Below are positions 1 through 64,000 of a stretch of 64,000 nucleotides of DNA, piece after piece. The stretch is taken from NCBI GenBank assembly GCA_015233495.1, contig JADFXQ010000002.1, positions 34,390 to 98,389 of the forward strand. The letters run 5' to 3'. Below the pieces are notes generated by a model. It had not been told where the DNA came from. It was given only the letters and a program-made list of their open reading frames with translations, and made no database searches. The position numbers and the translations under genes were made by a program. Position 1 is the stretch's first letter, and the number at the start of each line of letters is the position of its first letter. Source of the stretch: Candidatus Omnitrophota bacterium. GTDB lineage: Bacteria > Omnitrophota > Gorgyraeia > Zapsychrales > Zapsychraceae.

Positions 1-35
1 CCTTGCTTACCCATTCAAAATCCAATGAGGGCAAA

Positions 36-884
36 ATGATGGATGTTTCGCGGATTGGTTTTATTCAGGGCAGGTTGTCTCCGCAGATCGGCCAGAAAAT
101 CCAGGCGTTTCCCGGGCCGTACTGGAAGGAAGAGTTTCCTTTAGCCCGCAGCTGCGGCTTTTCGCGGATGGAGTGGACTTTGGACCAGGAAGGCTTGTTC
201 GAAAATCCGCTGCTGCGGCCAGAAGGCCGGGAATTGATCCGTGAGCTTTGCCGGGAAAATAATTTGATGATTGGGTCGGTGACCGGGGATTTTTTTATGC
301 AAGCCCCGTTTTTTAAAGCGGCAGGCTCTATCCGGGAGGAATTGTTCGATCAGTTAGTCGCGGTGATTGAGGGGTGTGCCGCGGCGCGTGTCCCCATTCT
401 GGTTTTGCCTTTGGTGGACCAAGGGCGGATCGAAGACGCCGGACAAGAGGAAGGTTTTTTCGCTTATGCCGCAAAATTAGATCAGCGGTTGCGCGCCCAT
501 GGGATGATGATTTGTTTGGAATCGGATCTGCCGCCGGAGAAACTCGGAATTTTCCTGCAAGGTTTGGATCCTCTGCTCTGGGGCGTGAATTATGATATCG
601 GCAATAGCGCCGCGTTTGGTTTTGATTATCGGCAGGAAATTCCGCGGCTCGCTACTTGGATTAAGAATGTCCATGTTAAAGACCGCGTGCGCGGCGGCGG
701 CACAGTGCCTTTGGGGCAAGGTCAGGCGGATATTCGCGGAGCCATTCATCTCTTAGAAGCGTGCGGATATCGCGGTAATTATATTTTGCAGACTGCCCGC
801 AGTCCGCAGGGTTTGCACGCGGAAGTTTTGAGTCAGTATCGTGACATGGTAATAAGTTATCTGGGAGAAATCCATGGATCTTAA
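36..884 (+). CDS. sugar phosphate isomerase/epimerase (xylose isomerase-like TIM barrel)
   Basis: The ORF runs to 884. An ATG at 36/39 follows a GAGGG box. The translation shows TIM-barrel isomerase-like segments (VLPLVDQGR, ICLESDLPP, NVHVKDR). The true start may lie upstream of the window. Confidence 0.5.
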   Translation: MMDVSRIGFIQGRLSPQIGQKIQAFPGPYWKEEFPLARSCGFSRMEWTLDQEGLFENPLLRPEGRELIRELCRENNLMIGSVTGDFFMQAPFFKAAGSIREELFDQLVAVIEGCAAARVPILVLPLVDQGRIEDAGQEEGFFAYAAKLDQRLRAHGMMICLESDLPPEKLGIFLQGLDPLLWGVNYDIGNSAAFGFDYRQEIPRLATWIKNVHVKDRVRGGGTVPLGQGQADIRGAIHLLEACGYRGNYILQTARSPQGLHAEVLSQYRDMVISYLGEIHGS

Positions 885-1659
885 GTTAAAAGGCCAGTAC
901 GTTTTAGTCACGGGTTCGTCGCGCGGTATCGGTAAAGGGATTGCCGCCGGTTTTTTGCAAGAGGGAGCGCAGATCGTTTTGACCGGCCGCGATCAGCGGA
1001 CTTTCAATCAAACGCGGGCGCAGTTTGTCCGGAAATATCCGCGGCAAAAAATTTTGTTGTTTCCGGGGGATTTGCAAGATCCGGCGGTGATCGGAACCTT
1101 GGCGGATTGGCTGAGCCAACAGATCGGATATTTAGACCATTTAGTGTGCAACATCGGCGACGGTAAAACAACTTCTTCTTCGGGAGAAGATATGGCGGAG
1201 CTGGACCGGATGTTCGCGGTTAATTTTTTTGGCGCCGCCCGCTTGGCGCAGGCGATGCGGCCGCTGTTGGCGCGCGGCTTTCTGCGTAAAAAAAATTATT
1301 CAACCCTGACTTTAATCGGATCGATTTGCGGACGTCAGGCTTTGGGTTGTCCGCCCGCTTACGCCGCGGCAAAAGCCGCTTTGGCGCATTATGGCCGCAA
1401 TCTGGCGCGCGAGTTTGCCAAAGACGGCATCCGGGTCAATGTGGTTTCTCCCGGGAACATTTTATTTCCGGGGTCAACCTGGGAAAATAAATTGGCGAAA
1501 AACCCGCAGAGCGTCAAAGATATGCTAATCCGGGAGGTGCCTTTAAATCAATTCGGCTCTCCGGCGGATATTGGGAACGTTTGCGCGTTTTTGGCTTCGC
1601 CGGCCGCCAAATTTGTCACGGGCGCGGACTGGGTTGTGGACGGCGGTCAAACGCGTTAG
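874..1659 (+). CDS. SDR family oxidoreductase
   Basis: Rossmann motif TGSSRGIGKG near the N-terminus and the catalytic YAAAKAAL (YxxxK) motif. Length 261 aa. Overlaps the upstream gene by 11 nt. Confidence 0.7.
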   Translation: MDLKLKGQYVLVTGSSRGIGKGIAAGFLQEGAQIVLTGRDQRTFNQTRAQFVRKYPRQKILLFPGDLQDPAVIGTLADWLSQQIGYLDHLVCNIGDGKTTSSSGEDMAELDRMFAVNFFGAARLAQAMRPLLARGFLRKKNYSTLTLIGSICGRQALGCPPAYAAAKAALAHYGRNLAREFAKDGIRVNVVSPGNILFPGSTWENKLAKNPQSVKDMLIREVPLNQFGSPADIGNVCAFLASPAAKFVTGADWVVDGGQTR

Positions 1660-1674
1660 AGGAGGGTTGGACCC

Positions 1675-2511
1675 ATGAAAAAAGCGGCAGTGTTAAAACG
1701 TTTTCAATTGGACGGCAAGGTCGTGGTCATCACGGGCGGAGCCGGACTTTTAGGAGTGCAACACGGACAAACAGTTCTGGAAGCGGGCGGGATTCCCTGG
1801 CTCTGGGATATTGATAATGAAAAATTGGATCAAGCGCAGGAAGAACTTTCCCAGCAATATCGCGCTCCGGTTTTTAGCAAAAAGGTAAATATCACGGACC
1901 GCGCGGATGTGCTTCTGGCCCGGAAAGATATAATGAGAAAATCCGGGCGGATTGATGTATTGATCAATAACGCGGCTAATAATCCGAAAATGACCGGTAA
2001 AGAGGACCCGGTCGGCTCGCGTTTGGAAAATTTTTCTTTGAATGCCTGGTCAGCGGATTTGGCAGTGGGATTGACCGGCGCTTTTATTTGTTCGCAAATT
2101 ATCGGCGCCGGTATGGCCGAAGCGGGCGGCGGGGTCATTTTAAATTTGGCATCGGATTTGGGGATTATCGCGCCGGATCAAAGAATTTATCGCCAGAAAG
2201 GGCTGGCCGAGCGCCGGCAACCCGTTAAACCAGTAACTTATTCCGTGGTGAAACATGGTTTGATCGGTTTAACGAAATATTGCGCCACCTACTGGGCGCA
2301 AAATAACCTGCGCGTGAATGCCATTTGCCCCGGTGGAGTAGAAAACAATCAAGGCAAAGAGTTCAGAGAAAATCTCTGCCGTTTGATCCCGCTGGGCCGG
2401 ATGGCGCGGCCGGATGAATATAAAGCGGCGGTTTTATTTTTAATTTCCGACGCCTCGTCCTATATGACGGGGGCGACGCTGATCATGGATGGGGGACGAA
2501 CATGCTGGTAA
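1675..2511 (+). CDS. SDR family NAD(P)-dependent oxidoreductase
   Basis: ITGGAGLLG glycine-rich motif, YSVVKHG (YxxxK), 278 aa. An RBS-like GAGGAGGG lies upstream. Confidence 0.65.
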   Translation: MKKAAVLKRFQLDGKVVVITGGAGLLGVQHGQTVLEAGGIPWLWDIDNEKLDQAQEELSQQYRAPVFSKKVNITDRADVLLARKDIMRKSGRIDVLINNAANNPKMTGKEDPVGSRLENFSLNAWSADLAVGLTGAFICSQIIGAGMAEAGGGVILNLASDLGIIAPDQRIYRQKGLAERRQPVKPVTYSVVKHGLIGLTKYCATYWAQNNLRVNAICPGGVENNQGKEFRENLCRLIPLGRMARPDEYKAAVLFLISDASSYMTGATLIMDGGRTCW

Positions 2512-4324
2512 TCAAGCCGGAGGCTGCCGGATGAGCGTGGTAATCAAAACAACCGCTTTAACCTGCGCGGCTGAAAAAGCTTCTGACTTAGTCTTGCTGG
2601 GGCCTTGGTGTTTATATCCCGGGGAGGAAACCCCGGCGGGAGCATGGGGGCAATCGCGGTTTCCGCTGTTTCCCACGCCCTGGTCGCGGCCCGACAGTGT
2701 CAAGGAGGCTTCGGCGTATTGCCAAAAAATTTATGATTTTGTATTGCCGCAACTCGCGGAAAATTTGAATCGGGTTTTAGGTTTTGACTGGAAGGTCAAA
2801 TCCTGGGAAATGTTGTTAGACAGCTGGTTATTGATTTTTATTCAAATTACCTACGAACGTTATGAACGTTTGCGCCAGGCCGTGGCCGCTTATCCGGACG
2901 CTTTGCTTTTCGTTTTGCCGGAGTCCCAATGCCGGTTGCAGAGTGAGACGACGCATGATTTTATCGCCCGGAAAAGCGAGGATGATTTTTTTAATTTATC
3001 GATCTATTCCGGCATTGCCTGGCATTTTTATCCTTCACGCGTTGCGGTTCAAAACGACTTCGGTCCGGGGCGGGACGCTCCAGCGAGGCAAAAACGCGGA
3101 GGAAAAGACCCCGCGATGGCCAAGCTGAAAACCGAAATCGGCAATCAGGCGCTGCAATTTTTGTTTCGTAAGGGAAAAAAAATAATCCTGCAGGATTTAT
3201 ATCATTTTCGTTTTCAGGATTTTTGGGCATTGCGCCGGGCTTTGCCCCGGGATACGATTCGGCTTTTGCCCGGCGGCCCGTCCGGTTCCGGTTTGGAAAC
3301 CCGGTATGACGCTTCACTGCGCCGGCAAATCTCTTTGACAGCCGGGTTTGACGATTTTTCGATTTGGTTGGCGGGGATATTGCCGCAAGCTGTGCCGTTG
3401 TCTTTGTTGGAAGCTTTGCCGCGCTACCGTCGGCAGACCAGGTCTTTATGGAGCCGGATTCCCGAACCGCAAGCTGTGATATCGGCGATCGGTTGGTACT
3501 ACAATGATTTTTTTAAATTTGCGGCGGCTGAGGCTTTACAGCGCGGGGCCAAAACTATTGAACTGCAGCACGGCAGCGGTTATGGTTGGTATGACACTTA
3601 TTTTCAAGAGAATCTGAGCCGGAACAAAGACGTTTTTTTTTCCTGGGGGGAAAAGGATGTCCCCCGGCGTGTGGTGCAGCCGTTTAGCAATCCGTATTTA
3701 GCCCGGTTGAAAGACGCGCATGACCCGCGGGAAGATCGTTTATTGTTTATTGGCACGCTGCCGTCGAAATATTACAACCGGTTTTCGAATTGGATCAATG
3801 TGGATTTTTTGGAGGATTATTTTCAACGGAAAAAACAATTTTTTTCCGCGTTGACTCCGCGGATACTCGGCAAAATGAGTTATAAATTTTATGAACTAAA
3901 ATGGGCCCAAGAAGTCAGCCGGATTAAAGCGGATTTTCCGCAAATACAAATAGCTCCGGCAAAGCCTAGCGCGGAGTTGATTCGCGCCTCGGTTTTAGTG
4001 GTCGTCGATAATGCCCAAACCGCTTTTATCGAGGCTTTGGTGATGAATGCTCCCTGTGTCGCTTTTTGGAACCCGCGGGTTTATGTGTTTCGGCCCGAGT
4101 CGCAAAAATATATGGACGCGCTGCTGGCCGCGGGCATTGTTTATCACGACGCGGCAAGCGCGGCGCGGCAGGTCAACGCGATTTATTCTGACCCTTCGGC
4201 CTGGTGGTCGCGTCCCGAGGTGCAGCAGGCCCGCCGGGATTTTTGTCAGCGTTTTGGTTTTTCAAAAAAGCATTGGACTGAAGATTGGCAGCGCCATTTT
4301 GGCCAGGGGAGCGCCTATGTGTGA
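2489..4324 (+). CDS. hypothetical large transferase-like protein (paralog family member 1)
   Basis: 611-aa ORF. Its C-terminal half shares the motif FSWG..(~25 aa)..NP..LLFIGT with the next gene and with the 18800 gene. No classical GT-A DXD motif was recognised. Confidence 0.45.
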   Translation: MGDEHAGNQAGGCRMSVVIKTTALTCAAEKASDLVLLGPWCLYPGEETPAGAWGQSRFPLFPTPWSRPDSVKEASAYCQKIYDFVLPQLAENLNRVLGFDWKVKSWEMLLDSWLLIFIQITYERYERLRQAVAAYPDALLFVLPESQCRLQSETTHDFIARKSEDDFFNLSIYSGIAWHFYPSRVAVQNDFGPGRDAPARQKRGGKDPAMAKLKTEIGNQALQFLFRKGKKIILQDLYHFRFQDFWALRRALPRDTIRLLPGGPSGSGLETRYDASLRRQISLTAGFDDFSIWLAGILPQAVPLSLLEALPRYRRQTRSLWSRIPEPQAVISAIGWYYNDFFKFAAAEALQRGAKTIELQHGSGYGWYDTYFQENLSRNKDVFFSWGEKDVPRRVVQPFSNPYLARLKDAHDPREDRLLFIGTLPSKYYNRFSNWINVDFLEDYFQRKKQFFSALTPRILGKMSYKFYELKWAQEVSRIKADFPQIQIAPAKPSAELIRASVLVVVDNAQTAFIEALVMNAPCVAFWNPRVYVFRPESQKYMDALLAAGIVYHDAASAARQVNAIYSDPSAWWSRPEVQQARRDFCQRFGFSKKHWTEDWQRHFGQGSAYV

Positions 4325-5666
4325 TGTGTTGGTGGTGATTGATAATCGTTTTCGGGAAATGGTTCCGAGTTTTTTGATCCGGCACTATCTGCGGCAACAA
4401 GGCTTAACTTGCGCTTTTTGCAGCCGGTTTAGTATGTGGGGCGCGTTTAACCGGTTACGGCCCCGCGCGGTCATTTTGCCCAATCCGGGAGAACCGTATA
4501 TCGCGGAATTGATTAAACGGGCTTTTGTGTTTATTCTGCCGAGCGAATCGGGCAACGGCCAGACCGGTTCGATTTTGGCTTTTTTTAAAGGCAACGTTCA
4601 TTATCAAACCTATAGTCAGCAGGCGGACCGCATTTTTTCTTGGGGGCCGCTGATGACGGATATTTTGCGGGATAACCATATCGCGGCAAAAGAAAAAATC
4701 ATCATGACCGGCAATCCGATTACGGATCAATGGTTTATCAAGCCGCGGCCGAAAAAAAATAAAATCTTGGGACTCACGACGACGTTTCGGGTGATCAACA
4801 GCAGTTTGGGTCCGGTGAAGAATATATTCCGCGCGATGCGCGAACATGAAAATGAAGGCGCCGGTGTTTATTTTATGCCGCCGCGGCATATGGAAACTTG
4901 GTTTTTTTATGAGCTGAGTTATGTGCGGCTTTTAGCCAATCTGATCGATCAGGTGGTTATCGGCCGCGACATCCATTTGGAGATCCGGCCGCATCCGTCG
5001 GAAAAGGCGGAGCAGTATGATTATTACCGGCAGGTCACCGGCGGCCGGTGCTGCGCCGTTAAGTCCGGGTCGATTGTGGAGTGGCTGCAAGGCATTGATG
5101 TTTTAGCGACGTATTTATCCACTTCTGCCATCGACGCGATCGTCCGCGGCATTCCGGTTGTCTCGTTTAAAAAATTATTGAACCCGGACGCCTTGGCTAT
5201 GATGCCGGCGCATTATGATTTGGATTATAACGGATGGCTTTGGCAGCCCGCGACCCTGGAAGAATTCACGGAAATGGTGGCTGCCGGGTTTGCGGGTAAA
5301 TTAGAGATCACGCCGTTTAAAACGCAGTTTTTAAAAAGCATTTTTGATAAATTTTATTTTCCGCGTCCCCGGTTAGCTTCCCAGAATATCGCCGAGGAAA
5401 TCGCGGTGTTTTTAGGCCGGGAAACGCCGCGGCCGTTTTCGTATCTTCCGGCGCGCAATCCGCAGGGGATAAAAAAAATCGCGCATCGGGTGCTGCCGCA
5501 TATCCCTTATTCGGAAAATGCGTATCTTTTGCTCTATTCTCTGCAAAATTTCTTGGAAAAAGATCCGATCAGCGGCGCAGTGGGTATTTCTTATTTTCCC
5601 TGGGCGTGGGAATCGTTATTAACCGCCGGGCGAACCTCCCGGCAGATCATTGAAGCGGCGGCCTGA
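4317..5666 (+). CDS. hypothetical transferase-like protein (paralog family member 2)
   Basis: The ATG at 4317 overlaps the upstream stop (ATGTGTGA). The ORF-track start at 4047 lies inside the previous gene in the same frame and is rejected. Shares the FSWG...NP...ILGLTTTF motif pattern with gene 2489-4324. Confidence 0.45.
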   Translation: MCDVLVVIDNRFREMVPSFLIRHYLRQQGLTCAFCSRFSMWGAFNRLRPRAVILPNPGEPYIAELIKRAFVFILPSESGNGQTGSILAFFKGNVHYQTYSQQADRIFSWGPLMTDILRDNHIAAKEKIIMTGNPITDQWFIKPRPKKNKILGLTTTFRVINSSLGPVKNIFRAMREHENEGAGVYFMPPRHMETWFFYELSYVRLLANLIDQVVIGRDIHLEIRPHPSEKAEQYDYYRQVTGGRCCAVKSGSIVEWLQGIDVLATYLSTSAIDAIVRGIPVVSFKKLLNPDALAMMPAHYDLDYNGWLWQPATLEEFTEMVAAGFAGKLEITPFKTQFLKSIFDKFYFPRPRLASQNIAEEIAVFLGRETPRPFSYLPARNPQGIKKIAHRVLPHIPYSENAYLLLYSLQNFLEKDPISGAVGISYFPWAWESLLTAGRTSRQIIEAAA

Positions 5667-5667
5667 C

Positions 5668-6651
5668 ATGAGCTACTCGCAAATCTTGAAAAATTTTCTC
5701 CCCATGGATCTGGCCCAAATGCGGCCGGCAGGGTTTTTAGAGCGGATGGAACGGGGTGGACGCGAAAAACAGCAAAAGATCATGGAAAAACACGGCTGGG
5801 AACCGGTTCGCCAATGTCCGGTGTGCGATTCGTCGCTATCCACAGTTGAACTGCGCAAATTCGACACCGAGATTTTGAATTGCGGGGATTGCTCGACGCG
5901 TTACGCGGCGCGCCGGCCGGTGGTTACGGAAGATATTTATTCCGATGATAGTTATATTCCGGTGATGATGGAAAATTATTTGCAAAACGCAGCCTACCGT
6001 AAAGCGCGTTTTGGCCCGGAACGCATCGCGTTGATTCAAAAATACCTGCGGCCCGGCGGCCGTCCGGCCTTGCTCGACGTGGGATGCGGCGTGGGATGGT
6101 TTTTAGAAGTAGCCCGGGAGCAGGGTTTTGAAATTTTCGGGCAGGAGGCGGGACGGGGTTTGGCGCGTTGGACCGGCGATCGCTTGGGCCGGGAAATTTA
6201 TACTCAGCCGCTGGCGGAATTGGCGCAAATCCAGCGGTTTGATGTAATCACCTTGTTTGATGTGCTGGAACACGTGCCTTTTCCCGCGCTTTTTGTTCAG
6301 GACGTGAAAGCCTGCCTGAAACCCGGAGGGATCGCGGTGTTTTTTACGCCGAACTTTGATTCCTTGGCGATCCGGGTCATGGCGGAGCGGTCGAATTTGA
6401 TCATTCCGGCGGAACATTTGACTTATTTCACGAAAAAGTCCGTGGAAACCTTGGCGGCTAAAACGCAATTGGAGTGGGTTGTTTATGAGACCTGCGGGAT
6501 TGATTTGGGGGATTTGAAAAGTTTTTACGAGTCGCAGAATCAGCAACCTTTAGCCGAGGCTTGCGCGGGTTTGTATAATTATTTGCAGCCGGTGATCGAT
6601 GCTGCGGAAGCGGGGAATCATATGCGGTTTGTTTTTCGACGGAAGGAGTGA
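5668..6651 (+). CDS. class I SAM-dependent methyltransferase with N-terminal zinc ribbon
   Basis: ATG at 5668 sits just after the upstream stop. CPVCDS...CGDC zinc ribbon, then the LLDVGCGVGWFLE SAM-binding motif I. Confidence 0.65.
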   Translation: MSYSQILKNFLPMDLAQMRPAGFLERMERGGREKQQKIMEKHGWEPVRQCPVCDSSLSTVELRKFDTEILNCGDCSTRYAARRPVVTEDIYSDDSYIPVMMENYLQNAAYRKARFGPERIALIQKYLRPGGRPALLDVGCGVGWFLEVAREQGFEIFGQEAGRGLARWTGDRLGREIYTQPLAELAQIQRFDVITLFDVLEHVPFPALFVQDVKACLKPGGIAVFFTPNFDSLAIRVMAERSNLIIPAEHLTYFTKKSVETLAAKTQLEWVVYETCGIDLGDLKSFYESQNQQPLAEACAGLYNYLQPVIDAAEAGNHMRFVFRRKE

Positions 6652-6655
6652 CAAA

Positions 6656-7357
6656 GTGGAGATCCTGGGTTTTATTCCCGCTCGGGCGGGATCAAAAGGC
6701 ATACCGAAAAAGAATCTCGCTTTGGTTAATTGCAAGCCATTGATCTCGTATACGATCGCGGCGGCGCAAGCCAGTTGCGTGACGCGGATTTTGGTGTCAA
6801 CGGATTCCGAAGAGATTGCCCAGGTTAGCCGCGCTTTGGGAGCGGATGTGCCATTTCTGCGCCCGGCGGCTTTGGCCGGGGATACTGCTTTGATTTCCGA
6901 TGCGATTTTAGACGCATTAGCGCGGTTGCGGGAAAAAGAAAATTACGCGCCGGAGGTGATCGTTCTGTTACAGCCGACCTCGCCTTTACGGCAGGCGCGC
7001 TACATCGATGCCGCAGTGGAGCTGTTTTTAAAAAATGATGTGGATTCCGTGATCAGTATTTCCGACCCGATTGAGCATCCGGCGCTCATGGTATATTGGC
7101 CGCAGCCTACGGCCATGACTTTTCTGATGGAGGGTAAATACGCGACTATGCCGCGGCAAGCTTATCCGGCGTGTTCGAAAATCAACGGGATGCTTTATGT
7201 CTTTTCGCCGAAGACGTTGGCAGTCTATAATAATATTTTCGGCAAAAAAGTTTTGCCGTATCAAACACCCCAGGCGGATTCCATTGATATTGATTCGCCG
7301 GGGGAGATGGAAATCGCCGCGGCCCTGATCCAGTATCGGCAACGGCAAATAACCTGA
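6656..7357 (+). CDS. acylneuraminate (nonulosonic acid) cytidylyltransferase, NeuA/LegF/PseF family
   Basis: GTG at 6656 lies 7 nt after AAGGAG. The N-terminus ILGFIPARAGSKGIPKKNL is typical of the CMP-NeuAc/CMP-Kdo synthetase family. Confidence 0.7.
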   Translation: MEILGFIPARAGSKGIPKKNLALVNCKPLISYTIAAAQASCVTRILVSTDSEEIAQVSRALGADVPFLRPAALAGDTALISDAILDALARLREKENYAPEVIVLLQPTSPLRQARYIDAAVELFLKNDVDSVISISDPIEHPALMVYWPQPTAMTFLMEGKYATMPRQAYPACSKINGMLYVFSPKTLAVYNNIFGKKVLPYQTPQADSIDIDSPGEMEIAAALIQYRQRQIT

Positions 7358-7367
7358 AAGGACAGTC

Positions 7368-8342
7368 ATGCGAGTTTTGATTACCGGGGGGGCCGGGTTT
7401 GTCGGCTCAACGATGACAAAACATTTTTTAGCGGCCGGGTGGGACGTGAATGTTTTGGATGAACTTTGGTTTGATCCGGGCGTGCCGGATTTGTTTCGCG
7501 ACAATCCGCGCTATCGGTTTATCCGGGGCAGTATTTTGGACCCGGCTGCTTTAAAAAAGAGTCTGGAGTCTGTGGATTTTGTCGTGCACGCGGCCGCAGT
7601 CGTCGGGGAGCCGGCCAGCAAAAAATTTCCGGATTTGACGCAAAAAGTCAATTATGAGGGATCGCGGCAGCTGATTCAATCTTTAGCGGGGTCTCCGGTG
7701 AAAGGGATGGTTTTTTTATCCACTTGTTCGAATTATGGCATTGCCGACGGAGTAGCGAATGAAAACACGGCCTTGATGCCTTTGTCTGTCTATTCGGACA
7801 CCAAAATTAAAATTGAGCGTTATCTCATGGATGAGGCGAAACAAGTGAATTGGGTGATTTGCCGTTTGTCCACGGTTTATGGGATGTCCCCGCGGATGCG
7901 TTTTGATCTCACGGTCAATGATTTTACGGCTAACGCTTTTCGCGACGGAGCTTTAAGCATTTTTCTTCCGCATACTTTTCGCCCCTATATCCACGTGCAG
8001 GATGTCGCGCGCGTCATCGGGGCGATTATCCGCGATTTTGACCGCGTGAAAAATAATGTTTTTAACGTCGGATTTTCCGGCGAAAATTATCAAAAAATTA
8101 AAATCGCGGAAATTGTAAAACAGCTTCTCCCGGGCTTGAAACTCGATATAGTAACTACCGGCACGGACACCCGGGATTATCAGGTTGATTTTTCCAAATT
8201 GCAGCAGACTTTGGATGTTCCGCGCCGCTGGGATGTGCGCAGCGGAGCGCAGGAGATTTTAGAGGTTTTGCGCCGGGGCGAGATTGCCGATAGCCAGGCC
8301 GCCAAATATTATAATACGAATCCGGTTTTGTCCCCGGCATAG
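7368..8342 (+). CDS. NAD-dependent epimerase/dehydratase (nucleotide-sugar 4,6-dehydratase-like)
   Basis: N-terminal TGGAGFVGS Rossmann motif, extended SDR fold, 324 aa. Its position within the nonulosonic acid cluster fits a LegB/PseB-like role (inference). Confidence 0.7.
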   Translation: MRVLITGGAGFVGSTMTKHFLAAGWDVNVLDELWFDPGVPDLFRDNPRYRFIRGSILDPAALKKSLESVDFVVHAAAVVGEPASKKFPDLTQKVNYEGSRQLIQSLAGSPVKGMVFLSTCSNYGIADGVANENTALMPLSVYSDTKIKIERYLMDEAKQVNWVICRLSTVYGMSPRMRFDLTVNDFTANAFRDGALSIFLPHTFRPYIHVQDVARVIGAIIRDFDRVKNNVFNVGFSGENYQKIKIAEIVKQLLPGLKLDIVTTGTDTRDYQVDFSKLQQTLDVPRRWDVRSGAQEILEVLRRGEIADSQAAKYYNTNPVLSPA

Positions 8343-8355
8343 GAGGAAGCGACCC

Positions 8356-9447
8356 ATGGAATTAGACGCGCCGAATGTCGGGGAAATTGAGAAACAGCGC
8401 TTGCAAAAAGTAATCGAGAGTTCTTTTATCTCAACCTATGGCCCTCAAGTCGGCGAATTTGAAAATCAAATGGCCGCCTTTCTGGGCGCGAATTATGCCG
8501 CGGCCGTGCAAAGCGGCACTGCCGCGATCCACATGGCCTTGCATGAATTGGGTATCGGTCCCGGGGATGAGGTCATTGTGCCGGTTTTGACGTTTGTGGC
8601 TACGGTGAATCCGGTCAAATATGTCGGCGCCACGCCGGTTTTTGTGGATGTGGATCCCTCCGCGTGGACAATGGACCCGCGTAAAGTTGAAGCGGCGATT
8701 ACCCCGCGAACGAAAGCGATCATAGTCGTGCATCTCTACGGCAATCCCGGCGCCCTGCCGGAATTGCGCGCGGCGGCTAAGAAATATCGGTTGGCGGTTA
8801 TTGAAGACGCGACCGAGAGTTTGGGCGCGACATATCAGGGGCAGCATACGGGGACCTGGGGAGATTTTGGCTGTTTGAGTTTTAACGGCAATAAGACGAT
8901 CACCACCGGCGGCGGCGGGATGATCATTGGCCAAGCGGAAGACCGGATCAAGCACATCCGGTTTCTGGTCAATCAGGGCCGGGACGAGCAACGCGGCTAT
9001 TTTCATCCGGAAATGGGGTTTAATTATCGGATGACCAATTTGGAAGCGGCGTTAGGATTGGCGCAAATGGAACGTCTGCCGTATTTTTTGCAAGTCAAAG
9101 AGCGGTTTCATGCTATCTATACGGCGGAGCTGGGCAATTGCTGCCGTATCCATTTTCAACAGGAATTGCCGCAAGCTAAGAGTTCGTGGTGGTTTAACTG
9201 CGTGGGGTTGGATCCGGACTGCGACATTAGCGCGCTGCAAAAGAGTCTCAAAGACCGGGGGATCCCGACGCGGCGTTTTTTTATGCCCTTGGTGGAGTTT
9301 CCGATGTACCAAGGGACAGGGAACAATCGGGAGCTTTATCCCAACGCGTACGCCATTTACGAAAAAGGTTTGTGTCTGCCAAGCTCGACGATAAATTCCG
9401 AGGAAGATATCCGGGCGGTCTGCCGGGCTTTGCGGGAGTGCGCATGA
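8356..9447 (+). CDS. DegT/DnrJ/EryC1/StrS family PLP-dependent sugar aminotransferase
   Basis: ATG at 8356 lies 9 nt after AGGAGG. Characteristic segments ATESLGA, GDFGCLSFNGNKTITTGGGG and FNYRMTNLEAALG. Confidence 0.75.
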   Translation: MELDAPNVGEIEKQRLQKVIESSFISTYGPQVGEFENQMAAFLGANYAAAVQSGTAAIHMALHELGIGPGDEVIVPVLTFVATVNPVKYVGATPVFVDVDPSAWTMDPRKVEAAITPRTKAIIVVHLYGNPGALPELRAAAKKYRLAVIEDATESLGATYQGQHTGTWGDFGCLSFNGNKTITTGGGGMIIGQAEDRIKHIRFLVNQGRDEQRGYFHPEMGFNYRMTNLEAALGLAQMERLPYFLQVKERFHAIYTAELGNCCRIHFQQELPQAKSSWWFNCVGLDPDCDISALQKSLKDRGIPTRRFFMPLVEFPMYQGTGNNRELYPNAYAIYEKGLCLPSSTINSEEDIRAVCRALRECA

Positions 9448-9788
9448 AAAAGCAGCTCATTTTAATCGGCGGGGGAGGGCATTGCCGGTCTTGTATGGAT
9501 GTTATCCGCGCGGAAGGCCGGTTTGCGATTGCCGGGATTGTGGACCCGAATATCCCGGCAGGCGCTAAAGTGCTGGAAGCAGTTTGCCTGGGGTCGGACG
9601 CGGACCTGCCGGTTTTGGCAAAAAAATACGCCTATGTTTTGCTAACGATAGGACACCCGCTTTGGCCCGATACCCGGATTAAAATTTTTCAACAATTGCG
9701 CGACTTGGGTGCGCAGGCCACCGTAACTTCGTCTTTAACCCGCTCGGGGATTTATATCGGAACCCCGGCCAGAATAATGAAAAAATGA
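9444..9788 (+). CDS. NeuD/PglD-like N-terminal domain protein (truncated sugar N-acyltransferase)
   Basis: MKKQLILIGGGGHCRSCMDVI matches the N-terminal Rossmann-like domain of the NeuD/PglD family. Only ~114 aa are present and the C-terminal left-handed beta-helix (hexapeptide) domain is absent. ATGA overlap with the upstream gene, and the stop overlaps the neuB-like start. Confidence 0.45.
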   Translation: MKKQLILIGGGGHCRSCMDVIRAEGRFAIAGIVDPNIPAGAKVLEAVCLGSDADLPVLAKKYAYVLLTIGHPLWPDTRIKIFQQLRDLGAQATVTSSLTRSGIYIGTPARIMKK

Positions 9789-10792
9789 AGAAAAAAATTT
9801 ATATCATTGCGGAAGCCGGGGTGAATCACAACGGGAATATGGATATCGCCCGCAAAATGATTGATGCGGCAGCCGCGGCGCAAGCCGACGCGGTAAAATT
9901 TCAAACCTTTCGCGCCGTGAATCTGCTTTGCCCGTCCGCTCCGAAAGCGGCTTACCAGATGCAGACAACCCATCCGGAGGAATCACAATGGGACATGATC
10001 AAGGCCTTGGAACTTTTGCCGAGCGATCACCCAATATTATTGCAGCATTGCCGCGCGGCCGGCATTACGTTTCTTTCTTCGCCGTTTGATTTGCCCAGCA
10101 TCGCGTTGTTAGCGGGACTCGGGCTGGATATTTATAAGATTCCTTCGGGTGAAATTACTAATTTGCCGTATTTACGGCAAGTGGGTCAGCTGGGGAAACG
10201 GGTGATTTTATCCACGGGCATGGCCACGCTCGCGGAAACAGCGGCAGCCATCGACGTTTTGACCCAAGCCGGGACAAAGCGGGACGATATCACCGCGCTG
10301 CACTGCACGACAGAATACCCGACGCCGTATGGTCAAGTCAATTTAAAAGCGATGCTTACGCTCAAAGAAAAATTGGGCGTGGCGGTGGGGTATTCCGATC
10401 ACACGCTGGGGATTGAGGTGGCAGTGGCGGCCGCGGCCCTCGGCGCTACGGTGATTGAAAAACATTTTACCCTAGATCGGACCATGCCGGGACCGGATCA
10501 TCCGGCTTCATTGGAACCGCAGGATTTGCGGCGTTTGGTGGAAGCGGTCCGCAATATTGAACTCAGTTTGGGCGATGGGATAAAACGGATGTCCGCGGTA
10601 GAGGAAAAAAATGTGACCGTGGTCCGCAAAAGCATTGTCGCCGCGCAAAAAATTATCCGGGGCGAGGTGTTTACCGCCGAAAATTTAACGACGAAACGGC
10701 CGGGAACCGGGTTAAATCCGATGCGCTGGGATCAGGTGATCGGCCGGACGGCGAAACGCGATTTTCAACCGGATGAATTGATCGAATTATGA
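9785..10792 (+). CDS. N-acylneuraminate-9-phosphate/nonulosonic acid synthase (NeuB/LegI/PseI family)
   Basis: AEAGVNHNGNMDIARKMIDAAAAAQADAVKFQTF is the NeuB-family N-terminal signature. A C-terminal SAF-like segment is present. 335 aa. Confidence 0.8.
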   Translation: MKKKIYIIAEAGVNHNGNMDIARKMIDAAAAAQADAVKFQTFRAVNLLCPSAPKAAYQMQTTHPEESQWDMIKALELLPSDHPILLQHCRAAGITFLSSPFDLPSIALLAGLGLDIYKIPSGEITNLPYLRQVGQLGKRVILSTGMATLAETAAAIDVLTQAGTKRDDITALHCTTEYPTPYGQVNLKAMLTLKEKLGVAVGYSDHTLGIEVAVAAAALGATVIEKHFTLDRTMPGPDHPASLEPQDLRRLVEAVRNIELSLGDGIKRMSAVEEKNVTVVRKSIVAAQKIIRGEVFTAENLTTKRPGTGLNPMRWDQVIGRTAKRDFQPDELIEL

Positions 10793-11673
10793 GAATTCTT
10801 TTTATCGGAAACGTCATTTTTAGCCGGAAGACTTTGGAAAAACTTTTGCGGTTGGGCGCGGATGTCGTGGGGGTTGTGACGAAAAAGTCTGCGGCGTTTA
10901 ACGCGGATTTTTGTGATTTGGGGGATGTCGCCGCCGTACACGGTTTGCCGCTGTTCTATGCCGAAGATTTCAATGCCGGGTCTACGGAAGAATGGATACG
11001 GCAGCAAAAACCGGAGGTGATTTTTTGTTTCGGCGTTTCCCAGCTTTTGCGGACTAATTTATTAACTGCGGCGCCTTTGGGAGTCATCGGCTATCATCCG
11101 GCGCTTTTACCCGCGAATCGGGGCCGCCATCCGCTGATTTGGGCGTTGGCTTTGGGACTGCCGCGCACGGGCTCAACTTTTTTTTTCATGGACGAAAAAG
11201 CGGACAGCGGCGATATCCTTGACCAGGAAATTGTGCCGATTGCGTATGAAGATGACGCCGGGACTTTGTACGCCAAGATAACGCAGACGGCGCTGGGACA
11301 GATCGAACGATTTTTGCCAAAGCTGGCTTCGGGGAATTTCCCGCGTTTACCGCAAGACCGGGCAGAGTCAAATGTTTGGCGTAAACGCGGCCGGGACGAC
11401 GGGAAGATCGTTTTTTCCGCTGGTTCGCGCGCAATTTATAATTTGACGCGCGCTTTGACCCGGCCTTATGTTGGCGCGCATGTTCTTTATCGGCAAGCCG
11501 AATTTAAAGTTTGGCAGACGCGGGAGTTGTCAGCCGGAGGAGCTAACGATGAGTTCGGCAAAATTTTAGCGGTGCGCGGCACGGAGATCGTTGTGCGTTG
11601 TCACGACGGAGCAGTGGGGTTGTTGGAACACGAGTTGTCAACTTTACCGAAACCAGGAGAATATTTCTTATGA
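10789..11673 (+). CDS. formyltransferase family protein (sugar N-formyltransferase-like)
   Basis: Fmt/ArnA-N-like fold: MRILFIGNV N-terminus and HPALLPANRGRHPLIWA, with the catalytic HxSLLPxxRG-type motif present as HPALLPANRG. 294 aa with a C-terminal extension. Confidence 0.65.
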   Translation: MRILFIGNVIFSRKTLEKLLRLGADVVGVVTKKSAAFNADFCDLGDVAAVHGLPLFYAEDFNAGSTEEWIRQQKPEVIFCFGVSQLLRTNLLTAAPLGVIGYHPALLPANRGRHPLIWALALGLPRTGSTFFFMDEKADSGDILDQEIVPIAYEDDAGTLYAKITQTALGQIERFLPKLASGNFPRLPQDRAESNVWRKRGRDDGKIVFSAGSRAIYNLTRALTRPYVGAHVLYRQAEFKVWQTRELSAGGANDEFGKILAVRGTEIVVRCHDGAVGLLEHELSTLPKPGEYFL

Positions 11674-12338
11674 AAAAAGTCCTTGTTGTCGCGGTGCATC
11701 CGGATGACGAAACTTTGGGGTGCGGGGGCACGCTGCTGCGGCACAAAGCTGCCGGGGACGCGGCAGCGTGGCTGATCGTGACCAGCGCTTTGACTGAGCA
11801 AGGATATGCTTCCGCAGAGGTTGACCGGCGCGCCCGGGAAATCGCCGCGGTCGGGCAAGAATATGGTTTTTCGTTGACCGAACAGTTGGGGTATCCAACC
11901 AAAAAATTGCGCACAGTGGGGGAGCATGAATTGATCGACCGGTTTTCGCGGATTCTGAAACAATGGGAGCCGCAGATAGTTTATCTTCCTTTTGCTCAAG
12001 ATGTGCATGGGGACCACCGGGTGGCTTTTACGACGATGTTTAGCGCCTTAAAATCTTTTCGGGCGCCTTTTGTGGAAAAGGTTTACATGATGGAAACCAT
12101 CAGTGAAACCGAGTTTGCCCCGGCATTACCCGGCAAGGGTTTCACGCCGAATGTTTTTGTGGATATCAGCGCTGTGTTGGATTCGAAAATGCGGATCATG
12201 AATTTATATTCCGCTGAGATGGGGGCGCATCCCTTTCCGCGCAGTGTGGAGCATATCCGGGCGCTTGCTTTACACCGCGGGGCTACCTGCGGTCGGACTT
12301 TCGCGGAAGCATTTATGTTACTAAAGGAAATATGGTGA
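11670..12338 (+). CDS. PIG-L/LmbE family deacetylase
   Basis: VAVHPDDETLGCGGTL is the LmbE-like zinc-dependent de-N-acetylase signature. ATGA-type overlap with the upstream gene. Confidence 0.7.
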   Translation: MKKVLVVAVHPDDETLGCGGTLLRHKAAGDAAAWLIVTSALTEQGYASAEVDRRAREIAAVGQEYGFSLTEQLGYPTKKLRTVGEHELIDRFSRILKQWEPQIVYLPFAQDVHGDHRVAFTTMFSALKSFRAPFVEKVYMMETISETEFAPALPGKGFTPNVFVDISAVLDSKMRIMNLYSAEMGAHPFPRSVEHIRALALHRGATCGRTFAEAFMLLKEIW

Positions 12339-13507
12339 AAAGAAAAATTTGTGTCTTTACGGGATCGCGGGCGGAATACGGATTGCTGTTCCCTTTATTG
12401 AACCTCTTGCGCGGCGACCAGGATTTTGTTTTGCAATTGATGGTATCGGGGATGCACGTAGCGGCGCAGTTTGGCGACACTTACCGGGCGATCGCCGCTG
12501 ACGGGTTTCCGATTCGCGCGAAAATCGACATTGAACTTTGCTCGGATACTCCGCCGGGTATTTGCCGCTCCATCGGTTTGGGCGTCGAACGGTATGCCGC
12601 GGCTTTGGCGCGGCTGCGGCCGGAAGTGATCGTGATTTTGGGCGATCGGTTTGAGGCGTTTGCCGCGGCTACCGCCGCCATGGTGGCCCGGATCCCTATC
12701 GCGCATATTCATGGCGGGGAAGCGACCTGGGGTTCGATCGACGAACCTATGCGCCACGCGATAACTAAAATGAGCGCGCTGCATTTTACTTCCACGGAAG
12801 AATATCGCCGTCGGGTGATTCAATTGGGAGAAAGACCCGGCACCGTATTTAACGTCGGAGCTTTGGGAATTGACAACATTCGGTCGATGGATTTGTTGTC
12901 CAAAGAGGATTTCGCGAAAATGCTGGGCGTGGGTTGGCGCGACAAAAATCTTTTGGTCACTTTTCATCCGGTCACTTTAGAAAAGGGCCAAGCGGCCTCT
13001 CAGATCGGGGAGTTGCTGGCGGCTTTGGAATCTTTTCCGGATATTTTCGTGATTTTCACCAAAGCCAACGCGGATACGGAAGGACAGGTTATCAATCAAA
13101 GGATTGCGGTTTACGCGCGGCGGCATCGGGACCGTTGTGCGGTGTTTGCGTCTTTGGGCCAGCGCAATTATTTGTCTGCTTTGCGGCAGGTCGACGGGGT
13201 GGTAGGCAATTCATCGAGCGGGATCATTGAAGCGCCCAGTTTTCAGATCGGGACGATCAATATCGGCGATCGTCAGCAAGGCCGCGTGCAAGCCCGCAGC
13301 GTAATCAATTGCCCGCCGCGTCGGGAGTCGATAGTCAAGGCTTTGCGGAAACTGTACACCCGAAAATTTCAAGCGGAATTGAAGTCGGTAACCAATCCCT
13401 ATGACCGCGGCGGGCCGGCCCGTCAAATCTGGGCGGTGTTGCGCCGGGTCCGGGAATTCAATCTGAAAAAAGTTTTCTATGATCTGCCAAATCGGGGGGA
13501 ACAATGA
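12332..13507 (+). CDS. UDP/GDP-N-acetylglucosamine 2-epimerase (hydrolysing), NeuC/LegG family
   Basis: KICVFTGSRAEYGLL N-terminus and an IAHIHGGE motif. 391 aa, matching the hydrolysing 2-epimerase family used in Neu/Leg pathways. Confidence 0.75.
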   Translation: MVKRKICVFTGSRAEYGLLFPLLNLLRGDQDFVLQLMVSGMHVAAQFGDTYRAIAADGFPIRAKIDIELCSDTPPGICRSIGLGVERYAAALARLRPEVIVILGDRFEAFAAATAAMVARIPIAHIHGGEATWGSIDEPMRHAITKMSALHFTSTEEYRRRVIQLGERPGTVFNVGALGIDNIRSMDLLSKEDFAKMLGVGWRDKNLLVTFHPVTLEKGQAASQIGELLAALESFPDIFVIFTKANADTEGQVINQRIAVYARRHRDRCAVFASLGQRNYLSALRQVDGVVGNSSSGIIEAPSFQIGTINIGDRQQGRVQARSVINCPPRRESIVKALRKLYTRKFQAELKSVTNPYDRGGPARQIWAVLRRVREFNLKKVFYDLPNRGEQ

Positions 13508-14562
13508 TCAGTGATATTTTTATTCCCAAAAATATGATTTTAAAACAGGCCATGCGGCAAATGGACAAAGGCGGACAGCGCATCCTTTTTGTTGTCGACG
13601 GACAGGGCCGGCTGATCGGCTCTTTGTCCGATGGGGATATCCGCCGGGGGATCATCAAGAACCACGACCTGAATGATTCGATCGCGACAGTCTATAATTC
13701 GCGGCCGTTTTTTTCCGCCCAGCCTTATGATTTGGAAAAGGTCAAAGCGGCGATGGTGACAATGAAAATTGAGCGGGTCCCGGTAATCGACGAGCACCGC
13801 CGCATCGTTGCCGTATTGAAATGGGAAGATTTGTTTGGCGGAAACCGGCCGGTAAAAGATAAACTCTCGATACCGGTAATGATCATGGCCGGTGGGAAAG
13901 GGACCCGTTTAGACCCGGTCACCCGGATTCTCCCCAAACCTTTGGTGCCGATCGGCGAGCGCAGCATTATCGACATTATTATTGATAAATTTACCGAATA
14001 CGGCATGGAAGAATTTTATATCTCGATCCAGCATAAAGCCAAATTGATCAAGGCTTTTTTTGAAGAAAAAGACGTTGCTTATAAAGTGCATTTCATTGAA
14101 GAACAAAAACCTTTAGGCACTGCCGGAAGTTTGCGGCTGCTTTTAGGCCGGATCCGCGACCGGGTGTGGGTTTCCAACTGTGATATCATTATCGACGGCA
14201 ATTACGCGGAGATCGCCGACTTTCATTTAAAAGGCGGCTATGACCTGACGATTGTCGGTTCGTTTCGGCATTTTACCGTGCCTTACGGCATCTGCCGGAT
14301 TGCCGACGGCGGTGAACTGGAAGATATGATCGAAAAACCCGAATATGATTTTCTGGTGAACACTGGCATGGTGCTGGTGGAAAAGCGCGCTTTACGTCTG
14401 ATCCCCGCGAATCGGGAGTTCCATATACCGGATTTGATCGCCAAGATCAAGAAAAAGGGCGGCAAAGTCGGCGTGTTTCCGGTGAATGAGAAATCCTGGA
14501 TCGATATCGGTGAATGGGAAAAGTATAAACAGACCATGGAAGATTTTGAAAAAAAGATTTGA
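13504..14562 (+). CDS. CBS-domain sugar-phosphate nucleotidyltransferase (PtmE-like)
   Basis: N-terminal CBS pair followed by the MAGGKGTRLDPVTRILPKPLVPI nucleotidyltransferase signature. The architecture matches the Campylobacter PtmE-type GlcN-1-P guanylyltransferase of the legionaminic pathway. Confidence 0.7.
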   Translation: MISDIFIPKNMILKQAMRQMDKGGQRILFVVDGQGRLIGSLSDGDIRRGIIKNHDLNDSIATVYNSRPFFSAQPYDLEKVKAAMVTMKIERVPVIDEHRRIVAVLKWEDLFGGNRPVKDKLSIPVMIMAGGKGTRLDPVTRILPKPLVPIGERSIIDIIIDKFTEYGMEEFYISIQHKAKLIKAFFEEKDVAYKVHFIEEQKPLGTAGSLRLLLGRIRDRVWVSNCDIIIDGNYAEIADFHLKGGYDLTIVGSFRHFTVPYGICRIADGGELEDMIEKPEYDFLVNTGMVLVEKRALRLIPANREFHIPDLIAKIKKKGGKVGVFPVNEKSWIDIGEWEKYKQTMEDFEKKI

Positions 14563-14602
14563 TTCCGGCGGTTGACTCCGGCGGGGATCGAGGGAGATTG
14601 TT

Positions 14603-16324
14603 TTGAACAATTTACGCAAACTGTTTCACGCTACCCGGGACCTTTTTCAGCGTTATCCCGGGCATACGGTCCGATTTTTGCTCGGGAATATTCTGGCTTC
14701 CTGTTCGCAGATCGTTTCGATCGGCAGTTTATATCCCATCATTTACGTGATCCTGAACAAAAATGTCGGGAACGACAAGGTCGGACGGTTATTCAACACG
14801 GTTTTCGCCGCCCTCCACTGGGAGCCGAATTTGCTGAATTATTTGCTGCTCTTCACCGGGGTCAGTTTCGTGTCTACCGTGGTTTTTATTGCCGTGGAAG
14901 TCGATCAAAATCGTTTTTTGCGCCGATTGGAATATGACACCCGCAGCGAGCTCACCGCGAAAGTTTTGGGATCGGCCTGGTCATTTTTGCGGACTTTAAA
15001 CCACGGTCGTTTTGTCAATGTGGTGATGCGCGACGTGGAAAGTTATAAATTAGTGGTTAAATATATTTTTCTGGCCTTGGCTTCGTTTATCCAATTTGGT
15101 TTTTTTTCCGGGGCATTGTTTTATTTGAACGTGGGGTTTGCCGGCCTGAGTTTTCTTTTGATGGCCGGGGCTTATTGTTTTATTGTTCCGGTAATCAAAC
15201 AGGCGAATCACCTGGGTCACGCGACGACCCGGGCTTACGCGCGGCAAAATCATTTTTTAATCAGCGGCGCGAAAGGGTTTAAGGAAATCAAGGCCGGGGC
15301 TTTGGAAACTTATTTTATGAAATCCGTGCGGCCGATTTTTGAAAACGTCGCGGATCTTTATTTTCGCGGCATGACTTTGACTGCCGTGCAGGTGCGGCTG
15401 GGCGAATTTTTGGGATATTTGGTTATCGCGATTTTGTTGTTTGTCAGCATGACCTGGTTGGCGATGAACGTCAATGTGCTGTTTATCGCCTTGGTGGTAA
15501 TTTCTCGGATCGTTCCGATGCTGCGCGCTGGGATTCAAAACGTGCATATCGCGTACAGCAATCTGCCTTCTATGGACCGGATGTTGGAATTATCTCAAGA
15601 ATGCCTCCCGGAGCAAACCCGCAGCCGGGCGCTTGCCAAACCTCTGGAAGCCATCGTTTGGAAAGACGTCGGATTTTCTTACGACGGCCGGCAGTGGTTG
15701 TTCCGCCATTTGGATTGTGTTTTCCGTAAAGGAGATTTTTGGGTCATCACCGGAGAAACCGGCAGCGGGAAATCCACAGTGCTGGATTTGCTCAGCGGCA
15801 TTGTCGAAACTACTGAGGGCCGGGTAGAGTGCGATCAGATCGGCCTTAAAGAGATCCAACGCGCTTCTTTACAAAAACGCATCGCTTATTTAACCCAAGG
15901 AGCTTTTATTTTTGAAGGCACGATTTTAGAAAATATCACCTGGGGACATCCGGTTGTCGATCCCGTTCAATTGCGTGACGTGATCCAACGGGCGCAATTG
16001 GACTCGGTTGTGGCGGATAAATCATTGGATTTTCCGGTCACCGAAGGCGGATCCAATTTGTCCGGAGGCCAACAGCAGCGCATCATGATTGGCCGCACGC
16101 TTTTGAAAAATTGCGATTTCATCTTGATGGATGAACCCAGTTCGGCGTTGGATGAGGCGACCGCGAATAACCTGATGACAGCGCTGCTGCCGTTGAAAGG
16201 CCGGGTTGGTCTCATTATGGTCACACATCGCGGCGAGTTTGCGCGGCACGCGGATTATGTTTTTGCTTTTTCCGGCCAGGGAGTTAAAATCACCGCCAAC
16301 TCGGCCGCGGTTGGTCCGGGATAA
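14603..16324 (+). CDS. ABC transporter permease/ATP-binding protein (fused exporter)
   Basis: TTG start after GAGGGAG. N-terminal TM region, then Walker A GETGSGKST, ABC signature LSGGQQQRI and Walker B ILMDEPSSALD. Confidence 0.75.
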   Translation: MNNLRKLFHATRDLFQRYPGHTVRFLLGNILASCSQIVSIGSLYPIIYVILNKNVGNDKVGRLFNTVFAALHWEPNLLNYLLLFTGVSFVSTVVFIAVEVDQNRFLRRLEYDTRSELTAKVLGSAWSFLRTLNHGRFVNVVMRDVESYKLVVKYIFLALASFIQFGFFSGALFYLNVGFAGLSFLLMAGAYCFIVPVIKQANHLGHATTRAYARQNHFLISGAKGFKEIKAGALETYFMKSVRPIFENVADLYFRGMTLTAVQVRLGEFLGYLVIAILLFVSMTWLAMNVNVLFIALVVISRIVPMLRAGIQNVHIAYSNLPSMDRMLELSQECLPEQTRSRALAKPLEAIVWKDVGFSYDGRQWLFRHLDCVFRKGDFWVITGETGSGKSTVLDLLSGIVETTEGRVECDQIGLKEIQRASLQKRIAYLTQGAFIFEGTILENITWGHPVVDPVQLRDVIQRAQLDSVVADKSLDFPVTEGGSNLSGGQQQRIMIGRTLLKNCDFILMDEPSSALDEATANNLMTALLPLKGRVGLIMVTHRGEFARHADYVFAFSGQGVKITANSAAVGPG

Positions 16325-16356
16325 GCGCGGAAAATCAACCGGGAGAGGAAGAGTTT

Positions 16357-17886
16357 ATGGCTTTTAAAGTTATGTTAGTTTATCCCAATATGCGGGGCAT
16401 GAATATGCTGCCTCCGGCCATGGGACTGCTTTCCGCGGTTCTCAAACGGGCAGGGATAGAGGTGCGTTTATTCGACACTACTTATTATCAATCCGTGGAA
16501 GGCAAAGAAGTCGATTCCGACGGATCAAAATCCGACCGGCTGATGGCCCGGCCTTTTCAGATGCCCCATGAAGTCACTTGCAAAACTTCGAACTGTTTTA
16601 CGGATTTTCGCGCGGAAGTGCAGCGGTTTCTTCCCGATCTCATCGGTCTTTCGTGCACGGAAGATATGTTCAAATTGGGAGTGAAATTATTATCCCAGGT
16701 CCGCGATTTGGGGATACCGACCATCGCCGGCGGCGTCTTTCCGACGTTCGCGCCGGACATTGTGCTGAATCAGCCGGAAATTGATATCATTTGCCGGGGC
16801 GAAGGCGAAGATGCCCTGTTAGCGCTCTGCCAGAAGATGGAACGCGGGGAGTCCTATGACCACATCGCCAATCTGTGGATTAAAAAACCGGACGGCGCGG
16901 TCAAAAAGAATGCCACGGCGCTGATCGATATGAACGCTAACCCTTTGATCGATATGTCTATCTTTGAAGAGGCGCGGTTTTATCGTCCCATGGGAGGAAA
17001 AGTTTATAAGATGTTTCCGGTGGAAACTTTTCGCGGCTGCCCGAACACCTGCGCCTATTGCAATTCGCCGTCGCAAGTGCAATTTTACCGTCAAGAAACC
17101 GGACATTCGTATCTTAGGCGTAAATCATTTGAGAATTTGCGCCGGGAATTGAAATTTTACAAGGACGTCATGGCCGCCGAATATTTATATTTTTGGGCCG
17201 ATACGTTTTTGTCCTGGACCGAGCGGGATTTCGAGGAGTTCTGCGAGCTTTATCAGGAAATCCGGCTGCCTTTTTGGTGCCAGACCCGCACTGAAACGAT
17301 CACCAAGGAAAAAATAACCAAAATGAAAAACATCGGTTGTGCCCGTATGTCCTTCGGCATTGAACACGGCAATGAACAATTCCGGCAAAAGGTGCTGAAA
17401 CGATTGACTACGAATCAGATGATGCTGGAAAAATTCCGGATCATCGAGGAATCAGGTATACCGTTCAGCGTGAACAATATCATCGGCTTTCCGCATGAGA
17501 CGCGGGAATTGGCCTTTGACACGGTGCGTTTTAACCGGCAGATCAATGCCTGGGACCGCAATGCTTATCCGTATTCGCCTTTTCATGGCACGCCTTTGCG
17601 CGAGGAATGCGAACGGCTGGGATTCATCACGCACGCGGATATCGCCCAATCTTTTGTGGTGGACGGATCGATTTTGGATATGCCGCAGTTTCCCCGTAAG
17701 GAAGTGAATAATCTGGCTAAGACTTTCAATATGTACGTCAAATTTCCGGAGTCGCGCTGGCCGCAGATCCGGCAAGGGGAAGCAGAGACGGAAGAGGGTA
17801 GAAAAATTTATACGGCTTTGAAAGAGGAGTTTATCGCTAAATTTTGGTCGCGGGAACCCGCAGCGGCCGCGGGAGAGGAGGGATGA
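16357..17886 (+). CDS. B12-binding domain-containing radical SAM protein
   Basis: An N-terminal cobalamin-binding-like domain, then the CxxxCxxC cluster motif FRGCPNTCAYCNSP. 509 aa, class B radical SAM-like. Confidence 0.75.
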   Translation: MAFKVMLVYPNMRGMNMLPPAMGLLSAVLKRAGIEVRLFDTTYYQSVEGKEVDSDGSKSDRLMARPFQMPHEVTCKTSNCFTDFRAEVQRFLPDLIGLSCTEDMFKLGVKLLSQVRDLGIPTIAGGVFPTFAPDIVLNQPEIDIICRGEGEDALLALCQKMERGESYDHIANLWIKKPDGAVKKNATALIDMNANPLIDMSIFEEARFYRPMGGKVYKMFPVETFRGCPNTCAYCNSPSQVQFYRQETGHSYLRRKSFENLRRELKFYKDVMAAEYLYFWADTFLSWTERDFEEFCELYQEIRLPFWCQTRTETITKEKITKMKNIGCARMSFGIEHGNEQFRQKVLKRLTTNQMMLEKFRIIEESGIPFSVNNIIGFPHETRELAFDTVRFNRQINAWDRNAYPYSPFHGTPLREECERLGFITHADIAQSFVVDGSILDMPQFPRKEVNNLAKTFNMYVKFPESRWPQIRQGEAETEEGRKIYTALKEEFIAKFWSREPAAAAGEEG

Positions 17887-18803
17887 TACCGGTGTTCGGA
17901 GATCTCGATTCGGTTTTAGAAAGGATTTTGTGCTGTCCCGCTTGCCGGGGCGGTTTGTGCCGCGTCCCGGAGGGGGTTTGCTGTCAGGACTGTCAAAAAA
18001 CGTATTTGTGGCGCGACGGTATTTTATGTTTTGATCAAGCCAATCCGGGCCAGCAACAGGAGAGCCAATTGCGCGAACAGGTAGCGGACCGCTACCGTTC
18101 GCTGTCTGCCAGGGAAATTTTGAAAGAAGTCGCGCTTTATCACTGTATTCCGGTGATGCGGGACCGGGCAGCCCGATTCCGCCGCGTTTTTTCCGAGCAA
18201 GAGTGGGTGATTGATATCGGCTGCGGCAATGGATATTATTGGGCGGGCTCGGCCGGCGCCAAACTGATCCTTTGTGATTTCGCTTTCAACAACCTGCTTG
18301 CCGCGAAAAAATTATTAAGCGGCCTGCCCGATGTTTTGTTGTTGAAGACCGACGCTTCGGGTCTTCCGCTAAAAGATAAAACGCTCAGCGGGCTTTGGAG
18401 CGTTCAGGTGACCCAGCATATGCCGCTGGAAGTTTTCGCGGAATTTCAGCGGGAAATCCAGAGGGTGCTGCTGCCGGAGTTTTGTTTGGAGATTTATAAT
18501 TTTAATCCGTCTTTATTGCATCGGACGGTTTTCAAATTATGCGGAAAAAAATTTCATTGCAAAGGCCAGCGCGGCCATTATTTGGAAAATAAGTTGAACG
18601 CTCGGGAATTGCTCGAGCTTTGGCGGGAATTTGCCGGCCGCAAACGTCGGGAAATTTTTTATAGTGAATACATTTTTCATCCTAATTTCCGGATGTTTCC
18701 CCAAGGCAAAGGCGCGCTTTTTGTGGAAAAGCTCTTAACCCCTTTTCCGGGGTTGACACAATATTTTGCGGAACAGATTGGGATCCGGATCAACGGGCGA
18801 TGA
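17883..18803 (+). CDS. Trm112-like zinc-ribbon / class I SAM methyltransferase domain protein
   Basis: ATG at 17883 overlaps the upstream stop. CCPACRGGLC...CCQDC zinc ribbon, then VIDIGCGNGYY motif I. Confidence 0.55.
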   Translation: MIPVFGDLDSVLERILCCPACRGGLCRVPEGVCCQDCQKTYLWRDGILCFDQANPGQQQESQLREQVADRYRSLSAREILKEVALYHCIPVMRDRAARFRRVFSEQEWVIDIGCGNGYYWAGSAGAKLILCDFAFNNLLAAKKLLSGLPDVLLLKTDASGLPLKDKTLSGLWSVQVTQHMPLEVFAEFQREIQRVLLPEFCLEIYNFNPSLLHRTVFKLCGKKFHCKGQRGHYLENKLNARELLELWREFAGRKRREIFYSEYIFHPNFRMFPQGKGALFVEKLLTPFPGLTQYFAEQIGIRINGR

Positions 18804-20788
18804 AAAAATTTACTGTGGTTTGCGATGGCCGCGACGTTTTTTTATCGGTAATGCCCGGGGCGATGGCTTCTCCCGCGGCATTTGATATTTTATTGTTATC
18901 TGCCCAAAGCGATTTGCGGCCGTTCATCCAGGATTTTTGTTCTAACCACGCCCAGACAGCGTGCCGCTTTTTGGACAATACCGGCCGGATCGCGGACTGC
19001 CAAAATGATTTTACCGTCCGTTATGCCCGTTTTATCGCAGGATTTTCGCGTCAATTGCGACAGCAATCCGCCCCGCAGCTGGAGACCTATTTTTCCGTTA
19101 ACCCAGACTTTTCTTTGTGGTGGCCCAGCTTAGTTTATGAGAAGAGTCCTTTAAAGACGGATGTGTTTCGTCGTTTGTTTTTGATCGAGTCCGTTATCAA
19201 AGCTTGCGAAGATGCCCCGCGTCCGAATGTGATTCTGGCAGTTGCGGATCAAGAAGTGCGGGAGGTATTGGCGCGTTATTTTCTAAAGGCGGGGCTGAAC
19301 GTCATCCAGCCGCCCAACTCCGCCGGAGCAAAAATCCGGAAATGGATAAAAAACCTATTCAATTATTGGCGCGACCACTGGCAAGGGCTGGCCTGTATTC
19401 TTAGGGAAATCAAATGGAATCGGTTGACTCGGAATTTGCTGCGCCGTACCCTGCGCCCCCAACATGGAGATGTTCTTTTGGTGACGTATTATCCGGCGAT
19501 GGATCTGCAACAGGCGCGCTCGGGCGTTTATCAGAATGATTATTTTAACCCTTTGCCGCAAGCCTTGGCTGCGGCAGGGAAAAAATGCGTTTGGTTAGCC
19601 ATTAACATTTACCATCCTAAAATCAGCCCGGCTGAGGGAATCCTTTTTGGAAAACAGTTAAACGCCGCGAACACCCCCTTTTATTTTTTGCACGAATTCA
19701 TTTCTTTGCCGATGATCGCCCGGTCCGTTTTTCAAAATTTTCGGCTGGCGCGAAAATTGCGCCGCATTCAGCGGCAGGTTGATCAGGCGTTTGATGAGTG
19801 GCGCCCGGGAGCTTATGCCGTGGTTAAAGAGGATTGGGAAAGTTCTTTTGGCGGCATTGTCGGGTTTAAGAACATCTTATTCGGTTACGCGTTTCAAAAA
19901 GCCTTTAGTTATTTATCCGCGGCCAAATGTCTTTATCCCTTGGAAATGAGCGGCTGGGAAAAAACGATGCTCGCGGCCAATCAAACTCAAGGACGGATGA
20001 CCGCGTTTGGTTATCAGCATTCTACAGTCTCGCCGATGTGGATGAGCAATTATTTTTCCGGCGCCGAGCATACTGCGCGGCCTTGTCCCCGTCCCGATCA
20101 TATTTTATGCAATGGGCCGAGAACCGCGGCGTTGTTTCAGCAGCGTTTTGGTTGGGCCGCCCGCGACCTCAATGTGGTGGAAGCGGTGCGTTATTTTTCA
20201 TTGATCCCTTTGCTGCGTGAACCGCTGCGGGAAAAAAAACCGGCGGTGCTTTTCGCCTTGTCGCTCATTGAAAAAGAAGCGCGGGTATTTATTAAAATAG
20301 GGTTAGCCTATGCCCGGAGGCAGAATGCCTATCCGGTTTGGTTTAAATTTCATCCGCTGATGCCCATCGAACCAATTTTAAAATCAATGGGTTTGAGCTC
20401 GGCGAACGTCCCCTTTGAAATCAAACAAGAGCCGATCGCGGCGCTTTTAGAGCAGGCGAAAGTCGTGGTAGTCGGCCAGACCGGAGTGGCTTTGCAGGCG
20501 GTCGCGCAAGGCTGCCGGGTGATCAATTTGCGGTCGCTGGATTTTTTCAATTTGCCGGCAATCGATTCCGGGGAATCGTTTCTCGTCGGCCAGGCAGGTT
20601 CTTTGGAAGAACTGACGCTTGGCGTTGAACGTCGTATGCGGCAGCAGGAAGACCCGAGCGCGGTTGATCAGGAAAGGCGCCGGGTGATCGGCAGTTTCTT
20701 TTTATTGCCGCCGGATCCGGATCAGGTGAATGCTTTCGCGCAACATCTGTTTAGGCGCTCCTCGGAGAAGGGTCAGGGCATATTATAA
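18800..20788 (+). CDS. hypothetical large transferase-like protein (paralog family member 3)
   Basis: 662 aa. Its C-terminal region (YFSG...NGP...AVLFALS) resembles the FSWG...NP...LLFIGT pattern of genes 2489 and 4317. ATGA overlap with the upstream gene. Confidence 0.4.
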   Translation: MKKFTVVCDGRDVFLSVMPGAMASPAAFDILLLSAQSDLRPFIQDFCSNHAQTACRFLDNTGRIADCQNDFTVRYARFIAGFSRQLRQQSAPQLETYFSVNPDFSLWWPSLVYEKSPLKTDVFRRLFLIESVIKACEDAPRPNVILAVADQEVREVLARYFLKAGLNVIQPPNSAGAKIRKWIKNLFNYWRDHWQGLACILREIKWNRLTRNLLRRTLRPQHGDVLLVTYYPAMDLQQARSGVYQNDYFNPLPQALAAAGKKCVWLAINIYHPKISPAEGILFGKQLNAANTPFYFLHEFISLPMIARSVFQNFRLARKLRRIQRQVDQAFDEWRPGAYAVVKEDWESSFGGIVGFKNILFGYAFQKAFSYLSAAKCLYPLEMSGWEKTMLAANQTQGRMTAFGYQHSTVSPMWMSNYFSGAEHTARPCPRPDHILCNGPRTAALFQQRFGWAARDLNVVEAVRYFSLIPLLREPLREKKPAVLFALSLIEKEARVFIKIGLAYARRQNAYPVWFKFHPLMPIEPILKSMGLSSANVPFEIKQEPIAALLEQAKVVVVGQTGVALQAVAQGCRVINLRSLDFFNLPAIDSGESFLVGQAGSLEELTLGVERRMRQQEDPSAVDQERRRVIGSFFLLPPDPDQVNAFAQHLFRRSSEKGQGIL

Positions 20789-22617
20789 ACATAGAGGGTA
20801 GATAAATCGAATTTTTTGACGAAACGCGCCGGAGTGTAAGGCGCGAGTATCGGGTTATTTCTGATGGACGCCGCTAAATCCTGTCCGGCTTCTTCATTGA
20901 TGAGGAAAAATAACCGTTTCATCTGCTTGGGTTCAAACGTCGCGGGACAGAGCGTTTTTGAGTCTAATATTTCCGAGTCGGAAATCAACGGCGCGGTTGG
21001 GACAAGGTAATAATGAAAATAGTAGATAAGCGGGGTGTCCGAAGGTTGTTCGGAATAAATACGGTCCCCCGGCCGGAGTTCATTTTTAAAGAAGAGCGCG
21101 ATCTGCTTCACGTCTTTTAATTGATCGATGTTGAACGCGAGGGAATTTTTTTGATAGACCAGAACCGCGAGATAAACACAGAGAAAGAGGGGCAAGAGAG
21201 CGGCGGCGGGTTGGAGCAAGGTTGAACCCCGGGGGAGAATTTTCCGCGCGGCAGTTTTGGCCAGCTCCACAATCCCGGCCGACGCATGCGTAAAAAATAG
21301 TGGCAGTAAATATAGCCAATAGCGCCCGTAGGGAAGAAAATACCAAATCATGCTATGAATCGTCGCCAGCAGAGTGAAAAGCACCGGCCAAAAAAGAATT
21401 TTGCTTTGGCCCATTTTGCGGCTGCGGCATAAAAAAACTATAAAACCTATTCCTAAAAGCCAGACAATTCCCCGGGGTATGTCCAGAGTAAAATCGGCGA
21501 AAATTTTGCTCAAAGCGGCGCGGAGCGTTTCGATGTAGCGGGAGAAATCATTGGCGCTGAACGACAGTTTAAGTTGGTCGTATTTTAATAAAGCGTGGAC
21601 AATCAGGATAGGGCAGTAGAGGGTCAAGCTAAGACCCGCGGTAGCGGCGATAGAGGCGAACCAATAACGGATGAATTTTTTATCATCATCTCGAATGTCG
21701 CGGACTTGATATGATAGAATAAGCCACGCGTAAAGGGTGACCGCGGGATACAGCATTACCGGAACAGTGAAAAGCCCGAGAGAAAAGACTAAGCTCAAAC
21801 ACAGCCATTTGAGCAATGACGCGGGCGAACGCCGGATGCTTTCCGCGAGAAATATCCCGAGGAGGAAAAAGACACAGATCAGGATATGTCCGCGGGCATT
21901 GGTCGTATATTGAATGATTTTTGTCGACGTGGCGACCAGCGCCATAGCCCAAAGTCCGGTGGTTTTGCCGAACAGATAACGGGCAAAGGCATAAGTGATG
22001 ACAACCAGACTGGTTCCGAAACAAAAAGCCGGCAGTCGGATGACCCAAGGTTGGTCGCCGAACAGCACATAAGCGATATGGACCAGCAAGGTGTGCAATA
22101 CATGGTTGTTTTGAAATTTGTACCACAAAAGAGGTTGGTAGAAAGGCCGAACCGCGTATTTTAAAAAGGTATAAACCTCGTCGTTATATAGCGGCGTGGA
22201 AAAAAGATAGTGGAGGCGCAAGCCGAAAGCGATCAATAATATCAGGAAAAAAGCGCCGCGATGAATGCCCGCTTCCGGCGAAAGGAAATCACCGGCACTT
22301 TGGGCGCTCCATTTTAAGGAAGCGGAAAAATCATCGCGCAGTTGCCGCAGGATTTTGCGGATGCGCGCCCGAAAATGGAAAATTAACGCCAGACCAAGAC
22401 TGGCGGTTAAGAGCAAGGATTTTAATAACCAAATGATTTTGGCAGCCGTACCCGCTTGGAACAAAGAGCGCTTATTGGCTGGTATGGCAGCGGAAAAACG
22501 TTCGATGATTTTCGCGTAAAAGACGTGGGGCGCGCAATTGATAAGCAACAGGATCAGCAAAGGAATGCCGAGCCAGCCCAGAATCGACCCGAAAGGAATA
22601 TGTTTTTTTGACATCAT
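20773..22617 (-). CDS. GT-C fold membrane glycosyltransferase (ArnT/PMT-like)
   Basis: 614 aa with many predicted TM helices. PLYNDEVYTF is the DE-type motif in the first extracytoplasmic loop typical of GT39/GT83. Its 3' end overlaps the convergent gene 18800-20788 by 16 nt. Confidence 0.5.
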   Translation of the reverse strand: MMSKKHIPFGSILGWLGIPLLILLLINCAPHVFYAKIIERFSAAIPANKRSLFQAGTAAKIIWLLKSLLLTASLGLALIFHFRARIRKILRQLRDDFSASLKWSAQSAGDFLSPEAGIHRGAFFLILLIAFGLRLHYLFSTPLYNDEVYTFLKYAVRPFYQPLLWYKFQNNHVLHTLLVHIAYVLFGDQPWVIRLPAFCFGTSLVVITYAFARYLFGKTTGLWAMALVATSTKIIQYTTNARGHILICVFFLLGIFLAESIRRSPASLLKWLCLSLVFSLGLFTVPVMLYPAVTLYAWLILSYQVRDIRDDDKKFIRYWFASIAATAGLSLTLYCPILIVHALLKYDQLKLSFSANDFSRYIETLRAALSKIFADFTLDIPRGIVWLLGIGFIVFLCRSRKMGQSKILFWPVLFTLLATIHSMIWYFLPYGRYWLYLLPLFFTHASAGIVELAKTAARKILPRGSTLLQPAAALLPLFLCVYLAVLVYQKNSLAFNIDQLKDVKQIALFFKNELRPGDRIYSEQPSDTPLIYYFHYYLVPTAPLISDSEILDSKTLCPATFEPKQMKRLFFLINEEAGQDLAASIRNNPILAPYTPARFVKKFDLSTLYVYNMP

Positions 22618-22749
22618 GGCGGAAGCGAAAATTAAATTTTAGTGATGTAAGAACGCGTCTTTACTTTAGCGATTTTTAAGGGATTTTCAAATTATTATTT
22701 CGAGTTTTAAAACCCAACGAACGCCAGCCAGATCAGGGGGGCAAAGCGT

Positions 22750-23652
22750 ATGCCGGTTTTTTCGGTTATCGTGCCGACTTACAACTACGGCCATTTTATC
22801 GGCCGGGCGATTCAGTCAGTTTTAGATCAGACATTCCCGGATTTTGAATTGATTATTGTGGATTTATTTTCGATAGATGATACCGCGCGGATTGTCCGGG
22901 GATTTGCCGATCCCCGCATCCGATTCTATCAGGCGCGAGTCGGCGCGGGGTTTATCGCGGCGCTGCGTAACGCGGGCATTCAACGGGCAGCCGGAGAATA
23001 TATTGCTTTTTTAGACGCGGACGATCTGTGGTTTCCGGAGAAATTGGCGGCGGTGGAACGTTTTTTTTCCGCGGATCCCCGACGGGATTTGGTGTGCCAT
23101 GATGAAGAATGGGTATATGCCGACGGCCGTAAAGAGCGGATAGCCTATGGTCCGCAGCAGACGTTTGCCCAATTGCTTTTTCAAGGCAACAGCTTATCAA
23201 CGTCCGCGGTCACGGTGCGGCGGGAAACCTTGTTCGGGTCCGGGTTGTTTTCGGAAAAGCCGGAATATACGGGCGTGGAGGATTATGAATTGTGGCTGCG
23301 CGTCGCGCGGCAGGCCAAGATTGATTTTTTGCATATGTCTTTAGGACAATGTGTGGTACACGCGGGATCGATTTCACGGCGGGTTGAACAAATGGCCCAG
23401 AACACTGCTTGTGTTATCCGCGATCAATACGCGCTGCTTCCTGACACAGTCGGCAACCGTTTGCGGCTGCGCATCCGGCAGGCGGAGATCTTGCGTCAAG
23501 CCGCCCGGGATTTGTTAAAAATAAATGAGAACCGTTCTGCGGCTCAGGCGGCTTGGCGCGCCTGGCAGCTGAATCCCGTCGGCCTAAAGATCGGTTATAC
23601 GCTGCTGCGGTCAGGGTGGCGGCAGATAAAAATGCAAAGGAACCTTTTTTAA
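22750..23652 (+). CDS. glycosyltransferase family 2
   Basis: VIVPTYNYGHFIGRAIQSVLDQTFPDFELIIVD and FLDADD (DXD) motifs. Confidence 0.75.
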   Translation: MPVFSVIVPTYNYGHFIGRAIQSVLDQTFPDFELIIVDLFSIDDTARIVRGFADPRIRFYQARVGAGFIAALRNAGIQRAAGEYIAFLDADDLWFPEKLAAVERFFSADPRRDLVCHDEEWVYADGRKERIAYGPQQTFAQLLFQGNSLSTSAVTVRRETLFGSGLFSEKPEYTGVEDYELWLRVARQAKIDFLHMSLGQCVVHAGSISRRVEQMAQNTACVIRDQYALLPDTVGNRLRLRIRQAEILRQAARDLLKINENRSAAQAAWRAWQLNPVGLKIGYTLLRSGWRQIKMQRNLF

Positions 23653-23674
23653 ATAGGAAATGAAATTTTAGGCA

Positions 23675-24688
23675 ATGATGAAAAAAACAGTATATTCTTT
23701 TTTGGACCGCATCGGGTGCGGCTATGCGTGGCGCGGGATTTTTGAAAGAACCAGCCTGCCGGTTTTGGCATATCATCGCGTCGCGCCTTGGGATCCGGGA
23801 TCTGTTTTGGCGCCGGCTATGGTGGTTCAACCCGAGGATTTTGCCCGGCAGATGGAGTATCTGGCCCGCAATTACCTGGCGCTTGACGGCGAGGGGTTTG
23901 CCAAAGCTTTGGCGCAAAAAAAAATTCCGCCGCGCAGCGCTTTGGTGACGTTTGATGACGCTTATGAAGACAATTACCGTTATGCTTTCCCGATTTTAAA
24001 AAAATTTTCCGTCCCGGCGGTCGTTTTCGTGCCGACGGCGTTTATTGAAACCGGCAAATCGTTTTTCTGGGATGAGGTGGATGCTTTGATTTCGGGGTGT
24101 CAGATTCCGAAAGTCCGCTTTGATTTTAACGGGCAAACCTGGACTTTCGATCTGAGCAGTCCGAGCGCTAAGTTGGAAGTTATACTGAAAATCTGTCCTT
24201 TGGTTAAAACCTTTAACGAAAACGACGGGGAATTGTTTTTAAACCGCCTCAGTTCTTTTGTCGGCGTTGCCCGGATTTCGAAAGCCGGCGGTTTATTGTC
24301 CTGGGAGCAGATGCGCGCGATGCGGGCGCAAGGGGTGGCTTTTGGCGGACATACACATCGGCATTTGAACCTGGCCCGGTTATCTCCGGCGGAAATCCAG
24401 CAAGAACTGCGAATCTCCACGCGTATTTTGGATGAGCAATTGGCGCAAAAAACGGTTTTGTTTGCCTATCCTTTTGGCGCTGAGACCGATATTCCGGCGG
24501 CGGCGCCGGCTTGGCTGTCGGCGGCGGGATATCAGGCCGCGTTTTCTTTGTCTTCGGGGTTGATGCGGCCCGGTGACCGCCCGTTTTTGTTAAGACGCAT
24601 CGGCATTGGGGGCGGGGATACCGAGGATATTTTCCGGTTAAAACTGTCCGGCATTTTATCGTTTTTGGCAAAGTTGAAAAATTCATGA
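23675..24688 (+). CDS. polysaccharide deacetylase (NodB homology domain)
   Basis: ALVTFDDAYEDNY..PAVVFV is the NodB motif 1/2 pattern (TFDD). A His-containing motif lies downstream (GGHTHRH). Confidence 0.7.
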   Translation: MMKKTVYSFLDRIGCGYAWRGIFERTSLPVLAYHRVAPWDPGSVLAPAMVVQPEDFARQMEYLARNYLALDGEGFAKALAQKKIPPRSALVTFDDAYEDNYRYAFPILKKFSVPAVVFVPTAFIETGKSFFWDEVDALISGCQIPKVRFDFNGQTWTFDLSSPSAKLEVILKICPLVKTFNENDGELFLNRLSSFVGVARISKAGGLLSWEQMRAMRAQGVAFGGHTHRHLNLARLSPAEIQQELRISTRILDEQLAQKTVLFAYPFGAETDIPAAAPAWLSAAGYQAAFSLSSGLMRPGDRPFLLRRIGIGGGDTEDIFRLKLSGILSFLAKLKNS

Positions 24689-25782
24689 ACCTTAAGATCA
24701 GAATCGCGCGAACCAACGAAGAATTCGCGGCCCTGCGTCCAGCCTGGGACAAAATGACGCGGAGTTCGCCGCAAAATATTTTTTTAGAATTCGATTGGCT
24801 TTTTACCTGGTGGAAGCATTTCGGCGCGAAAAGGAAATTATTTGTGGTCGTCGCCCAAAAAGCCCGCGAGCCGGCGCTGCTGCTTCCATTGGTTGTCAAA
24901 GATTTTTTGGGTTTCCGCTGTTTAGAATTTTTATCGTCGGAAATCGCCGATTATGAAGGCCTGCTATCCGGCGAGCCTCCGGAATCGCTTCCGGAAATTT
25001 TGGATCAGGTTTTGCGCGGGTTAGCGCAGGAACCCGGATGGGATATCCTGCGTTTGCGCAAAATTCGGGAAACTGCCGGGGATTTTCCCGCTTGGCAGGC
25101 GCTGGCCGCGGCGCCGCGTCCGGGATATCTTTTGGGGATCGGCCGCCACAAAGAAGGCGCGCCGTTTATCCCGATTCGCCAGACCTGGGAGGAATATCTG
25201 CGGGTATCCCCGCCGAAATTTCTCAAACATATTCACCGGCAGTGGAAACGTTTAGAAAGCAGCGCAGCCGTCAAAATCACGTTGGAAACACCCGACATTG
25301 CCGAATTTTTTCAAGTTTTGCGCCAGCAGCATATCGCGCGCCGCCAGGCCAATGGCCAGAGCAGTTTTTTTTGCCGGGGTCCTTACTTGGAGTTTTTTAC
25401 CGAACTGGCGCATTTGTGGCAGAATAAAAAATGGATGTGGCTGAGCGCTTTGACCTGTCAAGGCCGGCCAGCGGCTGCGTTGCTGAGTTTTTGTTACGGC
25501 CGGCAGCTGGGATATTTTGCTCCGGCGTTTGACGATCAATTTGAAAAATATTCCGTGAGCCGTATTTTGACGCAGGCAGTATTACGCGAAAGTTTTGAGC
25601 GCCGGTTGGCGAGTTTTGATTTTATGCTGGGAGAGGAAAATTACAAATTTGATTGGAGCCCGGCGGTTATGCCGCTGAATTATGTCCACGCGGCGCCGCC
25701 GACGTGGCGAGGGCGGGCGGCTTGGCAATTGTTTCATCGACTCATGATTGCTTATAAAAAGAAACGAGGATTAGCCTGGTGA
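24685..25782 (+). CDS. GNAT/FemAB-like acyltransferase (CelD/BcsL-like)
   Basis: 365 aa. Recognition is only by overall family resemblance (the N-terminal ...EFDWLFTWW region) plus its context next to a deacetylase and glycosyltransferases. Confidence 0.45.
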   Translation: MNLKIRIARTNEEFAALRPAWDKMTRSSPQNIFLEFDWLFTWWKHFGAKRKLFVVVAQKAREPALLLPLVVKDFLGFRCLEFLSSEIADYEGLLSGEPPESLPEILDQVLRGLAQEPGWDILRLRKIRETAGDFPAWQALAAAPRPGYLLGIGRHKEGAPFIPIRQTWEEYLRVSPPKFLKHIHRQWKRLESSAAVKITLETPDIAEFFQVLRQQHIARRQANGQSSFFCRGPYLEFFTELAHLWQNKKWMWLSALTCQGRPAAALLSFCYGRQLGYFAPAFDDQFEKYSVSRILTQAVLRESFERRLASFDFMLGEENYKFDWSPAVMPLNYVHAAPPTWRGRAAWQLFHRLMIAYKKKRGLAW

Positions 25783-26915
25783 AACGGATTCTTTTGGTCT
25801 GCACAGGGTTGAACGATTTAGGCGGGGCAAACACCCATTTGGCTAGTCTTTACCGGGAGCTTTCCTCTCGGTACGCGGTAACCCTGGTTTTATGCTCTTC
25901 AGTGGAAAATGAGCTGCGGACAGCCTTGAGGCGCGCGGGGATCGCGGCAAATGACGTATTGTTTATACCCCGATATAAAAAGCGGTTAATTTTTCCATTG
26001 GTTGCCGCTTTGGCGGGGGTGTTCCGTGATTTACAGCCTCAGGTGGTGCATTCGTTTCATTTGCAGTCGGATATTTTTTGCGGTTGCGCCGCGAAAATAG
26101 CTCGGGTGCCGAGCCTGTTTTCCTATTTTGAATCGCGGCCTTTAGTTGAGAATACGGGATGGCTGAAAAAATATTTTTATCGCGTCATGAATGCGGTGGT
26201 CAAAAAAGAATTTAGCGCGACAGTCGCGGTATCGGCCGGGATAAAAAAAGAACTTGTCGACGGTCAATGGCGGGACGCGGATAAAATTACCGTGATTTAT
26301 CTTGGCGTTAAGCTGCCCGTTCAGGTTGAGGAGATGGATGCCGGCCGGTTTGCGGCAGGCCGACTGCGCATCGGAACGATTGGCCGCTTGAGTCCGGAAA
26401 AAGGTTTGGACCGGGCAATTCGGGCGTTTGCTTTGGCGAGCGCCGCGCTTGGGCAAGCGGAATTGATTATTTGGGGGGAAGGGACAGCGCGGCCGGATTT
26501 GTTAAAGCTATGCCGTGATTTGAACATCGAGGCAAAGGTCCATTTTTATGGCTGGGCCAGACAGCCGCGGCAAGCCTTGGCGGACTTGGATATTTTTTTA
26601 ATGCCTTCGCTGCGCGAGGGATGCCCGACCGCTTTATTGGAAGCCCTGTCTTTAAAACGTCCGGTGATTGCCTCCGATATCCCGGGGATCAATGAGATCA
26701 TTATCAACGGACAAAATGGTCTGTTGGCGGATACCGCAGATGCAGATCAGTTTGCCGCCGCTATTACGGTCTTAGCGCAAAATTTCAGCCGGGCCCAGGC
26801 ATTGGGAGAAGCCGGGTATCAAACGGTTTTACGCAAATTTATGGTCCAGCAAGAAATGGACCAATTAACCGCCTTATACGAATCGGGATGCCATGAAGAT
26901 TTTGGTCGCGCATAA
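25779..26915 (+). CDS. glycosyltransferase family 4 (GT-B)
   Basis: C-terminal EGCPTALLEALSLKRPVIASDIPG (EX7E motif). Confidence 0.75.
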   Translation: MKRILLVCTGLNDLGGANTHLASLYRELSSRYAVTLVLCSSVENELRTALRRAGIAANDVLFIPRYKKRLIFPLVAALAGVFRDLQPQVVHSFHLQSDIFCGCAAKIARVPSLFSYFESRPLVENTGWLKKYFYRVMNAVVKKEFSATVAVSAGIKKELVDGQWRDADKITVIYLGVKLPVQVEEMDAGRFAAGRLRIGTIGRLSPEKGLDRAIRAFALASAALGQAELIIWGEGTARPDLLKLCRDLNIEAKVHFYGWARQPRQALADLDIFLMPSLREGCPTALLEALSLKRPVIASDIPGINEIIINGQNGLLADTADADQFAAAITVLAQNFSRAQALGEAGYQTVLRKFMVQQEMDQLTALYESGCHEDFGRA

Positions 26916-28065
26916 TTATTATTGCCAGCCCGGAGGAGAAGACCGGGTTTTTAAGGCGGAGACTGAACTGCTGCGGCAGGAGGGACACGCGGTTTTGGAA
27001 TATACCGATTCCAATGAGCGGACAAAGACGATGAGGCCCTGGCAAGTCGCGGCGGATTGTTTTTGGTCGGCGCGGACGCACCGCAGGATTGCCGCGTTTG
27101 TCCGAAAGGAAAAACCGGAGATCGCGCACTTTCATAATATTTTTCCTTTGATATCGCCTGCCGCCTACGACGCTTGCCTTAAAAACGGCGTGAAAGTTGT
27201 GCAGAGTTTGCATAATTCCCGCTTGATCTGTCCGGCCGCCCGGCTGTTTCGCGATGGTCGATATTGTGAGGATTGTTTGACCGCGCCGTTCGCTTGGCCG
27301 GGGATTCGTTGGGGGTGTTATCGTCATTCCCGGGTTCAAACCGCGATGGTGGCGCTGATGACCCGTTGGCACCGTTGGCGCCGGACTTGGCAGACGCAGG
27401 TGGACGCGTATATTGTTTTTACGGATTTTTATAAACAGCAGTGTGTGAAATGGGGATTGCCCGAAGAGAAAATATTTATCAAACCGCATTTTTTGCCGGC
27501 GGATCCTCTGGCGCGCGGGGTTCCGGCGGAGAAAATATTTTTGTTTGTGGGCCGATTGTCCGCAGACAAAGGCGTCCGCACCTTGTTGCAAGCTTGGCAG
27601 GGGGGAATGGACGATTTTTCCTTGGAAATAATTGGAAATGGAGATGACTTTGACCATTTACAAGCTATACTGAACCGAGAGAAAATGCTCACAGCGCGTT
27701 TGCTGGGCCAACAAAGTCCCGAAGAGGTTTATCGGCGGATGAAACAGGCTTCCGCCGTTGTTGTCCCGTCGGAAGTCACGGAAAGTTTCGGGATGGTCGC
27801 TTTGGAAGCGCTGGCTTGCGGGGTTCCGGTGATTGCCTCCGACCTCGGCGGTTTGGGGGAAATGATCCGCGGCACCGGAGCGGGTTTATTGTTCCCCGCG
27901 GGTGACGCGCAGTGTTTGCGGGAGCGGTTGGTCTGGGCTTCCCGGAATCCGGATCGAATGGAACTCATGGGTAAAACCGGACGGCGTTTATTCGAAGCGC
28001 GGTATGCCCGGCAGAGCAATGCGAACATTTTAACGGATATTTACCGCCAAGTCCTCTTTCCGTAA
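26893..28065 (+). CDS. glycosyltransferase family 4 (GT-B)
   Basis: ESFGMVALEALACGVPVIASDLGG EX7E motif. 390 aa. Confidence 0.75.
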   Translation: MKILVAHNYYCQPGGEDRVFKAETELLRQEGHAVLEYTDSNERTKTMRPWQVAADCFWSARTHRRIAAFVRKEKPEIAHFHNIFPLISPAAYDACLKNGVKVVQSLHNSRLICPAARLFRDGRYCEDCLTAPFAWPGIRWGCYRHSRVQTAMVALMTRWHRWRRTWQTQVDAYIVFTDFYKQQCVKWGLPEEKIFIKPHFLPADPLARGVPAEKIFLFVGRLSADKGVRTLLQAWQGGMDDFSLEIIGNGDDFDHLQAILNREKMLTARLLGQQSPEEVYRRMKQASAVVVPSEVTESFGMVALEALACGVPVIASDLGGLGEMIRGTGAGLLFPAGDAQCLRERLVWASRNPDRMELMGKTGRRLFEARYARQSNANILTDIYRQVLFP

Positions 28066-28072
28066 AATAAGG

Positions 28073-29554
28073 TTGGATATGCTGGTTAATAGTTCACAAA
28101 GTCAAAGAACAGTTCCTTTCTTGTCGGTTTTTATGCGGGAAATCTATGTTCCGTTTTGCCGCTGTTTATTTTTTGCCTATTTGCTCGCGATGATCAGTTT
28201 TGGCCGAACTTTCGCTTTGCAGCGGATTCATCTCAACGGTTTTCCGATATTTGTGACGGAAATTTTGCTTTTCTTTTGCCTTCCAGTAATTTTGATAGGG
28301 ATACGGCGGTTGGGGAGAATAGGTTTGCCTGGCTTTTTTATAACCGCAGTAGGGTTATTTTTTCTTTTAACCGGCGCGCATTTCATCGGAGCTTTATGGC
28401 ACCAACACAACTATGCGTTTCGGGATTCCATTTTGGGACTTTACATCCTTTTTGTGCCTTTGACTGTGGGCTTGAGCGAAAATAAATCGGGAAACGGCTG
28501 GATTTATTATATTTTTGCCGCCAATATCATCAGCTTGATTTTGGGAAGAATCATGGTTGACTTTTTTATTTATGGAGAAAAAATTTATTTTTTTTCCAAT
28601 TTTATTAAACCAGTGATTTTTAGTCTCAAGGGGTCTCAAGTCTGTCTTTATTACAATTTTGTTTGCGCCTTGCTGCTTTTTATGATCTTTTTAGGAAAAA
28701 AAGGTTTGTCTCGGTTTTTGTGTGTCCTTTTACTGAGTATGAATTTGTATATGTTATATTTCATGATATGCCGGGCCGCGTGGCTCGCCGCGTTTATTTT
28801 GATTATTTTCTGCGGTTTTATTTTTTGGAAAAAAGAAAATTGGCGGACGTGGGGCACAATTGCGGGTTTGTTTATTCTGTTTATAGCGTTGTTTTTTTCT
28901 TACGATATTTATATTCGGAAAATAAACACTTCCCAGTTTGCTTTAGCGAAAATAAATAGTTTTTGGTACGAGGACAAGATTGATTCGAATTTTAAAAACC
29001 TGCCGGAACCCAGTTGCGCGAACCCAGTGACCCCGCAAGAAAAACAGGAGATCAGCAATCATTTTGCCGCTATTGTTAAAATGGGATCTTTTGCTTCGGT
29101 CAGTTGGCGATTTGATATATACCGGAGGTACATTGCTTTGGGGATGGAATCGCCGATTTGGGGAAGCGGTTTTGGGGTTTATCCGAATTTTACCGGTTTA
29201 GCTGATATGGTGATCAATCCGGACAATATCGAAGGATTTTTTATTCAATCACTGGTGACTCCAGCGCACAATGAATTGGTGTCGCTTTTTGCCAAGGTGG
29301 GGTTGTTCGGCATTTTGCTTTTTTTGGTGATCAATATTTACGTCTGGAACGAGGGCTTAAGATTATTTCGTGCCGCCCTGCCGCAGGAAAAAATCATATT
29401 AGGCGCGTGTTTAGGGTGTATTTTGGTCTGGCACGTCATGGCTTTAACTTTCGACATTATTGATTCTCCGCCTACCAATTATATTTTATGGGTATTGATC
29501 GGGGTAATTTTGTCTAAGCGGGGGTTTATAGAAAAATCAGCGAAAGAGGCATAG
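28073..29554 (+). CDS. O-antigen ligase/polymerase family membrane protein (Wzy_C-like)
   Basis: Multi-TM protein carrying AHNELVSLFAKVGLFGILLF, which resembles the Wzy_C/O-antigen ligase signature. Confidence 0.55.
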   Translation: MDMLVNSSQSQRTVPFLSVFMREIYVPFCRCLFFAYLLAMISFGRTFALQRIHLNGFPIFVTEILLFFCLPVILIGIRRLGRIGLPGFFITAVGLFFLLTGAHFIGALWHQHNYAFRDSILGLYILFVPLTVGLSENKSGNGWIYYIFAANIISLILGRIMVDFFIYGEKIYFFSNFIKPVIFSLKGSQVCLYYNFVCALLLFMIFLGKKGLSRFLCVLLLSMNLYMLYFMICRAAWLAAFILIIFCGFIFWKKENWRTWGTIAGLFILFIALFFSYDIYIRKINTSQFALAKINSFWYEDKIDSNFKNLPEPSCANPVTPQEKQEISNHFAAIVKMGSFASVSWRFDIYRRYIALGMESPIWGSGFGVYPNFTGLADMVINPDNIEGFFIQSLVTPAHNELVSLFAKVGLFGILLFLVINIYVWNEGLRLFRAALPQEKIILGACLGCILVWHVMALTFDIIDSPPTNYILWVLIGVILSKRGFIEKSAKEA

Positions 29555-29556
29555 CG

Positions 29557-30555
29557 ATGCAAAGCAACTGGATCAGGCAGATGATTCTCGCGGTGTTTTT
29601 TCTAGGCACAGCGTTTAATATTACCTATTGGGCGATCGCGAAATATGATTTTAAGAATGACATGAAAACCGCGGTCACGGATGCCAGCCGTTATTTGAAA
29701 ATGAGCCATGGCGATTTTTCCGGCGTGGAACGCCGCTATGCCCGGCGCGTTATGGTCCCGAGTCTGGTTTTATTTTTACGCAATCAATTCCCCGTGTCGC
29801 GTTTTATTCCGGGTGAATATGTTGACATCGCAGCCAAAATGGACCAGCTTTATTTTGGGATTATCAATATCCTCGCTTTAGCCGGCACCGCTTTTTTGTT
29901 GTCCCGGTTTTGTCAGCAATTGGGGTGTTCTCCTTTGGAAGGCGTGATCGCCGGATTGATTTTTCTCACGTCTTTTTTTGTCGTGACTTATTACACTGTC
30001 CCTTTAGTCGACGCGCTGACAGCTTTTTGCCTCATGGGTTGTTATTACGCTTTGCTGCGCCGGCGGTTATTATGGTTATCCCTGTTTTTTTTAATCGGCA
30101 TTTTGACCAAAGAAGCGATTTTTTTAATCTTATTCGCGATTGTTCTCGACCAGCGGAAATTATGCTCCGCGCCGTTATTTGTCTGTTTGCCTTGGGTGAT
30201 TTTTTATTTCGGATTTTTTTATACGAGCGCGGCGGACGCGCATGACGTGACGTTTTTTTTCAGCAATTTGCGGCAATTGCTGGCCGGCGGCTTGGCCGCT
30301 TTTCGGCCTTTCGCCTTGATTGAAGCTCTGGAGGTTTTTATGGCGGTATGGTTTCTCGCCATTTACGCTTTGCGGAAATGTCCGGTTCCCGATTTTATCC
30401 GGCGGCAGCAGTGGATATTGGTTTTTCCTTTCGTTTTTCCTTTTTTTGTCGGGGAAGCGTCCTTAGGCCGGATAGCGTTTTATGTTTTTCCTATAATGAT
30501 TTTTCTGGCCGTTTTGGCCTTGCGCGATATTCTTGAATCGGAGACGGGACGATGA
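29557..30555 (+). CDS. hypothetical integral membrane protein
   Basis: 332 aa with about 8-9 hydrophobic helices. Lies within the glycan assembly block and has no recognisable catalytic motif. Confidence 0.4.
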   Translation: MQSNWIRQMILAVFFLGTAFNITYWAIAKYDFKNDMKTAVTDASRYLKMSHGDFSGVERRYARRVMVPSLVLFLRNQFPVSRFIPGEYVDIAAKMDQLYFGIINILALAGTAFLLSRFCQQLGCSPLEGVIAGLIFLTSFFVVTYYTVPLVDALTAFCLMGCYYALLRRRLLWLSLFFLIGILTKEAIFLILFAIVLDQRKLCSAPLFVCLPWVIFYFGFFYTSAADAHDVTFFFSNLRQLLAGGLAAFRPFALIEALEVFMAVWFLAIYALRKCPVPDFIRRQQWILVFPFVFPFFVGEASLGRIAFYVFPIMIFLAVLALRDILESETGR

Positions 30556-30606
30556 GGGGGAAGCGCCGATGAAACTCCAGCCGCGAAACCACGAGCCTAA
30601 AAAAAA

Positions 30607-32307
30607 ATGGAAAATTTTTATTCCCGGATGGCCGGCGTATTTCGCAGGCATTACCGGGATCTATATGCTATGGCGAGCCTTCGTTTTTCTTCATTTGAAA
30701 GGTTAATTGATTCCCACTTTCCGACGTGGTTTATCATCGTGGGATATCCGCTGTATTGGCTGGAATTGTTTGTGGTCCGCAAGCCGGCGGGACATACGTC
30801 GTTTTTTGGCTGGGCGGTCATGTCCGCTTTGGCGGTGATTCTGCTGATAAAGGCGGCCCGGTTTGCCCCAACTGGGAGGCGTTTTTTCCAAACCACTTTC
30901 AATACCTGGCCGGTTTTTTCTAAAATAGGTTGTTCGGCAGGCTTGATTTTCATGGTGTTCATTCTGGGAGTGGGGCTTAAGGCTTCGCTATATCCACCGC
31001 ATCTGCCGCAGGAATATGACGCGTTAAACTATCATATTACCATTCCCCGCCAGCATCTGATCAACCATTCGTACCAACATCTGAAATGGTCAGCGGCGGA
31101 TCTGATGCTGATGCCGGTTGATTACGCTTTAGCGCCTTTTGTCCTGGCCACTAAACTTCCGAATAAAATCCCGCAGTATTTTTTTGTCTTGGGCTTGTTA
31201 TGTATTGTGGGCGATCTGGCTTATCGGATTAGCCGGGGAAAACTTTTTTGCGCGGTTTTAGCGGCCGGCGGATTTTTGGGACAGCATATGTTCGGGATCC
31301 AGATCGGCACAGCCATGCTGGATCTGGTGATTGCCTATTTATTTTTCGCCGCGGTCCATAGTTTTAGGCAAAAAAAGTTTTTTTTCGCGGCCATTGAATT
31401 AACTTTTTATTATTGGTCAAAAGGATTTATGCCGGTACTGCTTTTGTTATTTGTTATTTTAAGCGCCGGGCTCATTGCTTGGTTATCGCGTTTGCGGTTT
31501 GTTTGGCCCGACGATACGCGGGAGTGGAGGGCAGTGGTTTGGGAGGGTTCGGCGATCAAAAAATTCGTCATTTTTTTTGGCGTATGCAGTTTGTTGGTCG
31601 CCGGACCATTTTTAGCGCGTTCGCTGGTTTACGCGGGAACGCCTTTGTTTCCTTTCGCCCCGGGGATTATGACATTGCCCCATACTCCCGCCCAAAATCC
31701 GCAATGGATGGCTTCAATCCGCCGCAGTTCCGCGGGGTTTTTGCAGACCCGGGATGATTATGGTGACGGTCGTTCATTCAGCGCTTTTGTCAAGCATATG
31801 TGGTTGATCGCGGTTCCGGAAAAAGGCGTAAATAACCGCTACGATTATCCGGTGGGCTTGATTTATCTGTTATGTGTCGGGCCGTTTCTTGCCGTGTTTT
31901 TCGGATCAATCCGGCAAAGAAAAATCAATATTTTATATTGGAGTGTCGTCTTGTTTTGGGGATTGTGGTGGTACGGTTCGCATCAAACGCGTTTTTTATA
32001 CGTGCCGCTGGGACTGATGATTTTGGCGGTGGTCACGGAAGAAAAATTTATATTAAAGACCTTTATCAGCGCTTGGCTTTTATCGATCGTTTTTACCGCC
32101 GTTTCGGTTTATCGTTCGCAGCAGCCCACTTTCGCGTTAAAACCGGCGCAAGTTTTGCGGACGTACGACCAGCAACTGCTTAAGATGTCGCGGACGGTTG
32201 ATCGTTCCCAGGCGACCGCAGTGGAAAGCATGGATGCCGCTTACGCGGATTTTCCCATCTCGGTGAAGCAGCATAGCGCGTTTGTCATTTTACCGGTTAA
32301 TCCGTAG
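30607..32307 (+). CDS. hypothetical polytopic membrane protein (possible GT-C-like)
   Basis: 566 aa with many TM helices and periplasmic-loop-like segments. Function not assignable from sequence alone. Confidence 0.4.
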   Translation: MENFYSRMAGVFRRHYRDLYAMASLRFSSFERLIDSHFPTWFIIVGYPLYWLELFVVRKPAGHTSFFGWAVMSALAVILLIKAARFAPTGRRFFQTTFNTWPVFSKIGCSAGLIFMVFILGVGLKASLYPPHLPQEYDALNYHITIPRQHLINHSYQHLKWSAADLMLMPVDYALAPFVLATKLPNKIPQYFFVLGLLCIVGDLAYRISRGKLFCAVLAAGGFLGQHMFGIQIGTAMLDLVIAYLFFAAVHSFRQKKFFFAAIELTFYYWSKGFMPVLLLLFVILSAGLIAWLSRLRFVWPDDTREWRAVVWEGSAIKKFVIFFGVCSLLVAGPFLARSLVYAGTPLFPFAPGIMTLPHTPAQNPQWMASIRRSSAGFLQTRDDYGDGRSFSAFVKHMWLIAVPEKGVNNRYDYPVGLIYLLCVGPFLAVFFGSIRQRKINILYWSVVLFWGLWWYGSHQTRFLYVPLGLMILAVVTEEKFILKTFISAWLLSIVFTAVSVYRSQQPTFALKPAQVLRTYDQQLLKMSRTVDRSQATAVESMDAAYADFPISVKQHSAFVILPVNP

Positions 32308-32494
32308 GGTTGTTAGTTTTTTCCGAAATACAAATTCTCACGACTATGAATCTACTAATAGCTACTTTATATGGAATCATTGGGGTATCATGCCGCCATT
32401 TAAGCAAGGCTTTTTTAAGTTAGAGAAGGCGTTTGATTAACGGCCGAAAATATTGTTTTGGCTGGATATTTAACACCATTAAAAAGGCGGTTAT

Positions 32495-33127
32495 ATGTCG
32501 TTATGGGTGAAGGGCATCCGTTATTTCAACAGTGAGATATCTTGCCGGTGGACCGTGCGTTTTTGGTCTTTTTGGATGCAGATCAAGGCTGCAATGTTGG
32601 GCGTCCCGATCGGACCGGGAGTTCGTTGTTACGGAAACGTTCATCTGATGCCGGGGGTGAACAGTTCCCTTTCAATCGGACGCGATGTGATTTTCGTGTC
32701 GGACACTCGACGATGCACCGCGTCTTCGATTTTTGCGCCGGTTAAGTTAAGGACTTTTGAGCGTACCGCGCGCATCACAATCGGCGACAAAGTCGGATTA
32801 AACGGCACATCGATTGTCTGCCGATCCAAGACAGTCGCGATTGGCGAAGGCGCGGTGATCGGCCCCAATGTTGTGATCTCGGATTCTGATTTTCACCAGG
32901 TGGCGCTTTCAGCGGATCATTATAATGACCCGGGCATGGAGTATGACCGCGATGTCTTAATCGGCAAAAATGTTTGGATCGGTATGCGGGTCATGGTGCT
33001 GAAAGGCGTGACCATTGGCGACGGAGCAATCATCGGGGCCGGGAGCGTGGTAGTGCAGGACATTCCTTCCGGGGTCGTAGCCGCAGGTAACCCGGCAAAA
33101 GTCATAAAATCATTAAATAAGGAGTGA
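32495..33127 (+). CDS. hexapeptide-repeat sugar O-acetyltransferase
   Basis: Left-handed beta-helix repeats ([32 protein letters not shown]). Preceded by a ~190-bp AT-rich intergenic region. Confidence 0.7.
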
Positions 33128-33175
33128 CAGCATTTATTCGTAGATTATTCCGCCCGAATCAGAAAGGCGCAGCAG

Positions 33176-34336
33176 ATGGTTAAATTTTATCTATCGGGAA
33201 TTATTTTTATTATTTCATTTGTTACGGGGATTTATTTGGCAAGTCATAAACCAGTTTGGGGCGATGAATCTTACAGCCAGGTTTTGATGACAAAGCATTC
33301 GTACGTCGAGATTTTTTTGGGAAAAAATTACGGTGAAGGAAATCGGGCCCCGTTATTTTATTTACAGCAGAAATTGTTTTGTGATGTTTTTCATTATAAG
33401 ACACCGCGGTCTTGGCTGAAGGGAGAGGGTTTTCAAAGTGATCGTCGCACCGATGTTGTTTTAAGAATTCTTCCCGTGATTTGGATGGCATTGTTTTTTG
33501 CGATAATATTTTTATATTTTTCTTTGCGCTTTAATCTCGGGACTGGTTTATTCGGGTTATTGATCGCGTTTACGACGCCTTTTTTATACCGGTATTGGCC
33601 GGAAGCGCGGCCGTATGGCCTCTCCGTTTTGTTGACGGGGTGCCAGATGGTGTTATTCTTAATGATTTTGGAAGAGAAAAAGGCGTCTTATCCGAAATGG
33701 TTATTTTTGTCGCTTATCCAAATTGCCTTAAGCATGACATCGGTATTGAGTATTTTTCAAATCGCAGTGGTATCATTTTTTTTGTTGCTCAAAGAACGGC
33801 GCTGGCGCCAATATATTTTAATGACAGCCATTCCGGTTTTGTTAGTTTTTTACTACAAGCCTATGGCGCCTTCGTGTGATATGATTTTTGTTTTAACCAT
33901 AGATCAAATGGTGCGGGATACGATTGCCCGTGATCGATTTTATATTCTTCTTTTATATCCTTTTTTGTTAGCGTTGTATTATTTGCAAACGATTAAAATT
34001 CTTCCGCGGCTGTTTCATGACCAGACTTTGGTCAAAGCTTGGCCGTTTTTTCTCTCAACTTTATTGATTCTAGGCGCGACAATCGCGTTTCTCGCCTATT
34101 TACAGGCGCATGCTACAGGTGTTGGACAATATGTGGTTAGCCGGCACATCATTTTTTTAGCGCCGATTGGTATTATAGCGGTTTCCTATTTGATTGGTAT
34201 GCTGTGGCAAGCCTTCCGCAACTCAAACTGGATGAGAATTAGCGTAGGAGTGGCCGTTTTTTTGTTTCTCATGAGCCGCATGAATAGAGTTGTGGGCGAG
34301 ATTTGTAGTTTTTTTGTTAATGGTATAAAATCTTGA
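33176..34336 (+). CDS. hypothetical polytopic membrane protein (possible GT-C-like glycosyltransferase)
   Basis: 386 aa. WGDESYSQ sits in the first loop after TM1 (a DE-like motif), followed by multiple TM helices. Confidence 0.4.
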   Translation: MVKFYLSGIIFIISFVTGIYLASHKPVWGDESYSQVLMTKHSYVEIFLGKNYGEGNRAPLFYLQQKLFCDVFHYKTPRSWLKGEGFQSDRRTDVVLRILPVIWMALFFAIIFLYFSLRFNLGTGLFGLLIAFTTPFLYRYWPEARPYGLSVLLTGCQMVLFLMILEEKKASYPKWLFLSLIQIALSMTSVLSIFQIAVVSFFLLLKERRWRQYILMTAIPVLLVFYYKPMAPSCDMIFVLTIDQMVRDTIARDRFYILLLYPFLLALYYLQTIKILPRLFHDQTLVKAWPFFLSTLLILGATIAFLAYLQAHATGVGQYVVSRHIIFLAPIGIIAVSYLIGMLWQAFRNSNWMRISVGVAVFLFLMSRMNRVVGEICSFFVNGIKS

Positions 34337-34352
34337 AAATAAATGGTGTCAG
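34335..34352. repeat. 18-bp inverted repeat, left copy (gaaaataaatggtgtcag)
   Basis: Exact reverse complement of 37733-37750. Also part of a local palindrome, aatggtg-tcaggc-caccatt. Confidence 0.8.
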
Positions 34353-34465
34353 GCACCATTCGAGAAACAGGCACAAGTCTAAGATATCCGCGTCTGCGTT
34401 GTCGGGGCGCTCCTACTACGGAAATATTGTAAATTTGTTGTGAATCCATTCAAAAAGGAACCTAT

Positions 34466-34984
34466 ATGCGCCGGTTGTATTCTTACGTTTTCCGCATCCT
34501 GATCTGCCTCGGCATTTTTGGATGCTCGTCCACAAAATTTATGTATCAAGAGATCGCGAAGGACAAGGATACCTATAATATGCGCGTCTTCCCGGTGGCC
34601 TTGCCGCAGCTACAGGAAGCCGTAGAAAAAGTCATGCTTGCGAAAAAAATGTCCATTGAATCCGAAGATAAAACCAGTGGGACTATATCGGCTTATCGTA
34701 AATTCAGCCGCGGCTATAAAACGATTGTCGTCGTCTTGCAATCGAAGATTGTGTCCAACAGCGCCGCGGAACAAGAGCTTTTCCTCAACGGCATCCAGAC
34801 CACCGAGCGTAATTACGTCGAAGACAAAACCCGGTTTTTTCTCTGGCTCGTGCCCCTGCCTGGGGGCGGCGGCAAACATGTGACCACCGCGAAAGAAGCG
34901 GATGTGTTTATTGATGATAAAGCCTGGTACGGCGAACTTTTTGACGCGATTCAAAAGGCATTAATTCCGGGCACACAAAAATAA
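34466..34984 (+). CDS. lipoprotein
   Basis: Signal peptide with lipobox LGIFGC. 172 aa. Confidence 0.5.
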   Translation: MRRLYSYVFRILICLGIFGCSSTKFMYQEIAKDKDTYNMRVFPVALPQLQEAVEKVMLAKKMSIESEDKTSGTISAYRKFSRGYKTIVVVLQSKIVSNSAAEQELFLNGIQTTERNYVEDKTRFFLWLVPLPGGGGKHVTTAKEADVFIDDKAWYGELFDAIQKALIPGTQK

Positions 34985-35039
34985 TCAATAACGGGGGAAA
35001 CACAAAGATAATGATCAATTTTTCGTATTTTTTTATTTT

Positions 35040-35200
35040 GCAAAGTCTTAGGTGCGTCCGTTATGCGGCCGCGACAGGAAGACGGTCGTGCTTACTGGGC
35101 ACGACACTTCGTCGCCGCTTCGCTCCGCTCAAAACGCGGCGACTACGGGCGCCCACGAGGGGCGCCCACTACACCATCAATGGTCATCGTTGAGATTCTT
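35040..35200 (+). ncRNA. candidate structured non-coding element (GC-rich, multiple hairpins); strand unknown
   Basis: The only long non-coding stretch in the window. Hairpins: gtcgtgc-ttactgg-gcacgac, gtcgccgc...gcggcgac and gggcgccc-acgag-gggcgccc. The single overlapping ORF (35063-35281) is Arg-rich and non-protein-like. Confidence 0.25.
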
Positions 35201-35206
35201 ATGATA

Positions 35207-35509
35207 GTATTACGGTGTCACACACTTTATTCCATAAGTTATTTGTCTTCAATGAGCATTTCCTTATTTTTTCATAAATAGTCTAAAGGGTTAGGACGAA
35301 GGAGAGAACGTTTTAGTTCGTAAGCATTTGTCTACGGAAAGGCCGTTGGGGGATAATGGTTTTTTAAAAATGCTGTCGGCTCAATTGGGCAAAGATCTAT
35401 TGCCAAAGAAAAAAGGCCCCAAGCCAAAGTCAAAATTTTCGTCGGGATCGATAAAAATGCCCATTGCGAATAAACAACTTACGGAATAAAGTGTGTGTCT
35501 CCGTAATAC
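35207..35509. mobile_element. MITE-like element: ~303 bp bounded by 34-bp imperfect terminal inverted repeats
   Basis: 35207-35240 is the reverse complement of 35476-35509 with 31/34 matches. The interior is AT-rich and non-coding. The flanks are near-identical (tgata / tgatc). Confidence 0.35.
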
Positions 35510-35547
35510 TGATCAATCCCGTCAACCAAACCGGCGAGAAATTGAGG

Positions 35548-35934
35548 AGAATTGTCATGAAATGTTTCAATCATCCGAATGCTGAAGCGGTCGGGGTTTG
35601 CAAAGGCTGTGGCAAAGGATTGTGCCTGGCTTGCGCAAAGGACTCCGAATATGGGCTGTCCTGTGCAGGAAAATGTGAAACGGAACTCAAATTAATGCGG
35701 GATGTGCTGTATTCAAGTGATAAAGCTTATGGGCAATTGAGCCCGATTTATTCGCGGTATACGGCAGTTTTGGGAATGATCGGCGGGATATGTCTTATTC
35801 CCAACATATTTTTGCTGGTGACGGGCAAGAATATGGATTATGCGAGTTTATTGTTTGGGATAGTCATGCTGGTGGCTGCGGTTTGGTATTATAAAATTTC
35901 CAGCAAATTTAAAGTCAAAAATACGAAAAAATAA
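35548..35934 (+). CDS. zinc-ribbon (B-box-like) small membrane protein
   Basis: ATG at 35548 follows GAGGAG. CFNHPNAEAVGVCKGCGKGLCLAC...C...C Cys/His cluster, then two hydrophobic helices. Confidence 0.5.
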   Translation, partial: RIVMKCFNHPNAEAVGVCKGCGKGLCLACAKDSEYGLSCAGKCETELKLMRDVLYSSDKAYGQLSPIYSRYTAVLGMIGGICLIPNIFLLVTGKNMDYASLLFGIVMLVAAVWYYKISSKFKVKNTKK

Positions 35935-36154
35935 ACGGAATGCCTTTCCAGTGAAAAAGAAAATACGGTTTTTTTGATGTTATGGGGGCTTGGCGCTTTG
36001 GTGTCGACGTCTTTGGCTCGGGCGGAGATTACGATTGATATCTCGGACCACTTAAAGCCGGGATTTATGGTGGACCGGACGGATCAGACCACTCAGAAAA
36101 AACGGGGTTTTGAAAAATAAATGTGACAGACACCTTTATTTTCGCGGAGGCAAT

Positions 36155-37147
36155 ATGGAAGGTTTGCGAAATTTTATTATTCGTCTCGGGGCAATTTGGC
36201 TAATCTGGGCAGGGATGTTGATCATTGTCCCTGACTGGGCATTTGCGTATCCGGGATCATTTGCTCCCTCGTCAGGCAAAACTTTGCTTATGATCGGCCA
36301 GGACCGCGATACAATTTCTCAATATGTGCGCGCTACCGGCAACATTCCGGGCGGAACCACGTCGTATACTTCGATTCATAAGTTAGAGGGATTGGATGTG
36401 GCCAATGAATATGGATATGGTGACGGGCCTAAGGACGGGGCCGCTCTTTTAAATAATTATCCTAATTCCGTAATTCAACTCGGCTTCTATATGGTGGATG
36501 AGCTGGCGAACACCATTACCGGGAAATATGATGCTAATTTACGGACATTGGCGCAATGGATTATCAAAGCCAACCGGCCAGTTTATTTGCGCATTGGTTA
36601 TGAATTTGACTTTCCGGTAAATCATTATGACCCGCAAAAATACAAACAGGCTTTCCGCTATGTGGTGGATTTTTTGCGCAAAGAGGGTGTGCGTAATGCG
36701 GCGTATATTTGGCATTCCGAATGTATGCCGCATTCTGGTCAGCAATGGATGGATTGGTATCCGGGCGATGACTATGCAGATTGGTTCGGCGTTTCGCTGT
36801 TTTCTACCCAACAGATCCCGACAGCCGTTGATTTTTTGAAATTAGCCCGAGAGCATCGCAAGCCGTTTATGATATGTGAATCAACGCCCCAGGGTTTGTA
36901 TACTGTTCGCGGAAAAAAAGATTTTTTAGAACATATATTCCGGTTCATCCGCGACCAAAATATTGAAGCTTTCTGTTATATCAATTCCAATTGGGATATC
37001 AAGCCAATGTGGCAAGGCCAGCATTGGGGCGATAGCCGTATCGAACAATATCCCGAGATTAAGGATTTATGGCTAAAAGAAATTACTCAAGGGCGTTATC
37101 TTAAGGCGTCGCCGGATTTGTTTCGCTCGCTCGGTTGGCAGAGATAA
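36155..37147 (+). CDS. secreted glycoside hydrolase, clan GH-A (GH26-like)
   Basis: ATG at 36155 follows GGAGG. Signal peptide (cleavage near AFA|YP). YLRIGYEFD and DWFGVSLF, with KPFMICESTPQG, resemble the GH26 acid/base and nucleophile regions. Confidence 0.5.
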   Translation: MEGLRNFIIRLGAIWLIWAGMLIIVPDWAFAYPGSFAPSSGKTLLMIGQDRDTISQYVRATGNIPGGTTSYTSIHKLEGLDVANEYGYGDGPKDGAALLNNYPNSVIQLGFYMVDELANTITGKYDANLRTLAQWIIKANRPVYLRIGYEFDFPVNHYDPQKYKQAFRYVVDFLRKEGVRNAAYIWHSECMPHSGQQWMDWYPGDDYADWFGVSLFSTQQIPTAVDFLKLAREHRKPFMICESTPQGLYTVRGKKDFLEHIFRFIRDQNIEAFCYINSNWDIKPMWQGQHWGDSRIEQYPEIKDLWLKEITQGRYLKASPDLFRSLGWQR

Positions 37148-37375
37148 GTGTTTATTGCTCGCATATAAATAGACATAGGCGCGGCTGGGAGATAAAAATA
37201 GATTTGTTTAAATTATTGGCAGAAAGTTTATTCAGATCGTTCTTTTATTGAGGTGCGCGTCAGGTTATACCAATATCCCGTTTGGAAGTGGTAGGATGCA
37301 TAATGACCGACAGAGCGTTGTTTTTGGGATTGTCCCATCAAAGGGGATTGCAGCAATAAACCGATCTGTATATCT

Positions 37376-37675
37376 TTGCCGCCGGGAACTTATGAAATGA
37401 CATCATTTCGAACTATAACAATGGGGCCGCGTACAGAATCGGCGCCGGGCATTAAATTTAAGGTCGAGCCAAATTCTGTAGTATATATCGGCACATTAAC
37501 AGGGCAATCCCTGGGTCCGGCTTGGGGGCCGATACAGTATGTATTTAAGGTGGAAGATGAACTTGAAGAAGAGACGCAGGCTCAAGCCGAATCCTGTCCC
37601 GGCGTGAAAGATGGCAAGCCGGTGATTAGTTTGATGGAGGCGCCGTATAATTCGGTCAGGGCCAATGTTTGGTAA
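37376..37675 (+). CDS. hypothetical small protein
   Basis: 99-aa ORF with no recognisable motif. It may be spurious or a gene fragment. Confidence 0.25.
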   Translation: MPPGTYEMTSFRTITMGPRTESAPGIKFKVEPNSVVYIGTLTGQSLGPAWGPIQYVFKVEDELEEETQAQAESCPGVKDGKPVISLMEAPYNSVRANVW

Positions 37676-37732
37676 AATAGGGAGACAGCGCAAAATCGTA
37701 ATAACTTGTTCTAGTAAAAAGAGATCGTGAGA

Positions 37733-37750
37733 TCTGACACCATTTATTTT
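37733..37750. repeat. 18-bp inverted repeat, right copy (ctgacaccatttattttc)
   Basis: Exact reverse complement of 34335-34352. Confidence 0.8.
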
Positions 37751-37811
37751 CCGCAGTCCTAATTATTTCCTTCTTTCCGGATTAGAAGTTTTCCCGTTGA
37801 CTCAAAAGAAA

Positions 37812-37856
37812 ACGCTTTCCCGGAGGGCGCGCAAAGCGTCTTTTTTGCCGTTTTTA
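37812..37856 (+). terminator. terminator-like hairpin with T-run immediately upstream of the giant gene
   Basis: acgcttt(37812-18) / aaagcgt(37833-39) 7-bp stem with a 14-nt GC-rich loop, followed by cTTTTTTgccgTTTTTa. Confidence 0.3.
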
Positions 37857-37873
37857 TCGGGTATACTTTAAGT

Positions 37874-40800
37874 GTGGATACTATTTTTATTATTAGTATT
37901 TATAAACATATCTTGAAACGCTTGGTGGCTTTTGTTGTTTTGTTGTGTTTTTTGCTTTTAAATGTCCGGCCGCTTGCCGCGGGAGGTTGGCCACAGCCGC
38001 CATCCGTGACCATTCTTGATTCTTCGCGCCCTTTTACGCCATTTTTACTTAAAGGCGTCACCATCGATCCGCGCAATCCTTTGCATTTTGATTTTATCTT
38101 TGATCCCGGTCAATCTTCGATGTCCACGAATCATTCGGAAAAAGAAGCGAGCCGCATCGTCAAATATTTTTTGGCGGCTTTGGCTTTGCCGGAAAAAGAC
38201 CGCTGGGTCAATCTTTCTTTGCAAGAGAGCGGCAGGATAATCCCGGAAATTTTTGGTTTGACTGATATGGGACGGGATATGTTGTCGCTGGATTTTGTCT
38301 TAAAGCAGTTGTCTGCCTCTTTGACTCACCCGGAACAAAAATTAGGGGCGGAGTTTTGGCGCCGCGTTTACGCGAAGGTCAAGAAAGAATACGGCACAGA
38401 TGAAGTTCCGGTTGACTCGGTTACCCGGGTATGGATCGTGCCGGCGCAAGCCGTGGTTTATACGAGCGGGCAAAGCGCTTTTGTGGCTAAAAGCAGTCTT
38501 AAGGTATTAGCGGAAGAAGATTATTTGGCGGGGAAACCGCAAGGACTTAAAGCTTCGGAACCAGATAGCCTCAAAGGTAAAAATACCGCAGCGGTGTTCA
38601 CGGATATATTTCGCGCGATTGTAATCCCGGAGATCGAAAAGGAAGTAAACACAGGTGACGCCTTTGCGCCATTACGGCAGATTTATAACGCCCTGGTCCT
38701 CGCTACCTGGTTTAAACAACAGTGCAAAGCCGGGACGTTGGGAAAGGGCTATTTCGGACAAAAGAAGATTAAAGGAATTGATGTCGCAAAAGACCGGTTT
38801 AAAGAAAAAATTTATGAACAGTATACGGAGTCTCTGAAAAAAGGCGTTTATAATTTCATCAGGGAATATAACGATCCTTTGACGGAGGAAACCGTTTCCC
38901 GTCAATATTATTCCGGCGGGATCGAGTTTACGACAGAGGTTGATCGAAAAGTTCAGTTTTTGCCTTTAGAGAAAGAAGTGTTTCTTGCCGTCCTGAGAAA
39001 ATCGTCTCCGGTGTTAGAAGGCGCTTCAATATATATTGATCCGATAACCAAGGAGGAGAAACTACCGCGTCCCAGGATGTCTTCGCCGGTCAAGCCTCCC
39101 GTATTGGACGACAGTTCTCGGCAAGCGTTAGAGGATTTGGGATTGTCTTATAAAGAATTCCAACGATTGACTTTCGCGCAGACCGGATTCGAAGAAGCAT
39201 TGTTTAACGCTTTTCCGGCTTTAAAATTAAATATATTTTCTTTGCGGACGCAGGAACGTTTTTCCCGCGCGGTGCGGTCGCTGACGCGGGAATTGCGTGA
39301 GAATAGCGTAGAGCCAAAAATCGCTTTAGGGTTCGCGATCCGGTTTGCGATTCAACAATTCTATCAGGATATTTTGCCGGAAAATCTTTCATCGGCGGAT
39401 AACCAACGTTGGAATCAGATTGTCTCTCAATATTTTCGCGATTTTCTTCCCTCCCCGGGCCCGCGGATACCGGAGTATGTAAAACGGAAATACAATTTTG
39501 ACGATAACATGAACGGGAGGGTTGCCCGCGCCTTGATATCGCGAACCCCGGTTGTGTTTAAAGCCGCGAAAAACAGCGATGGATTGTTGACAGATGAGCT
39601 GCGACGGCAGGCCGGCGAGGGCAACATTGATTTGAGCGTTGTTTGGGGACATCCTTCCACGGATGAACGGCAGTTGATCGGCGGCCGCGTGCCTAAGGAG
39701 GGTAAAGACGGTTTGGTTTTCGGTTATGGCGTTTTAACGGAGAAAATTGAAGCCGCGCGCAGTGATCCGGGGAAGAAATATGTTGTGCTGATCAAAAATA
39801 TCGAAGCCGTTGATCCGGAAGTCCGCTTGCTTTTGCAAGAAATGCTGCGGATTTCCGAATTGTCCCATCCGGGTTTGGGTCAGGTATATCTTCCCGAGAA
39901 TTTTCAGATTATTTTCACCATGGCGGAAACCGCGAATATCGAAGACGATTCTTTTTACGACCGGGTCAGCGTAAAAACAGTTCCCGCCGATCTAACTTTC
40001 AAGCCGAAAACCCTTCCCGGTGTAACGGCAGGCGTCACGGCGGAGAATTACCGTTCTGTCTTAACCATTAAAGGGTCAGCGGACAATCCGGTTTTGGTTT
40101 TACCGGGGACACAGATCCGTTTGAACCAGGAATTTCGCGGGATCACTACTGAAAATATGTTTTCTATGATTTATGAAAAAACCGGTCTCTTGCTTGATTT
40201 CGATACGGTTCGGATGTTGGTCGCCATGGCGAACGCAGTCAAGTCCGGAGAACCCATTCTGCGGCTAATTGGTCCTACGGGTGTGGGAAAAACATTCACC
40301 AGCCGCGGATTTGCTTTATTGCGGGGCTCGTCTTTTTTCGCGAACCCGGTAAGTCCCGGCACGGAATTCACGGATTTGATCGGCAGTTTTGAGCAACAAG
40401 ACAATCACTTGTTCGCGTTTAACGGTGAGACCACATTTAAGGAGCGATTGGAAAACGGCGGGGTGGTGGCTTTGAGCGAGCTTAACACTTTAGTTGACAA
40501 TAATCAAAAAGCGAGCTTGGCGTGGTGGTTGACCCAGATCAGCCAGACTACCCCGGACGCCGACGGTTATCGGACGATTTATCTTACCGAAGTTCCGGTT
40601 GCGCCCGGACAACCGCGGCCGAGCATCCGGATTCATCCGCAGTCCTTGATTGTTGTTGATGTGAACCCGGCAGTCTATGAAAGCCGCGCCGCTTTTCCGG
40701 ATGTCTTCGAGGAATCCACGCCCGAATTGACTATTGGTTCGTATATTAGCGCTATTGCCGCGGATAGAGCGGCGGATATCCATAAATTATCTCAAACCGC

Positions 40801-43800
40801 CCGGCAATTTTTAAGCCTGGGTGTTCGGATTCAAGGACGGATGATTCCGGGGATTAGTGATCCGGCACGTTTGGAAGTTTTGGCAGAGGCAATAGGGACT
40901 CGGTATTATGAAGTGGTTGCCGCGTATGATCAGCACAAGTTTGGCGGTAAAGATCAATTTCATTTTTCAAATCGAGAACTTAAACGCATAGCGGAGGATG
41001 TTTTATTATGGATGGAGCGCGGCTTGAGTTCGGACGCGGCGCTCGCGAAAGCCTTTACTCATCATTTGGTGGTGCGCTGGAACGCGCAAAATGACCGGGA
41101 TTATGCCGCGAATTTGATACCTGACGCGGAAGTTACGCTGGGTTTACGGGAGTTTGTGGAACATGAAGTTTTCGTTGCTAATCGGCGGGCGCATATACGG
41201 GTTGCGTCAGGGATAGATACTCAAGTCTTGATCGATGAAATTAAAGACGGCAGGGATGATGTTGTGGTTCGCATTATTAACGTGACCCAGGAATTGGACA
41301 GGTTCAAATTGGAAGGCGGCCGTGTGGTGAATGAAGACGGCCGGGGTTACGCATTTGCCGAGGGGTTGATTGGCCGGATGATTGCACAAGCCGAAACAGC
41401 GCCGGATAAAAAATTTCTTTATGTTTTTGAGAATATCCATAATCTGTGGCCGGAAGACGCGGTGGGTTTGAACGAAATTCTTCAGGAAGGGACATTGTCG
41501 GTGCGGGGCAGGGATACCAAGCGTAGTATTCCGGTAAATGCCGGCATAATGTCCATCAGCCGTCAGGACACGGACTGGACCTGGTCGGAAGCGGAGAAAT
41601 CCCGGTATGTGACCTATGTTTATGAACGGGATACTATTGGCGAACAAATTCAAAACCGGCTTAACGATTATTTTCGCGCTAATGGTCTTGAGCCGGCAGT
41701 CGCGATAGCGTTAAGCCGGATGTTTTGGCGTAGGCTCAAGGTGTCTATAGAATATATTCAGTCGAATAAAGCTTATCAGAACCGGGTGAGCGAGCGCTCC
41801 GCGCTTAAATGTATAGAACTATTTATAAAATTGACCGCGGAAAGACAGGAGGCCGGCGGCTTGAATGTGGCGGATTTGATCAATTTGTTTCGAAAGTCTT
41901 GCGATTTGACGTTTGGGATCAGTGTTCCGCGACGTGTTTTACTGGATAACTCACAGAGTCGGGTTGCAGCTGTTTATCAGAATTTATTTACGGTTTTTGG
42001 CGCTCTGCCGTTTGGCGCGCCGTTGAACGCAGTGACATCGCAAAAATCTGGCGGGGCGGAAACCGCGGCGGGCGAAGCTGAAGCCGGTAATGTAAATTTG
42101 AATGGGGAAATCGCGCTAGCGCTCGCTGCAGCCAAATTAGATTTAGAAATGGCGGATGCAGAAGACCGGTCAAGCGCTTTGCAGAAATTGAAAGAGGTTT
42201 TGGAACTGTCTGAGCATACCGGAGATTTGACGGGAGAGCCAACCGCGGCGCAAGATTTAAAAAATCTTGATGTAGTCAGGGCAGTATTGAAACAGAGTTC
42301 GCATAAGTTTCGGGGAAGTGTTACAGGGTTCGACGTTAATGAACACGGCGTAGTAGTTTGGACTAACTTAGATGAGATATGGATACAAAAAAATGATGGT
42401 AAAATCTTAACGACACGATTTCCTGGCATGATCAGAAATGTAAGGATTTCAGCGGATGAACTGGTGTACATTTCGGGTGAAAATACGGTTTGTGTAATCA
42501 AACAAGATGACCTGAATCATTTGATATCTTATCCCACATATTTAACCACTGATAATGTTGAAGCGATTCAACATTTGGTTATTAGTAATGGAGTAGTTGC
42601 CGCGGCTACCGCAAAAGGGGGGCTTTTATTGTGGGAAAAGGAAGGGAATCAATGGTTAGAAAAGATTAGATGGAAGGATGGTTTTCCAATAGAGCAATTA
42701 TTGTTATCAGGTGAAACTTTAGCGGTGAGGATGCGTAATGGTACTTGTCGCATTTGGCAGAAAAATGGCGGAGCTTGGGAACAGCAATCCGGATTGGTTT
42801 TGGGCCATTCGTCGGATAACCGCTTTAAGAACCGAATTTGGCAAATCGTTGCAAAGGTCAGGAGAATATTTTTGGGGGGAGATAAAGGATATATTCCTGG
42901 AGTGAGTCAGATAGCTTTGTCTGAGACTGAATTCGCGATTTTTACTCATTCCGGAGAAATCATTATGTGGGCAAAAGAAGTCGGGCAATGGCGAGCAGAG
43001 CCGGTTTTACGAACTTCGATTGAACCGGGTGTTTATAGGGTGGGGCATTTTGTTTTGAAAGACAGCGCTTTGGTTTATTGCAGTTTTAATGGGGAAGTAC
43101 GTTTATGGGGAAAACATGGCGACAAATGGATCAAAGAACCATTGATAAAAGACGATACTTTTGGAACGAATGTCCGGTTTTTTGATTTTAATAATGGGGT
43201 CTTGGCTATTGGCGGAAACGTGGGCGCCCTGAAGACTTCATCAGCCGAACCAAAAGGGGGCATCCGCGTCTGGGAACGGGAATTTAGTCTATGGGGACCT
43301 AAATGGCAGCTTCGAATCAAGGAAGATAATTTAGATGGTTTGGCGGATTTGAAGGTATCGAAAGGCGCGGTTCGTGTTCTTGCTGTGACCTTGAATGGGC
43401 AAATATTGAGTTGGGTTAATCAAATTATTAAATGGCAAATCGATCCAGTGAGAACGATAAAGCATTCGGGCCAGATTTTTGGGGCGCAAACGCACTCGGG
43501 TAATTTGCTGGTCGTGACTACCGACGCGGTCGATGTTTATCAACCTGGCATAGGGATAGTTTATGGGACAGCGGTAATGCAGTTTAACGGCGCTGAAGAT
43601 GTGCCTGTGAGTGATTTAGCGGATGAGGTAGTCCGAATGAGTGTAAGAGAACCGCCGCGTCCGGAAATTTTGGCACAGCAAGAAGCGCGGGCAAAACAGG
43701 AGATTATTTTGGGAGACGAAAAAAAGCGAGCGCCGGCTTTGCTTAAATTGGGGGAAACGTTGACTGCGGCGGAACAGGCTGACCATTTGGAAAAGGAAGC

Positions 43801-46800
43801 TGAGGTTGAATCGGCAACATTAGCGGATTTGGATGTGGTGGTTGGGTTGATGAGCGAATCGGGCCACAAGTTCGCGGGCAAAATCAAAGGATTCGAGTCG
43901 AATGAATATGGCGTTTTAGCGTGGAGCGATCAGAAGGAAATTTGGTTGAAGGACGCGAAGGGGGATATTATCGAGTATCAATTTGATCAAGAAATCAGAT
44001 ACGCCAGAATCGCTCGGGATCGATTAGTTGTCGCGGATATTGACAGAATTTATATATGGGAGAAAGATAATGGGGTTTGGCAGCGACGAGCTTTTGTTTC
44101 AGATTTGTTGCCGGGTTATACTAAGGGGCTGGCGATTTCGGATGACGGCGTAGTCGCGGTTTGCAACAGCTACGGACAAATTTATTTATTTAAAAAACAA
44201 AATGGGCAATGGAAAAGCGCGAATAATATAAAAGTATTTTTTGTTATTGGAATGATTTTTGATCGTTTAGAAAAATTTTTGCTTAAAACAAACGTGGGTA
44301 TGGTTTTATGCCGTTTTATTGAGAAATGGGATTTCAGAATGCGCAGTAACCGATCATTTGACAAAATATATTTCCGGGGCGAATTATTGGTGGTAGAAGA
44401 AGTGGTGGATTATGATGGAAAACAGTATTTTGGCGTTTTTGAAAGAAAAGACGGCCGCTGGGCGCGGGTTTTTAAAAGAAAATTCGATGGACCGATTAAA
44501 AATTTTGTTGTTTTGAAAAATGTCTTAACTGTGGTTGATAAGCAAGGTGTGGTTTTTTCAGTTAGCAAATCTGAAGGTAAATGGGTTATGAGAGAGAGGA
44601 GGATAGGATCCGAACAGGTTTTATACATATCTGAGGATGTGTGGTTATCGGCGATAGGTGAAGTGCAGTTGGTATATAAAGATGGGGATCAGCCTGAGCA
44701 ATATCTTTTTTTACCTGTTCGATTCGCGGAGGTTTCTTATGTGGCAAGAGACAAAGATTTTTTAGCTATAGGCACTAAATCCGGATCGATTTATTTATAT
44801 GAGAAAAAAGATTATTTGCCGATAGGAAATACAAGTCGGATGTCTGCATATCTGGAACCGCAAAACAAGTGGAGATTGGCAGGACAGGCAGATAACTTGG
44901 GAACAATTAAGGGATTAAACATTAAAGATGGAAAAGTAATTGTGGCAACGGAAGACGGAAGTGTTAAATGGTTTGGGGTTGGCCGCGGGATGGTTCATGA
45001 AGGAATAGTGCGCAATCTGAATGGCGAGGGCCAGATGGATCAGCGGAGTTTGAGTAAAAAAGTTACCCGGTTAAAGGTGAAATATGAAAGACATAATCAA
45101 ACCGGATCTCCGGAAGATCAAAAGTTTGAGCCGCTGGTTGGCTATGGGAACCGGCCGTTTTATTTTGGCGCGGATCGAGACGGAAATGTATATCTGAATT
45201 TTGACAATCGTTGGTATCGGACGCGGCACACTTTGACGCAGCCCTTTGATCACGCTCTGTTGAGCGGGCCCCGCACAGCGCCCGTCAATGGTCGGCCGAC
45301 GGAGATTTTTCCCGTCCGGTTAGACGCGGTCAAGCATCCGGACAGCCGGCTGGAGCGGTCTTTCACCAAAAAAGATTTTTTGATGACTACCGGGGATTTG
45401 ACGGAAGAAGAAAAAGCGGTTTTACTGAATTTTGAGATATCCCGTCAGGTTGATTTGGAAGGTCCTTCCGGAGCCGGGAAAACGAGCATTGGGAAAGAGA
45501 TCGCGCTTTTGCTCGGCCTGCCGGTTTTTGTGTTGCAGATGCACGGTCAGCGGGATTTATCGGATTTGATCGGTGCCTATCGCGAGGATGAACACGGCCG
45601 GTATTATCTTTCCATGAAACCCAAACCAGTAGCTAAGGATATTTTGGAAGCTGCGGTCGCGCCGGCATTGGTGAGTCGGTTATTGGAAAAAGGGGTTATT
45701 CGCGTTGATGACAAGGATCCAGAGGTTTACTACTGGGGGTATGGGATTTATTCTTTGGTTGATTTGGAAGAGCGTTTGGACGCTTTGGGCGGCATACTCG
45801 GCCAACCGGACAAAAAGGCGCTGCGTGCCTTGGTGCATTATCGTTTGCCGCTTTTGGAGTTTTTGACGTGGGGCGGGATATATATCGTGGATGAAGGCGC
45901 GATCGGGGAACAGGGTCAGGCTTTGATCAACTGGTTTAGCCGGATTGTGAACGGTGATTCCGAAATCAGTATTGATGATTTCACTGGACTCTCAATTCGG
46001 TTTAAGGTGCATACGGATTTTCATTTGATTATCACTAACAATTCTCCGGAAGACACGGCCGGCCGGGAGTTTTTGAAAAGCGAAATCGCGGCTAATATCG
46101 GGTTTATTTATGTCCCGGAAGATGATTCCCCGGACACTATTGAAGGTTTGTTGGAACATTTTTTACAAGATGAATTAGCCGGGACAGATGTCCGGGGAGT
46201 GAAAAGCGCTCTGCGTAAATTGTATTTGGATATCAAAGCGGCAGTGGGAACCAGCATCGGGACAGATAAAAAAGAGCGGTATTATATTTCCAAACGGGAA
46301 ATCCGCCGGGTGGCAGCCCGGCTATTGTTTGAATACAAAAAAGATCCGGAACATTTTGATTTTACTTATAGTTTTTATAAGGCTTTGCGGATTGTGTTTG
46401 AAGCCGCGTTTTCGCATGAACAAGAGAGACAATTCGTGATGGATAAAATTGTCACTCATTTGAAAGAGACATTTCCGGAACGGGCGCAAGCGATTGATCA
46501 ATTTAAAGCCAAGCTCGAGGCGGAAATTAACAATCGTTTTGCTTTTGCTTCAACTGAAAATGAGAAATGGGTTTTATGGGTGGCAGATGAACTTTTAAAC
46601 CAGGATGAGCCGTTGTTATTGATCGACGAACGCGGGGCCAGGACCAGAGCGATGTTAAGGCGATTGCAAGAAAACCGGGGCGCGGTATTCGATCTGGTCG
46701 ACGCGGTTCCGAGTCATACCAGTTTCGAACTTTTAGGAGCGATTCTGCCGGAATTTTCGGATAAGGGGATTGCCAAACCCGGGAGCAGGATGCGTTTTGT

Positions 46801-49800
46801 GAAAGGCCGGCTCATTGAACATCTGTTGACCAAAGAAGAAATGGAGCAGGCCGAGAGCCAAGGCGGAAAAAGTCAAGAGGTCATTGTCTGGATCAGGAAT
46901 ATCGATCAATGGAACGAAGATATCCGCAGTAGTCTCAACGGTCTTTTAGAAAACGGATATATTGACATTGAAACCAGCCGGGGTGAAACGATCCGGTATT
47001 ATAAACCGCGTCACGTGCGATTTATCGCCGGGATCAATGCCCAGAGCGGCGAGGATTTTTCCAGCGCGTTTTTCAACCGCTGGGTGAAAGTCGGTGTCCT
47101 GGCAGAACCGCGGCCGGATCAAAATGTTGACAAGGGAGAATCGGATTTTCAAAAGGTGTTGAGCGATGTTTATGAAATGGATTCCCGCGAGGCCTATTTA
47201 TTCGCGCGTTTGTTTTTAGAGACGTCCCGCCGGGAAGCTCAGAGACAATGGAGCGTTCAGGAGAGTTATGATTTAACTCCCGAGACATTTTACCTGATTG
47301 CCGCGGCGGTGCGGTTGGCGAAACAACAAAGTCCGCAGTGGCAAGCCATTTTGGCCGCGTTTGAACGGCAGAATTATGATCCGCGCCGGGAATCGCCGAC
47401 TAACGCGGCGCAACGCGATCTGGAGGCCGAGTATCGTCGTTTGTCTAACCGGATATTGACCCAGGAAATCGCCCGTTTGTTTTTACCGCGGTTTCGAACC
47501 GCTACTTCCGCTGATACCGGGGACCGCAAGCTGGTGGAAGATAGTATCCGGGCCGTTTTTAACCTTCAGGGGCCGATTACGCTGGATACGACAGATATTG
47601 TTTCACCCGATTTGTCAGCGGTCCCGGACAAGATCCGGCTGTATTACACGACAAAAATCCGGGAATATTTGAGCGCTCTACAGCGGGCGTCGCAGATGAA
47701 TCGCGGTATTGATATGTTGGGCGAATCAGGCGCCGCGAAAACCACTTTGGCCGAACATTTGGCTCACCGCACGGGGAGAAAGTTTTACAAATATCAGTCG
47801 CACGCGAAAAGTGAGGTGACAGATCTGACGATCGAGCTTAGTCAGACGGAAGACGGCGTCATTCAGAAGCGGTACAAGGAATTTTATGCTTGGCTGAAAA
47901 ATGGGAATGCGGTGATTGATTTTGACGAAGCCAACGCGGCGCCGCATATTTTATGGGCGCTGGAAGCGGTCCTGAATGGAGAGAGCGTTATTTATCCGGC
48001 TTTTCCGGGTGAGAAACCCTTTAAGATCGGTGATAATATCACGATTGTTTTTACTCGTAACCCCCTGCGTTATGCCGGCCGGCAACAGATTGAAAAACGG
48101 ATCACAGATAAAATGGTTGTCTTATGGATTGATTTGCCTGATCCGGAGGAAAAAGCGAAAATTGTTCAGACGTTTTACGGGGTTTGGGCCTTAGAGGAAG
48201 AAACGGCAGTCGCGCCGACTGAGGAACTACACCCGAAAGAGAAGGCCAATATCCCACATGAAAGCGATCTGCCGGTTTCGGACACTATTGATATGGACAC
48301 GGATATGAAGGAAGGCCGGGAGATACCGACTATGCAAGATGAAAAAAATTTAACCGAACCACCGGCGGTTTCCACTGCCCCTAAACCCGCGGCGCGCGGG
48401 GTATTCACGCCGGAACTTTATCCGCGGACTCGTCTGGGGGTCTATAATCGATTCGATGCGGCCACAGAAAAATTTTGGCTTGAACGAGGCGAGTATAAAT
48501 CCGTGCCAGTGACTCCGAAGACCGGGAGGGAAAGAACGATCATTGAGGAGACAAGAGATATTTTTCAGGGACAATATATTTTGCGTCTGGGACATGCCTT
48601 CAGCCGCTTGCCGTCGGCTGGAGCGGATATGGAGTTTATTGATTTGAGTGTGAGGGATACCGCGGGTAACTTGCTGGACATTCCGGTCGAGATTACGCGT
48701 GACAGCGCGGACAATTATTATATTCGGCAAAAAGACGCAGATGCTCCGGCAGCTGAGGTTGAAATCCGTTACACAGTCACAGTAGCGAAAGAATATTTCG
48801 GGAAGATTATTCCCAATAACCCGGACATTGGACCGGATATCCGCGAGACCATGACTGTGATGGGTCTCACCCCCAATAACCCGGACATTGGACCGGATAT
48901 CCGCGAGGCCATGACTGTGATGGGTCTCACCGGAAAGGAACGGGATTTCCGGGAGGTTTTATATAAAATGATCGCGTTTACCCGGGATTTTAAATTAGAA
49001 AAAATAACCGCGGAAGGACCAAGTAAATTTTTACGGATTTTAAGATCGGGTGCGGGTGTTTGCCGGCATGGGGCGCAGATATTTGCCGCAACGGCTTGGG
49101 CGATCGGAATGCCGGCCAGGTTAGTCGTTTCCGATATTCATGAATTCGTGGAAGTGGAGGTTCCGGGAATCGGCTGGATGCAAATTGACCTCGGCGGGGG
49201 CGGCGATCCCGCCAACATGGATTTGAGTCCGCTGGCGAATGAGCGGCATAATCCGGCGTATGCCAATGATTTTCCCGAGCCGGAAAATTATAAACAAAAA
49301 AAGGAGTTGTATCGGGACCTATATGAGAAGGCGATGAAGGATCAGGGGATTAAACCGCCGGTATCTCCCCGGCCGAATCGCTCCGGCGAAACGGGCGCGG
49401 CGGATAACGACGCGGCGATAGGCGGTCATTTTGATCCGAAACTGGAAGGGGAGCGCATTGACGCGGCTTTGGCAAATTTGATCCGCGAACAGGGGGCGAC
49501 GCTTAACCAGGATATTGAAAATTCGTTTCAGAGCGGCACGGTCATCGCCGAGCAAGTATTCGAACGGATGAAGCGGGCTATTGAAGCGGGGATCCGTTAT
49601 AAACGGGAAATGAAGAAAAATGGGTTGGAGATTGATCCCGTGGCCTGGATGCTGCGCTTACCGAATCCGTTTGTCAAGCGGACACGGGTTACGAAATTGC
49701 AGACCACCGCAGTGGCGGTTTTGTTTGACGCGAGCGGCAGTATTAGCGTTATCCGTGAGCCGGTCACTTACGCGATCGCCGTTACCGGAAAGAATTTTCA

Positions 49801-50548
49801 GCAATTGAACGATACGGCGCCGCAGCATTTTCATTATGATCTTTCGACTTATACCCATCTTGAACCCGAGACGATTGATAGCATGAGTCAGCGGATGAGC
49901 GCGGAAGATATGGATAAACAATTGATTAAATTAGCGAACTTGATCGGGAACGGCGGCGGCAATGATTTGCAACGGGCAATGTCTTTTAAGCTGACGAATG
50001 AACAAGGTACAGGTTTTCTTGATGCCCGCGAGGCGCGAACCGCGAAAGTGAAATATATGATCGTGTTTACCGACGGAGCTGACGCGGCCATTCGGCAGAA
50101 CGGAAATGATTATGAGCCCCAGGATTCTTTTAAGGAAGTTTTACGAAGATATCGTGACGCCGGGATTGACTTGATTGCCATCGGGATCGGCGCAGGCTCA
50201 AAATATGTGCGGGCGTTCAAAGGCGAGGGACAGCATTTTGTCCAGATTGACGATAAGCATCCCGAAAACATCGCGGAAGCAATCGCGGCTATCGCGGAGC
50301 TGAAATCCAGGGGAATGGGTATTTTGCCGGACGGCGACATCACGCCTTTGATGCAATTCTCGCAAAGCAGTCCGATCAGCGATGCAGACGCGAATAAAGT
50401 CGGCGGTATTGATTTGACCGCGGACTGGGTGACTATTGAAACGCATACCGCGGGCCGCGAAATTCAAATTCCTCGGCTTCCTGAAAATTTTGACTGGTCG
50501 CGAGTGCAGGGATTAAACCCGCTGATTCTGGAATTTTATTCGTATTAA
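37874..50548 (+). CDS. giant secreted multi-AAA+ ATPase / beta-propeller / transglutaminase-like / vWA(MIDAS) protein, 4224 aa
   Basis: A single uninterrupted 12,675-nt ORF. GTG start with no obvious SD; an in-frame TTG at 37913 is an alternative. N-terminal signal peptide (KRLVAFVVLLCFLLLNVRPLAA). Walker A motifs GPTGVGKT (40271), GPSGAGKT (45461) and GESGAAKT (47720), with matching AAA_5-type Walker B regions. Duplicated W-rich repeat module at 42295-45420. TGase core GVCRHG...H...D at 49049-49189. vWA MIDAS motif DASGS at ~49730. Confidence 0.85.
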   Translation: MDTIFIISIYKHILKRLVAFVVLLCFLLLNVRPLAAGGWPQPPSVTILDSSRPFTPFLLKGVTIDPRNPLHFDFIFDPGQSSMSTNHSEKEASRIVKYFLAALALPEKDRWVNLSLQESGRIIPEIFGLTDMGRDMLSLDFVLKQLSASLTHPEQKLGAEFWRRVYAKVKKEYGTDEVPVDSVTRVWIVPAQAVVYTSGQSAFVAKSSLKVLAEEDYLAGKPQGLKASEPDSLKGKNTAAVFTDIFRAIVIPEIEKEVNTGDAFAPLRQIYNALVLATWFKQQCKAGTLGKGYFGQKKIKGIDVAKDRFKEKIYEQYTESLKKGVYNFIREYNDPLTEETVSRQYYSGGIEFTTEVDRKVQFLPLEKEVFLAVLRKSSPVLEGASIYIDPITKEEKLPRPRMSSPVKPPVLDDSSRQALEDLGLSYKEFQRLTFAQTGFEEALFNAFPALKLNIFSLRTQERFSRAVRSLTRELRENSVEPKIALGFAIRFAIQQFYQDILPENLSSADNQRWNQIVSQYFRDFLPSPGPRIPEYVKRKYNFDDNMNGRVARALISRTPVVFKAAKNSDGLLTDELRRQAGEGNIDLSVVWGHPSTDERQLIGGRVPKEGKDGLVFGYGVLTEKIEAARSDPGKKYVVLIKNIEAVDPEVRLLLQEMLRISELSHPGLGQVYLPENFQIIFTMAETANIEDDSFYDRVSVKTVPADLTFKPKTLPGVTAGVTAENYRSVLTIKGSADNPVLVLPGTQIRLNQEFRGITTENMFSMIYEKTGLLLDFDTVRMLVAMANAVKSGEPILRLIGPTGVGKTFTSRGFALLRGSSFFANPVSPGTEFTDLIGSFEQQDNHLFAFNGETTFKERLENGGVVALSELNTLVDNNQKASLAWWLTQISQTTPDADGYRTIYLTEVPVAPGQPRPSIRIHPQSLIVVDVNPAVYESRAAFPDVFEESTPELTIGSYISAIAADRAADIHKLSQTARQFLSLGVRIQGRMIPGISDPARLEVLAEAIGTRYYEVVAAYDQHKFGGKDQFHFSNRELKRIAEDVLLWMERGLSSDAALAKAFTHHLVVRWNAQNDRDYAANLIPDAEVTLGLREFVEHEVFVANRRAHIRVASGIDTQVLIDEIKDGRDDVVVRIINVTQELDRFKLEGGRVVNEDGRGYAFAEGLIGRMIAQAETAPDKKFLYVFENIHNLWPEDAVGLNEILQEGTLSVRGRDTKRSIPVNAGIMSISRQDTDWTWSEAEKSRYVTYVYERDTIGEQIQNRLNDYFRANGLEPAVAIALSRMFWRRLKVSIEYIQSNKAYQNRVSERSALKCIELFIKLTAERQEAGGLNVADLINLFRKSCDLTFGISVPRRVLLDNSQSRVAAVYQNLFTVFGALPFGAPLNAVTSQKSGGAETAAGEAEAGNVNLNGEIALALAAAKLDLEMADAEDRSSALQKLKEVLELSEHTGDLTGEPTAAQDLKNLDVVRAVLKQSSHKFRGSVTGFDVNEHGVVVWTNLDEIWIQKNDGKILTTRFPGMIRNVRISADELVYISGENTVCVIKQDDLNHLISYPTYLTTDNVEAIQHLVISNGVVAAATAKGGLLLWEKEGNQWLEKIRWKDGFPIEQLLLSGETLAVRMRNGTCRIWQKNGGAWEQQSGLVLGHSSDNRFKNRIWQIVAKVRRIFLGGDKGYIPGVSQIALSETEFAIFTHSGEIIMWAKEVGQWRAEPVLRTSIEPGVYRVGHFVLKDSALVYCSFNGEVRLWGKHGDKWIKEPLIKDDTFGTNVRFFDFNNGVLAIGGNVGALKTSSAEPKGGIRVWEREFSLWGPKWQLRIKEDNLDGLADLKVSKGAVRVLAVTLNGQILSWVNQIIKWQIDPVRTIKHSGQIFGAQTHSGNLLVVTTDAVDVYQPGIGIVYGTAVMQFNGAEDVPVSDLADEVVRMSVREPPRPEILAQQEARAKQEIILGDEKKRAPALLKLGETLTAAEQADHLEKEAEVESATLADLDVVVGLMSESGHKFAGKIKGFESNEYGVLAWSDQKEIWLKDAKGDIIEYQFDQEIRYARIARDRLVVADIDRIYIWEKDNGVWQRRAFVSDLLPGYTKGLAISDDGVVAVCNSYGQIYLFKKQNGQWKSANNIKVFFVIGMIFDRLEKFLLKTNVGMVLCRFIEKWDFRMRSNRSFDKIYFRGELLVVEEVVDYDGKQYFGVFERKDGRWARVFKRKFDGPIKNFVVLKNVLTVVDKQGVVFSVSKSEGKWVMRERRIGSEQVLYISEDVWLSAIGEVQLVYKDGDQPEQYLFLPVRFAEVSYVARDKDFLAIGTKSGSIYLYEKKDYLPIGNTSRMSAYLEPQNKWRLAGQADNLGTIKGLNIKDGKVIVATEDGSVKWFGVGRGMVHEGIVRNLNGEGQMDQRSLSKKVTRLKVKYERHNQTGSPEDQKFEPLVGYGNRPFYFGADRDGNVYLNFDNRWYRTRHTLTQPFDHALLSGPRTAPVNGRPTEIFPVRLDAVKHPDSRLERSFTKKDFLMTTGDLTEEEKAVLLNFEISRQVDLEGPSGAGKTSIGKEIALLLGLPVFVLQMHGQRDLSDLIGAYREDEHGRYYLSMKPKPVAKDILEAAVAPALVSRLLEKGVIRVDDKDPEVYYWGYGIYSLVDLEERLDALGGILGQPDKKALRALVHYRLPLLEFLTWGGIYIVDEGAIGEQGQALINWFSRIVNGDSEISIDDFTGLSIRFKVHTDFHLIITNNSPEDTAGREFLKSEIAANIGFIYVPEDDSPDTIEGLLEHFLQDELAGTDVRGVKSALRKLYLDIKAAVGTSIGTDKKERYYISKREIRRVAARLLFEYKKDPEHFDFTYSFYKALRIVFEAAFSHEQERQFVMDKIVTHLKETFPERAQAIDQFKAKLEAEINNRFAFASTENEKWVLWVADELLNQDEPLLLIDERGARTRAMLRRLQENRGAVFDLVDAVPSHTSFELLGAILPEFSDKGIAKPGSRMRFVKGRLIEHLLTKEEMEQAESQGGKSQEVIVWIRNIDQWNEDIRSSLNGLLENGYIDIETSRGETIRYYKPRHVRFIAGINAQSGEDFSSAFFNRWVKVGVLAEPRPDQNVDKGESDFQKVLSDVYEMDSREAYLFARLFLETSRREAQRQWSVQESYDLTPETFYLIAAAVRLAKQQSPQWQAILAAFERQNYDPRRESPTNAAQRDLEAEYRRLSNRILTQEIARLFLPRFRTATSADTGDRKLVEDSIRAVFNLQGPITLDTTDIVSPDLSAVPDKIRLYYTTKIREYLSALQRASQMNRGIDMLGESGAAKTTLAEHLAHRTGRKFYKYQSHAKSEVTDLTIELSQTEDGVIQKRYKEFYAWLKNGNAVIDFDEANAAPHILWALEAVLNGESVIYPAFPGEKPFKIGDNITIVFTRNPLRYAGRQQIEKRITDKMVVLWIDLPDPEEKAKIVQTFYGVWALEEETAVAPTEELHPKEKANIPHESDLPVSDTIDMDTDMKEGREIPTMQDEKNLTEPPAVSTAPKPAARGVFTPELYPRTRLGVYNRFDAATEKFWLERGEYKSVPVTPKTGRERTIIEETRDIFQGQYILRLGHAFSRLPSAGADMEFIDLSVRDTAGNLLDIPVEITRDSADNYYIRQKDADAPAAEVEIRYTVTVAKEYFGKIIPNNPDIGPDIRETMTVMGLTPNNPDIGPDIREAMTVMGLTGKERDFREVLYKMIAFTRDFKLEKITAEGPSKFLRILRSGAGVCRHGAQIFAATAWAIGMPARLVVSDIHEFVEVEVPGIGWMQIDLGGGGDPANMDLSPLANERHNPAYANDFPEPENYKQKKELYRDLYEKAMKDQGIKPPVSPRPNRSGETGAADNDAAIGGHFDPKLEGERIDAALANLIREQGATLNQDIENSFQSGTVIAEQVFERMKRAIEAGIRYKREMKKNGLEIDPVAWMLRLPNPFVKRTRVTKLQTTAVAVLFDASGSISVIREPVTYAIAVTGKNFQQLNDTAPQHFHYDLSTYTHLEPETIDSMSQRMSAEDMDKQLIKLANLIGNGGGNDLQRAMSFKLTNEQGTGFLDAREARTAKVKYMIVFTDGADAAIRQNGNDYEPQDSFKEVLRRYRDAGIDLIAIGIGAGSKYVRAFKGEGQHFVQIDDKHPENIAEAIAAIAELKSRGMGILPDGDITPLMQFSQSSPISDADANKVGGIDLTADWVTIETHTAGREIQIPRLPENFDWSRVQGLNPLILEFYSY
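42295..45420 (+). repeat. internal tandem duplication of a ~520-aa Trp-rich beta-propeller-like module (protein level)
   Basis: Module 1 starts HKFRGSVTGFDVNEHGVVVWTNLDEIWIQKNDGKIL. Module 2 starts HKFAGKIKGFESNEYGVLAWSDQKEIWLKDAKGDII. Both contain recurring phi-W-x-K-x-G-x-W repeats. Confidence 0.6.
48811..48930 (+). repeat. perfect 2 x 60-bp in-frame tandem duplication inside the giant gene
   Basis: 48811-48870 and 48871-48930 differ at only 2 positions. They encode PNNPDIGPDIRE(T/A)MTVMGLT twice. Confidence 0.9.
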
Positions 50549-50621
50549 AAATTTTTACTCCTTGGCGGAATTTGAGTAATTGATTGATGATTAAGGGACG
50601 AAGCAGTGAGCTGCGGGGTGG

Positions 50622-52925
50622 TTAACGCGGCCAGCGGTTTTGAATCTCTTGGTTATGGGCCAGGTAAAAGGCAATCCATTGGTTCACCAGCGATTGGCCT
50701 TGATTCATCCGGTTTTGGTCCAGGGCGCTAAACCCTGCGAGCCGCGTTTGCAATCCTACTAACAGTTTGTCCCGGTATTCATTTCCTAATTGCGGAACAA
50801 TTTTGTTCAATTGATCCGGGTCAACGCTTCTTGCCTCGTAATAATCCAAAGACAGTTTTTCTCGCAGGGCCAATAATGTTGCGATCGAATCAATGGGCGG
50901 GTTGGGCTGTTGCAGTTCAAAGAGGGTGTGGAAAAAATGTTCTTGGCAATTCGCGGCGGCCCGCGTTCCATACGGATCGGGGAGAAAAACCGCGATTTCG
51001 CCATAGTCGCGGGTTTTAATGAAGTGTTGTCCTTGTTCGTCTAAAGTAAGGGGTTGCAGGTCCCGGACAAAAATGATCAAATCCGGACTAAAATTTTTCA
51101 GGGTATATTTTTGGGCGAGCTTATCAGTGATGCGGATGTGTTCAATGCGGAGGTTTTTCCCAAAATCCAAAAGCGGCCAGAGCGGATATTCCCAGCTTTC
51201 TTGACCGGAGATCAGGCCGATATTTTTGCGGCTCTGCTGTTTGACATATTGCGCGGCGAGTTTATATCCGGCGCGCAGTTCCGGCCGCATGAAAAAATAT
51301 TGGTCAGACCGCGGCGTGGCAAAGATGGACGTTTTATGGGTATTGAATAGACTGCGCGTAGGATTTTGTAAAAGCGCCGGCCAGGAGAAAAAAAGGATTA
51401 ACCCCGCGGCCAGCCAAACTAACGCGCGCGTTAGCAAACGGTTAGAGGTTTCCCCGAAACGGGAAACGACGATTCCGAACAGAGGAGAAAAGAGCGCAAA
51501 GAAGACCAGATGAAACCGGCTATGCCAAGGCTGCCATTTGATCGTCAGACAAAAAAGCAGAAAACCGGTTAAAAGACACAGCAGATAGCGCGGCCCAGCG
51601 GGATACAAGCGGCGGGGCAGAAAGCCGAGGAATAAAATAGCGGCAAGTCCGACGAGAAGATGCGCCGGGTTTCCCGCGGTATCTTCATGAAAATTCCGGG
51701 GAGGGATGGCGAAGGGTATGTCTAAGAAAGTGATGCTGGATTCGGAAATGCCGATTCCTAAAGCAGCGTGTATGGACTTGACCGCGCGCCAGAGGGCTTT
51801 ATTTGTTTCCGGAGAACTGGTCCCCAGATGCAAGGCGAGGTTGCGCGCGACATTGGAAACCGCCAGCCGCGGTGACATATTGGTGACGCTGATACCCTGG
51901 ACATCCGGGTGGGGAATAAAAGGGTTGGCGCTGAGTTGGTAATTGCGTATTCCTTGGGGAAGCGAAAAAAATAAAAGACAACAAAATAAAAGGCCAAGAT
52001 TTTTTAATCCGTTTTGGGGCTGTTTTATTTGCAACCGTAACTCCCAAATAACAAAAGGGAGCAGAGCCGGGATAATTGTGCTTTTGGTAAGGCAGCCGAT
52101 TCCCAAGGCCAGACCGGAAAAAAGAAAAGCGTTTCGGCTGTGCCGTTGGCGATATTCCCATAAAAAAGCCAGACTGCTGACTGCCCAAAACGTGACGACA
52201 TAATCGTTTTGGGTTGTGGTGGCTTGCGCAATTCCCATGGGAAGCGTCACGGCAAAAAACGCCGCAGCGATTTGGCCGAAGCGCCCGGCGCCGAGCAAGG
52301 CGGCGATCCAAGCGGCGCCGATCACACTGCCGACCATGCTCGCCCACTGCACAGAATTCGCAAAACGGTCATTGCCGCTGAGGATTTGCAAATGCAAGAT
52401 TATATATTCGGCTCCGGGAGCGGTAAACAGCTGGCGGTTAGAATGCGTGGGGTAAAAAGCGACACTGCGGTTTTGGATCCAGTGCGGGACCCGTGCCATG
52501 TGATACGTCATGGAATCAAAATTATTAGGAGGAGCGGTGAGGGCAATGATGCCGGTCAGGAGGATGGTGACTAAAATAAGGGCCAGGAGAATTTTTTCGC
52601 TTAAAGAATAAGCGGCGATTCTGACCAGAGCCGGGCAGACGGGCGGGGGAGGTCCGTTGGCTTTTTTTAAAAAGGAGGGCGGGGTTCCGAATAAAAAGTA
52701 AAGGTTGATTCCCCCCACCGCAAACCAAAGGACCAGCAGACTCGCCGCGGTGAGGCAATGCAACAGGCTGAGGATTTCTGTGCTGACAACGATCAGACTG
52801 CCGAGAAGCACTGCAGAGCCGAGCAGAGATTTGCGCCAGTCCTCTGCGGGAAGAGCGGAACGCCGGTTAAGGTTGAACGCGGTGAAAATCAGCGATAAAG
52901 GAAGCAAAAGGGCTAACATAGACAA
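50622..52925 (-). CDS. GT-C fold membrane glycosyltransferase (ArnT/PMT-like)
   Basis: 767 aa, N-terminal polytopic TM region, NFDSMTYH loop motif and a large C-terminal soluble domain. Convergent with the giant gene. Confidence 0.55.
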   Translation of the reverse strand: MSMLALLLPLSLIFTAFNLNRRSALPAEDWRKSLLGSAVLLGSLIVVSTEILSLLHCLTAASLLVLWFAVGGINLYFLFGTPPSFLKKANGPPPPVCPALVRIAAYSLSEKILLALILVTILLTGIIALTAPPNNFDSMTYHMARVPHWIQNRSVAFYPTHSNRQLFTAPGAEYIILHLQILSGNDRFANSVQWASMVGSVIGAAWIAALLGAGRFGQIAAAFFAVTLPMGIAQATTTQNDYVVTFWAVSSLAFLWEYRQRHSRNAFLFSGLALGIGCLTKSTIIPALLPFVIWELRLQIKQPQNGLKNLGLLFCCLLFFSLPQGIRNYQLSANPFIPHPDVQGISVTNMSPRLAVSNVARNLALHLGTSSPETNKALWRAVKSIHAALGIGISESSITFLDIPFAIPPRNFHEDTAGNPAHLLVGLAAILFLGFLPRRLYPAGPRYLLCLLTGFLLFCLTIKWQPWHSRFHLVFFALFSPLFGIVVSRFGETSNRLLTRALVWLAAGLILFFSWPALLQNPTRSLFNTHKTSIFATPRSDQYFFMRPELRAGYKLAAQYVKQQSRKNIGLISGQESWEYPLWPLLDFGKNLRIEHIRITDKLAQKYTLKNFSPDLIIFVRDLQPLTLDEQGQHFIKTRDYGEIAVFLPDPYGTRAAANCQEHFFHTLFELQQPNPPIDSIATLLALREKLSLDYYEARSVDPDQLNKIVPQLGNEYRDKLLVGLQTRLAGFSALDQNRMNQGQSLVNQWIAFYLAHNQEIQNRWPR

Positions 52926-52938
52926 AGTCGCGCGGGGA

Positions 52939-53628
52939 TTAACGGCTCTTAAAATATTGAAAAATGCCCCAATACATTTTCCAGGCTTTATTCCAATTGA
53001 TTTTTTTGCCGTCTTGATGCGTGCGGGCCGTGTAGTCGATCGGGATTTCCAGGATCCGGCAGCCGCGGTTGATCAATTTGGAAGTGATTTCCGTTTCAAA
53101 CGTAAAGTCCGAGGAGGTGATTGAAATTGTTTGCAGGATCGAACGGGGAATCAGTTTAAAACAGGTGTTGATATCCGTCAATTTTGTCCGGTGGAGGAGA
53201 TTAAAAGTCAGGTTGGAAAAAATATTCGCGAACCGGTTAATCAAAGTCATGCCGCGCTGACTGCCCAAAAAACGCGAGCCATAGGTGACGTCCGCTTTTC
53301 CCGCGATAATTGGTTTTAAGAGCGCCGGGTAATAATTCGGCGAGTATTCTAAATCCGCGTCCTGGATGAGCACCAGATCTCCGGAGGCTAAACGAATGCC
53401 GCTGGCCAAGGCGTTGGTCTTTCCCGCATTGTTTTGGTGGATGATTTTGATAAAACTTTCCGCAGTGTATTTTTGCAGAATCGCCGCGGTTTGGTCGGTT
53501 GATCCGTCATTGACGACAATAATTTCGAGGTTGAGATTCTCGGCGGATTTGACGGTTTTGATTTCTTCCAGGACGGCTTCGACGGTGTTTTCTTCATTGT
53601 AAGCTGGGATAATAACCGAGATTTTCAC
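52939..53628 (-). CDS. GT2 polyprenyl-phosphate glycosyltransferase (GtrB/ArnC/DPM1-like)
   Basis: MKISVIIPAYNEENTV...VVNDGSTD...QDADLEY motifs. 229 aa. Confidence 0.75.
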   Translation of the reverse strand: MKISVIIPAYNEENTVEAVLEEIKTVKSAENLNLEIIVVNDGSTDQTAAILQKYTAESFIKIIHQNNAGKTNALASGIRLASGDLVLIQDADLEYSPNYYPALLKPIIAGKADVTYGSRFLGSQRGMTLINRFANIFSNLTFNLLHRTKLTDINTCFKLIPRSILQTISITSSDFTFETEITSKLINRGCRILEIPIDYTARTHQDGKKINWNKAWKMYWGIFQYFKSR

Positions 53629-53640
53629 GGGAACTCGCTT

Positions 53641-54357
53641 TTAAGATTTTGATTTGGCGCAAACCATGACTACAGATTGCCCGAAAGGCGGCGGCGCGCC
53701 TTTTTCCAAGGTTTGCAGCAACGGGACTGCCTGGTCCAGACAACGGCAGGCGTTTTTGTTGAATTGCTTTTGTTTTAAAATTTTTCCGGCAATGAACCAG
53801 GTGATGGTTCCGAACATATTCATGTAAAAAATCGCGGCGACCTTAAAACCAGCTTTGGCCGCCGCGGCGCTTAAGGATTTTTTAGTGTAGCGTCGATAAT
53901 GTCCGACCAAGGCGTCTAAAGACCCATATAAGCCGGGGAATGCGGGGGTTAAGACCACCAAACGGCCGCGCGGATTTAAGAGAGAATGGATGTGCCGCAG
54001 GGCTTCGACATCGTCGGATATGTGTTCAATGATGTTTAGACACGTCACCGTGTCAAACCCGCCGGTCGGGATTTTTCCCAGAGAGGACCGGTCCGTGATA
54101 TCCAGACGGGCAACTTTCATCCGCGGCATAGCGCTGAATTTATTTTGCAGCGCGCTGATCATCGGCGCGGTATAATCCGAGGCCGTGACTTCCGTTACCG
54201 CCGGGTTGTCTAAAAAAAGTTGGGTAATATCGCCTAATCCGCTGCCGATATCCAAGATTTTTCCGGAAAGGTGCTTTTTAATTACCGCATGAATCCAGGC
54301 GTTATAGCGGGTGGAAGCGCTGAGCGTGTCTAAAGTTTGATAAAGGGCATCGGGCAT
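53641..54357 (-). CDS. class I SAM-dependent methyltransferase
   Basis: ILDIGSGLGD motif I. 238 aa. First gene of the minus-strand three-gene operon. Confidence 0.65.
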   Translation of the reverse strand: MPDALYQTLDTLSASTRYNAWIHAVIKKHLSGKILDIGSGLGDITQLFLDNPAVTEVTASDYTAPMISALQNKFSAMPRMKVARLDITDRSSLGKIPTGGFDTVTCLNIIEHISDDVEALRHIHSLLNPRGRLVVLTPAFPGLYGSLDALVGHYRRYTKKSLSAAAAKAGFKVAAIFYMNMFGTITWFIAGKILKQKQFNKNACRCLDQAVPLLQTLEKGAPPPFGQSVVMVCAKSKS

Positions 54358-54524
54358 AGAATTTTAAGGAGAGCTGAACGCCTATGATAAATTTTAGGTA
54401 ATATAGCAAAGATCGTTTTTGTTGTCATCCTTTTTGGTGAATTTATTTTTTGGGGAGTTTGCTAAACATGAAAATGACCTTGCTTTTTGGCAAGGTATCT
54501 GATAAGAAAAGGGCGTTCTGAGTT
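54358..54524. promoter_or_regulatory. divergent promoter region
   Basis: 167-bp AT-rich intergenic region between divergently transcribed genes. Contains a taatat box and a ccttgc-tttttg-gcaagg hairpin. Confidence 0.3.
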
Positions 54525-55355
54525 TTGGGCCGTGGTGTTTTCGATTACGGGCAAAGACAGCTGAGGGAGGCAAGGTTGCAAAACCCGCCAGGCGAGTTTT
54601 ATAAAATTTTAGGGGTCAAGATTTCGCAATTGGATATCCGGCAAGCGGTGTCGCGGGTATTTGCCTGGGTGGAAAATCGTCAGCGGGTTTATGTCTGCGT
54701 AGCCCCGGCCGCTACCATTGTTTGCGCCCAAGACGACCCGGAATATAAAAAAGTGGTCAATGCCGCGGCTATGGTTACTCCGGACGGCATGCCTGTCGTG
54801 TGGCTCGGACGCTGGCAGGGGCGCCGGGTACAGCGCGTTTACGGGCCGGACTTTATGCGGGCGGTCATTGAGACAGGGCAAGACCAGGGGATCCGGCATT
54901 ATTTTTACGGGGGAACAGAACAGACTCTGCGTAAATTGACGGATAATATCCGGCGCGATTTTCCGCGCGCTCGGATTGCCGGGTCTTGGGCGCCGGAGAT
55001 GATAAAAATAAAAGAAATAGAAAAACGCGAAATTTTGGATAAAATAAATGCCGCTGACCCGGACATTTTATGGATAGGGTTAGGCTCGCCGAAACAGGAT
55101 TTTTGGATGGCGGCGCATCGCGGCCTTTTGTCCGTTCCGGTGATGGCGGGGGTAGGCGCCGCTTTTGATTTTTTAGCCGGAGTAAAACCCCAGGCGCCGC
55201 GCTGGCTGCAACGCGCCGGGCTGGAATGGTTATTTCGGTTGAGTTGTGAACCGCGGCGTTTGGGAAAAAGATACCTGGTGGGCAACGCGCGCTTCATCTA
55301 TTTTTTGCTGCGCGGCGTTCTGCCAAAGTTTTGGGGCAAGGAGAAGCATGATTAA
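54525..55355 (+). CDS. WecB/TagA/CpsF family glycosyltransferase (GT26)
   Basis: KILGVKISQLDIRQAVSRVFAWV...VYVCVAPAATIV...MVTPDGMPVVW family signature. TTG start, with an alternative TTG at 54576 after GGAGG. Confidence 0.7.
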   Translation: MGRGVFDYGQRQLREARLQNPPGEFYKILGVKISQLDIRQAVSRVFAWVENRQRVYVCVAPAATIVCAQDDPEYKKVVNAAAMVTPDGMPVVWLGRWQGRRVQRVYGPDFMRAVIETGQDQGIRHYFYGGTEQTLRKLTDNIRRDFPRARIAGSWAPEMIKIKEIEKREILDKINAADPDILWIGLGSPKQDFWMAAHRGLLSVPVMAGVGAAFDFLAGVKPQAPRWLQRAGLEWLFRLSCEPRRLGKRYLVGNARFIYFLLRGVLPKFWGKEKHD

Positions 55356-56775
55356 ACACAGCCGGAAACTGATCATCAAATTGTTTTATATCGGCGTGGA
55401 TATCGGTTTAATCACCGCGGCGATTTACATCGCTTGTTTGCTCCGGCAAACCACCTTAGCCCTCCCGGTGACCCTGCACGAGATTTTTTTCGACCCGTTT
55501 AACGAATATCGTTTTTTGTTTGGGTTTTGGCTGGTGATCACGGTTCTCCAATTAAACCGGCGGGAACTGCATAAAACGCAGCGCGAACAGTTAGAAGGCA
55601 TTGAAATCGGCCAGGTTATTCAGGCGGTTATTTATGCCGCGATCACGATGCTGGCCGTAATTTTTATTTTTCGGTTCAGCGAATTTCCCCGCAGTATTTT
55701 TGTGATTGGCACGATTCTCAATATCATTTTTTTATCATTATGGCGGTCCCTCAAGCGGCAGTTTGTGATGTACTTGGTTTCCAAGGGGTACAATAATTTC
55801 AACGCTATCATTATCGGCGCTGGCCAAGTCGGAATGACTTTGGCGCAAGAAATTCAAAATCGGCCGGGATTAGGCATTCATTTGGTGGGGTTTTTGGATG
55901 ATAGCCGGTCTGAGGAAGCTGCCGTGGCGGGATTGCCGCCGATTTTAGGCAAAGTCGCGGATTTCCCGAAATACGCACACGAAGAATTTGTGCAGCAGGT
56001 CTTTATCACGACTTATCCGGACAACCGCGATTTTTTGCGGCTTCTCGTCCAGGCCCGGGATATGGGGATAGCTATCCGGGTGGTTCCGCAAGGGTTTGAA
56101 CTCATTTCAGGGGAATTGGCTAAATATACTATCGGGATTGTTCCTATCTTGGAATATACGGACGGCGTCCGTTATAAAGAACACGCCGCGAAGCGCGTTT
56201 TTGACGTTGCGGCCGCGTTGATCTTGGTAGCGGTTTTATCCCCGGTGTTGGCGGCTACGGCGCTTTGGGTAAAGTTGTCCAGTCCCGGCCCGGTATTTTA
56301 TTTTTCGCCCCGTTATGGCCGGGGCGGCCGCAAATTCGGCATGATGAAATTCCGCACCATGGTCGCCGACGCGGATAAACAATTGGACAAGGTTTTATGC
56401 CAGAAGGATGTGGATGGCCCGATTTTCAAAATCAAAAATGACCCGCGGATCACGACGGCCGGAGCTTTTTTGCGCAAATACAGCATTGATGAACTGCCGC
56501 AGTTGTTCAATGTGATTAAAGGCGACATGAGTTTGGTCGGCCCGCGGCCTTTGTTAGTGGAATATTTCGGCAAGCACGACCATCTGCAAGTCCAGCGTCT
56601 GGGGGTCCGCCCGGGGATCACCGGTTTGTGGCAGATCCGGGGCCGGAGCGATGTTTCCTCGTCGCGGTTGATGCGCTGGGACTTGTGGTATATCAATAAT
56701 TGGTCTTTTTGGCTGGATTTGAATATTTTGTGGCAGACGATTCCGGTGGTGTTCAAGGGCCGGGGAGCCTATTAG
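55349..56775 (+). CDS. polyprenyl-phosphate sugar phosphotransferase (initiating Bac_transf-type enzyme, WbaP/PglC-like)
   Basis: ATG at 55349. N-terminal TM helices, a central Rossmann-like domain and C-terminal VFDVAAALILV...KFRTM...DELPQLFNVIKGDMSLVGPRP. Confidence 0.8.
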
Positions 56776-56811
56776 CAAATTTAAGATTAACTCAAGAGAG
56801 TTGAGGTAAAA

Positions 56812-57864
56812 ATGGCTAAAACGAAGCGGGCTTTGATCACGGGAATTACCGGGCAGGATGGTTCGTATCTGACCGAACTTTTGCTGGAAAAAGGGTATGA
56901 AGTTTTTGGCTTGATTCGCCGGGCAAGTTCTTTTAACACTAAACGCATTGACCATCTTTATCAGGATCCGCATGAAAAAAAGGTCGGGTTGCATTTGGTC
57001 TATGGGGATCTCAATGACGCCAGTTCCTTGAACCGGATCATGAAAACCGTGAAACCCGACGAGGTATACAATTTGGGCGCGCAAAGTCATGTGCGGGTGA
57101 GCTTCGACGTCCCGGAATACACCGGAGAAATTGTCGCCTTAGGAACGGTCCGGTTGTTGGAAGCGATCCGGGACAGCGGGGTCCACAGTAAATTTTATCA
57201 AGCGTCGTCTTCGGAAATGTTCGGAAACGCTTCGGGCGATCCGCAAAATGAACAAACCGCTTTTTATCCGCGTAGTCCCTACGCGGCCGCGAAAGTCTAC
57301 GCGTATTGGATGACGGTCAATTACCGGGAAGCTTACAAAATGTTCGCCTGTAACGGAATCCTGTTTAATCATGAATCTCCCCGCCGGGGAGAAACATTTG
57401 TCACGCGCAAAATCACCATGGCCGTGGCCAAGATTAAGCACGGCGTGCAAGACAAGCTGTATTTGGGCAACCTCGACGCAAAACGCGATTGGGGATTTGC
57501 CGGCGATTATGTCGAAGCGATGTGGCTGATGTTGCAGCAACAGCAGCCGGACGATTATGTAATCGCGACTGGCGAAACGCATTCGGTAAAAGAATTTTTA
57601 CAAGCGGCTTTTGACTGCGCCGGACTGGATTGGCAAAAATATGTGGCAATCGATCCGCGGTATTTCCGTCCGACGGAAGTTGATTTTCTTTTAGGCGACA
57701 GCGCCAAGGCCCGTCAACAGTTGAAATGGAAGCCCCGGGTGGGTTTTAAAAAATTGGTTGCAATGATGGTGGCCGCGGATATGGAGCATATACAGCGAGA
57801 ATTGTATGGAAGTCAGGCCCAACCGGGAAAAACCCTGCCAGCGCTGCCGAGGAGGCCGGTTTGA
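56812..57864 (+). CDS. gmd: GDP-mannose 4,6-dehydratase
   Basis: [44 protein letters not shown] is the canonical Gmd N-terminus. 350 aa. Confidence 0.9.
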
Positions 57865-59285
57865 TGGAACCAGAGACTGCCGCTGATCGCCCGGATAATG
57901 GCGCGCCTACCGTTGCTTTGAAACGGTATGCATATTATGAACAGCTGTTGTCGCAGCAATACCGATATTTTGTGCCTGAAGGAAAAAAGGTTTTGTATAT
58001 CGGATGCCGTTCCGGCCGTATTTTGGCATCCTTGAACCCTGCCTATGCCGTGGGGATTGATCCGTCTTTAGAACACATCGAGATCGGCCGGCTGCAATAT
58101 CCGCAATCTCATTTTATCGCCGGGAAACCGGATACCGCCGTTTTGTCGCAATTGCGGCAAGTAGAGGGCGCCGGCAATTTTGATTATGTTATCCTATCGC
58201 ATATTTTGGGTACCTGTGATGACATTGAGGTCTTTTTGAAAGCGTTGCGGCCTTTTTGTTCTCCGGATACTCGCGTCATCATTGAATTCAACAGTTACTT
58301 GTGGCATTATCTTTTAAAGACCGCGGGTTTATTGCGGTTGATTTCGCCGCGCGGTATGGTGAATTGGTTGACCGAGGGGGATATCCGTAATTTTTTGACT
58401 TTGTCCGGCTATGAAATGATTAAAAATGAACGGACCATTCTTCTGCCGATCCGCGTTTGGGGATTGAGTTATGTGTTAAATAAATTTTTTGCGAAGATGC
58501 CTTTTTTTAACGCGTTGACCCTTAGTCATTTTATGATTGCCCGGCCGGTTTTTTCGGCAAATTCGGAGGATTCCGTAACCATTGTTATCCCGAGCCGCAA
58601 TGAAAAAGGCAATGTCGAATCAGCCATCTCCCGGACTCCGGAGTTTGGCGCCAGCCAGGAATTTATTTTCGTGGAAGGTCATTCCCGGGATGGGACGTAT
58701 GAGGAGATAGAGCGCGTCATTCAAAAATATCCCCGGAAAAACATCAAGCTGGTGAAACAAACCGGCGAAGGAAAAGGCGACGCGGTTCGGCAAGGTTTCC
58801 TTATGGCCGAGGGAAATATTTTGATGATTTTAGACGCGGATTTGACGGTGCCGCCGGAAGACTTGCCGAAGTTTTATGAGGCCTTGAAAGACAATAAAGG
58901 CGAATTTATCAACGGCTGTCGTCTGATTTATCCAATGGAAGACGAGGCGATGCGTTTTTTGAATTTGATTGCAAACAAATTTTTCGGTTTGTTTTTTTCG
59001 TGGTTGTTGGGGCAGAGGTTCAAAGACACACTGTGCGGGACAAAAGTTTTATACCGGCGGCATTATGAAGCCATTGCCGCGAACCGGCATTATTTCGGCG
59101 ATTTTGATCCGTTTGGCGATTTTGATTTGATTTTCGGAGCGATTAAATTGAACCTGAAGGTCATAGAGGTCCCGATCCGGTATAAAAACCGGATGTACGG
59201 CACGACGCAGATCAAACGATTCAAGCATGGGCTGTTATTGTTCCGGATGTGCGGCGTGGCAATGCGGAAGATCAAATTTATGTAA
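57864..59285 (+). CDS. bifunctional class I methyltransferase-domain / GT2 glycosyltransferase fusion
   Basis: N-terminal ~230 aa are methyltransferase-like (YIGCRSGRIL). C-terminal GT2 domain (VTIVIPSRNEKGNV...LDADLTVPPEDL). ATG at 57864 lies 7 nt after GAGGAGG; the ORF track starts at TTG 57861. Confidence 0.6.
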   Translation: MEPETAADRPDNGAPTVALKRYAYYEQLLSQQYRYFVPEGKKVLYIGCRSGRILASLNPAYAVGIDPSLEHIEIGRLQYPQSHFIAGKPDTAVLSQLRQVEGAGNFDYVILSHILGTCDDIEVFLKALRPFCSPDTRVIIEFNSYLWHYLLKTAGLLRLISPRGMVNWLTEGDIRNFLTLSGYEMIKNERTILLPIRVWGLSYVLNKFFAKMPFFNALTLSHFMIARPVFSANSEDSVTIVIPSRNEKGNVESAISRTPEFGASQEFIFVEGHSRDGTYEEIERVIQKYPRKNIKLVKQTGEGKGDAVRQGFLMAEGNILMILDADLTVPPEDLPKFYEALKDNKGEFINGCRLIYPMEDEAMRFLNLIANKFFGLFFSWLLGQRFKDTLCGTKVLYRRHYEAIAANRHYFGDFDPFGDFDLIFGAIKLNLKVIEVPIRYKNRMYGTTQIKRFKHGLLLFRMCGVAMRKIKFM

Positions 59286-60323
<1,038 letters not shown>

Positions 60324-60370
60324 ACATCAAATTTTATTCTTTAATGTATTTCAAATATCGGAGACGGGCT

Positions 60371-61567
60371 ATGAATAAAATGACCGTGCGGGACATTGAT
60401 CTGAAAGGCAAAAAAGTGATTATGCGCTGCGATTTCAACGTGCCGCTCGACGAGGCGCGGAAAATTACCAGCGATATGCGGATTAAAGCGGCAGTTCCCA
60501 CCATCAAGTATATTTTAGAGCAAAAACCGGCAAAATTGATTTTGATGAGCCATCTGGGGCGGCCGGACGGCGAGGTTATTGAAGAAGACCGGCTTACCCC
60601 AGTGGGGGAGCGTCTTGCTCAGCTGCTCGGCGAGCCGGTTTTGAAATTAGATGATTGTGTCGGCGACATTGTCAAAAATTCGATCGCTAAGTGTCCCGGC
60701 CGGGTTGTTTTATTAGAGAACCTGCGTTTTCATCAAGGAGAGACGAAAAATGATCCTGGGTTTGCCAAGCAATTGGCAGAGCTGGCCGATGTCTATGTGA
60801 ATGACGCGTTCGGCACCGCGCACCGGGCGCATGCCTCGACGCAGGGGATCACGCGATATTTACCGTCGGTAGCCGGATTTTTATTGGAAAAAGAATTGCA
60901 GTATCTGGGCGAGGCGGTAAATAACCCGACCCGTCCGCTGGTAGTGATTTTGGGCGGGGCCAAGGTTTCCGATAAAATTTTATTGATTGAAAATCTGCTG
61001 AACAAAGCCAATAGCATTTTGATCGGCGGCGGCATGGCCTATACGTTTTTAAAAGCCTTAGGCAAAAATATCGGCACGTCCTTGCTGGAAGCGGACAAGG
61101 TGGGGGTGGCCAAAGCTTTGATTGAAAAGGCCAAAGCCAAAGGCGTCCGTTTGGAATTGAGCTCGGATTTTGTGATTGTGCCGGATTTTGATAAACCGGA
61201 ACAAAAGCGGACCGTCACCGAAATTCCCGACGGATGGATGGCTTTGGATATCGGTCCTCAAACTATCGCCACGTTTAAAGAAGTTTTGTCCACGGCCAAG
61301 ACAGTGGTCTGGAACGGGCCTTTGGGGGTTTTTGAAAAAGAGGCTTACGCGACAGGCACGTTGGAAATCGCCAAAGCTTTGGCGGAGTTGACGGCAAAAG
61401 GCGTGAAAACGATCATCGGCGGCGGCGATTCCGCGTCCGCGGTGAAAAAAGCCAAGTTGTCTGATAAGATGACGCATATTTCGACGGGCGGCGGCGCGTC
61501 TTTGGAATTTTTGGAAGGGAAAGAGCTGCCGGGTGTCGCGGCGCTGAATGATAAAAAGGCGGGTTGA
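60371..61567 (+). CDS. pgk: phosphoglycerate kinase
   Basis: [28 protein letters not shown]-terminus and a glycine-rich C-terminal region ([17 protein letters not shown]). Confidence 0.9.
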
Positions 61568-61601
61568 GCAATTGGTTTTTTAAAATGGGAGGAAACGATT
61601 C

Positions 61602-62366
61602 ATGCGTAAACCAATCATCGCGGGCAATTGGAAATTGAATAAAACGAACCCGGAAGCTGTGGAATTGATCACCCAGATACGGCGGGATTTAACGGATGTA
61701 TCTAAAGTTGACGTGGTGGTGTGCCCGGTTTTTTTAGCCTTGGCGGACGCGCATGATGTTTTGCTGGAAACCAACATCGGGCTGGGCGCCCAGAATTTGT
61801 ATTGGGAAGATTCCGGGGCGTTTACCGGCGAAGTTTCCGCGCCGATGCTCAAGGCGGCGGGCGCGCAATATGTCATCATCGGGCATTCGGAACGCCGGCA
61901 ATATTTTGGCGAAACCGATCAAACCGTTAACAAAAAAATCAAAGCCGCGTTGAAATACGATCTGACCCCGATTGTTTGCGTTGGCGAGGTCTTAGCGGAA
62001 AGAGAATCGGGCAAGGCCTTTGAGGTGATCAAAACCCAATGCCAGGGAGGGTTTGCCGGGATAACCGCCGCGGAAATGGGCAGATTAGTGATCGCCTATG
62101 AACCGGTGTGGGCCATTGGCACCGGAAAAACCGCCACTCCGGCCCAAGCCCAGGAAGTGCACCAATTTATCCGTAAGTGGCTCGCGGACACTTATGGCCA
62201 GGATCTGGCGCAAACCGTGCGTATCCAATACGGCGGCAGTGTCAAGCCGGAAAACGCGAAAGAATTGATGGGCCAGGCCGACATTGACGGTTTTCTCGTC
62301 GGCGGCGCGAGTTTGAAAGCGGATTCTTTCGCGGCTATTATTAAAAACAGCCTATCCGCCGCTTAA
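61602..62366 (+). CDS. tpiA: triose-phosphate isomerase
   Basis: IIAGNWKLNKT, IIGHSERR and YEPVWAIGTG signatures. Confidence 0.9.
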   Translation: MRKPIIAGNWKLNKTNPEAVELITQIRRDLTDVSKVDVVVCPVFLALADAHDVLLETNIGLGAQNLYWEDSGAFTGEVSAPMLKAAGAQYVIIGHSERRQYFGETDQTVNKKIKAALKYDLTPIVCVGEVLAERESGKAFEVIKTQCQGGFAGITAAEMGRLVIAYEPVWAIGTGKTATPAQAQEVHQFIRKWLADTYGQDLAQTVRIQYGGSVKPENAKELMGQADIDGFLVGGASLKADSFAAIIKNSLSAA

Positions 62367-62411
62367 TCTCCGGGCAAATGGAGATCCGCGGCGATTTGTT
62401 AAGAGAATTTT

Positions 62412-63224
62412 ATGCGCAATGATACGGCGGTTATGGAAGGCGTGTTACGCTCCGCAACCATGCATCAGGAGTGGCAGGAAAACTTTTTATCCGGAGAGAA
62501 TGAATCGTTTTATAACCGGGTTTTTGATGATTTTTTTCAATCCCTGCGCATTGCTCCCGGCACGAAATTCTTGGACGCGGGATGCGGTCCTTCGCATAAA
62601 TCCGTTTTGCTGGCGCAACGCGGTTGTGAGGTCGATGCGGTAGACTTTTCGGAATTCATTTTGCGGCAGGCCGAAAAATACATTCGGGACAAACAGCTTA
62701 CGGAGCGCATTCATTTGCAGCGCGACAATCTTTTAGCGCTATCGTATCCGGACGGGCATTTTTCCCATGTTTTGTGCTGGGGCGTGCTATTGCATGTTCC
62801 GCAAGTCGAGAAAGCTATTGCTGAATTAGCCCGGGTGGTTAAGCCGGGCGGTTATTTGATCGTCACGGAAAACAATATGCGCTCTTTGCAATTGGTGGTA
62901 CAGCGGCGGCTTCGGCGGTTTTTCAGCAAAAATGTGGTCCGTTTTGAGCGTAAACCGTCTGGTTTGGAATCGTGGCGCGAAACGGATGTCGGACCGGTTT
63001 TAGCGAGACAGACGGATATGCGCTGGTTTATTCAAGCTTTTGAAGCGCAGGATTTGCGGCTTTGTCAGCATAAGGCGTGTCAATTTTCCGAAATTTACAC
63101 CAGCTTGCGGTCGCCGTTTTTAAAAAAACTGGTTCATGGGTTCAATGATTTTTGGTTTCAGCATATTAAAAATCCCGGGTGGGCTTTAGGAAATTTATTT
63201 ATATTTCAGAAAAACAATCATTAA
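62412..63224 (+). CDS. class I SAM-dependent methyltransferase
   Basis: FLDAGCGPSHKS motif I and the acidic motif II (EVDAVDFS). 270 aa. Confidence 0.55.
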   Translation: MRNDTAVMEGVLRSATMHQEWQENFLSGENESFYNRVFDDFFQSLRIAPGTKFLDAGCGPSHKSVLLAQRGCEVDAVDFSEFILRQAEKYIRDKQLTERIHLQRDNLLALSYPDGHFSHVLCWGVLLHVPQVEKAIAELARVVKPGGYLIVTENNMRSLQLVVQRRLRRFFSKNVVRFERKPSGLESWRETDVGPVLARQTDMRWFIQAFEAQDLRLCQHKACQFSEIYTSLRSPFLKKLVHGFNDFWFQHIKNPGWALGNLFIFQKNNH

Positions 63225-63243
63225 CGACAAAGGGTGGATTCTC

Positions 63244-63579
63244 ATGATGATTTTGGTTATTGTTCTTCACGCTTTGATTTGTGTGGCTTTGATTTTTATC
63301 ATCCTGATGCAATCGGGCCGGGGCGGCGGTTTGACTGAGGCTTTCTCGTCTGCGGAATCCGTGTTTGGCGCGCGCACGAACGATGTTTTGGTCAAAGGAA
63401 CGGGCATTTTGGCCGCGATTTTTTTAAGCGCTTGCATTGGCCTGGCAGTGATGTCCTCCAAAAAGAATCAGTCCTTGATGACCAATGTCCGGCCGATGAA
63501 AACGATAAATATCCCTTATCCTCAGCCGGAAGCGGCGCCGGTGCCGCCTAATAATCCGCCTGCCCCAGTAAAAAAATAG
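63244..63579 (+). CDS. secG: preprotein translocase subunit SecG
   Basis: LHALICVALIFIILMQSGRGGGL is typical of SecG. Conserved position after tpiA. Pro-rich C-terminal tail. Confidence 0.75.
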   Translation: MMILVIVLHALICVALIFIILMQSGRGGGLTEAFSSAESVFGARTNDVLVKGTGILAAIFLSACIGLAVMSSKKNQSLMTNVRPMKTINIPYPQPEAAPVPPNNPPAPVKK

Positions 63580-63620
63580 TCGGTTTGCGGTTTGGGGAAG
63601 AAAGGCGTTTGGCGAAACTC

Positions 63621-64000
63621 ATGCCGTTGCCGCGTTTTTTCAGCGCAATTTTATTTTCATTAGCCGGCGCTCTTTTTTTTGCGCCGCCGGCTTATGCTGC
63701 GGCAAAGCGTTTCGCGCCCTACGGCGGCCAGTTGGTCTTGGCCACGACTTCCGATCCTAAAACTTTCAACGATATAGTTGCCCGGGAAACCTCCTCAACC
63801 CAAATTACCGGCTTGATCTTTGAAGGTCTGACCACGGTGAATGCCGTGGATCTGCGGGTTGAACCGCTTTTGGCGCGCCGCTGGGAAGTGTCCGCGGACG
63901 GGTTGATCTGGACTTTTTATCTGCGCCGGGATGTCCGTTGGAATGACGGAATTCCTTTCACTGCCGCCGACGTGGTGTTCACCTTTAACGAGCTCATCTA
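63621..64000 (+). CDS. ABC transporter substrate-binding protein, family 5 (Opp/Dpp-like), 5' partial in window
   Basis: ATG at 63621, signal peptide (AGALFFAPPAYAAAK). LVLATTSDPKTFNDIV...RWEVSADGLIWTFYLRRDVRWNDGIPFTAADVVFTF matches SBP_bac_5. The ORF runs off the window end. Confidence 0.6.
   Translation, partial: MPLPRFFSAILFSLAGALFFAPPAYAAAKRFAPYGGQLVLATTSDPKTFNDIVARETSSTQITGLIFEGLTTVNAVDLRVEPLLARRWEVSADGLIWTFYLRRDVRWNDGIPFTAADVVFTFNELI

Follow-up and report, generated by a model that had tools for sequence, protein, structure and literature searches.

Which sugar is made by an operon that combines enzymes of nonulosonic acid synthesis with a formyltransferase (FT) and a LmbE-type deacetylase? 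Such an operon occupies positions 6656-14562 (forward strand) of a 64,000-nucleotide stretch of DNA from an uncultured member of the Omnitrophota, here called the window. Our analysis indicates that this is a surface-sugar operon whose product is most likely a legionaminic-acid-like nine-carbon sugar bearing a single N-formyl group and a single free amine. The set of genes is widespread and has been characterized only in part, making the operon a useful example rather than a new kind of system.

Organization of the operon

Start and stop codons overlap at six of the nine junctions: five of these overlaps are of the ATGA type and 4 nt long (at 9444, 9785, 10789, 11670 and 13504), and the sixth, at 12332, spans 7 nt. 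At the three remaining junctions the genes are separated by 4-13 nt, and a Shine-Dalgarno-like sequence is present. A sequence of this kind lies ahead of the GTG start of the cytidylyltransferase gene. Translational coupling, noted in a first-pass annotation, is thus real. The eight genes named there are genuine ORFs bearing the stated domains, and its coordinates for the FT and LmbE genes are exact, but a ninth ORF, carrying only a PglD_N domain, was overlooked. None of the other eight ORFs is truncated, and their catalytic motifs are intact. The view that the pathway enzymes are all present does not hold, as two canonical steps fail: LegH/PglD is a predicted dead stub, and the SDR is not LegB.

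Table 1. Genes of the operon and its surroundings
Position	Strand	Assignment	Supporting matches
1675-2511	+	PtmA-like short-chain dehydrogenase, possible precursor-supply enzyme (weak assignment)	adh_short_C2
2489-4324	+	LIC12162-family transferase, candidate glycan or nonulosonic-acid transferase	TIGR04331 333.4 bits (cutoff 225)
4047-5666	+	Surface-carbohydrate biosynthesis protein, BFO_1060-like glycosyltransferase, candidate nonulosonic-acid transferase	TIGR04396 77 bits, NF046086 (BFO_1060 family) 52 bits, both sub-cutoff
5650-6651	+	SAM-dependent methyltransferase	Methyltransf_23 81.9 bits
6656-7357	+	CMP-nonulosonic acid synthetase-like cytidylyltransferase (LegF/NeuA/PseF family)	PF02348 (CTP_transf_3) 73.5 bits; GTG start
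7368-8342	+	Extended SDR, Cj1427 family, in LegB position	Nearest PDB entry Cj1427 (6VO6/6VO8), 190 bits
8356-9447	+	LegC-family DegT PLP aminotransferase	PF01041 366 bits; TIGR04181 382.6 bits (cutoff 420)
9444-9788	+	PglD/NeuD/LegH N-acetyltransferase remnant, 114 aa, N-terminal domain only	Only PF17836 (PglD_N) detected
9785-10792	+	NeuB/LegI-type nonulosonic acid synthase (PEP condensation)	PF03102 + SAF; TIGR03569 474.7 bits (cutoff 399.65)
10789-11673	+	Two-domain ArnA/Fmt-fold N-formyltransferase, distinct subfamily	PF00551 (Formyl_trans_N) + PF02911 (Formyl_trans_C)
11670-12338	+	LmbE/PIG-L zinc-dependent de-N-acetylase, predicted	PF02585 74 bits; translationally coupled to FT
12332-13507	+	LegG-type hydrolysing NDP-sugar 2-epimerase	TIGR03568 458 bits (cutoff 235.9)
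13504-14562	+	CBS-domain sugar-1-phosphate nucleotidyltransferase, PtmE-like architecture	CBS + NTP_transferase
14603-16324	+	ABC exporter, MsbA/PglK-like	ABC_tran + ABC_membrane; PglK model 134 bits, sub-threshold

Upstream, the PtmA-like dehydrogenase scores 112 bits against NF050062 (FlagModPtmA; cutoff 350) and is 36% identical to the SDR in the PtmA position of locus L003. A Pfam search with the LIC12162-family transferase gave zero matches. Profile matches to the BFO_1060-like glycosyltransferase start at residue 95, and its true start is probably near 4320. The methyltransferase gene is directly upstream of the cytidylyltransferase gene (4-nt gap), and the exporter, whose probable role is export of a glycan or lipid-linked sugar, begins 40 nt downstream of the operon.

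Core pathway enzymes

Against the PseF model TIGR03584, the cytidylyltransferase scores 121.9 bits, under the cutoff of 205.7. The synthase gives 281 bits with the PseI model (cutoff 340) and is about equidistant from the PseI and NeuB structures. The aminotransferase, 55-61% identical to LegC of loci with canonical LegB, would by its family install the 4-amino group that becomes N7 of the final sugar. For the 2-epimerase, the match to the A. baumannii GDP/UDP-diNAcBac 2-epimerase LegG (PDB 5ZLR/5XVS) reaches 309 bits, versus 138 bits for the epimerase domain of human GNE; by these scores, the enzyme is LegG-like, not NeuC/GNE-like. These data support the predicted 5,7-diamino (legionaminic-type) nonulosonic acid pathway, rather than a classical sialic-acid pathway, in line with the original proposal.

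Among the best sub-threshold NCBIfam matches of the nucleotidyltransferase, a probable guanylyltransferase, are mannose-1-P guanylyltransferase at 81.6 bits and HddC at 68.4 bits. The GDP route had been put forward more firmly than this domain architecture and these weak guanylyltransferase-like matches allow.

The SDR in the LegB position

The SDR had been called a 4,6-dehydratase/epimerase. With 57.7 bits against the LegB model TIGR04180 (cutoff 475), it fails membership, and it resembles Cj1427 instead. Other PDB structures score at most 75 bits, and an AF2 model (pLDDT 91.2) matches Cj1427 in Foldseek at E 2.6e-33 (TM 0.87/0.91), versus 5e-24 for others. In 120/120 homologs the active-site motif reads S-T-C-S-N-Y-G; LegB has S-T-S-E-V-Y-G. 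The Glu of the dehydratase motif S-T-[SD]-E is Ser both in this family and in Cj1427, and the two also have in common a SPRMRxDLxVNDF motif that canonical LegB lacks. Where the window SDR family has invariant C-S-N, Cj1427 has N-S-G. The same SDR type heads two otherwise canonical Leg-like operons (L085, L086) and an SDR-DegT-Bac_transf set (L087) typical of 4-amino-4,6-dideoxy-HexNAc use.

Cj1427 is a GDP-sugar C4-dehydrogenase with a ping-pong mechanism that uses alpha-ketoglutarate. Going by family, the window SDR is predicted to oxidize C4 of GDP-HexNAc. Because it is Cj1427-like and without the dehydratase Glu, 9-deoxygenation is putative, and with it the name "legionaminic".

A truncated acetyltransferase

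The overlooked ninth ORF lacks the catalytic hexapeptide-repeat (left-handed β-helix, LbH) domain, which has been deleted. Its match to TIGR03570 spans profile positions 1-85 of 202, and it aligns with residues 2-114 of intact 210-aa PglDs. Its ~40 homologs are all 191-200 aa with Hexapep; a single further short homolog owes its length to a frameshift artefact. Zero DNA remains between the remnant and neuB, and start/stop coupling is exact across the deletion. From its domain content, we take the remnant to be a catalytically dead stub. The sole further hexapeptide protein in the 64 kb is of the WbbJ/LacA O-acetyltransferase type.

The FT-LmbE module

The FT matches the ArnA formyltransferase domain best (121 bits; Fmt, 90 bits) and falls short of the fmt model (109.7 bits; cutoff 201.5). 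In Foldseek, its AF2 model (pLDDT 93.9) superposes on the ArnA domain with TM 0.90-0.92. Both comparisons place it with ArnA, not Fmt, which supports the first-pass reading. PseJ, a solved structure named as a Pse-pathway formyltransferase, is distant (36 bits); it formylates the 4-amine destined to become N7. Residues G101, H103, N110, H114 and D139 are kept in 120/120 homologs; G-x-H replaces N-x-H, placing an invariant Gly where the catalytic Asn is expected. Because this replacement holds across the family, formyl transfer itself is a putative activity. LmbE scores 67.8 bits against TT1542, and the HPDDE and HGDH metal motifs align.

The FT subfamily was counted in at least 400 species genomes, and LmbE lies directly downstream of FT, co-directional, in 79/83 related loci. 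These loci are almost always within LegC/NeuB/LegG/PtmE-type clusters. Among 57 loci flanked by at least 4 kb in both directions, we counted LmbE in 57, NeuC/LegG-like genes in 56, and NeuB, LegC-like and PtmE-like genes in 54 each; the dominant order is LegC-NeuB-NeuC-FT-LmbE-PtmE-NeuA, with the PtmE-like gene usually right after LmbE. The pair is found well beyond this window: what had looked like a peculiar insertion is a module of two genes that many Leg-type clusters carry in fixed form.

PglD is intact in 42 of 53 well-flanked FT-LmbE loci. Eleven other loci lack it like the window, and PglD-negative loci are scattered over the FT tree, forming no separate clade. Given the intact PglD in most loci, it follows that the FT is unlikely to be a general PglD replacement and that its substrate should be a different amine, namely that exposed by LmbE.

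Proposed route and its alternatives

We put at roughly 55% the probability that the operon supplies a surface glycan with a CMP-activated 5,7-diamino nonulosonic acid of the legionaminic type whose N-substituents are non-standard, formyl being on N5. By its architecture, the CBS-nucleotidyltransferase would make GDP-HexN(Ac), of which the SDR would oxidize C4 and probably also remove the 6-OH, and LegC would then transaminate C4. As the acetyltransferase that normally caps the resulting amine is a dead remnant, N7 would stay free. LmbE would strip the GlcNAc-derived acetyl from the 2-amine, which becomes N5 in the product, and the FT would re-acylate the same amine with formyl from N10-formyl-tetrahydrofolate; this order at one amine is suggested by the strict FT-LmbE pairing in ~80 loci, most with intact PglD. 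LegG-like release and 2-epimerization, NeuB/LegI condensation with PEP and activation by the cytidylyltransferase would follow. The most likely product is CMP-5-formamido-7-amino-3,5,7,9-tetradeoxynonulosonic acid, the free sugar being a predicted zwitterion, C10H18N2O7, of 278.11 Da. It may be further methylated, and N7 could still be acetylated by an acetyltransferase whose gene lies beyond the window.

The same mass would result from the opposite regiochemistry, with the FT replacing the lost PglD/LegH and formylating the LegC-made 4-amine, and LmbE separately stripping the 2-N-acetyl to give a 5-amino-7-formamido sugar. ArnA, VioF and PseJ formylate NDP-4-amino sugars, and the amines modified by characterized sugar N-formyltransferases are, to our knowledge, all at C3 or C4 of NDP-sugars. 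As in the Arn pathway, moreover, formylation would pull the unfavourable transamination forward. These points count for N7 formylation, as does the absence of the acetyltransferase from the window; the closest solved FT, ArnA, itself formylates a 4-amino NDP-sugar. The label 'legH/fmt' given to the FT of Ca. Kuenenia stuttgartiensis likewise means N7 formylation with N5 free (doi 10.64898/2026.04.20.719630). However, the FT would then compete with intact PglD in most related loci, PglD-negative loci form no FT clade of their own, and the adjacency of FT and LmbE better fits consecutive action at one site; we consider this arrangement rather unlikely. Combinable with either regiochemistry is a change in the first step only: the SDR might be a Cj1427-type C4-dehydrogenase, its bound NADH re-oxidized by LegC-regenerated alpha-ketoglutarate. 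With the 6-OH retained, the 9-OH would be kept, giving a 5,7-diamino-3,5,7-trideoxynonulosonic acid (7-amino-neuraminic type, ~294.11 Da with one formyl), not a legionaminic acid. The bit scores, Foldseek values, common motif, Glu-to-Ser replacement and ping-pong chemistry of Cj1427 all argue for this. Set against them, the invariant C-S-N suggests extra chemistry (e.g. Cys as C5 base), the operons headed by the same SDR type are Leg-like or typical of 4-amino-4,6-dideoxy-HexNAc use, and LegC orthologs ~60% identical work with either SDR type, suggesting functional equivalence. A literature search found no natural 9-hydroxy 5,7-diamino nonulosonic acid, and we judge this variant unlikely.

Could the operon instead be decaying, finishing no sugar and carrying FT and LmbE as inherited baggage? 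Gene loss is a known tendency of small-genome Omnitrophota MAGs, and the remnant is unique among the homologs recovered. Yet the eight other ORFs look intact, coupling is exact across the deletion, eleven other FT-LmbE loci lack PglD, and Kuenenia, without legH, produces a sugar bearing a free amine (doi 10.64898/2026.04.20.719630), leaving decay very improbable. A classical sialic acid (Neu5Ac) NeuC/NeuB/NeuA operon beside an unrelated tRNA-type formyltransferase is effectively refuted. The NCBIfam equivalogs 'N-acetylneuraminate synthase' and 'UDP-GlcNAc 2-epimerase NeuC' are both above cutoff, but these models also cover Leg enzymes; the epimerase is LegG-like, LegC and the SDR are coupled into the operon, the FT is ArnA-like, and clusters with an aminotransferase are essentially the only ones to contain the FT-LmbE pair.

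Comparison with known systems

The GDP route to CMP-legionaminic acid in Campylobacter jejuni, reportedly described by Schoenhofen et al. in 2009, is said to use LegB/C/H/G/I/F and PtmE/F/A. Like it, the window has a LegC-family aminotransferase, a LegG-like 2-epimerase, a NeuB/LegI-type synthase, a CTP_transf_3 cytidylyltransferase, a CBS-nucleotidyltransferase of PtmE architecture and, upstream, a PtmA-like SDR. Unlike it, the window has a non-LegB SDR, a 114-aa stub for LegH/PglD and an inserted FT and LmbE, and lacks a PtmF (GFO/IDH/MocA) gene. The C. jejuni steps are summarized in PMC6137143. Cj1427, the closest relative of the window SDR in structure and sequence (~35% identity), acts on a GDP-sugar, as predicted for the window enzyme with GDP-HexNAc; it serves heptose epimerization, whereas the SDR would open an aminotransferase-coupled nonulosonic acid pathway.

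With the N-terminal FT domain of ArnA (UDP-L-Ara4N formylation in E. coli/Salmonella), the window FT has in common the two-domain fold (TM ~0.9), the His and Asp of the catalytic triad, and a pathway with an amino-sugar substrate and a DegT-type aminotransferase. It differs in the invariant Gly at the Asn102 equivalent, in an LPxNRGRHP loop instead of LPKYRGRAP, and in being a stand-alone protein partnered with LmbE, not the deformylase ArnD. PtmG/PtmH of C. jejuni and the WbuX/HisH/HisF-type amidotransferases, which convert N5-acetamido to acetamidino, are likewise accessory enzymes embedded among leg genes that remodel an N-acyl group, though by other chemistry and from other protein families. 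In several related loci, WbuX-type genes accompany FT-LmbE; the window has no genes of the PtmG/PtmH or WbuX/HisH/HisF type.

Halorubrum sp. PV6 makes 5-N-formyl-legionaminic acid and has a predicted FT gene, HrrPV6_1050, between legG and neuD (PMC6137143). N-formylation at position 5 and an FT within the leg cluster match our proposal; the archaeal N-glycan context and the NeuD homolog do not, and PMC6137143 mentions no deacetylase for this cluster. Closest in product is the Leg-like cluster KSMBR1_RS09820-09860 of Kuenenia, which contains a PIG-L deacetylase and a formyltransferase, with no legH listed (SugarBase preprint, doi 10.64898/2026.04.20.719630). Compared by annotation and gene order, it differs in having a gene annotated as canonical LegB dehydratase, in the order deacetylase-WbqC-FT (FT-LmbE in the window) and in a last gene annotated 'nucleotidase', not NeuC-type epimerase. 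The CMP-nonulosonic acid measured in Kuenenia, C10H18N2O7, carries one formyl and one free amine and also occurs in methylated form (doi 10.64898/2026.04.20.719630). This is exactly the class predicted for the window, and it matches the early suggestion of an N-formylated and/or de-N-acetylated product.

Gene content and setting of the operon

Domain and profile searches recovered every gene named in the first-pass annotation of the operon, each with the domains stated, and the coordinates given there for the formyltransferase (FT) and the PIG-L de-N-acetylase (LmbE) proved exact. One ORF had been missed, a 114-aa reading frame between the aminotransferase and synthase genes. The proposed translational coupling is borne out by five ATGA-type 4-nt overlaps (at 9444, 9785, 10789, 11670 and 13504) and one 7-nt overlap (at 12332); the other three junctions have gaps of 4–13 nt, each preceded by a Shine-Dalgarno-like sequence. 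The operon lies within a run of ∼20 co-directional genes, and around this run extends a larger surface-glycan island encoding glycosyltransferases, Wzy_C, PMT_2-type GT-C enzymes, an ABC exporter, GMD with an Fcl-like gene, and a polyprenyl-phosphate sugar phosphotransferase. No flagellar genes, tRNA genes or Rfam families (at gathering threshold) were found in the 64-kb window, and a promoter and terminator scan gave counts similar to those of shuffled controls. GC skew is positive across the whole window, and the plus strand holds nearly all genes. FT, the short-chain dehydrogenase/reductase (SDR) and the 114-aa PglD remnant each match a protein of a Candidatus Omnitrophica MAG at 100% identity, with the genes on a 111-kb contig.

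Features of the window discussed in the text
Feature	Coordinates	Strand	Evidence or content
Co-directional gene run	3-20788	+	∼20 genes
LIC12162 family transferase	2489-4324	+	NCBIfam 333 bits, above cutoff; no Pfam match
TIGR04396/BFO_1060-like glycosyltransferase	4047-5666	+	NCBIfam match below cutoff; no Pfam match
Nonulosonic acid operon	6656-14562	+	
SDR	7368-8342	+	
PglD remnant	9444-9788	+	locus tag HQL23_01055
FT	10789-11673	+	
LmbE	11670-12338	+	
B12-binding radical SAM enzyme	16357-17886	+	after ABC exporter
Methyltransferase	17844-18803	+	after ABC exporter
TIGR04326 match	18800-20788	+	NCBIfam, below cutoff; no Pfam match
GNAT protein	24685-25782		FemAB-like (Acetyltransf_6); no NCBIfam match
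Low-GC stretch	28000-40000		GC 0.415–0.47, versus 0.50–0.53 elsewhere
ORF in low-GC stretch	29557-30555		no family match
ORF in low-GC stretch	30607-32307		no family match
Hexapeptide O-acetyltransferase	32495-33127		WbbJ/LacA-type; in low-GC stretch
4224-aa ORF	37874-50548	+	AAA_5 (MoxR/dynein-type) ATPase domain, further P-loop matches, transglutaminase core, C-terminal VWA domain
Second sugar module	54525-60316		WecG/TagA transferase, polyprenyl-phosphate sugar phosphotransferase, AglJ-like GT2, GDP-mannose 4,6-dehydratase (545 bits), Fcl-like GDP-6-deoxyhexose synthase (301 bits, below cutoff)

Three large proteins matching 'surface carbohydrate' families (LIC12162, TIGR04396/BFO_1060-like and TIGR04326) are candidates for nonulosonic acid transfer. 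The B12-binding radical SAM enzyme has counterparts in related nonulosonic-acid loci (L001, L085 and L086; L-numbers denote loci used for comparison), suggesting a common sugar modification. The low-GC stretch, which also encodes a Wzy_C polymerase/ligase and a PMT_2 protein, may be a variable part of the island gained by horizontal transfer. The 4224-aa ORF sits in the middle of the island, and at 42–46 kb GC skew rises to ∼0.30 and GC falls to ∼0.45.

Assignment to the legionaminic-type pathway

On the LegC model TIGR04181, the aminotransferase scores 382.6 bits, slightly below the cutoff of 420, and on the PseC model 258; it is 55–61% identical to LegC enzymes that pass the cutoff (e.g. that of L002, 429.8 bits). 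The synthase is above the cutoff for TIGR03569 (NeuB_NnaB) and below that for the PseI model. Compared with solved structures, it is about equally distant from PseI (176 bits) and NeuB (165 bits), LegI being absent from the PDB and NCBIfam references. The 2-epimerase (458 bits on TIGR03568) matches the A. baumannii GDP/UDP-N,N'-diacetylbacillosamine 2-epimerase, LegG, with 309 bits, versus 138 bits for human GNE. By this measure it is a LegG-type enzyme, with NDP-diNAcBac as its putative substrate. The CBS-nucleotidyltransferase, a candidate for GDP-linked precursor supply, has the domain architecture of PtmE, and its guanylyltransferase matches are all sub-threshold. A classical sialic acid pathway consisting of NeuC, NeuB and NeuA only was rejected, since the operon includes translationally coupled genes for an SDR and LegC, and since the epimerase is closer to LegG than to GNE. 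The epimerase and the coupled SDR and LegC agree with the earlier assignment of the locus to the legionaminic (Leg) type; of the outcomes named there as contrary, neither a synthase and epimerase firmly in sialic-acid clades nor an FT grouping with Fmt was observed.

The SDR in the position of LegB fits less readily. It had been taken for a 4,6-dehydratase, yet its score on the LegB model TIGR04180 is 57.7 bits (cutoff 475), compared to 511 bits for the LegB of L002, so that it falls outside LegB. Its active-site stretch, S-T-C-S-N-Y-G, is invariant in 120 homologs, none of which has the Glu that serves as the base of GMD/LegB-type dehydratases; the same stretch reads S-T-S-E-V-Y-G in canonical LegB and N-T-N-S-G-Y-G in Cj1427. 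The latter is also the nearest solved relative (190 bits versus ≤75 for all others). An AF2 model of the SDR (pLDDT 91.2) retrieved Cj1427 in Foldseek with an E value of 2.6e-33 and TM scores of 0.87/0.91, entries 6VO6 and 6VO8 being identified as Cj1427 from their titles. The same SDR family leads otherwise ordinary Leg-like operons in L085 and L086 and an SDR-aminotransferase-Bac_transf set in L087, and LegC orthologs (∼60% identity) occur with either SDR type. Given this distribution, the SDR most likely replaces LegB functionally, and the invariant Cys of its active-site stretch is a candidate for the C5 base.

A conserved formyltransferase–deacetylase module

The subfamily that includes FT is tight, with proteins of ∼293 aa that are ∼55% identical to one another and distributed over many phyla. 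FT is of the sugar type rather than Fmt, as the first-pass annotation supposed: ArnA gives 121 bits versus 90 for the best Fmt, ArnA-type models score 165–182 bits, and the fmt equivalog cutoff is failed (TIGR00460, 109.7 bits; cutoff 201.5). In the structural comparison that had been proposed, an AF2 model (pLDDT 93.9) superposed best on the formyltransferase domain of ArnA (TM 0.90–0.92), with Fmt a close second. The active site looks rewired. The Asn of the Asn-His-Asp triad (N-x-H motif) is Gly in 120/120 of the closest homologs, within the motif G-[FY]-H-P-A-x-L-P-x-N-R-G-R-H-P, and the equivalents of His103 and Asp139 are invariant. In the loop that follows (LPxNRGRHP), the Tyr and Ala of ArnA give way to Asn and His, both of them invariant. 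With the catalytic Asn replaced, formyl transfer is a plausible but putative activity of this subfamily; the papers that could be searched contain no description of a Gly-for-Asn formyltransferase active site.

LmbE matches PF02585 with 74 bits, and its VHPDDE and HGDH segments align with the motifs of TT1542. By retention of the H-P-D-D and H-x-D-H metal/base motifs, it is assigned to the LmbE/PIG-L family.

Scanning one genome per species confirmed at least 400 relatives of FT, and the best 80 loci of 400 were analyzed. These include Omnitrophota, Planctomycetota, Campylobacter concisus, Sulfurimonas, Flavobacteriia, Pelagibacteraceae, SAR116, Leptospira and Brevibacillus gelatini. Four more loci came from exact protein look-up, adding Desulfurobacterium crinifex and Leptospira ryugenii, and removal of one duplicate left 83. 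Neighboring genes were found by tblastn with the window proteins as probes. LmbE lies directly downstream of FT, in the same direction, in 79/83 loci. Where at least 4 kb was available on both sides (n = 57), LmbE was present in all 57, a LegG/NeuC-type epimerase in 56, and NeuB, a LegC-like aminotransferase and a PtmE-like nucleotidyltransferase in 54 each; the commonest order is LegC-(PglD)-NeuB-NeuC-FT-LmbE-PtmE-NeuA. This adjacency and co-occurrence indicate that FT-LmbE is a dedicated accessory of Leg-type clusters. Hence, while the two genes do sit inside the operon as described, they form a fixed pair that is found widely, rather than an insertion peculiar to this locus.

Many FT-LmbE loci (L003/L005, L001, L008, L011, L015 and L082) also contain a WbuX-type amidotransferase with HisH/HisF-like genes, an acetamidino-forming set, which points to several N-acyl remodelling systems within one cluster. 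In L003/L005, legC and neuB are additionally separated by genes for PHP, ATP-grasp and methyltransferase proteins. One planctomycetotal cluster, L004, encodes two NeuB paralogs (1483-2487 and 6360-7424 of that locus), the second followed by genes for a cytidylyltransferase and a sulfotransferase-like protein.

Loss of the acetyltransferase and the predicted product

The ORF missed earlier encodes a protein that matches NeuD/PglD/LegH acetyltransferases over the N-terminal domain only (TIGR03570, 48 bits, cutoff 160.8; profile positions 1–85 of 202). It aligns with residues 2–114 of intact 210–215-aa PglD proteins encoded at the same operon position (L002, L004), and its ∼40 database homologs are all 191–200 aa long, with hexapeptide repeats present. 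A second apparent short PglD, P0270, was set aside as it comes from a frameshift-ridden long-read contig. The remnant gene runs straight into neuB, with no intervening DNA. The tail of the remnant, GIYIGTPARIMKK, looks like the C-terminal end of L002-type PglD; in comparison with the closest homologs, the start of the hexapeptide-repeat left-handed beta-helix (LbH) domain fits equally well (scores of 15.1 versus 15.2). These alignments fit both a deletion within the gene that kept the frame and a truncation at its 3' end, with the catalytic LbH domain lost either way. The 64-kb window yielded no substitute N-acetyltransferase. The only other hexapeptide protein there was rejected as WbbJ/LacA-type, and the GNAT protein as FemAB-like. 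With the LbH domain gone and no substitute in the window, the 4-amine installed by LegC (the future N7) is predicted to stay free.

LmbE-family enzymes act on 2-acetamido sugars, and the 2-position of the hexose becomes N5 of the nonulosonic acid. The best-supported product is CMP-5-formamido-7-amino legionaminic-type acid, formed if FT acts on the amine exposed by LmbE, i.e. by exchange of acetyl for formyl.

The main rival to this assignment gives FT the role of LegH, with the opposite regiochemistry and the formyl group at N7. Such a role is what the authors of the SugarBase preprint give the FT of the Ca. Kuenenia stuttgartiensis cluster, which they annotate in the legH position (doi 10.64898/2026.04.20.719630). 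Across our loci, however, an intact PglD-family acetyltransferase accompanies FT in 42 of 53 well-flanked cases, and the PglD-negative loci are spread over the FT tree with no clade of their own, which argues against FT as a normal stand-in for the acetyltransferase. PseJ, which formylates an amine destined for N7 and whose solved structure is titled a Pse-pathway formyltransferase, is a distant match to FT (36 bits). Acetyl-to-formyl exchange at the LmbE-exposed amine seems the more likely course.

A different alternative concerns the SDR, which may be a pure C4-oxidase coupled through alpha-ketoglutarate to LegC. Cj1427 is a GDP-heptose C4-dehydrogenase that keeps its bound NADH and recycles it with alpha-ketoglutarate. 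A Cj1427-like SDR and LegC would then form an alpha-ketoglutarate-cycling pair that aminates GDP-GlcNAc at C4 and keeps the 6-OH. The product would be a 5,7-diamino-3,5,7-trideoxy sugar with its 9-OH retained, a hitherto undescribed class, here N5-formylated by the FT subfamily lacking the catalytic Asn. We consider this full scheme improbable; a literature search for a natural 9-hydroxy 5,7-diamino nonulosonic acid returned nothing relevant. If it did hold, the many Leg-like operons led by the same SDR family would make the 9-OH class as well.

Significance and relation to known systems

As capping residues of the surface glycans of bacteria, nonulosonic acids affect surface charge, phage binding and immune recognition. 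With one formamido group and one free amine, such a sugar is zwitterionic rather than acidic. FT-LmbE emerges as a standard accessory of Leg-type clusters across hundreds of species and as a genetic candidate for making 5-N-formyl legionaminic acids by deacetylation and then formylation. Two enzyme families are flagged in the process, a Gly-for-Asn formyltransferase and a Cj1427-like SDR in place of LegB. The wider interest lies in these comparative results more than in the window itself, which illustrates them well without standing out.

Among characterized enzymes, the SDR resembles Cj1427-type C4-dehydrogenases in fold and motif. FT, by comparison with ArnA-FT, has the Formyl_trans_N fold of the N10-formyl-THF-dependent sugar N-formyltransferases (ArnA-FT, VioF, WlaRD and PseJ) but not the Asn of their triad. 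At the level of the whole pathway, a parallel is Ca. Kuenenia stuttgartiensis, for which a CMP-nonulosonic acid with one formyl group and one free amine (C10H18N2O7) has been reported, along with its methylated counterpart; by gene names, the cluster to which this sugar is assigned includes a PIG-L deacetylase and an FT, and legH is not listed (doi 10.64898/2026.04.20.719630). The product class anticipated in the first-pass annotation, N-formylated and/or de-acetylated, was right in outline and fits this sugar. Our locus belongs to a recently recognized kind, and the Kuenenia product type agrees with the free N7 predicted here.

Follow-up and report, generated by a model that had tools for sequence, protein, structure and literature searches.

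A Candidatus Omnitrophota gene for a single-chain protein with six AAA_5-like modules, beta-propellers, and transglutaminase-like and vWA domains

A giant single-chain AAA protein

The window analyzed here (a 64-kb stretch of DNA from Candidatus Omnitrophota, a phylum whose members are uncultured nanobacteria and probably predators) contains a gene for a 4224-aa protein in which six AAA_5-like modules, two WD40-like propellers, a transglutaminase-like (TGL) core, and a vWA domain are joined in one chain. We consider it on balance probable that this protein is an AAA+ machine of the AAA_5 (MoxR/midasin/dynein) class in which one polypeptide makes up a pseudo-hexamer, in other words a fused MoxR/vWA/TGL system that is tied to the envelope. 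What was computed, as described below, is which domains and motifs the protein has, to which family it belongs, how its sequence relates to midasin, and a model of a half-ring. The gene starts with GTG on the + strand, and its reading frame is uninterrupted in the sequence and ORF list of the window. Its product is 100% identical to GenBank MBF0531693.1 (Candidatus Omnitrophica), where it is labeled "AAA family ATPase". The domains follow in the order signal peptide, N-domain, AAA1-3, two WD40-like propellers, AAA4-6, acidic linker, TGL, and vWA/MIDAS (Table 1). The initial annotation, made from the sequence alone, had recognized in this the midasin-like order of six AAA_5 modules, an acidic linker, and a MIDAS-type vWA, and that order stands; the layout has otherwise been described only for eukaryotic midasin.

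Table 1. Features of the gene and its product, with positions in the window.
Feature	Residues (aa)	Position	Strand	Remarks
Whole gene		37874..50548	+	Encodes one chain of 4224 aa with six AAA modules, propellers, TGL, and vWA
Signal peptide or signal anchor, Sec-type	1-36	37874..37981	+	Sequence reading; conserved in most full-length relatives
Omnitrophota-specific N-terminal domain	37-417	37982..39124	+	No assigned fold; family and homolog searches
preA1, conserved helical segment ahead of AAA1	418-545	39125..39508	+	Family-wide conservation
AAA1	546-770	39509..40183	+	Degenerate Walker A/B; invariant Arg-finger motif FYDR, R697
AAA2	771-1075	40184..41098	+	GPTGVGKT K806; Walker B S868-E869; sensor-1 N931; Arg finger lost
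AAA3	1076-1390	41099..42043	+	Degenerate nucleotide site; invariant R1244
Propeller module 1	1421-1940	42134..43693	+	Helical lead-in and divergent WD40-like beta-propeller
Propeller module 2	1941-2404	43694..45085	+	26% identical to module 1
preA4, small conserved beta-rich segment ahead of AAA4	2405-2500	45086..45373	+	YGxKPFYF..G.VYLNF...TRH
AAA4	2501-2880	45374..46513	+	GPSGAGKT K2536; Walker B D2673-E2674; sensor-1 N2723
AAA5	2881-3240	46514..47593	+	Degenerate site ('GAR', 'RNID'); invariant R3069
AAA6	3241-3440	47594..48193	+	GESGAAKT K3289; Walker B D3351-E3352; sensor-1 N3396; R3409
Acidic linker	3441-3500	48194..48373	+	17 D/E per 60 residues
postA6, conserved region ahead of TGL core	3501-3690	48374..48943	+	Family conservation
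TGL cysteine peptidase/transglutaminase core	3691-3800	48944..49273	+	C3730-H3756-D3772; Pfam and family alignment
Conserved spacer, TGL to vWA	3801-3935	49274..49678	+	
vWA with MIDAS motif	3936-4165	49679..50368	+	D3952-A-S-G-S3956 ... N4030 ... D4067
C-terminal tail and stop codon	4166-4224	50369..50548	+	Conserved GxLPDGDIT

Six AAA_5-like modules and a predicted ring

Pfam AAA_5 matched the whole protein over four stretches (E 5e-27), and a tiled search gave matches at aa 520-780 (E 8e-4), 760-1080 (2e-4), 2480-2880 (2e-4), 2860-3240 (0.06), and 3220-3480 (1e-9). Five modules were matched, two of them over the 22-bit cutoff, two at 19.9-21.6 bits, and AAA5 weakly (13.8 bits), with AAA6 the strongest. 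The AAA3 tile (aa 1060-1420) had no Pfam match; a family HMM of AAA3 reached 61 bits with AAA1 and 20 bits with AAA5. The six modules proposed in the initial annotation are therefore supported, five by Pfam and AAA3 by internal homology. Canonical P-loops were found by motif scan only at aa 800 (GPTGVGKT), 2530 (GPSGAGKT), and 3283 (GESGAAKT). Across 22-25 family members, the Walker A Lys, Walker B (S/D)E, and sensor-1 Asn are invariant in AAA2, AAA4, and AAA6, the Walker B of AAA2 carrying a D to S substitution throughout the family. The Arg of the 'xRF' motif is present in AAA1 (22/22), AAA3 (22/22), and AAA5 (25/25), gives way to other residues in AAA2 and AAA4, and occurs in only 13/25 members in AAA6. 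HMM cross-scores were 18-61 bits among odd modules, 25-59 bits among even modules, and about 0 between odd and even. These sequence patterns indicate that AAA2/4/6 are live and AAA1/3/5 dead, and that the modules are a (dead, live) pair that was triplicated. AAA4 also has a helical extension of about 65 aa in its helix-2 insert region (aa ~2587-2650).

An AF2 model of the AAA4-6 triad only (aa 2424-3455) reached a pLDDT of 82.4 and a pTM of 0.81. The best 50 Foldseek matches to this model were all dynein motor domains (~1030-1130 aligned columns, TMq 0.55-0.58, E 5e-28), and the predicted structure superposes on half-rings of dynein and midasin; for single modules, the nearest structures were NorQ and CbbQ. 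In dynein and BchI, the ATP site of module i is served by the Arg finger of module i+1. An Arg finger on AAA1 would be useful only if it touched the ATP site of AAA6, and this argues for a closed ring. A single closed ring from all six modules is the most likely arrangement, and the motif pattern implies three composite ATP sites within it. These sites would lie at the AAA2-AAA3, AAA4-AAA5, and AAA6-AAA1 interfaces, where the live even modules would give Walker A/B and sensor 1 and the dead odd modules the Arg finger. The two triads of the initial annotation do exist as two sets of three modules, but we read them as halves of one (dead-live)x3 ring. The large insert that lies between AAA3 and AAA4 in this subfamily is found between AAA4 and AAA5 in other family members and is missing in P0023, in which AAA1-6 are contiguous.

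Propellers and C-terminal domains

The two Trp-rich repeats of ~520 aa that had been noticed earlier were confirmed by internal alignment (aa 1421-1844 vs 1941-2364, 26% identity, E 2e-23). Both have weak Pfam propeller matches and are divergent beta-propellers, and the equivalent slot in homologs holds canonical WD40 propellers. The acidic D/E-rich stretch is likewise present, but it is short, with 17 D/E and a net charge of -12 in 60 aa (3441-3500). Downstream of it, within postA6, a 60-bp unit stands twice in tandem and in frame (2 x 60 bp, 48812-48931).

Both C-terminal domains of the initial annotation were recovered as well. Pfam Transglut_core matched with 27.9 bits (cutoff 23), and the Cys-His-Asp residues are all present; this triad is kept in 8/10 subfamily members, with Asp replaced by Glu in two, and P0013 is divergent. 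The TGL domain may act as a peptidase or as a transglutaminase, or may do no more than bind. Pfam VWA matched with 31.9 bits (cutoff 23.8), with D3952-x-S-x-S3956 and D4067 in place, and the MIDAS motif is conserved within the subfamily. In the window protein, however, the MIDAS Thr position is Asn (N4030), which counts against the fused-machine reading, as do the S-E rather than D-E Walker B of AAA2 and the ambiguous role of the TGL domain. The vWA family profile gave nothing significant against the PDB; its best match was an integrin I-domain (E 0.085), with no midasin chain, and the claim of a midasin-type MIDAS domain was dropped.

A bacterial family of giant six-AAA proteins

An exhaustive search of 1.84e9 proteins gave 666 matches at E<=1e-3. 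The best 150 of these consist of bacterial giants and, after them, proteins with midasin-like length and hit pattern, and the three of the latter that were looked up (P0065, P0080, and P0083) are all named midasin. Against the PDB, the family profile matched midasin (E 6.5e-48), dynein (9e-7), and NorQ (1.5e-4). Family profiles were needed for a clear result, as a single-sequence PDB search gave marginal NorQ and integrin matches only; a word-index search with the C-terminal third found only one fragment, P0001. By sequence, eukaryotic midasin is the nearest relative outside the protein's own family, and it is specifically to midasin that the AAA modules are closest in both the 1.84-billion-protein library and the PDB.

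The family comprises ~50 clusters of proteins of 3,000-7,600 aa from Omnitrophota, Elusimicrobiota, and Planctomycetia-labeled MAGs. The window protein is collinear with its members (P0004-P0037 and L001-L002) over preA1, AAA1-3, preA4, AAA4-6, (TGL), and vWA, and shares with them module-specific orthology and the dead/live alternation. Propeller number and inserts vary among members, and at least four divergent paralogs occur in one genome, GCA_015231405.1. Database names are generic, such as 'AAA family ATPase' or 'MoxR-like ATPase/WD40 repeat protein'. In the literature searched, we came upon no account of a bacterial family like this one and no mention of a bacterial or prokaryotic midasin or dynein, and the papers on Omnitrophota giant genes, which report ORFs above 20 kb, do not describe it. 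The earlier statement that the family is not described holds in this sense, although the protein is not one of a kind; it belongs to a rare bacterial family for which we found no published account.

Proposed mechanism and compartment

We propose that a ring formed by triplication of the (dead, live) pair would be covalently joined to a MIDAS-type vWA serving as a substrate hook. A client protein would be gripped through one of its acidic residues by the metal site of the vWA. The ring, driven by ATP turnover, would pull on or remodel this client, which the TGL Cys-His-Asp domain would process by cleaving or cross-linking it while it is held. The two propellers at the AAA3/AAA4 junction could be a platform for a partner or substrate, and the signal peptide and Omnitrophota-specific N-domain would link the whole assembly to the envelope. 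In this scheme we infer that the ring closes, in what order the steps occur, what kind of substrate is handled, and in which compartment. If so, the poorly understood MoxR-vWA-TGL operon would be available as a single, stoichiometrically defined object that can be expressed and imaged.

The compartment deserves particular attention. The N-terminus reads MDTIFIISIYKHILKRLVAFVVLLCFLLLNVRPLAA and then GG, and on inspection it combines a positive n-region with a hydrophobic core of 13 residues and an AxA-like site. Were translation to start at an alternative TTG at aa 14, the result would be MKRLVAFVVLLCFLLLNVRPLAA. These features, and a similar N-terminus in most full-length homologs of the giant six-AAA family, bear out the signal peptide claimed earlier. 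The N-domain is also found at the front of at least 134 further proteins of Omnitrophota, which are small, exported, labeled 'hypothetical', and carry signal peptides. Past the signal peptide, the window protein has no second hydrophobic segment that could return the ATPase to the cytoplasm, which leaves an ATP-driven mechanism without an evident source of ATP; ATP is not known to occur in the diderm periplasm. The conserved signal peptide clashes with the ATP requirement of the ring, and this is a genuine compartment puzzle. Some relatives carry extra TM clusters inside the inter-triad insert, the even number of which is compatible with a cytoplasmic ring, and positive-inside reasoning from these clusters gave conflicting answers on topology. 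A signal peptide ahead of an ATPase that, by its motifs, is evidently hydrolysis-competent may point to a machine of the envelope, to an effector aimed at prey, or to something unrecognized; it is less probable, though conceivable, that the ring is truly exported and works outside the cytoplasm.

The initial annotation had favored a surface or periplasmic mechano-enzyme, and we regard such an exported adhesin and cross-linker as unlikely. Its vWA and propellers would bind a surface or prey ligand, its TGase would cross-link envelope or glycan-associated proteins, and its AAA ring would be a scaffold or use extracellular nucleotide. The canonical signal peptide conserved in the family and the N-domain common to exported proteins are in keeping with this, and so are the frequent occurrence of vWA, TGase, and WD40 domains in extracellular adhesion and the use of a MIDAS-family adhesin by the predator Bdellovibrio (cited in PMC12428579). 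It is at odds with the Walker A/B, sensor-1, and trans Arg-finger residues, whose invariance in 22-25 divergent members is expected only with real ATP hydrolysis, as well as with a diderm periplasm that is not known to hold ATP and with the even-numbered TM clusters of some relatives.

Genomic context had been a further argument for a surface role. The gene does lie in a glycan locus between GT-C enzymes, its flanks encoding Wzy_C, a hexapeptide acyltransferase, two PMT_2 GT-C enzymes, a GH26-like protein, GT2, WecG, and Bac_transf. The argument itself fails: the contexts of five homologs are all different and share no gene neighborhood, and the inference from the glycan locus to function was rejected. 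A lack of conserved neighbors is expected if all partners are fused into one chain. No substrate candidate emerged from genomic context, which weighs against the fused machine, and PADLOC returned only P-loop-level noise, with no match to known conflict systems.

Also doubtful is a secreted giant effector that would reach the inside of a prey or host cell and there remodel or cleave a target at the expense of the victim's ATP. This would resolve the ATP paradox and agrees with the signal peptide, with several divergent paralogs per genome, with the variable inserts and propeller numbers typical of conflict proteins, and with the inferred predatory or parasitic traits and the giant ORFs of Omnitrophota (PMC10066038). 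On the other side, the protein has no recognizable translocation or pore-forming module, the contexts examined showed no secretion-system linkage, the family extends to Elusimicrobiota and Planctomycetia-labeled MAGs, and PADLOC found no known conflict system.

Comparison with known systems

The fused and envelope-tied machine that we prefer has its closest functional parallel in MoxR systems. MoxR and vWA partners are normally encoded by separate genes, as the initial annotation had said (PMC3495828, PMC7159879), and MoxR, vWA, and a transglutaminase-like peptidase form a widespread three-gene operon with a proposed unfold-and-cleave role (Zhang & Aravind 2012, PMC3495828), so the TGase, earlier described as added, is not exotic. 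The window protein has an AAA_5 ATPase of the helix-2-insert clade, a MIDAS vWA, and a Cys-His-Asp TGL. It resembles the MoxR/vWA (DUF58-type)/YebA-like operon in these three predicted activities, in being membrane-proximal, and in the unfold/hold-and-cleave logic, but that operon consists of three separate small genes, with MoxR as a homo-hexamer and the TGL inside an 8-TM protein, whereas here a single ORF encodes six non-identical modules and propellers, with no TM segments around the TGL. CbbQ/NorQ/GvpN-type MoxR proteins with vWA partners (NorQ-NorD, CbbQ-CbbO) and the Mg-chelatase BchI/BchD are homo- or hetero-oligomers of single-module subunits and, unlike the window protein, have no six-fold fusion, TGL, or propellers. 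The dynein motor domain has weak sequence similarity to the modules (E 9e-7); the window protein is without its stalk/MTBD, buttress, and N-terminal mechanical linker, and dynein is without a vWA.

Systems of MoxR, vWA, and beta-propeller with membrane-proximal components occur in planctomycetes, verrucomicrobia, and bacteroidetes (PMC7159879, Kaur et al. 2020), and the window protein is like this PVC-group ternary subtype in combining the three. We think it quite improbable that it is a fused conflict system of this kind, acting as an intracellular invader-triggered switch and not as a housekeeping remodeler. The use of TGL peptidases as effectors in such systems and the paralogy and variability of the family would fit. 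The propellers of the window protein, however, lie between AAA3 and AAA4, its P-loops (GPTGVGKT / GPSGAGKT / GESGAAKT) differ from the ternary signature, and it is a single gene, whereas the ternary systems have a single-module MoxR and a separate third component; a PADLOC match was also lacking.

Midasin (Rea1/Mdn1) is a eukaryotic AAA+ protein that remodels pre-60S particles, on which it binds the UBL-domain partners Rsa4/Ytm1; no such partners are known from bacteria. A true bacterial midasin orthologue with a role in ribosome assembly is very unlikely and largely refuted, even though midasin is the top characterized relative by sequence and both proteins have six tandem AAA_5 modules in one chain and a C-terminal MIDAS-type vWA. 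HMM matrices of midasin M1-M6 against AAA1-6 show no diagonal, the even modules matching M2-M5 indiscriminately and M3 best, and position-by-position orthology of modules was rejected. Sampled midasins have six P-loops, while dead modules alternate in the window protein and Walker A is found in AAA2, AAA4, and AAA6 only. The ~1,700-aa helical linker of midasin is missing, with ~250 aa between AAA6 and the TGL, and against the several hundred residues of its D/E-rich region stands an acidic stretch of 60 aa. The ring is moreover split 3+3 by ~1,000 aa of propellers, and the window protein has an added TGL, a generic vWA, and a signal peptide, and it comes from bacteria, in which its distribution is sporadic and its paralogs are multiple.

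Origin of single-chain rings

Dynein, midasin, and RNF213 are the textbook AAA+ rings on one polypeptide. Because the family combines six fused midasin-like modules and a MIDAS with a (dead-live)x3 design whose dead modules carry the trans Arg fingers, it offers a prokaryotic comparator for the origin and working of such rings and a data set for testing the source of the midasin/dynein ring. In the accepted view, MoxR ATPases of a single module were the source from which such chains were fused, early in eukaryote evolution (Zhang & Aravind 2012, PMC3495828). A Thermoproteota-labeled protein, P0046, has six modules with alternating GET/GPT P-loops and scores 99-148 bits on midasin module HMMs. 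It is intriguing to consider, as a tentative idea that is more probably wrong than right by some distance, that single-chain six-AAA_5 rings with a terminal MIDAS are not a eukaryotic invention, and that several prokaryotic lineages (the Omnitrophota/Elusimicrobiota family and P0046 among them) share with midasin and dynein a multi-module ancestor that was at least a triplicated two-module protein. If true, the dynein/midasin ring would have originated in prokaryotes, and tractable bacterial models would follow.

Gene integrity and flanking signals

The uninterrupted ORF reported initially was verified, with no internal stop codon over 12.7 kb, and the check for a chimera or misassembly indicates a real gene, as collinear full-length homologs of 3,600-6,900 aa occur in independent assemblies. 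Homologs with identical module order were found in NCBI, ENA, JGI, and Logan assemblies, one of them (P0007, 4251 aa) on six contigs. Exact-match look-ups with a neighboring window gene and with P0002 found no second, independent assembly of the exact locus; P0002 is the same sequence as the window protein and so not an independent copy. An ORF that is chimeric or frameshift-masked by assembly or annotation is scarcely credible: the source is a metagenome-assembled genome, the 60-bp duplication looks perfect, and the exact gene lacks an independent assembly, but the stop-free length and the collinear homologs from four sources speak against it. Promoter and terminator scans at both gene ends gave nothing beyond shuffled expectation. 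A 7-bp hairpin with a T-run, on which no claim rests, was spotted by eye ~30 nt upstream of the start.

Domain architecture and family

The giant gene is a single intact ORF (37874-50548, + strand) that encodes 4224 aa without interruption, as the initial annotation had proposed, and nearly every point of that observation was borne out. Its product is 100% identical to GenBank MBF0531693.1 (P0002 in our exhaustive search), already deposited under the generic name "AAA family ATPase [Candidatus Omnitrophica bacterium]". We searched Pfam with the full-length protein and with ten tiles, and the architecture can be stated with high confidence. The transglutaminase-like Cys-His-Asp core (TGL) and the vWA MIDAS domain that had been predicted both exceeded their Pfam cutoffs. 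The Trp-rich module does come in two paralogous copies, as had been claimed (26% identity across 450 aa, E 2e-23), and their slot is filled by textbook WD40 propellers in homologues. The acidic D/E-rich stretch exists, but it is just ~60 aa long. Canonical P-loops occur in three places only.

Features of the window protein and gene contexts of homologues (aa, window protein; nt, window unless a locus is named)
Feature	Position	Evidence or context
Domain after signal peptide (N-domain)	aa 37-417; window 37982-39124	~380 aa
AAA_5 match	aa 520-780	Pfam, E 8e-4
AAA_5 match	aa 760-1080	Pfam, E 2e-4
AAA_5 match	aa 2480-2880	Pfam, E 2e-4
AAA_5 match	aa 2860-3240	Pfam, E 0.06
AAA_5 match	aa 3220-3480	Pfam, E 1e-9
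Beta-propeller matches, weak	aa 1400-2500	Pfam
Transglut_core	aa ~3710-3772	Pfam, 27.9 bits, cutoff 23
VWA	aa 3947-4109	Pfam, 31.9 bits, cutoff 23.8
Canonical P-loops	aa 800, 2530, 3283
AAA4 helix-2-insert region	aa ~2587-2650; window 45632-45823	extra ~65 aa, mostly helical
Tandem duplication	window 48812-48931	2 x 60 bp, in frame, 98% match
Propeller-coding part	window 42001-46000	GC skew ~0.30 vs ~0.13
Upstream glycan-gene stretch	window 28001-38000	G+C 0.41-0.45 vs ~0.50-0.53 elsewhere
Complete homologue L002	L002 415-16567	immediately downstream of ddl-ftsQ-ftsA (ftsA-like)
Homologue P0007		after two subtilisin genes
Homologue P0012		between nos-accessory-like/radical-SAM and lipoate genes
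Homologue P0025		after dap/nad genes
Homologue P0023		adjoins YifB/ComM-like Mg-chelatase-family ATPase gene

GC skew is unusually high across the part of the gene that encodes the propellers. Directly 5' of the TGL core, the tandem duplication repeats 20 aa (PNNPDIGPDIRE[T/A]MTVMGLT); it is absent from the homologue P0001 and could be a recent event or an assembly artefact.

The window protein is a family member and not a singleton. Scanning one genome per GTDB species recovered three loci: a complete homologue of 4331 aa (L002) and a second paralogue of >4408 aa spanning an entire 13-kb contig (L001), both from the same Planctomycetia-labelled MAG, and a fragment from a different MAG. An exhaustive phmmer search with AAA4-6 against 1.84 billion representatives returned just 666 matches at E<=1e-3, 50 of them at E<=1e-30. 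The best ~60 are 3,000-7,600 aa each, come by name from Omnitrophota and Elusimicrobiota, including 'Ca. Liberimonas magnetica', and are called 'AAA family ATPase', 'MoxR-like ATPase/WD40 repeat protein' or 'hypothetical'. Mapping the window segments onto these giants showed a kept order: signal peptide, variable N-region, preA1, AAA1-2-3, insert, preA4, AAA4-5-6, postA6, TGL, spacer and vWA (preA1, preA4 and postA6 being conserved flanking segments). In nearly all members, the best match of each AAA module is its positional counterpart. The large insert lies at the AAA3/AAA4 junction in the window protein's subfamily and at the AAA4/AAA5 junction in a second one (P0025, P0026, P0028, P0029, P0033-37), and it is absent from P0023, whose AAA1-6 are contiguous; propeller units number from two to at least five per giant. 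In one Omnitrophota MAG (GCA_015231405.1, loci L007 and L008) there are at least four paralogues, all divergent (P0023, P0025, P0029, P0049). Two of these paralogues lie on the same contig, five genes apart.

A predicted ring of alternating modules

When compared with module HMMs, the odd modules (AAA1/3/5) scored 18-61 bits against one another and the even modules (AAA2/4/6) 25-59 bits, while odd against even scored ~0, and the giant protein is therefore a two-module unit, triplicated. Residue conservation was assessed over 22-25 divergent members. Three elements are invariant in AAA2/4/6: the Walker A Lys, the sensor-1 Asn and the acidic pair of Walker B, which reads S-E in AAA2 and D-E in AAA4 and AAA6. 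Neither the P-loop nor Walker B survives in AAA1/3/5. The C-terminal 'xRF' Arg, whose position we take from the Mg-chelatase literature to be that of the Arg finger of BchI ('LLDRF'), is invariant in AAA1 (R697), AAA3 (R1244) and AAA5 (R3069); it is substituted in AAA2 and AAA4 and retained in 13 of 25 members for AAA6. In rings of the dynein type, module i+1 contributes the finger that completes the nucleotide site of module i. By this rule, the motif pattern predicts exactly three composite sites, AAA2|AAA3, AAA4|AAA5 and AAA6|AAA1, the last of which is sensible only with the chain closed, which argues for one ring. The six modules of the initial annotation stand, with AAA_5 matched in five tiles, but the composite sites and the movable insert predict that its "two triads" are halves of a single pseudo-hexamer.

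The extra segment in AAA4 is common to the window protein, L001, L002 and P0004, and is missing in P0001 and most Elusimicrobiota members. It speculatively recalls the helical extension of the Rea1 AAA2 H2 insert, which plugs the ring (PMC7973254).

Relation to midasin

The AAA4-6 family profile matched yeast Rea1 (E 6.5e-48, 5 stretches) and S. pombe Mdn1 (E 4e-34) far ahead of dynein (9e-7), NorQ (1.5e-4) and McrB (7e-4), and by these sequence scores midasin is the nearest characterised family. Further down the ranking, after the bacterial giants, most matches are 4,800-5,500 aa long, with 5-7 matched stretches in a midasin-like pattern, and the three that were looked up (P0065, P0080, P0083) are each named midasin by source. 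Even so, the window protein, whose domain order had been likened to that of midasin/Rea1, departs from midasin in several defining features. Sampled midasins have six P-loops, whereas the window protein has three; score matrices of midasin M1-M6 against AAA1-6 run both ways, giving no positional orthology; and the long linker is absent and the acidic region ten-fold shorter. A search with the family vWA profile did not recover the midasin MIDAS domain. We rejected orthology and conclude that the window protein is a parallel, related architecture. Midasin modules also fall into an odd class (M1, M3, M5) and an even class (M2, M4), so an (A-B)x3 origin is a theme common to both, though by module scores the classes of the two families could not be mapped onto each other.

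Other giants assigned to prokaryotes also string several AAA_5 modules together. In P0046 (MFC1753351.1, labelled Thermoproteota archaeon; 4005 aa) the six P-loops alternate between GETAxGKT and GPTASGKT, modules 4 and 5 are separated by an insert, and a DxSxS motif lies at the C-terminus; it has no signal peptide. Against midasin module HMMs the modules of P0046 reach 99-148 bits, much nearer midasin than the window family is. P0059 and its relative P0286 (~7,590 aa) are similar to P0046; the representative, P0078, is fragmentary (3,157 aa).

Function, localization and gene context

The domain-bearing subfamily keeps the TGL triad (GVCRH / D[VI]HAF.E / DLGGGGDP), and the MIDAS motif reads D[FA]SGS ... 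GGT ... FTDGxD, with Thr replaced by Asn in the window protein and two relatives. A very common prokaryotic operon combines MoxR with a vWA protein and a TGL peptidase of the YebA-like type; the division of labour proposed for it, near the membrane, has the vWA protein recruiting, MoxR unfolding and TGL cleaving (Zhang & Aravind, PMC3495828). The window protein unites the same three activities on one chain, and their fusion is the most economical functional reading, a mechanism towards which we lean slightly. It lacks the signature features of the MoxR-vWA ternary conflict systems, which include a beta-propeller type from PVC bacteria (Kaur et al., PMC7159879). Taken singly, the components are known, and so is the way in which they are coupled functionally. 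What appears to be new is a predicted bacterial single-chain dead/live ring with midasin-like modules, built-in vWA, TGL and propellers, and a signal peptide; six-fold AAA fusion has been treated as a eukaryotic innovation (PMC3495828). Our literature search found no paper describing a bacterial single-chain six-module ring with dead/live alternation, in agreement with the earlier claim that this layout is not a described family.

The claimed signal peptide is of textbook Sec type and is present in most full-length relatives. The N-domain that follows occurs more widely than the giants: a profile search found it in at least 134 Omnitrophota proteins that are annotated 'hypothetical' and measure 350-700 aa, with several encoded in each genome and nearly all beginning with a Sec signal peptide and AxA-Q site followed by the motifs 'LP.PG..V.LS..F.P.LLKG' and 'FWVNLSPYE..RIIP'. 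Neither the sequence of the N-domain nor its predicted fold matched anything in Pfam or the PDB, and it looks like an Omnitrophota-specific export or anchoring module. Infrequent passengers on these proteins are Response_reg, Sigma70_r4 and TPR.

A scan past the signal peptide found no further hydrophobic segments in the window protein, so that at face value the entire ATPase would be exported, a placement that clashes with hydrolysis motifs as strictly conserved as these are. An exported adhesin or cross-linker is improbable in our judgement, and we likewise think it unlikely that the protein is an effector acting in prey cytoplasm. In some relatives (P0006, P0008, P0009, P0013, L002), additional TM clusters precede preA1, lie in the insert (2 or 4 segments within it) or follow vWA (2-3); these hint at a membrane-embedded arrangement with the ring cytoplasmic, although derivation of the topology gave no consistent answer. 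The C-terminal TM cluster of P0013 carries a CPBP/Abi-like 'EEPVFR' (EExxFR) motif.

The giant gene lies within a glycan-biosynthesis region, convergent with a GT-C gene, from which a surface role had been suggested. That suggestion did not survive comparison: the five homologue contexts are all different and share no gene neighbourhood with the window gene, and the glycan neighbourhood is therefore no evidence of function. The giant gene behaves as a self-contained unit. The L002 homologue occupies the dcw-cluster slot where ftsZ normally stands. In the window, the low G+C of the upstream glycan-gene stretch suggests an island.

What the first reader, a model, noticed from the sequence alone, without database searches (positions are those of the whole stretch)
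39500..48100. AAA+ modules alternate degenerate and intact Walker A in a 3+3 arrangement split by a 3.1-kb insert
Intact P-loops are seen at 40271 (GPTGVGKT), 45461 (GPSGAGKT) and 47720 (GESGAAKT). Each has a downstream hhhhDE/SE Walker B (VVALSELN, IYIVDEGA, VIDFDEAN). Each is preceded by a module with a recognisable AAA_5 Walker B/sensor region but no canonical GxxGxGK[ST]. Those regions are KYVVLIKNIEAVDPEV at ~39780, LYVFENIHNLWPEDAVGLNEILQEG at ~41410 and EVIVWIRNIDQWNEDIRSSLNGLLENG at ~46880. Active and inactive protomers alternate, as in several pseudo-hexameric AAA machines. The two halves are separated by the beta-propeller duplication rather than being contiguous as in midasin or dynein.
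Basis: partly seen in the sequence, partly recalled or inferred. Interest (0 to 1): 0.6.

Follow-up and report, generated by a model that had tools for sequence, protein, structure and literature searches.

The report
Bacterial single-chain alternating AAA+ ring
A 4,224-residue Omnitrophota protein strings six dynein/midasin-type ATPase modules on one chain in a strict dead-live-dead-live pattern, split in the middle by a probable beta-propeller insert and followed by a protease-like and a metal-dependent binding domain; this design has not been described for such motors.

Summary
One ORF (window 37874-50548, +; 4,224 aa; identical to GenBank MBF0531693.1, "AAA family ATPase", Ca. Omnitrophica MAG) carries six AAA+ modules.

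- **Alternation.** Odd modules (M1, M3, M5) are mutual paralogues, as are even modules (M2, M4, M6): an (AB)x3 layout.
- **Complementary motifs.** Across 27-47 homologues per module, even modules keep Walker-A Lys, Walker-B Glu and sensor-1 Asn (36-40 sequences each; at most one exception) but have no conserved arginine finger. Odd modules lack the P-loop and the Walker-B acidic pair, yet their arginine finger is invariant (27/27, 24/24, 46/46).
- **Implication.** Three composite ATP sites are implied, at M2/M3, M4/M5 and M6/M1.
- **AAA+ identity.** The odd-module profile hits midasin structures at E=2e-34. An AlphaFold model of M1-M3 (pLDDT 87.5) matches dynein and Rea1 ring arcs.
- **Insert.** The 3.07-kb insert lies at a dead interface and varies in size and position among relatives.
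- **Downstream domains.** A Cys-His-Asp transglutaminase-like domain and a VWA domain with an intact MIDAS motif follow the ring.

It reads best as a fused MoxR-VWA-TGL-type remodelling machine, not a midasin orthologue. Ring closure and cellular localisation remain untested.

The parts
37874..50548 (+). Single ORF of 4,224 aa (GTG start), identical to GenBank MBF0531693.1 'AAA family ATPase' of a Candidatus Omnitrophica MAG
   Evidence: 0 differences over 4,224 aa
37910..37966 (+). Only strongly hydrophobic segment of the protein (aa 13-31). It looks like a signal peptide or signal anchor; similar N-termini occur in most full-length relatives.
   Evidence: Kyte-Doolittle 2.42; next best 1.55
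37976..39073 (+). Omnitrophota-wide N-terminal 'leader' domain (aa ~35-400), no Pfam family
   Evidence: at least 199 hits with E<=1e-3 (the 120 listed are all E<=3e-73) in hypothetical Omnitrophota proteins
39530..40063 (+). M1, degenerate AAA+ module (aa 553-730). No P-loop; Walker B is K641-N642; invariant arginine finger R697 (nt 39962).
40157..41128 (+). M2, P-loop module plus helical lid (aa 762-1085). K806/T807; Walker B S868-E869; sensor-1 N931; R938; lid motif FSNRELKR at aa 1031. No arginine finger (S948).
41144..42025 (+). M3, degenerate AAA+ module plus lid (aa 1091-1384). Walker B is E1186-N1187; arginine finger R1244 (nt 41603).
42026..45097 (+). Insert of 3.07 kb (aa 1385-2408): a low-complexity linker (aa ~1385-1408) and a first helical stretch, then two diverged copies (from aa 1441 and from aa 1961) of a helical segment plus a probable 7-8-bladed beta-propeller
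   Evidence: composition shift
45098..46573 (+). M4, the only fully canonical module, plus lid (aa 2409-2900). K2536/T2537; D2673-E2674; N2723; R2731; lid motif ISKREIRR at aa 2805. Arginine-finger position is N2741.
46586..47605 (+). M5, degenerate module plus helical region (aa 2905-3244). A conserved 'E.GAR' replaces the P-loop; Walker B is R3008-N3009; arginine finger R3069 (nt 47078).
47606..48169 (+). M6, P-loop module without a lid (aa 3245-3432). GESGAAKT with K3289/T3290; D3351-E3352; N3396; R3403. Arginine-finger position is K3413.
48194..48373 (+). Acidic, proline-rich linker after the ring (aa 3441-3500; 28 % Asp+Glu)
48971..49243 (+). Transglutaminase-like (TGL) thiol-peptidase core with conserved C3730, H3756 and D3772
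   Evidence: (Transglut_core 29 bits, cut-off 23)
49712..50200 (+). VWA domain with a MIDAS motif: D3952-x-S3954-x-S3956 plus T4066-D4067
   Evidence: (VWA 34.5 bits, cut-off 23.8)
50402..50545 (+). C-terminal 'GGIDL ... GLNPLILEF' tag, shared with many Omnitrophota proteins and several family members

Best explanation
The gene encodes a self-contained, single-chain AAA+ remodelling machine of the MoxR/midasin/dynein (AAA_5) clade. Its six modules form three 'dead-live' pairs.

Shown by conservation:
- The even modules (M2, M4, M6) carry the Walker A, Walker B and sensor-1 residues expected for ATP binding.
- The odd modules (M1, M3, M5) lack both the P-loop and the catalytic Walker-B residues, so they are not expected to bind or hydrolyse ATP.
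- The odd modules alone keep the trans-acting arginine finger.

Inferred from the known rule that module i+1 supplies the finger to the site of module i:
- Only three composite active sites exist, at the M2/M3, M4/M5 and M6/M1 interfaces. This resembles the alternating catalytic and non-catalytic sites of F1-ATPase.
- The ring must close between M6 and M1.
- The 3.07-kb insert (two probable beta-propeller units) hangs out of a dead interface, M3/M4, where it does not disturb catalysis.

Inferred by analogy with MoxR-VWA pairs, midasin and the predicted MoxR-VWA-TGL operon:
- The C-terminal MIDAS/VWA domain grips an acidic residue of a target protein.
- ATP-driven ring movements pull on or remodel that target.
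- The Cys-His-Asp transglutaminase-like domain cleaves or modifies it.
- The propellers serve as a docking platform.

The target and the cellular compartment are unknown.
For: Six modules and the (AB)x3 layout:
- Pfam AAA_5 hits.
- Self-BLAST links M1 to M3 (8e-9), M2 to M4 (1e-6) and M4 to M6 (1e-7).
- hhalign on orthologue alignments gives 99.8-99.9 % probability among odd modules, 100 % among even modules, and 95-96 % for M1-M6 and M5-M6.

Complementary motif conservation in 27-47 homologues per module:
- Walker-A Lys: 36/36, 39/39 and 40/40 in M2, M4 and M6.
- Walker-B Glu: 36/36, 38/39, 39/39. Sensor-1 Asn: 36/36, 38/39, 39/39.
- Arginine-finger position: no Arg among the six commonest residues in M2, 2/39 in M4, 12/40 in M6.
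- Arginine finger: 27/27 in M1, 24/24 in M3, 46/46 in M5.
- It is the only invariant column in a joint alignment of 39 odd modules.

Motif register:
- Fixed by alignment to midasin, where the invariant Arg pairs with midasin R-x-R-F.
- Fixed also by the AlphaFold model, which places the P-loop after beta1, Walker B at the end of beta3, the Asn at the tip of beta4, and the Arg between alpha4 and beta5.

Ring-type packing: the M1-M3 model (pLDDT 87.5, pTM 0.85) matches dynein motor domains, including the AAA2-4 sub-structure 7mi3 (E=1e-20, TMq 0.58), and Rea1.

Direction of the finger (module i+1 acts on site i; AAA1 acts on AAA6) is taken from the Rea1 review PMC6920918.

Insert at a tolerant position:
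- In relatives its length ranges from about 50 to 3,400 aa.
- In another clade it sits after the M4 lid instead.

Output domains:
- The TGL triad is conserved in 14 sequences (this protein plus 13 relatives).
- The MIDAS D-x-S-x-S and T-D-G motifs are conserved in 49 (this protein plus 48 relatives).

Context and precedent:
- No conserved gene neighbourhood, so the protein is self-contained.
- A MoxR+VWA+TGL system is predicted in the literature (PMC3495828).
Against: - Ring closure and the M6/M1 site were not modelled; the full ring exceeds the 1,200-aa limit.
- No coordinates were available, so no Arg-to-P-loop distances could be measured.
- M2 has Ser instead of the Walker-B Asp, and M6 has Ala/Val/Ile before the P-loop Lys and no lid. 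Possibly only M4 hydrolyses efficiently.
- In a second clade the insert lies between M4 and M5, a 'live' pair, so 'the insert sits at a dead interface' is not a family rule.
- The N-terminus looks like a Sec signal peptide, here and in most relatives. That would place an ATPase outside the cytoplasm.
- The TGL domain is absent from many family members, so it is accessory.
- The beta-propeller assignment rests only on sub-threshold Pfam hits and a blade repeat.
- There are no experimental data.
Confidence: 0.55

Rival explanations
1. It is a true midasin (Mdn1/Rea1) orthologue, either a prokaryotic ancestor of midasin or a eukaryote-to-bacterium transfer, and works like midasin: a six-AAA ring plus a MIDAS domain that pulls factors off a large complex.
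For: - The PDB profile search with the degenerate modules gives midasin at E=2e-34, far ahead of dynein-2 (4e-5), CobS and NorQ.
- Eukaryotic midasins appear in the representative search at about 1e-19.
- It has a C-terminal VWA/MIDAS domain.
- A relative scores 21.9 bits on the midasin lid model AAA_lid_7.
- M6 lacks a lid, as midasin AAA6 does.
Against: - There is no positional orthology. Every module profile scores best on midasin AAA3, AAA4 or AAA5.
- Modules within the protein are much closer to each other (E 1e-29 to 1e-45) than to any midasin module.
- Midasin has AAA2-5 active as a block, not in alternation (PMC6920918).
- There is no ~1,700-aa linker or long Asp/Glu-rich region.
- A TGL domain and a ring insert are present here, and midasin has neither.
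Confidence: 0.1
2. The two triads do not form one intramolecular ring. The insert separates two independent half-rings that pair with triads of other chains (for example dimers forming two mixed rings) or act as open arcs.
For: - About 1,020 aa separate M3 from M4.
- Only the N-terminal triad could be modelled.
- Nothing computed here shows M6-M1 or M3-M4 contacts.
Against: - The M1 arginine finger is invariant although no module precedes it in the chain (27/27). This is explained most simply by action on M6.
- A relative (P0023) has all six modules contiguous, with a gap of about 50 aa.
- The insert varies from 326 to 3,400 aa and changes position, as expected for a loop-out from a constant ring.
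- Dynein also carries large excursions from its ring (own knowledge).
- Swapped dimers would satisfy the same motif logic, so this rival is weakened but not excluded.
Confidence: 0.15
3. It is an exported cell-surface or prey-directed protein of a predatory or epibiotic Omnitrophota cell. The signal peptide, the phylum-specific N-terminal domain and the C-terminal GGIDL tag direct it out of the cytoplasm, and the ATPase ring works only where ATP is available, for example inside a target cell, or works without ATP.
For: - Signal-peptide-like N-termini occur in this protein and in most full-length relatives.
- The N-domain and the C-terminal tag are shared with hundreds of small Omnitrophota proteins, some carrying cytoplasmic-type enzymes.
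- The gene lies among envelope glycosyltransferase genes.
- An Elusimicrobia relative lies next to two S8 peptidases.
- Giant Omnitrophota proteins have been proposed to act on prey surfaces (bioRxiv 10.1101/2023.11.21.568195).
Against: - The catalytic residues in M2, M4 and M6 and the arginine fingers are almost perfectly conserved, implying ATP turnover, and ATP is not normally available outside the cell.
- No dedicated signal-peptide or topology predictor was available; localisation rests on hydrophobicity and visual inspection only.
- The gene neighbourhoods examined are not conserved and show no secretion-system genes.
Confidence: 0.2

Closest known systems
Midasin (Mdn1/Rea1), eukaryotic ribosome-assembly AAA+ protein
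   Same: - Six AAA_5-type modules on one polypeptide, with a C-terminal VWA/MIDAS domain.
- It is the best sequence match of the degenerate-module profile in the PDB (E=2e-34).
- The last module lacks a normal lid in both.
- Motifs shared with midasin: 'LxGG..P', 'NP..Y.GR' and 'S.A...RF'.
   Different: - No positional orthology of modules.
- Midasin has AAA2-5 active as a block (PMC6920918); here live and dead modules alternate.
- No ~1,700-aa linker or long Asp/Glu-rich region.
- This protein has a large insert inside the ring, a TGL domain, a signal-peptide-like N-terminus, and comes from a bacterium.
Dynein heavy-chain motor domain
   Same: - Single-chain AAA+ ring in which some modules have lost nucleotide binding.
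- Large structural excursions leave the ring.
- Best structural matches of the M1-M3 model: E=2e-21, TMq up to 0.61, including the AAA2-AAA4 sub-structure.
   Different: - Sequence similarity is much weaker than to midasin (E about 4e-5).
- Dynein's dead modules are AAA5 and AAA6, a contiguous pair (own knowledge).
- No linker, stalk or microtubule-binding domain was recognised here.
- Dynein has no VWA domain.
Prokaryotic MoxR-VWA-TGL (YebA-type) three-gene system, predicted by Zhang & Aravind 2012 (PMC3495828)
   Same: The same three activities are combined: a MoxR-clade AAA+ ATPase, a VWA/MIDAS co-chaperone and a Cys-His-Asp transglutaminase-like peptidase. That system is predicted to be a membrane-proximal, ATP-dependent protein-processing machine.
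   Different: - Here everything is fused in one chain.
- The ATPase is a concatenated six-module pseudo-hexamer of AAA_5 type, not a homo-hexamer.
- The TGL domain is not embedded in an eight-helix membrane protein.
- A beta-propeller insert has been added.
- The TGL domain is missing from many family members.
NorQ/NorD, CbbQ/CbbO and CobS/CobT (AAA_5 homo-hexamers with VWA partners)
   Same: The same AAA_5 family paired with a VWA/MIDAS partner. They appear as weaker PDB hits (CobS 5e-5, NorQ 9e-3; NorQ 0.16).
   Different: - Those are homo-hexamers of ~270-330-aa subunits with six equivalent sites and a separate VWA protein.
- They act in metal insertion or Rubisco activation.
Alternating catalytic/non-catalytic rings (F1-ATPase alpha3beta3; hetero-hexameric AAA+ such as Pex1/Pex6)
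   Same: It works like these. Three catalytic sites alternate with three non-catalytic ones, and the non-catalytic partner supplies the trans-acting arginine (own knowledge for F1 and Pex1/Pex6).
   Different: - Those are assemblies of separate subunits from other ATPase families.
- Here the alternation is hard-wired into one chain of the dynein/midasin clade.

Membership tests
AAA+ MoxR/dynein/midasin clade (Pfam AAA_5, helix-2-insert plus pre-sensor-1-insert clade) | Match to the AAA_5 profile above the curated cut-off | tested here: met
   The whole protein scores 95 bits (cut-off 22). By segment: M2 22.5, M4 22.2 and M6 38.5 bits pass; M1 20.4 and M5 12.7 fall below; M3 gives no hit.
AAA+ MoxR/dynein/midasin clade (Pfam AAA_5, helix-2-insert plus pre-sensor-1-insert clade) | Beta-hairpin inserted in helix 2 and a second hairpin before sensor 1, within a beta1-alpha1-beta2-alpha2-beta3-alpha3-beta4-alpha4-beta5 core | tested here: met
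   The DSSP string of the AlphaFold model (pLDDT 87.5) shows both hairpins in M1, M2 and M3, for example M2 strands 298-301/307-310 and 360-363/377-380. This is a predicted model, not a solved structure. M4-M6 were not modelled usefully.
AAA+ MoxR/dynein/midasin clade (Pfam AAA_5, helix-2-insert plus pre-sensor-1-insert clade) | Closed hexameric ring | not testable with these tools
   Six modules are present, and the N-terminal triad packs like a dynein ring arc. The full ring exceeds the 1,200-aa prediction limit.
Midasin (Mdn1/Rea1) | Six tandem AAA modules in one chain plus a C-terminal MIDAS domain with D-x-S-x-S | tested here: met
Midasin (Mdn1/Rea1) | Module-by-module orthology with AAA1-AAA6 and a block of active AAA2-AAA5 | tested here: not met
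   All six module profiles score best on midasin AAA3, AAA4 or AAA5. The pattern of live sites here is M2, M4, M6, against AAA2-5 in midasin (PMC6920918).
Midasin (Mdn1/Rea1) | Long (~1,700-aa) linker and an Asp/Glu-rich region between the ring and MIDAS | tested here: not met
   Only about 510 aa separate M6 from the VWA domain, and that stretch includes the TGL domain. The acidic stretch is about 60 aa.
MoxR-VWA-TGL (YebA-type) system | Co-occurrence of a MoxR-clade AAA+, a VWA domain with MIDAS aspartates, and a TGL domain with a Cys-His-Asp triad | tested here: met
   Transglut_core scores 29 bits (cut-off 23). C3730, H3756 and D3772 are conserved in 14 sequences (this protein plus 13 relatives). 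VWA scores 34.5 bits with an intact MIDAS motif.
MoxR-VWA-TGL (YebA-type) system | Three separate genes in one operon, with the TGL domain in a multi-pass membrane protein | tested here: not met
   This is a single fused ORF with only one hydrophobic segment, at the N-terminus. The neighbours are unrelated glycosyltransferases.
MoxR-vWA ternary conflict systems (Kaur et al. 2020) and known defence systems | Match to defence-system protein models, or a VMAP, iSTAND or FtsH third component | tested here: not met
   PADLOC gives only generic P-loop similarity (E>=4e-4), and there is no conserved partner gene. The Ala-Lys P-loop variant of M6 does have a precedent in those MoxR proteins.
Beta-propeller (insert) | Significant match to a propeller family, or a confident fold | tested here: inconclusive
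   Seven different propeller families match below their Pfam cut-offs (E 4e-5 to 0.04). A blade profile finds about 7 repeats in copy 1 and 3 in copy 2. The PDB profile search gives nothing significant. Relatives with inserts at the same site carry WD40, PD40 or Lactonase hits or annotations.

The most novel reading that the evidence does not exclude
A family of giant bacterial proteins (Omnitrophota, Elusimicrobiota) has built a dynein/midasin-like single-chain AAA+ ring independently of eukaryotes, by triplicating a dead-live module pair. The resulting ring has three F1-like composite active sites. It carries interchangeable 'cargo' inserts and a MIDAS grip, and it is exported behind a phylum-specific leader domain to act at the cell surface or inside prey cells.
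Probability: 0.2. Interest if true: 0.85.

Novelty: new variant of a known kind. Interest (0 to 1): 0.66.

Why it matters
Single-chain AAA+ rings are treated in the literature read here as a eukaryotic invention that arose from MoxR-like ancestors (PMC3495828).

- **A prokaryotic example.** This family shows a concatenated ring of the same clade in bacteria, closest in sequence to midasin and with the same ring-plus-MIDAS logic. It has a different internal design, (dead-live)x3 with reciprocal loss of the P-loop and the arginine finger.
- **Division of labour.** The family is a natural experiment in how work is divided inside an AAA+ ring, and in where large functional inserts can be placed.
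- **Direct tests.** It offers clear mutational predictions: three Lys and three Arg residues.
- **Origin of midasin and dynein.** It is a new comparison point for that question.
- **Annotation.** It gives content to proteins now labelled only 'AAA family ATPase' in poorly known, possibly predatory phyla.

Tried and rejected
Searches and predictions that led nowhere:
- The full-length homologue search timed out. The word-indexed search with the C-terminal triad found only two partial relatives. The exhaustive representative search was needed.
- Whole-protein self-BLAST returns only the identity hit, so segment-wise comparison was used.
- Single-sequence AlphaFold of M4-M6 was useless (pLDDT 35).
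- Whole-protein phmmer against the PDB gave only NorQ at E=0.16.
- The genome-contig scan was swamped by the generic P-loop pattern and returned one locus.
- The PDB profile search for the propeller units found nothing significant.
- PADLOC gave no defence-system match.
- A literature search for bacterial midasin-like proteins and for the GGIDL/GGIDF tag found nothing relevant. PMC117441 is not held.

Ideas considered and rejected:
- **Midasin orthologue.** Rejected because there is no positional orthology.
- **Decayed or pseudogenised modules.** Rejected because the odd modules are strongly conserved and carry the only invariant residue.
- **A conserved operon partner.** Rejected because four neighbourhoods share nothing.
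- **P0003 as independent confirmation.** Rejected because it is the same GenBank protein.
- **The fourth P-loop-like string at aa 1781 as a seventh module.** Rejected because it has no AAA context.

Full report
**1. What is at the locus**

The flagged region lies inside one ORF, window 37874-50548 on the + strand, 4,224 codons with a GTG start. Its product is identical, with 0 differences, to GenBank MBF0531693.1, "MAG: AAA family ATPase [Candidatus Omnitrophica bacterium]". The window therefore comes from that metagenome-assembled genome. The public annotation says nothing beyond "AAA family ATPase".

**2. Are there six AAA modules?**

Pfam AAA_5 scores 95 bits on the whole protein (cut-off 22). 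Scanning the protein in ten pieces gave these AAA_5 results:

| Module | Residues scanned | E-value | Profile positions or note |
|---|---|---|---|
| M1 | 541-760 | 5e-4 | 28-125, so no P-loop |
| M2 | 761-1000 | 1e-4 | |
| M3 | 1001-1300 | no hit | |
| M4 | 2481-2800 | 1.5e-4 | |
| M5 | 2801-3130 | 0.13 | C-terminal half of the profile |
| M6 | 3131-3460 | 1.4e-9 | full length |

- Segment-wise BLAST links M1 to M3 (E=8e-9), M1 to M5 (0.005), M2 to M4 (1e-6) and M4 to M6 (1e-7).
- An exhaustive HMMER search of 1.84 billion representatives with aa 2481-3460 found 669 relatives, 50 of them below 1e-30.
- From these I built orthologue alignments of each module, 27-47 sequences each at 22-46 % identity.
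- Profile-profile comparison gives M1~M3~M5 at 99.8-99.9 % probability (E 1e-29 to 1e-31) and M2~M4~M6 at 100 % (E 1e-40 to 1e-45).
- It links the two classes through M1-M6 (95 %, 9e-9) and M5-M6 (96 %, 2e-9).

The protein is therefore an (AB)x3 array.

**3. The degenerate modules are real AAA+ modules of the midasin type**

A joint alignment of 39 odd-module cores (A1) was searched as a profile against all PDB sequences.

- Midasin came first: S. pombe Mdn1 (6or5) at E=2.4e-34 and S. cerevisiae Rea1 (6i27, 6hyp, 5jcs) at 1e-33.
- Dynein-2 (3.6e-5), CobS (4.6e-5), McrB (2e-3) and NorQ (9e-3) followed far behind.
- The alignments put the odd modules' P-loop-less stretch opposite midasin G-x-x-G-x-G-K-T.
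- Their h-h-h-h-x-N stretch falls opposite midasin's Walker B.
- Their conserved Arg falls opposite midasin "R-x-R-F".

An AlphaFold2 model of aa 541-1300, built with a 14-sequence alignment (A2), is confident: mean pLDDT 87.5, pTM 0.85.

- M1, M2 and M3 each show the beta1-alpha1-beta2-alpha2-beta3-alpha3-beta4-alpha4-beta5 order.
- Each also has a beta-hairpin in helix 2 and a second hairpin before sensor 1. These two hairpins are the hallmarks of the MoxR/dynein/midasin clade.
- Foldseek against the PDB returns dynein motor domains first (9bn4, E=2e-21). These include the isolated AAA2-AAA3-AAA4 reconstruction 7mi3 (E=1e-20, TMq 0.58, TMt 0.40) and TMq values up to 0.61.
- Rea1 (6i27) follows at 1.3e-17.

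The three modules therefore pack as an arc of a dynein/midasin-type ring.

**4. The alternation is complementary, not decay**

Key positions were counted across the orthologue alignments.

| Module | Walker-A Lys | Walker B | Sensor-1 Asn | Arginine-finger position |
|---|---|---|---|---|
| M2 | 36/36 | Ser 27 / Asn 6 / Asp 3, then Glu 36/36 | 36/36 | Tyr, His or Asn; no Arg among the six commonest residues |
| M4 | 39/39 | Asp 39/39, Glu 38/39 | 38/39 | Asn 16, Arg 2 of 39 |
| M6 | 40/40 (preceding residue Ala 20, Gly 6, Val 5, Leu 4, Ile 3) | Asp-Glu 39/39 | 39/39 | Arg 12 of 40 (Lys in this protein) |
| M1 | none | second position Asn 24/27 | lost | Arg 27/27 |
| M3 | none | second position Asn 27/32 | lost | Arg 24/24 (8 truncated sequences) |
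| M5 | none (conserved "E.GAR" instead) | second position Asn 37/47 | lost | Arg 46/46 |

- In the joint odd-module alignment that Arg is the only invariant column.
- The register of the finger position in the even modules was fixed by aligning their profiles to a eukaryotic midasin.
- Midasin's "NP..Y.GGR" matches the conserved "NP..Y.GR" of M2, M4 and M6, and midasin's "R-N-R-F" falls on non-conserved residues in those modules.
- In the AlphaFold model every motif sits on the expected element. K806 opens alpha1, S868-E869 end beta3, N931 ends beta4, and R697 and R1244 lie between alpha4 and beta5.
- A lid motif of the midasin "LRDLLR" type (h-[ST]-x-R-[DE]-h) follows M2 (aa 1031) and M4 (aa 2805) only. 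M6 has no lid, as reported for midasin AAA6 (PMC6920918).
- An Ala before the P-loop Lys has a precedent in MoxR proteins, as G-x-x-x-T-A-K-S (PMC7159879).

**5. What follows (inference)**

In AAA+ rings the finger of module i+1 completes the site of module i. In Rea1, AAA1 would serve AAA6 (PMC6920918). Applied here, this gives the following.

- M3 completes M2, M5 completes M4, and M1 completes M6. That makes three live interfaces alternating with three dead ones.
- The invariance of R697 in M1, which has no preceding module in the chain, is the best available argument that the ring closes between M6 and M1.
- The insert of this protein leaves the chain at M3/M4, a dead interface.

I could not test closure directly. 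The six modules without the insert are about 1,700 aa, above the prediction limit, and no model coordinates are returned.

**6. The insert**

- Homologues conserve sequence up to the M3 lid and again from aa ~2409.
- After a low-complexity linker (aa ~1385-1408) and a first helical stretch, the insert holds two diverged copies, from aa 1441 and from aa 1961, of a helical segment plus a beta-rich region. The copies align over aa 1441-1844 and 1961-2364 (25 % identity, E=4e-20).
- Only beta-propeller families match, all below their cut-offs (RIG, HPS5, WDR36, EML and others; E 4e-5 to 0.04).
- A blade profile seeded on the recurring "G-x-h-x-h-W-x-K-x-x-G-x-W" motif finds about 7 repeats in copy 1 and 3 in copy 2.
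- A PDB profile search gave nothing significant. "Beta-propeller" is therefore probable, not shown.
- Among relatives the M3-M4 gap ranges from about 50 aa (P0023, effectively contiguous) to about 3,400 aa (P0012).
- Several of those inserts also carry WD40, PD40 or Lactonase signals or annotations.
- In a more distant clade (P0025, P0026, P0028, P0029, P0033 and others) the large insert instead follows the M4 lid.

The ring is the constant part and the inserts are variable appendages. The second clade also shows that "insert at a dead interface" is not a family rule.

**7. After the ring**

- An acidic, proline-rich stretch (aa 3441-3500) comes first.
- A transglutaminase-like domain follows (Transglut_core, 29 bits against a cut-off of 23). 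Its Cys3730, His3756 and Asp3772 are conserved in the 14 sequences (this protein plus 13 relatives) that have the domain.
- A VWA domain comes next (34.5 bits against 23.8). Its D3952-x-S-x-S and T4066-D4067 MIDAS residues are conserved in 49 sequences (this protein plus 48 relatives).
- The TGL domain is absent from many members.

The family core is therefore six AAA modules plus VWA.

**8. Relationship to known systems**

- The combination of a MoxR-clade ATPase, a VWA domain and a TGL peptidase is the widespread three-gene system that Zhang and Aravind predicted to be a membrane-proximal, ATP-dependent protein-processing machine (PMC3495828). Here it is fused into one chain, and the ATPase is a concatenated pseudo-hexamer.
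- The same paper states that a six-tandem-AAA protein arose from MoxR early in eukaryotic evolution. This family is a bacterial six-tandem protein of the same clade.
- It is not a midasin orthologue. Each of the six module profiles scores best on midasin AAA3, AAA4 or AAA5, with no positional correspondence. The intra-protein paralogues are also far closer to one another.
- Midasin's active block is AAA2-5, and the midasin linker is absent.
- The simplest reading is independent concatenation by triplication of a two-module unit. A module phylogeny is still needed.

**9. Distribution and context**

- Named relatives come from Omnitrophota and Elusimicrobiota MAGs. They are labelled "AAA family ATPase", "MoxR-like ATPase" or "MoxR-like ATPase/WD40 repeat protein".
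- One genome holds at least three paralogues (P0023 and P0029 on one contig; P0025 in the same accession series).
- Neighbourhoods are not conserved. This gene lies among envelope glycosyltransferases and a GH26 gene. P0007 lies beside two S8 peptidases. P0023 and P0012 lie in unrelated contexts.
- No defence-system model matches.
- No paper in the searched library describes the family. A preprint on Omnitrophota giant proteins only lists AAA_5 among frequent domains.

**10. Unresolved: localisation**

- The only strongly hydrophobic segment is aa 13-31, preceded by Lys/Arg and followed by "PLAA/GG". Most full-length relatives begin with similar signal-peptide-like sequences.
- The next ~370 aa form a domain found in at least 199 other Omnitrophota proteins, the 120 listed all with E<=3e-73. 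Most are 340-650 aa, and a few are fused to phosphoglycerate kinase or nucleoside-diphosphate kinase domains.
- Many of those proteins, this protein and several family members end with a "GGID(L/F) ... G-x-x-P-V-I-I" tag.
- This looks like a phylum-specific sorting or anchoring frame around variable cargo.
- An exported ATPase would be paradoxical, so I keep a cytoplasmic, membrane-tethered machine as the working model. The export reading is listed as a rival.

**11. Verdict**

- The thing is a new variant of a known kind: a single-chain AAA+ ring of the dynein/midasin clade combined with MoxR-VWA-TGL logic.
- Architecture and motif logic are well supported.
- Ring closure, ATP use at M2 and M6, the propeller fold, the substrate and the compartment are all inferred.

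Noticed in passing
window 37976-39073 and 50402-50545: The N-terminal ~370-aa domain is an Omnitrophota-wide module, found in at least 199 mostly 340-650-aa hypothetical proteins (40-51 % identity among the best 120, no Pfam family). Some of these are fused to PGK or NDK domains. Many of them, and this protein, end with a 'GGID(L/F) ... G.xPVI(I/L)' tag. Together the two elements look like a leader domain and a C-terminal sorting tag bracketing variable cargo.
   Followed up: partly
window 48812-48931: A perfect in-frame 60-nt tandem duplication (2.0 copies, 98 % match) encodes PNNPDIGPDIRE(T/A)MTVMGLT twice, just upstream of the TGL core. Homologues have a single copy.
   Followed up: partly
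window 42001-46000: The insert region has about twice the GC skew (0.30 against about 0.15) and a lower GC content (0.45 against 0.49) than the flanking AAA-coding parts of the same gene. The cause could be amino-acid composition or separate ancestry of the insert; this was not resolved.
   Followed up: no
window 28001-38000: This block has low GC (0.41-0.48) and strongly negative AT skew (down to -0.30). It encodes multi-pass membrane proteins (O-antigen-ligase-like or PMT_2-like) and a GH26-like gene. Glycosyltransferase, WecG and sugar-transferase genes lie downstream of the giant gene.
   Followed up: partly
window 37148-37873: A 726-nt stretch without a listed ORF of 100 aa or more precedes the giant gene. 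The promoter scan found no more sites than expected by chance, and no terminator.
   Followed up: partly
proteins P0046, P0060, P0061, P0079 (one search hits): Other prokaryotic giants carry four to six tandem AAA_5 modules with intact P-loops every ~350-400 aa. Examples are a 4,005-aa 'AAA family ATPase' of a Thermoproteota archaeon and 2,105-7,592-aa proteins, one of them (P0060) named as Omnitrophota. Concatenated AAA_5 arrays therefore exist in several prokaryotic versions.
   Followed up: partly
L003 / contig JADGBR010000001.1 and the same assembly: One Omnitrophota MAG encodes at least three paralogues of the family (P0023 and P0029 on one 490,973-bp contig; P0025 in the same accession series). 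They differ in insert position and tail.
   Followed up: no
L001 7077-9795 and 23442-27326: In an Elusimicrobia genome the orthologue (P0007) is preceded by two S8 subtilisin-like peptidase genes. A convergent 1,294-aa VWA-containing gene and three further large unannotated genes follow it.
   Followed up: no
window 43214 (aa 1781): A fourth P-loop-like string, GNVGALKT, lies inside the first propeller-like unit with no Walker B or AAA context. It is most likely a chance match.
   Followed up: yes
relatives P0025 (aa 811), P0029 (aa 692), P0033 (aa 482): A lid-type 'h-S/T-x-R-E-h' motif occurs N-terminal to M1 in some relatives. The helical region before M1 might stand in for the missing M6 lid at the ring-closing junction. 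This is speculative and untested.
   Followed up: no
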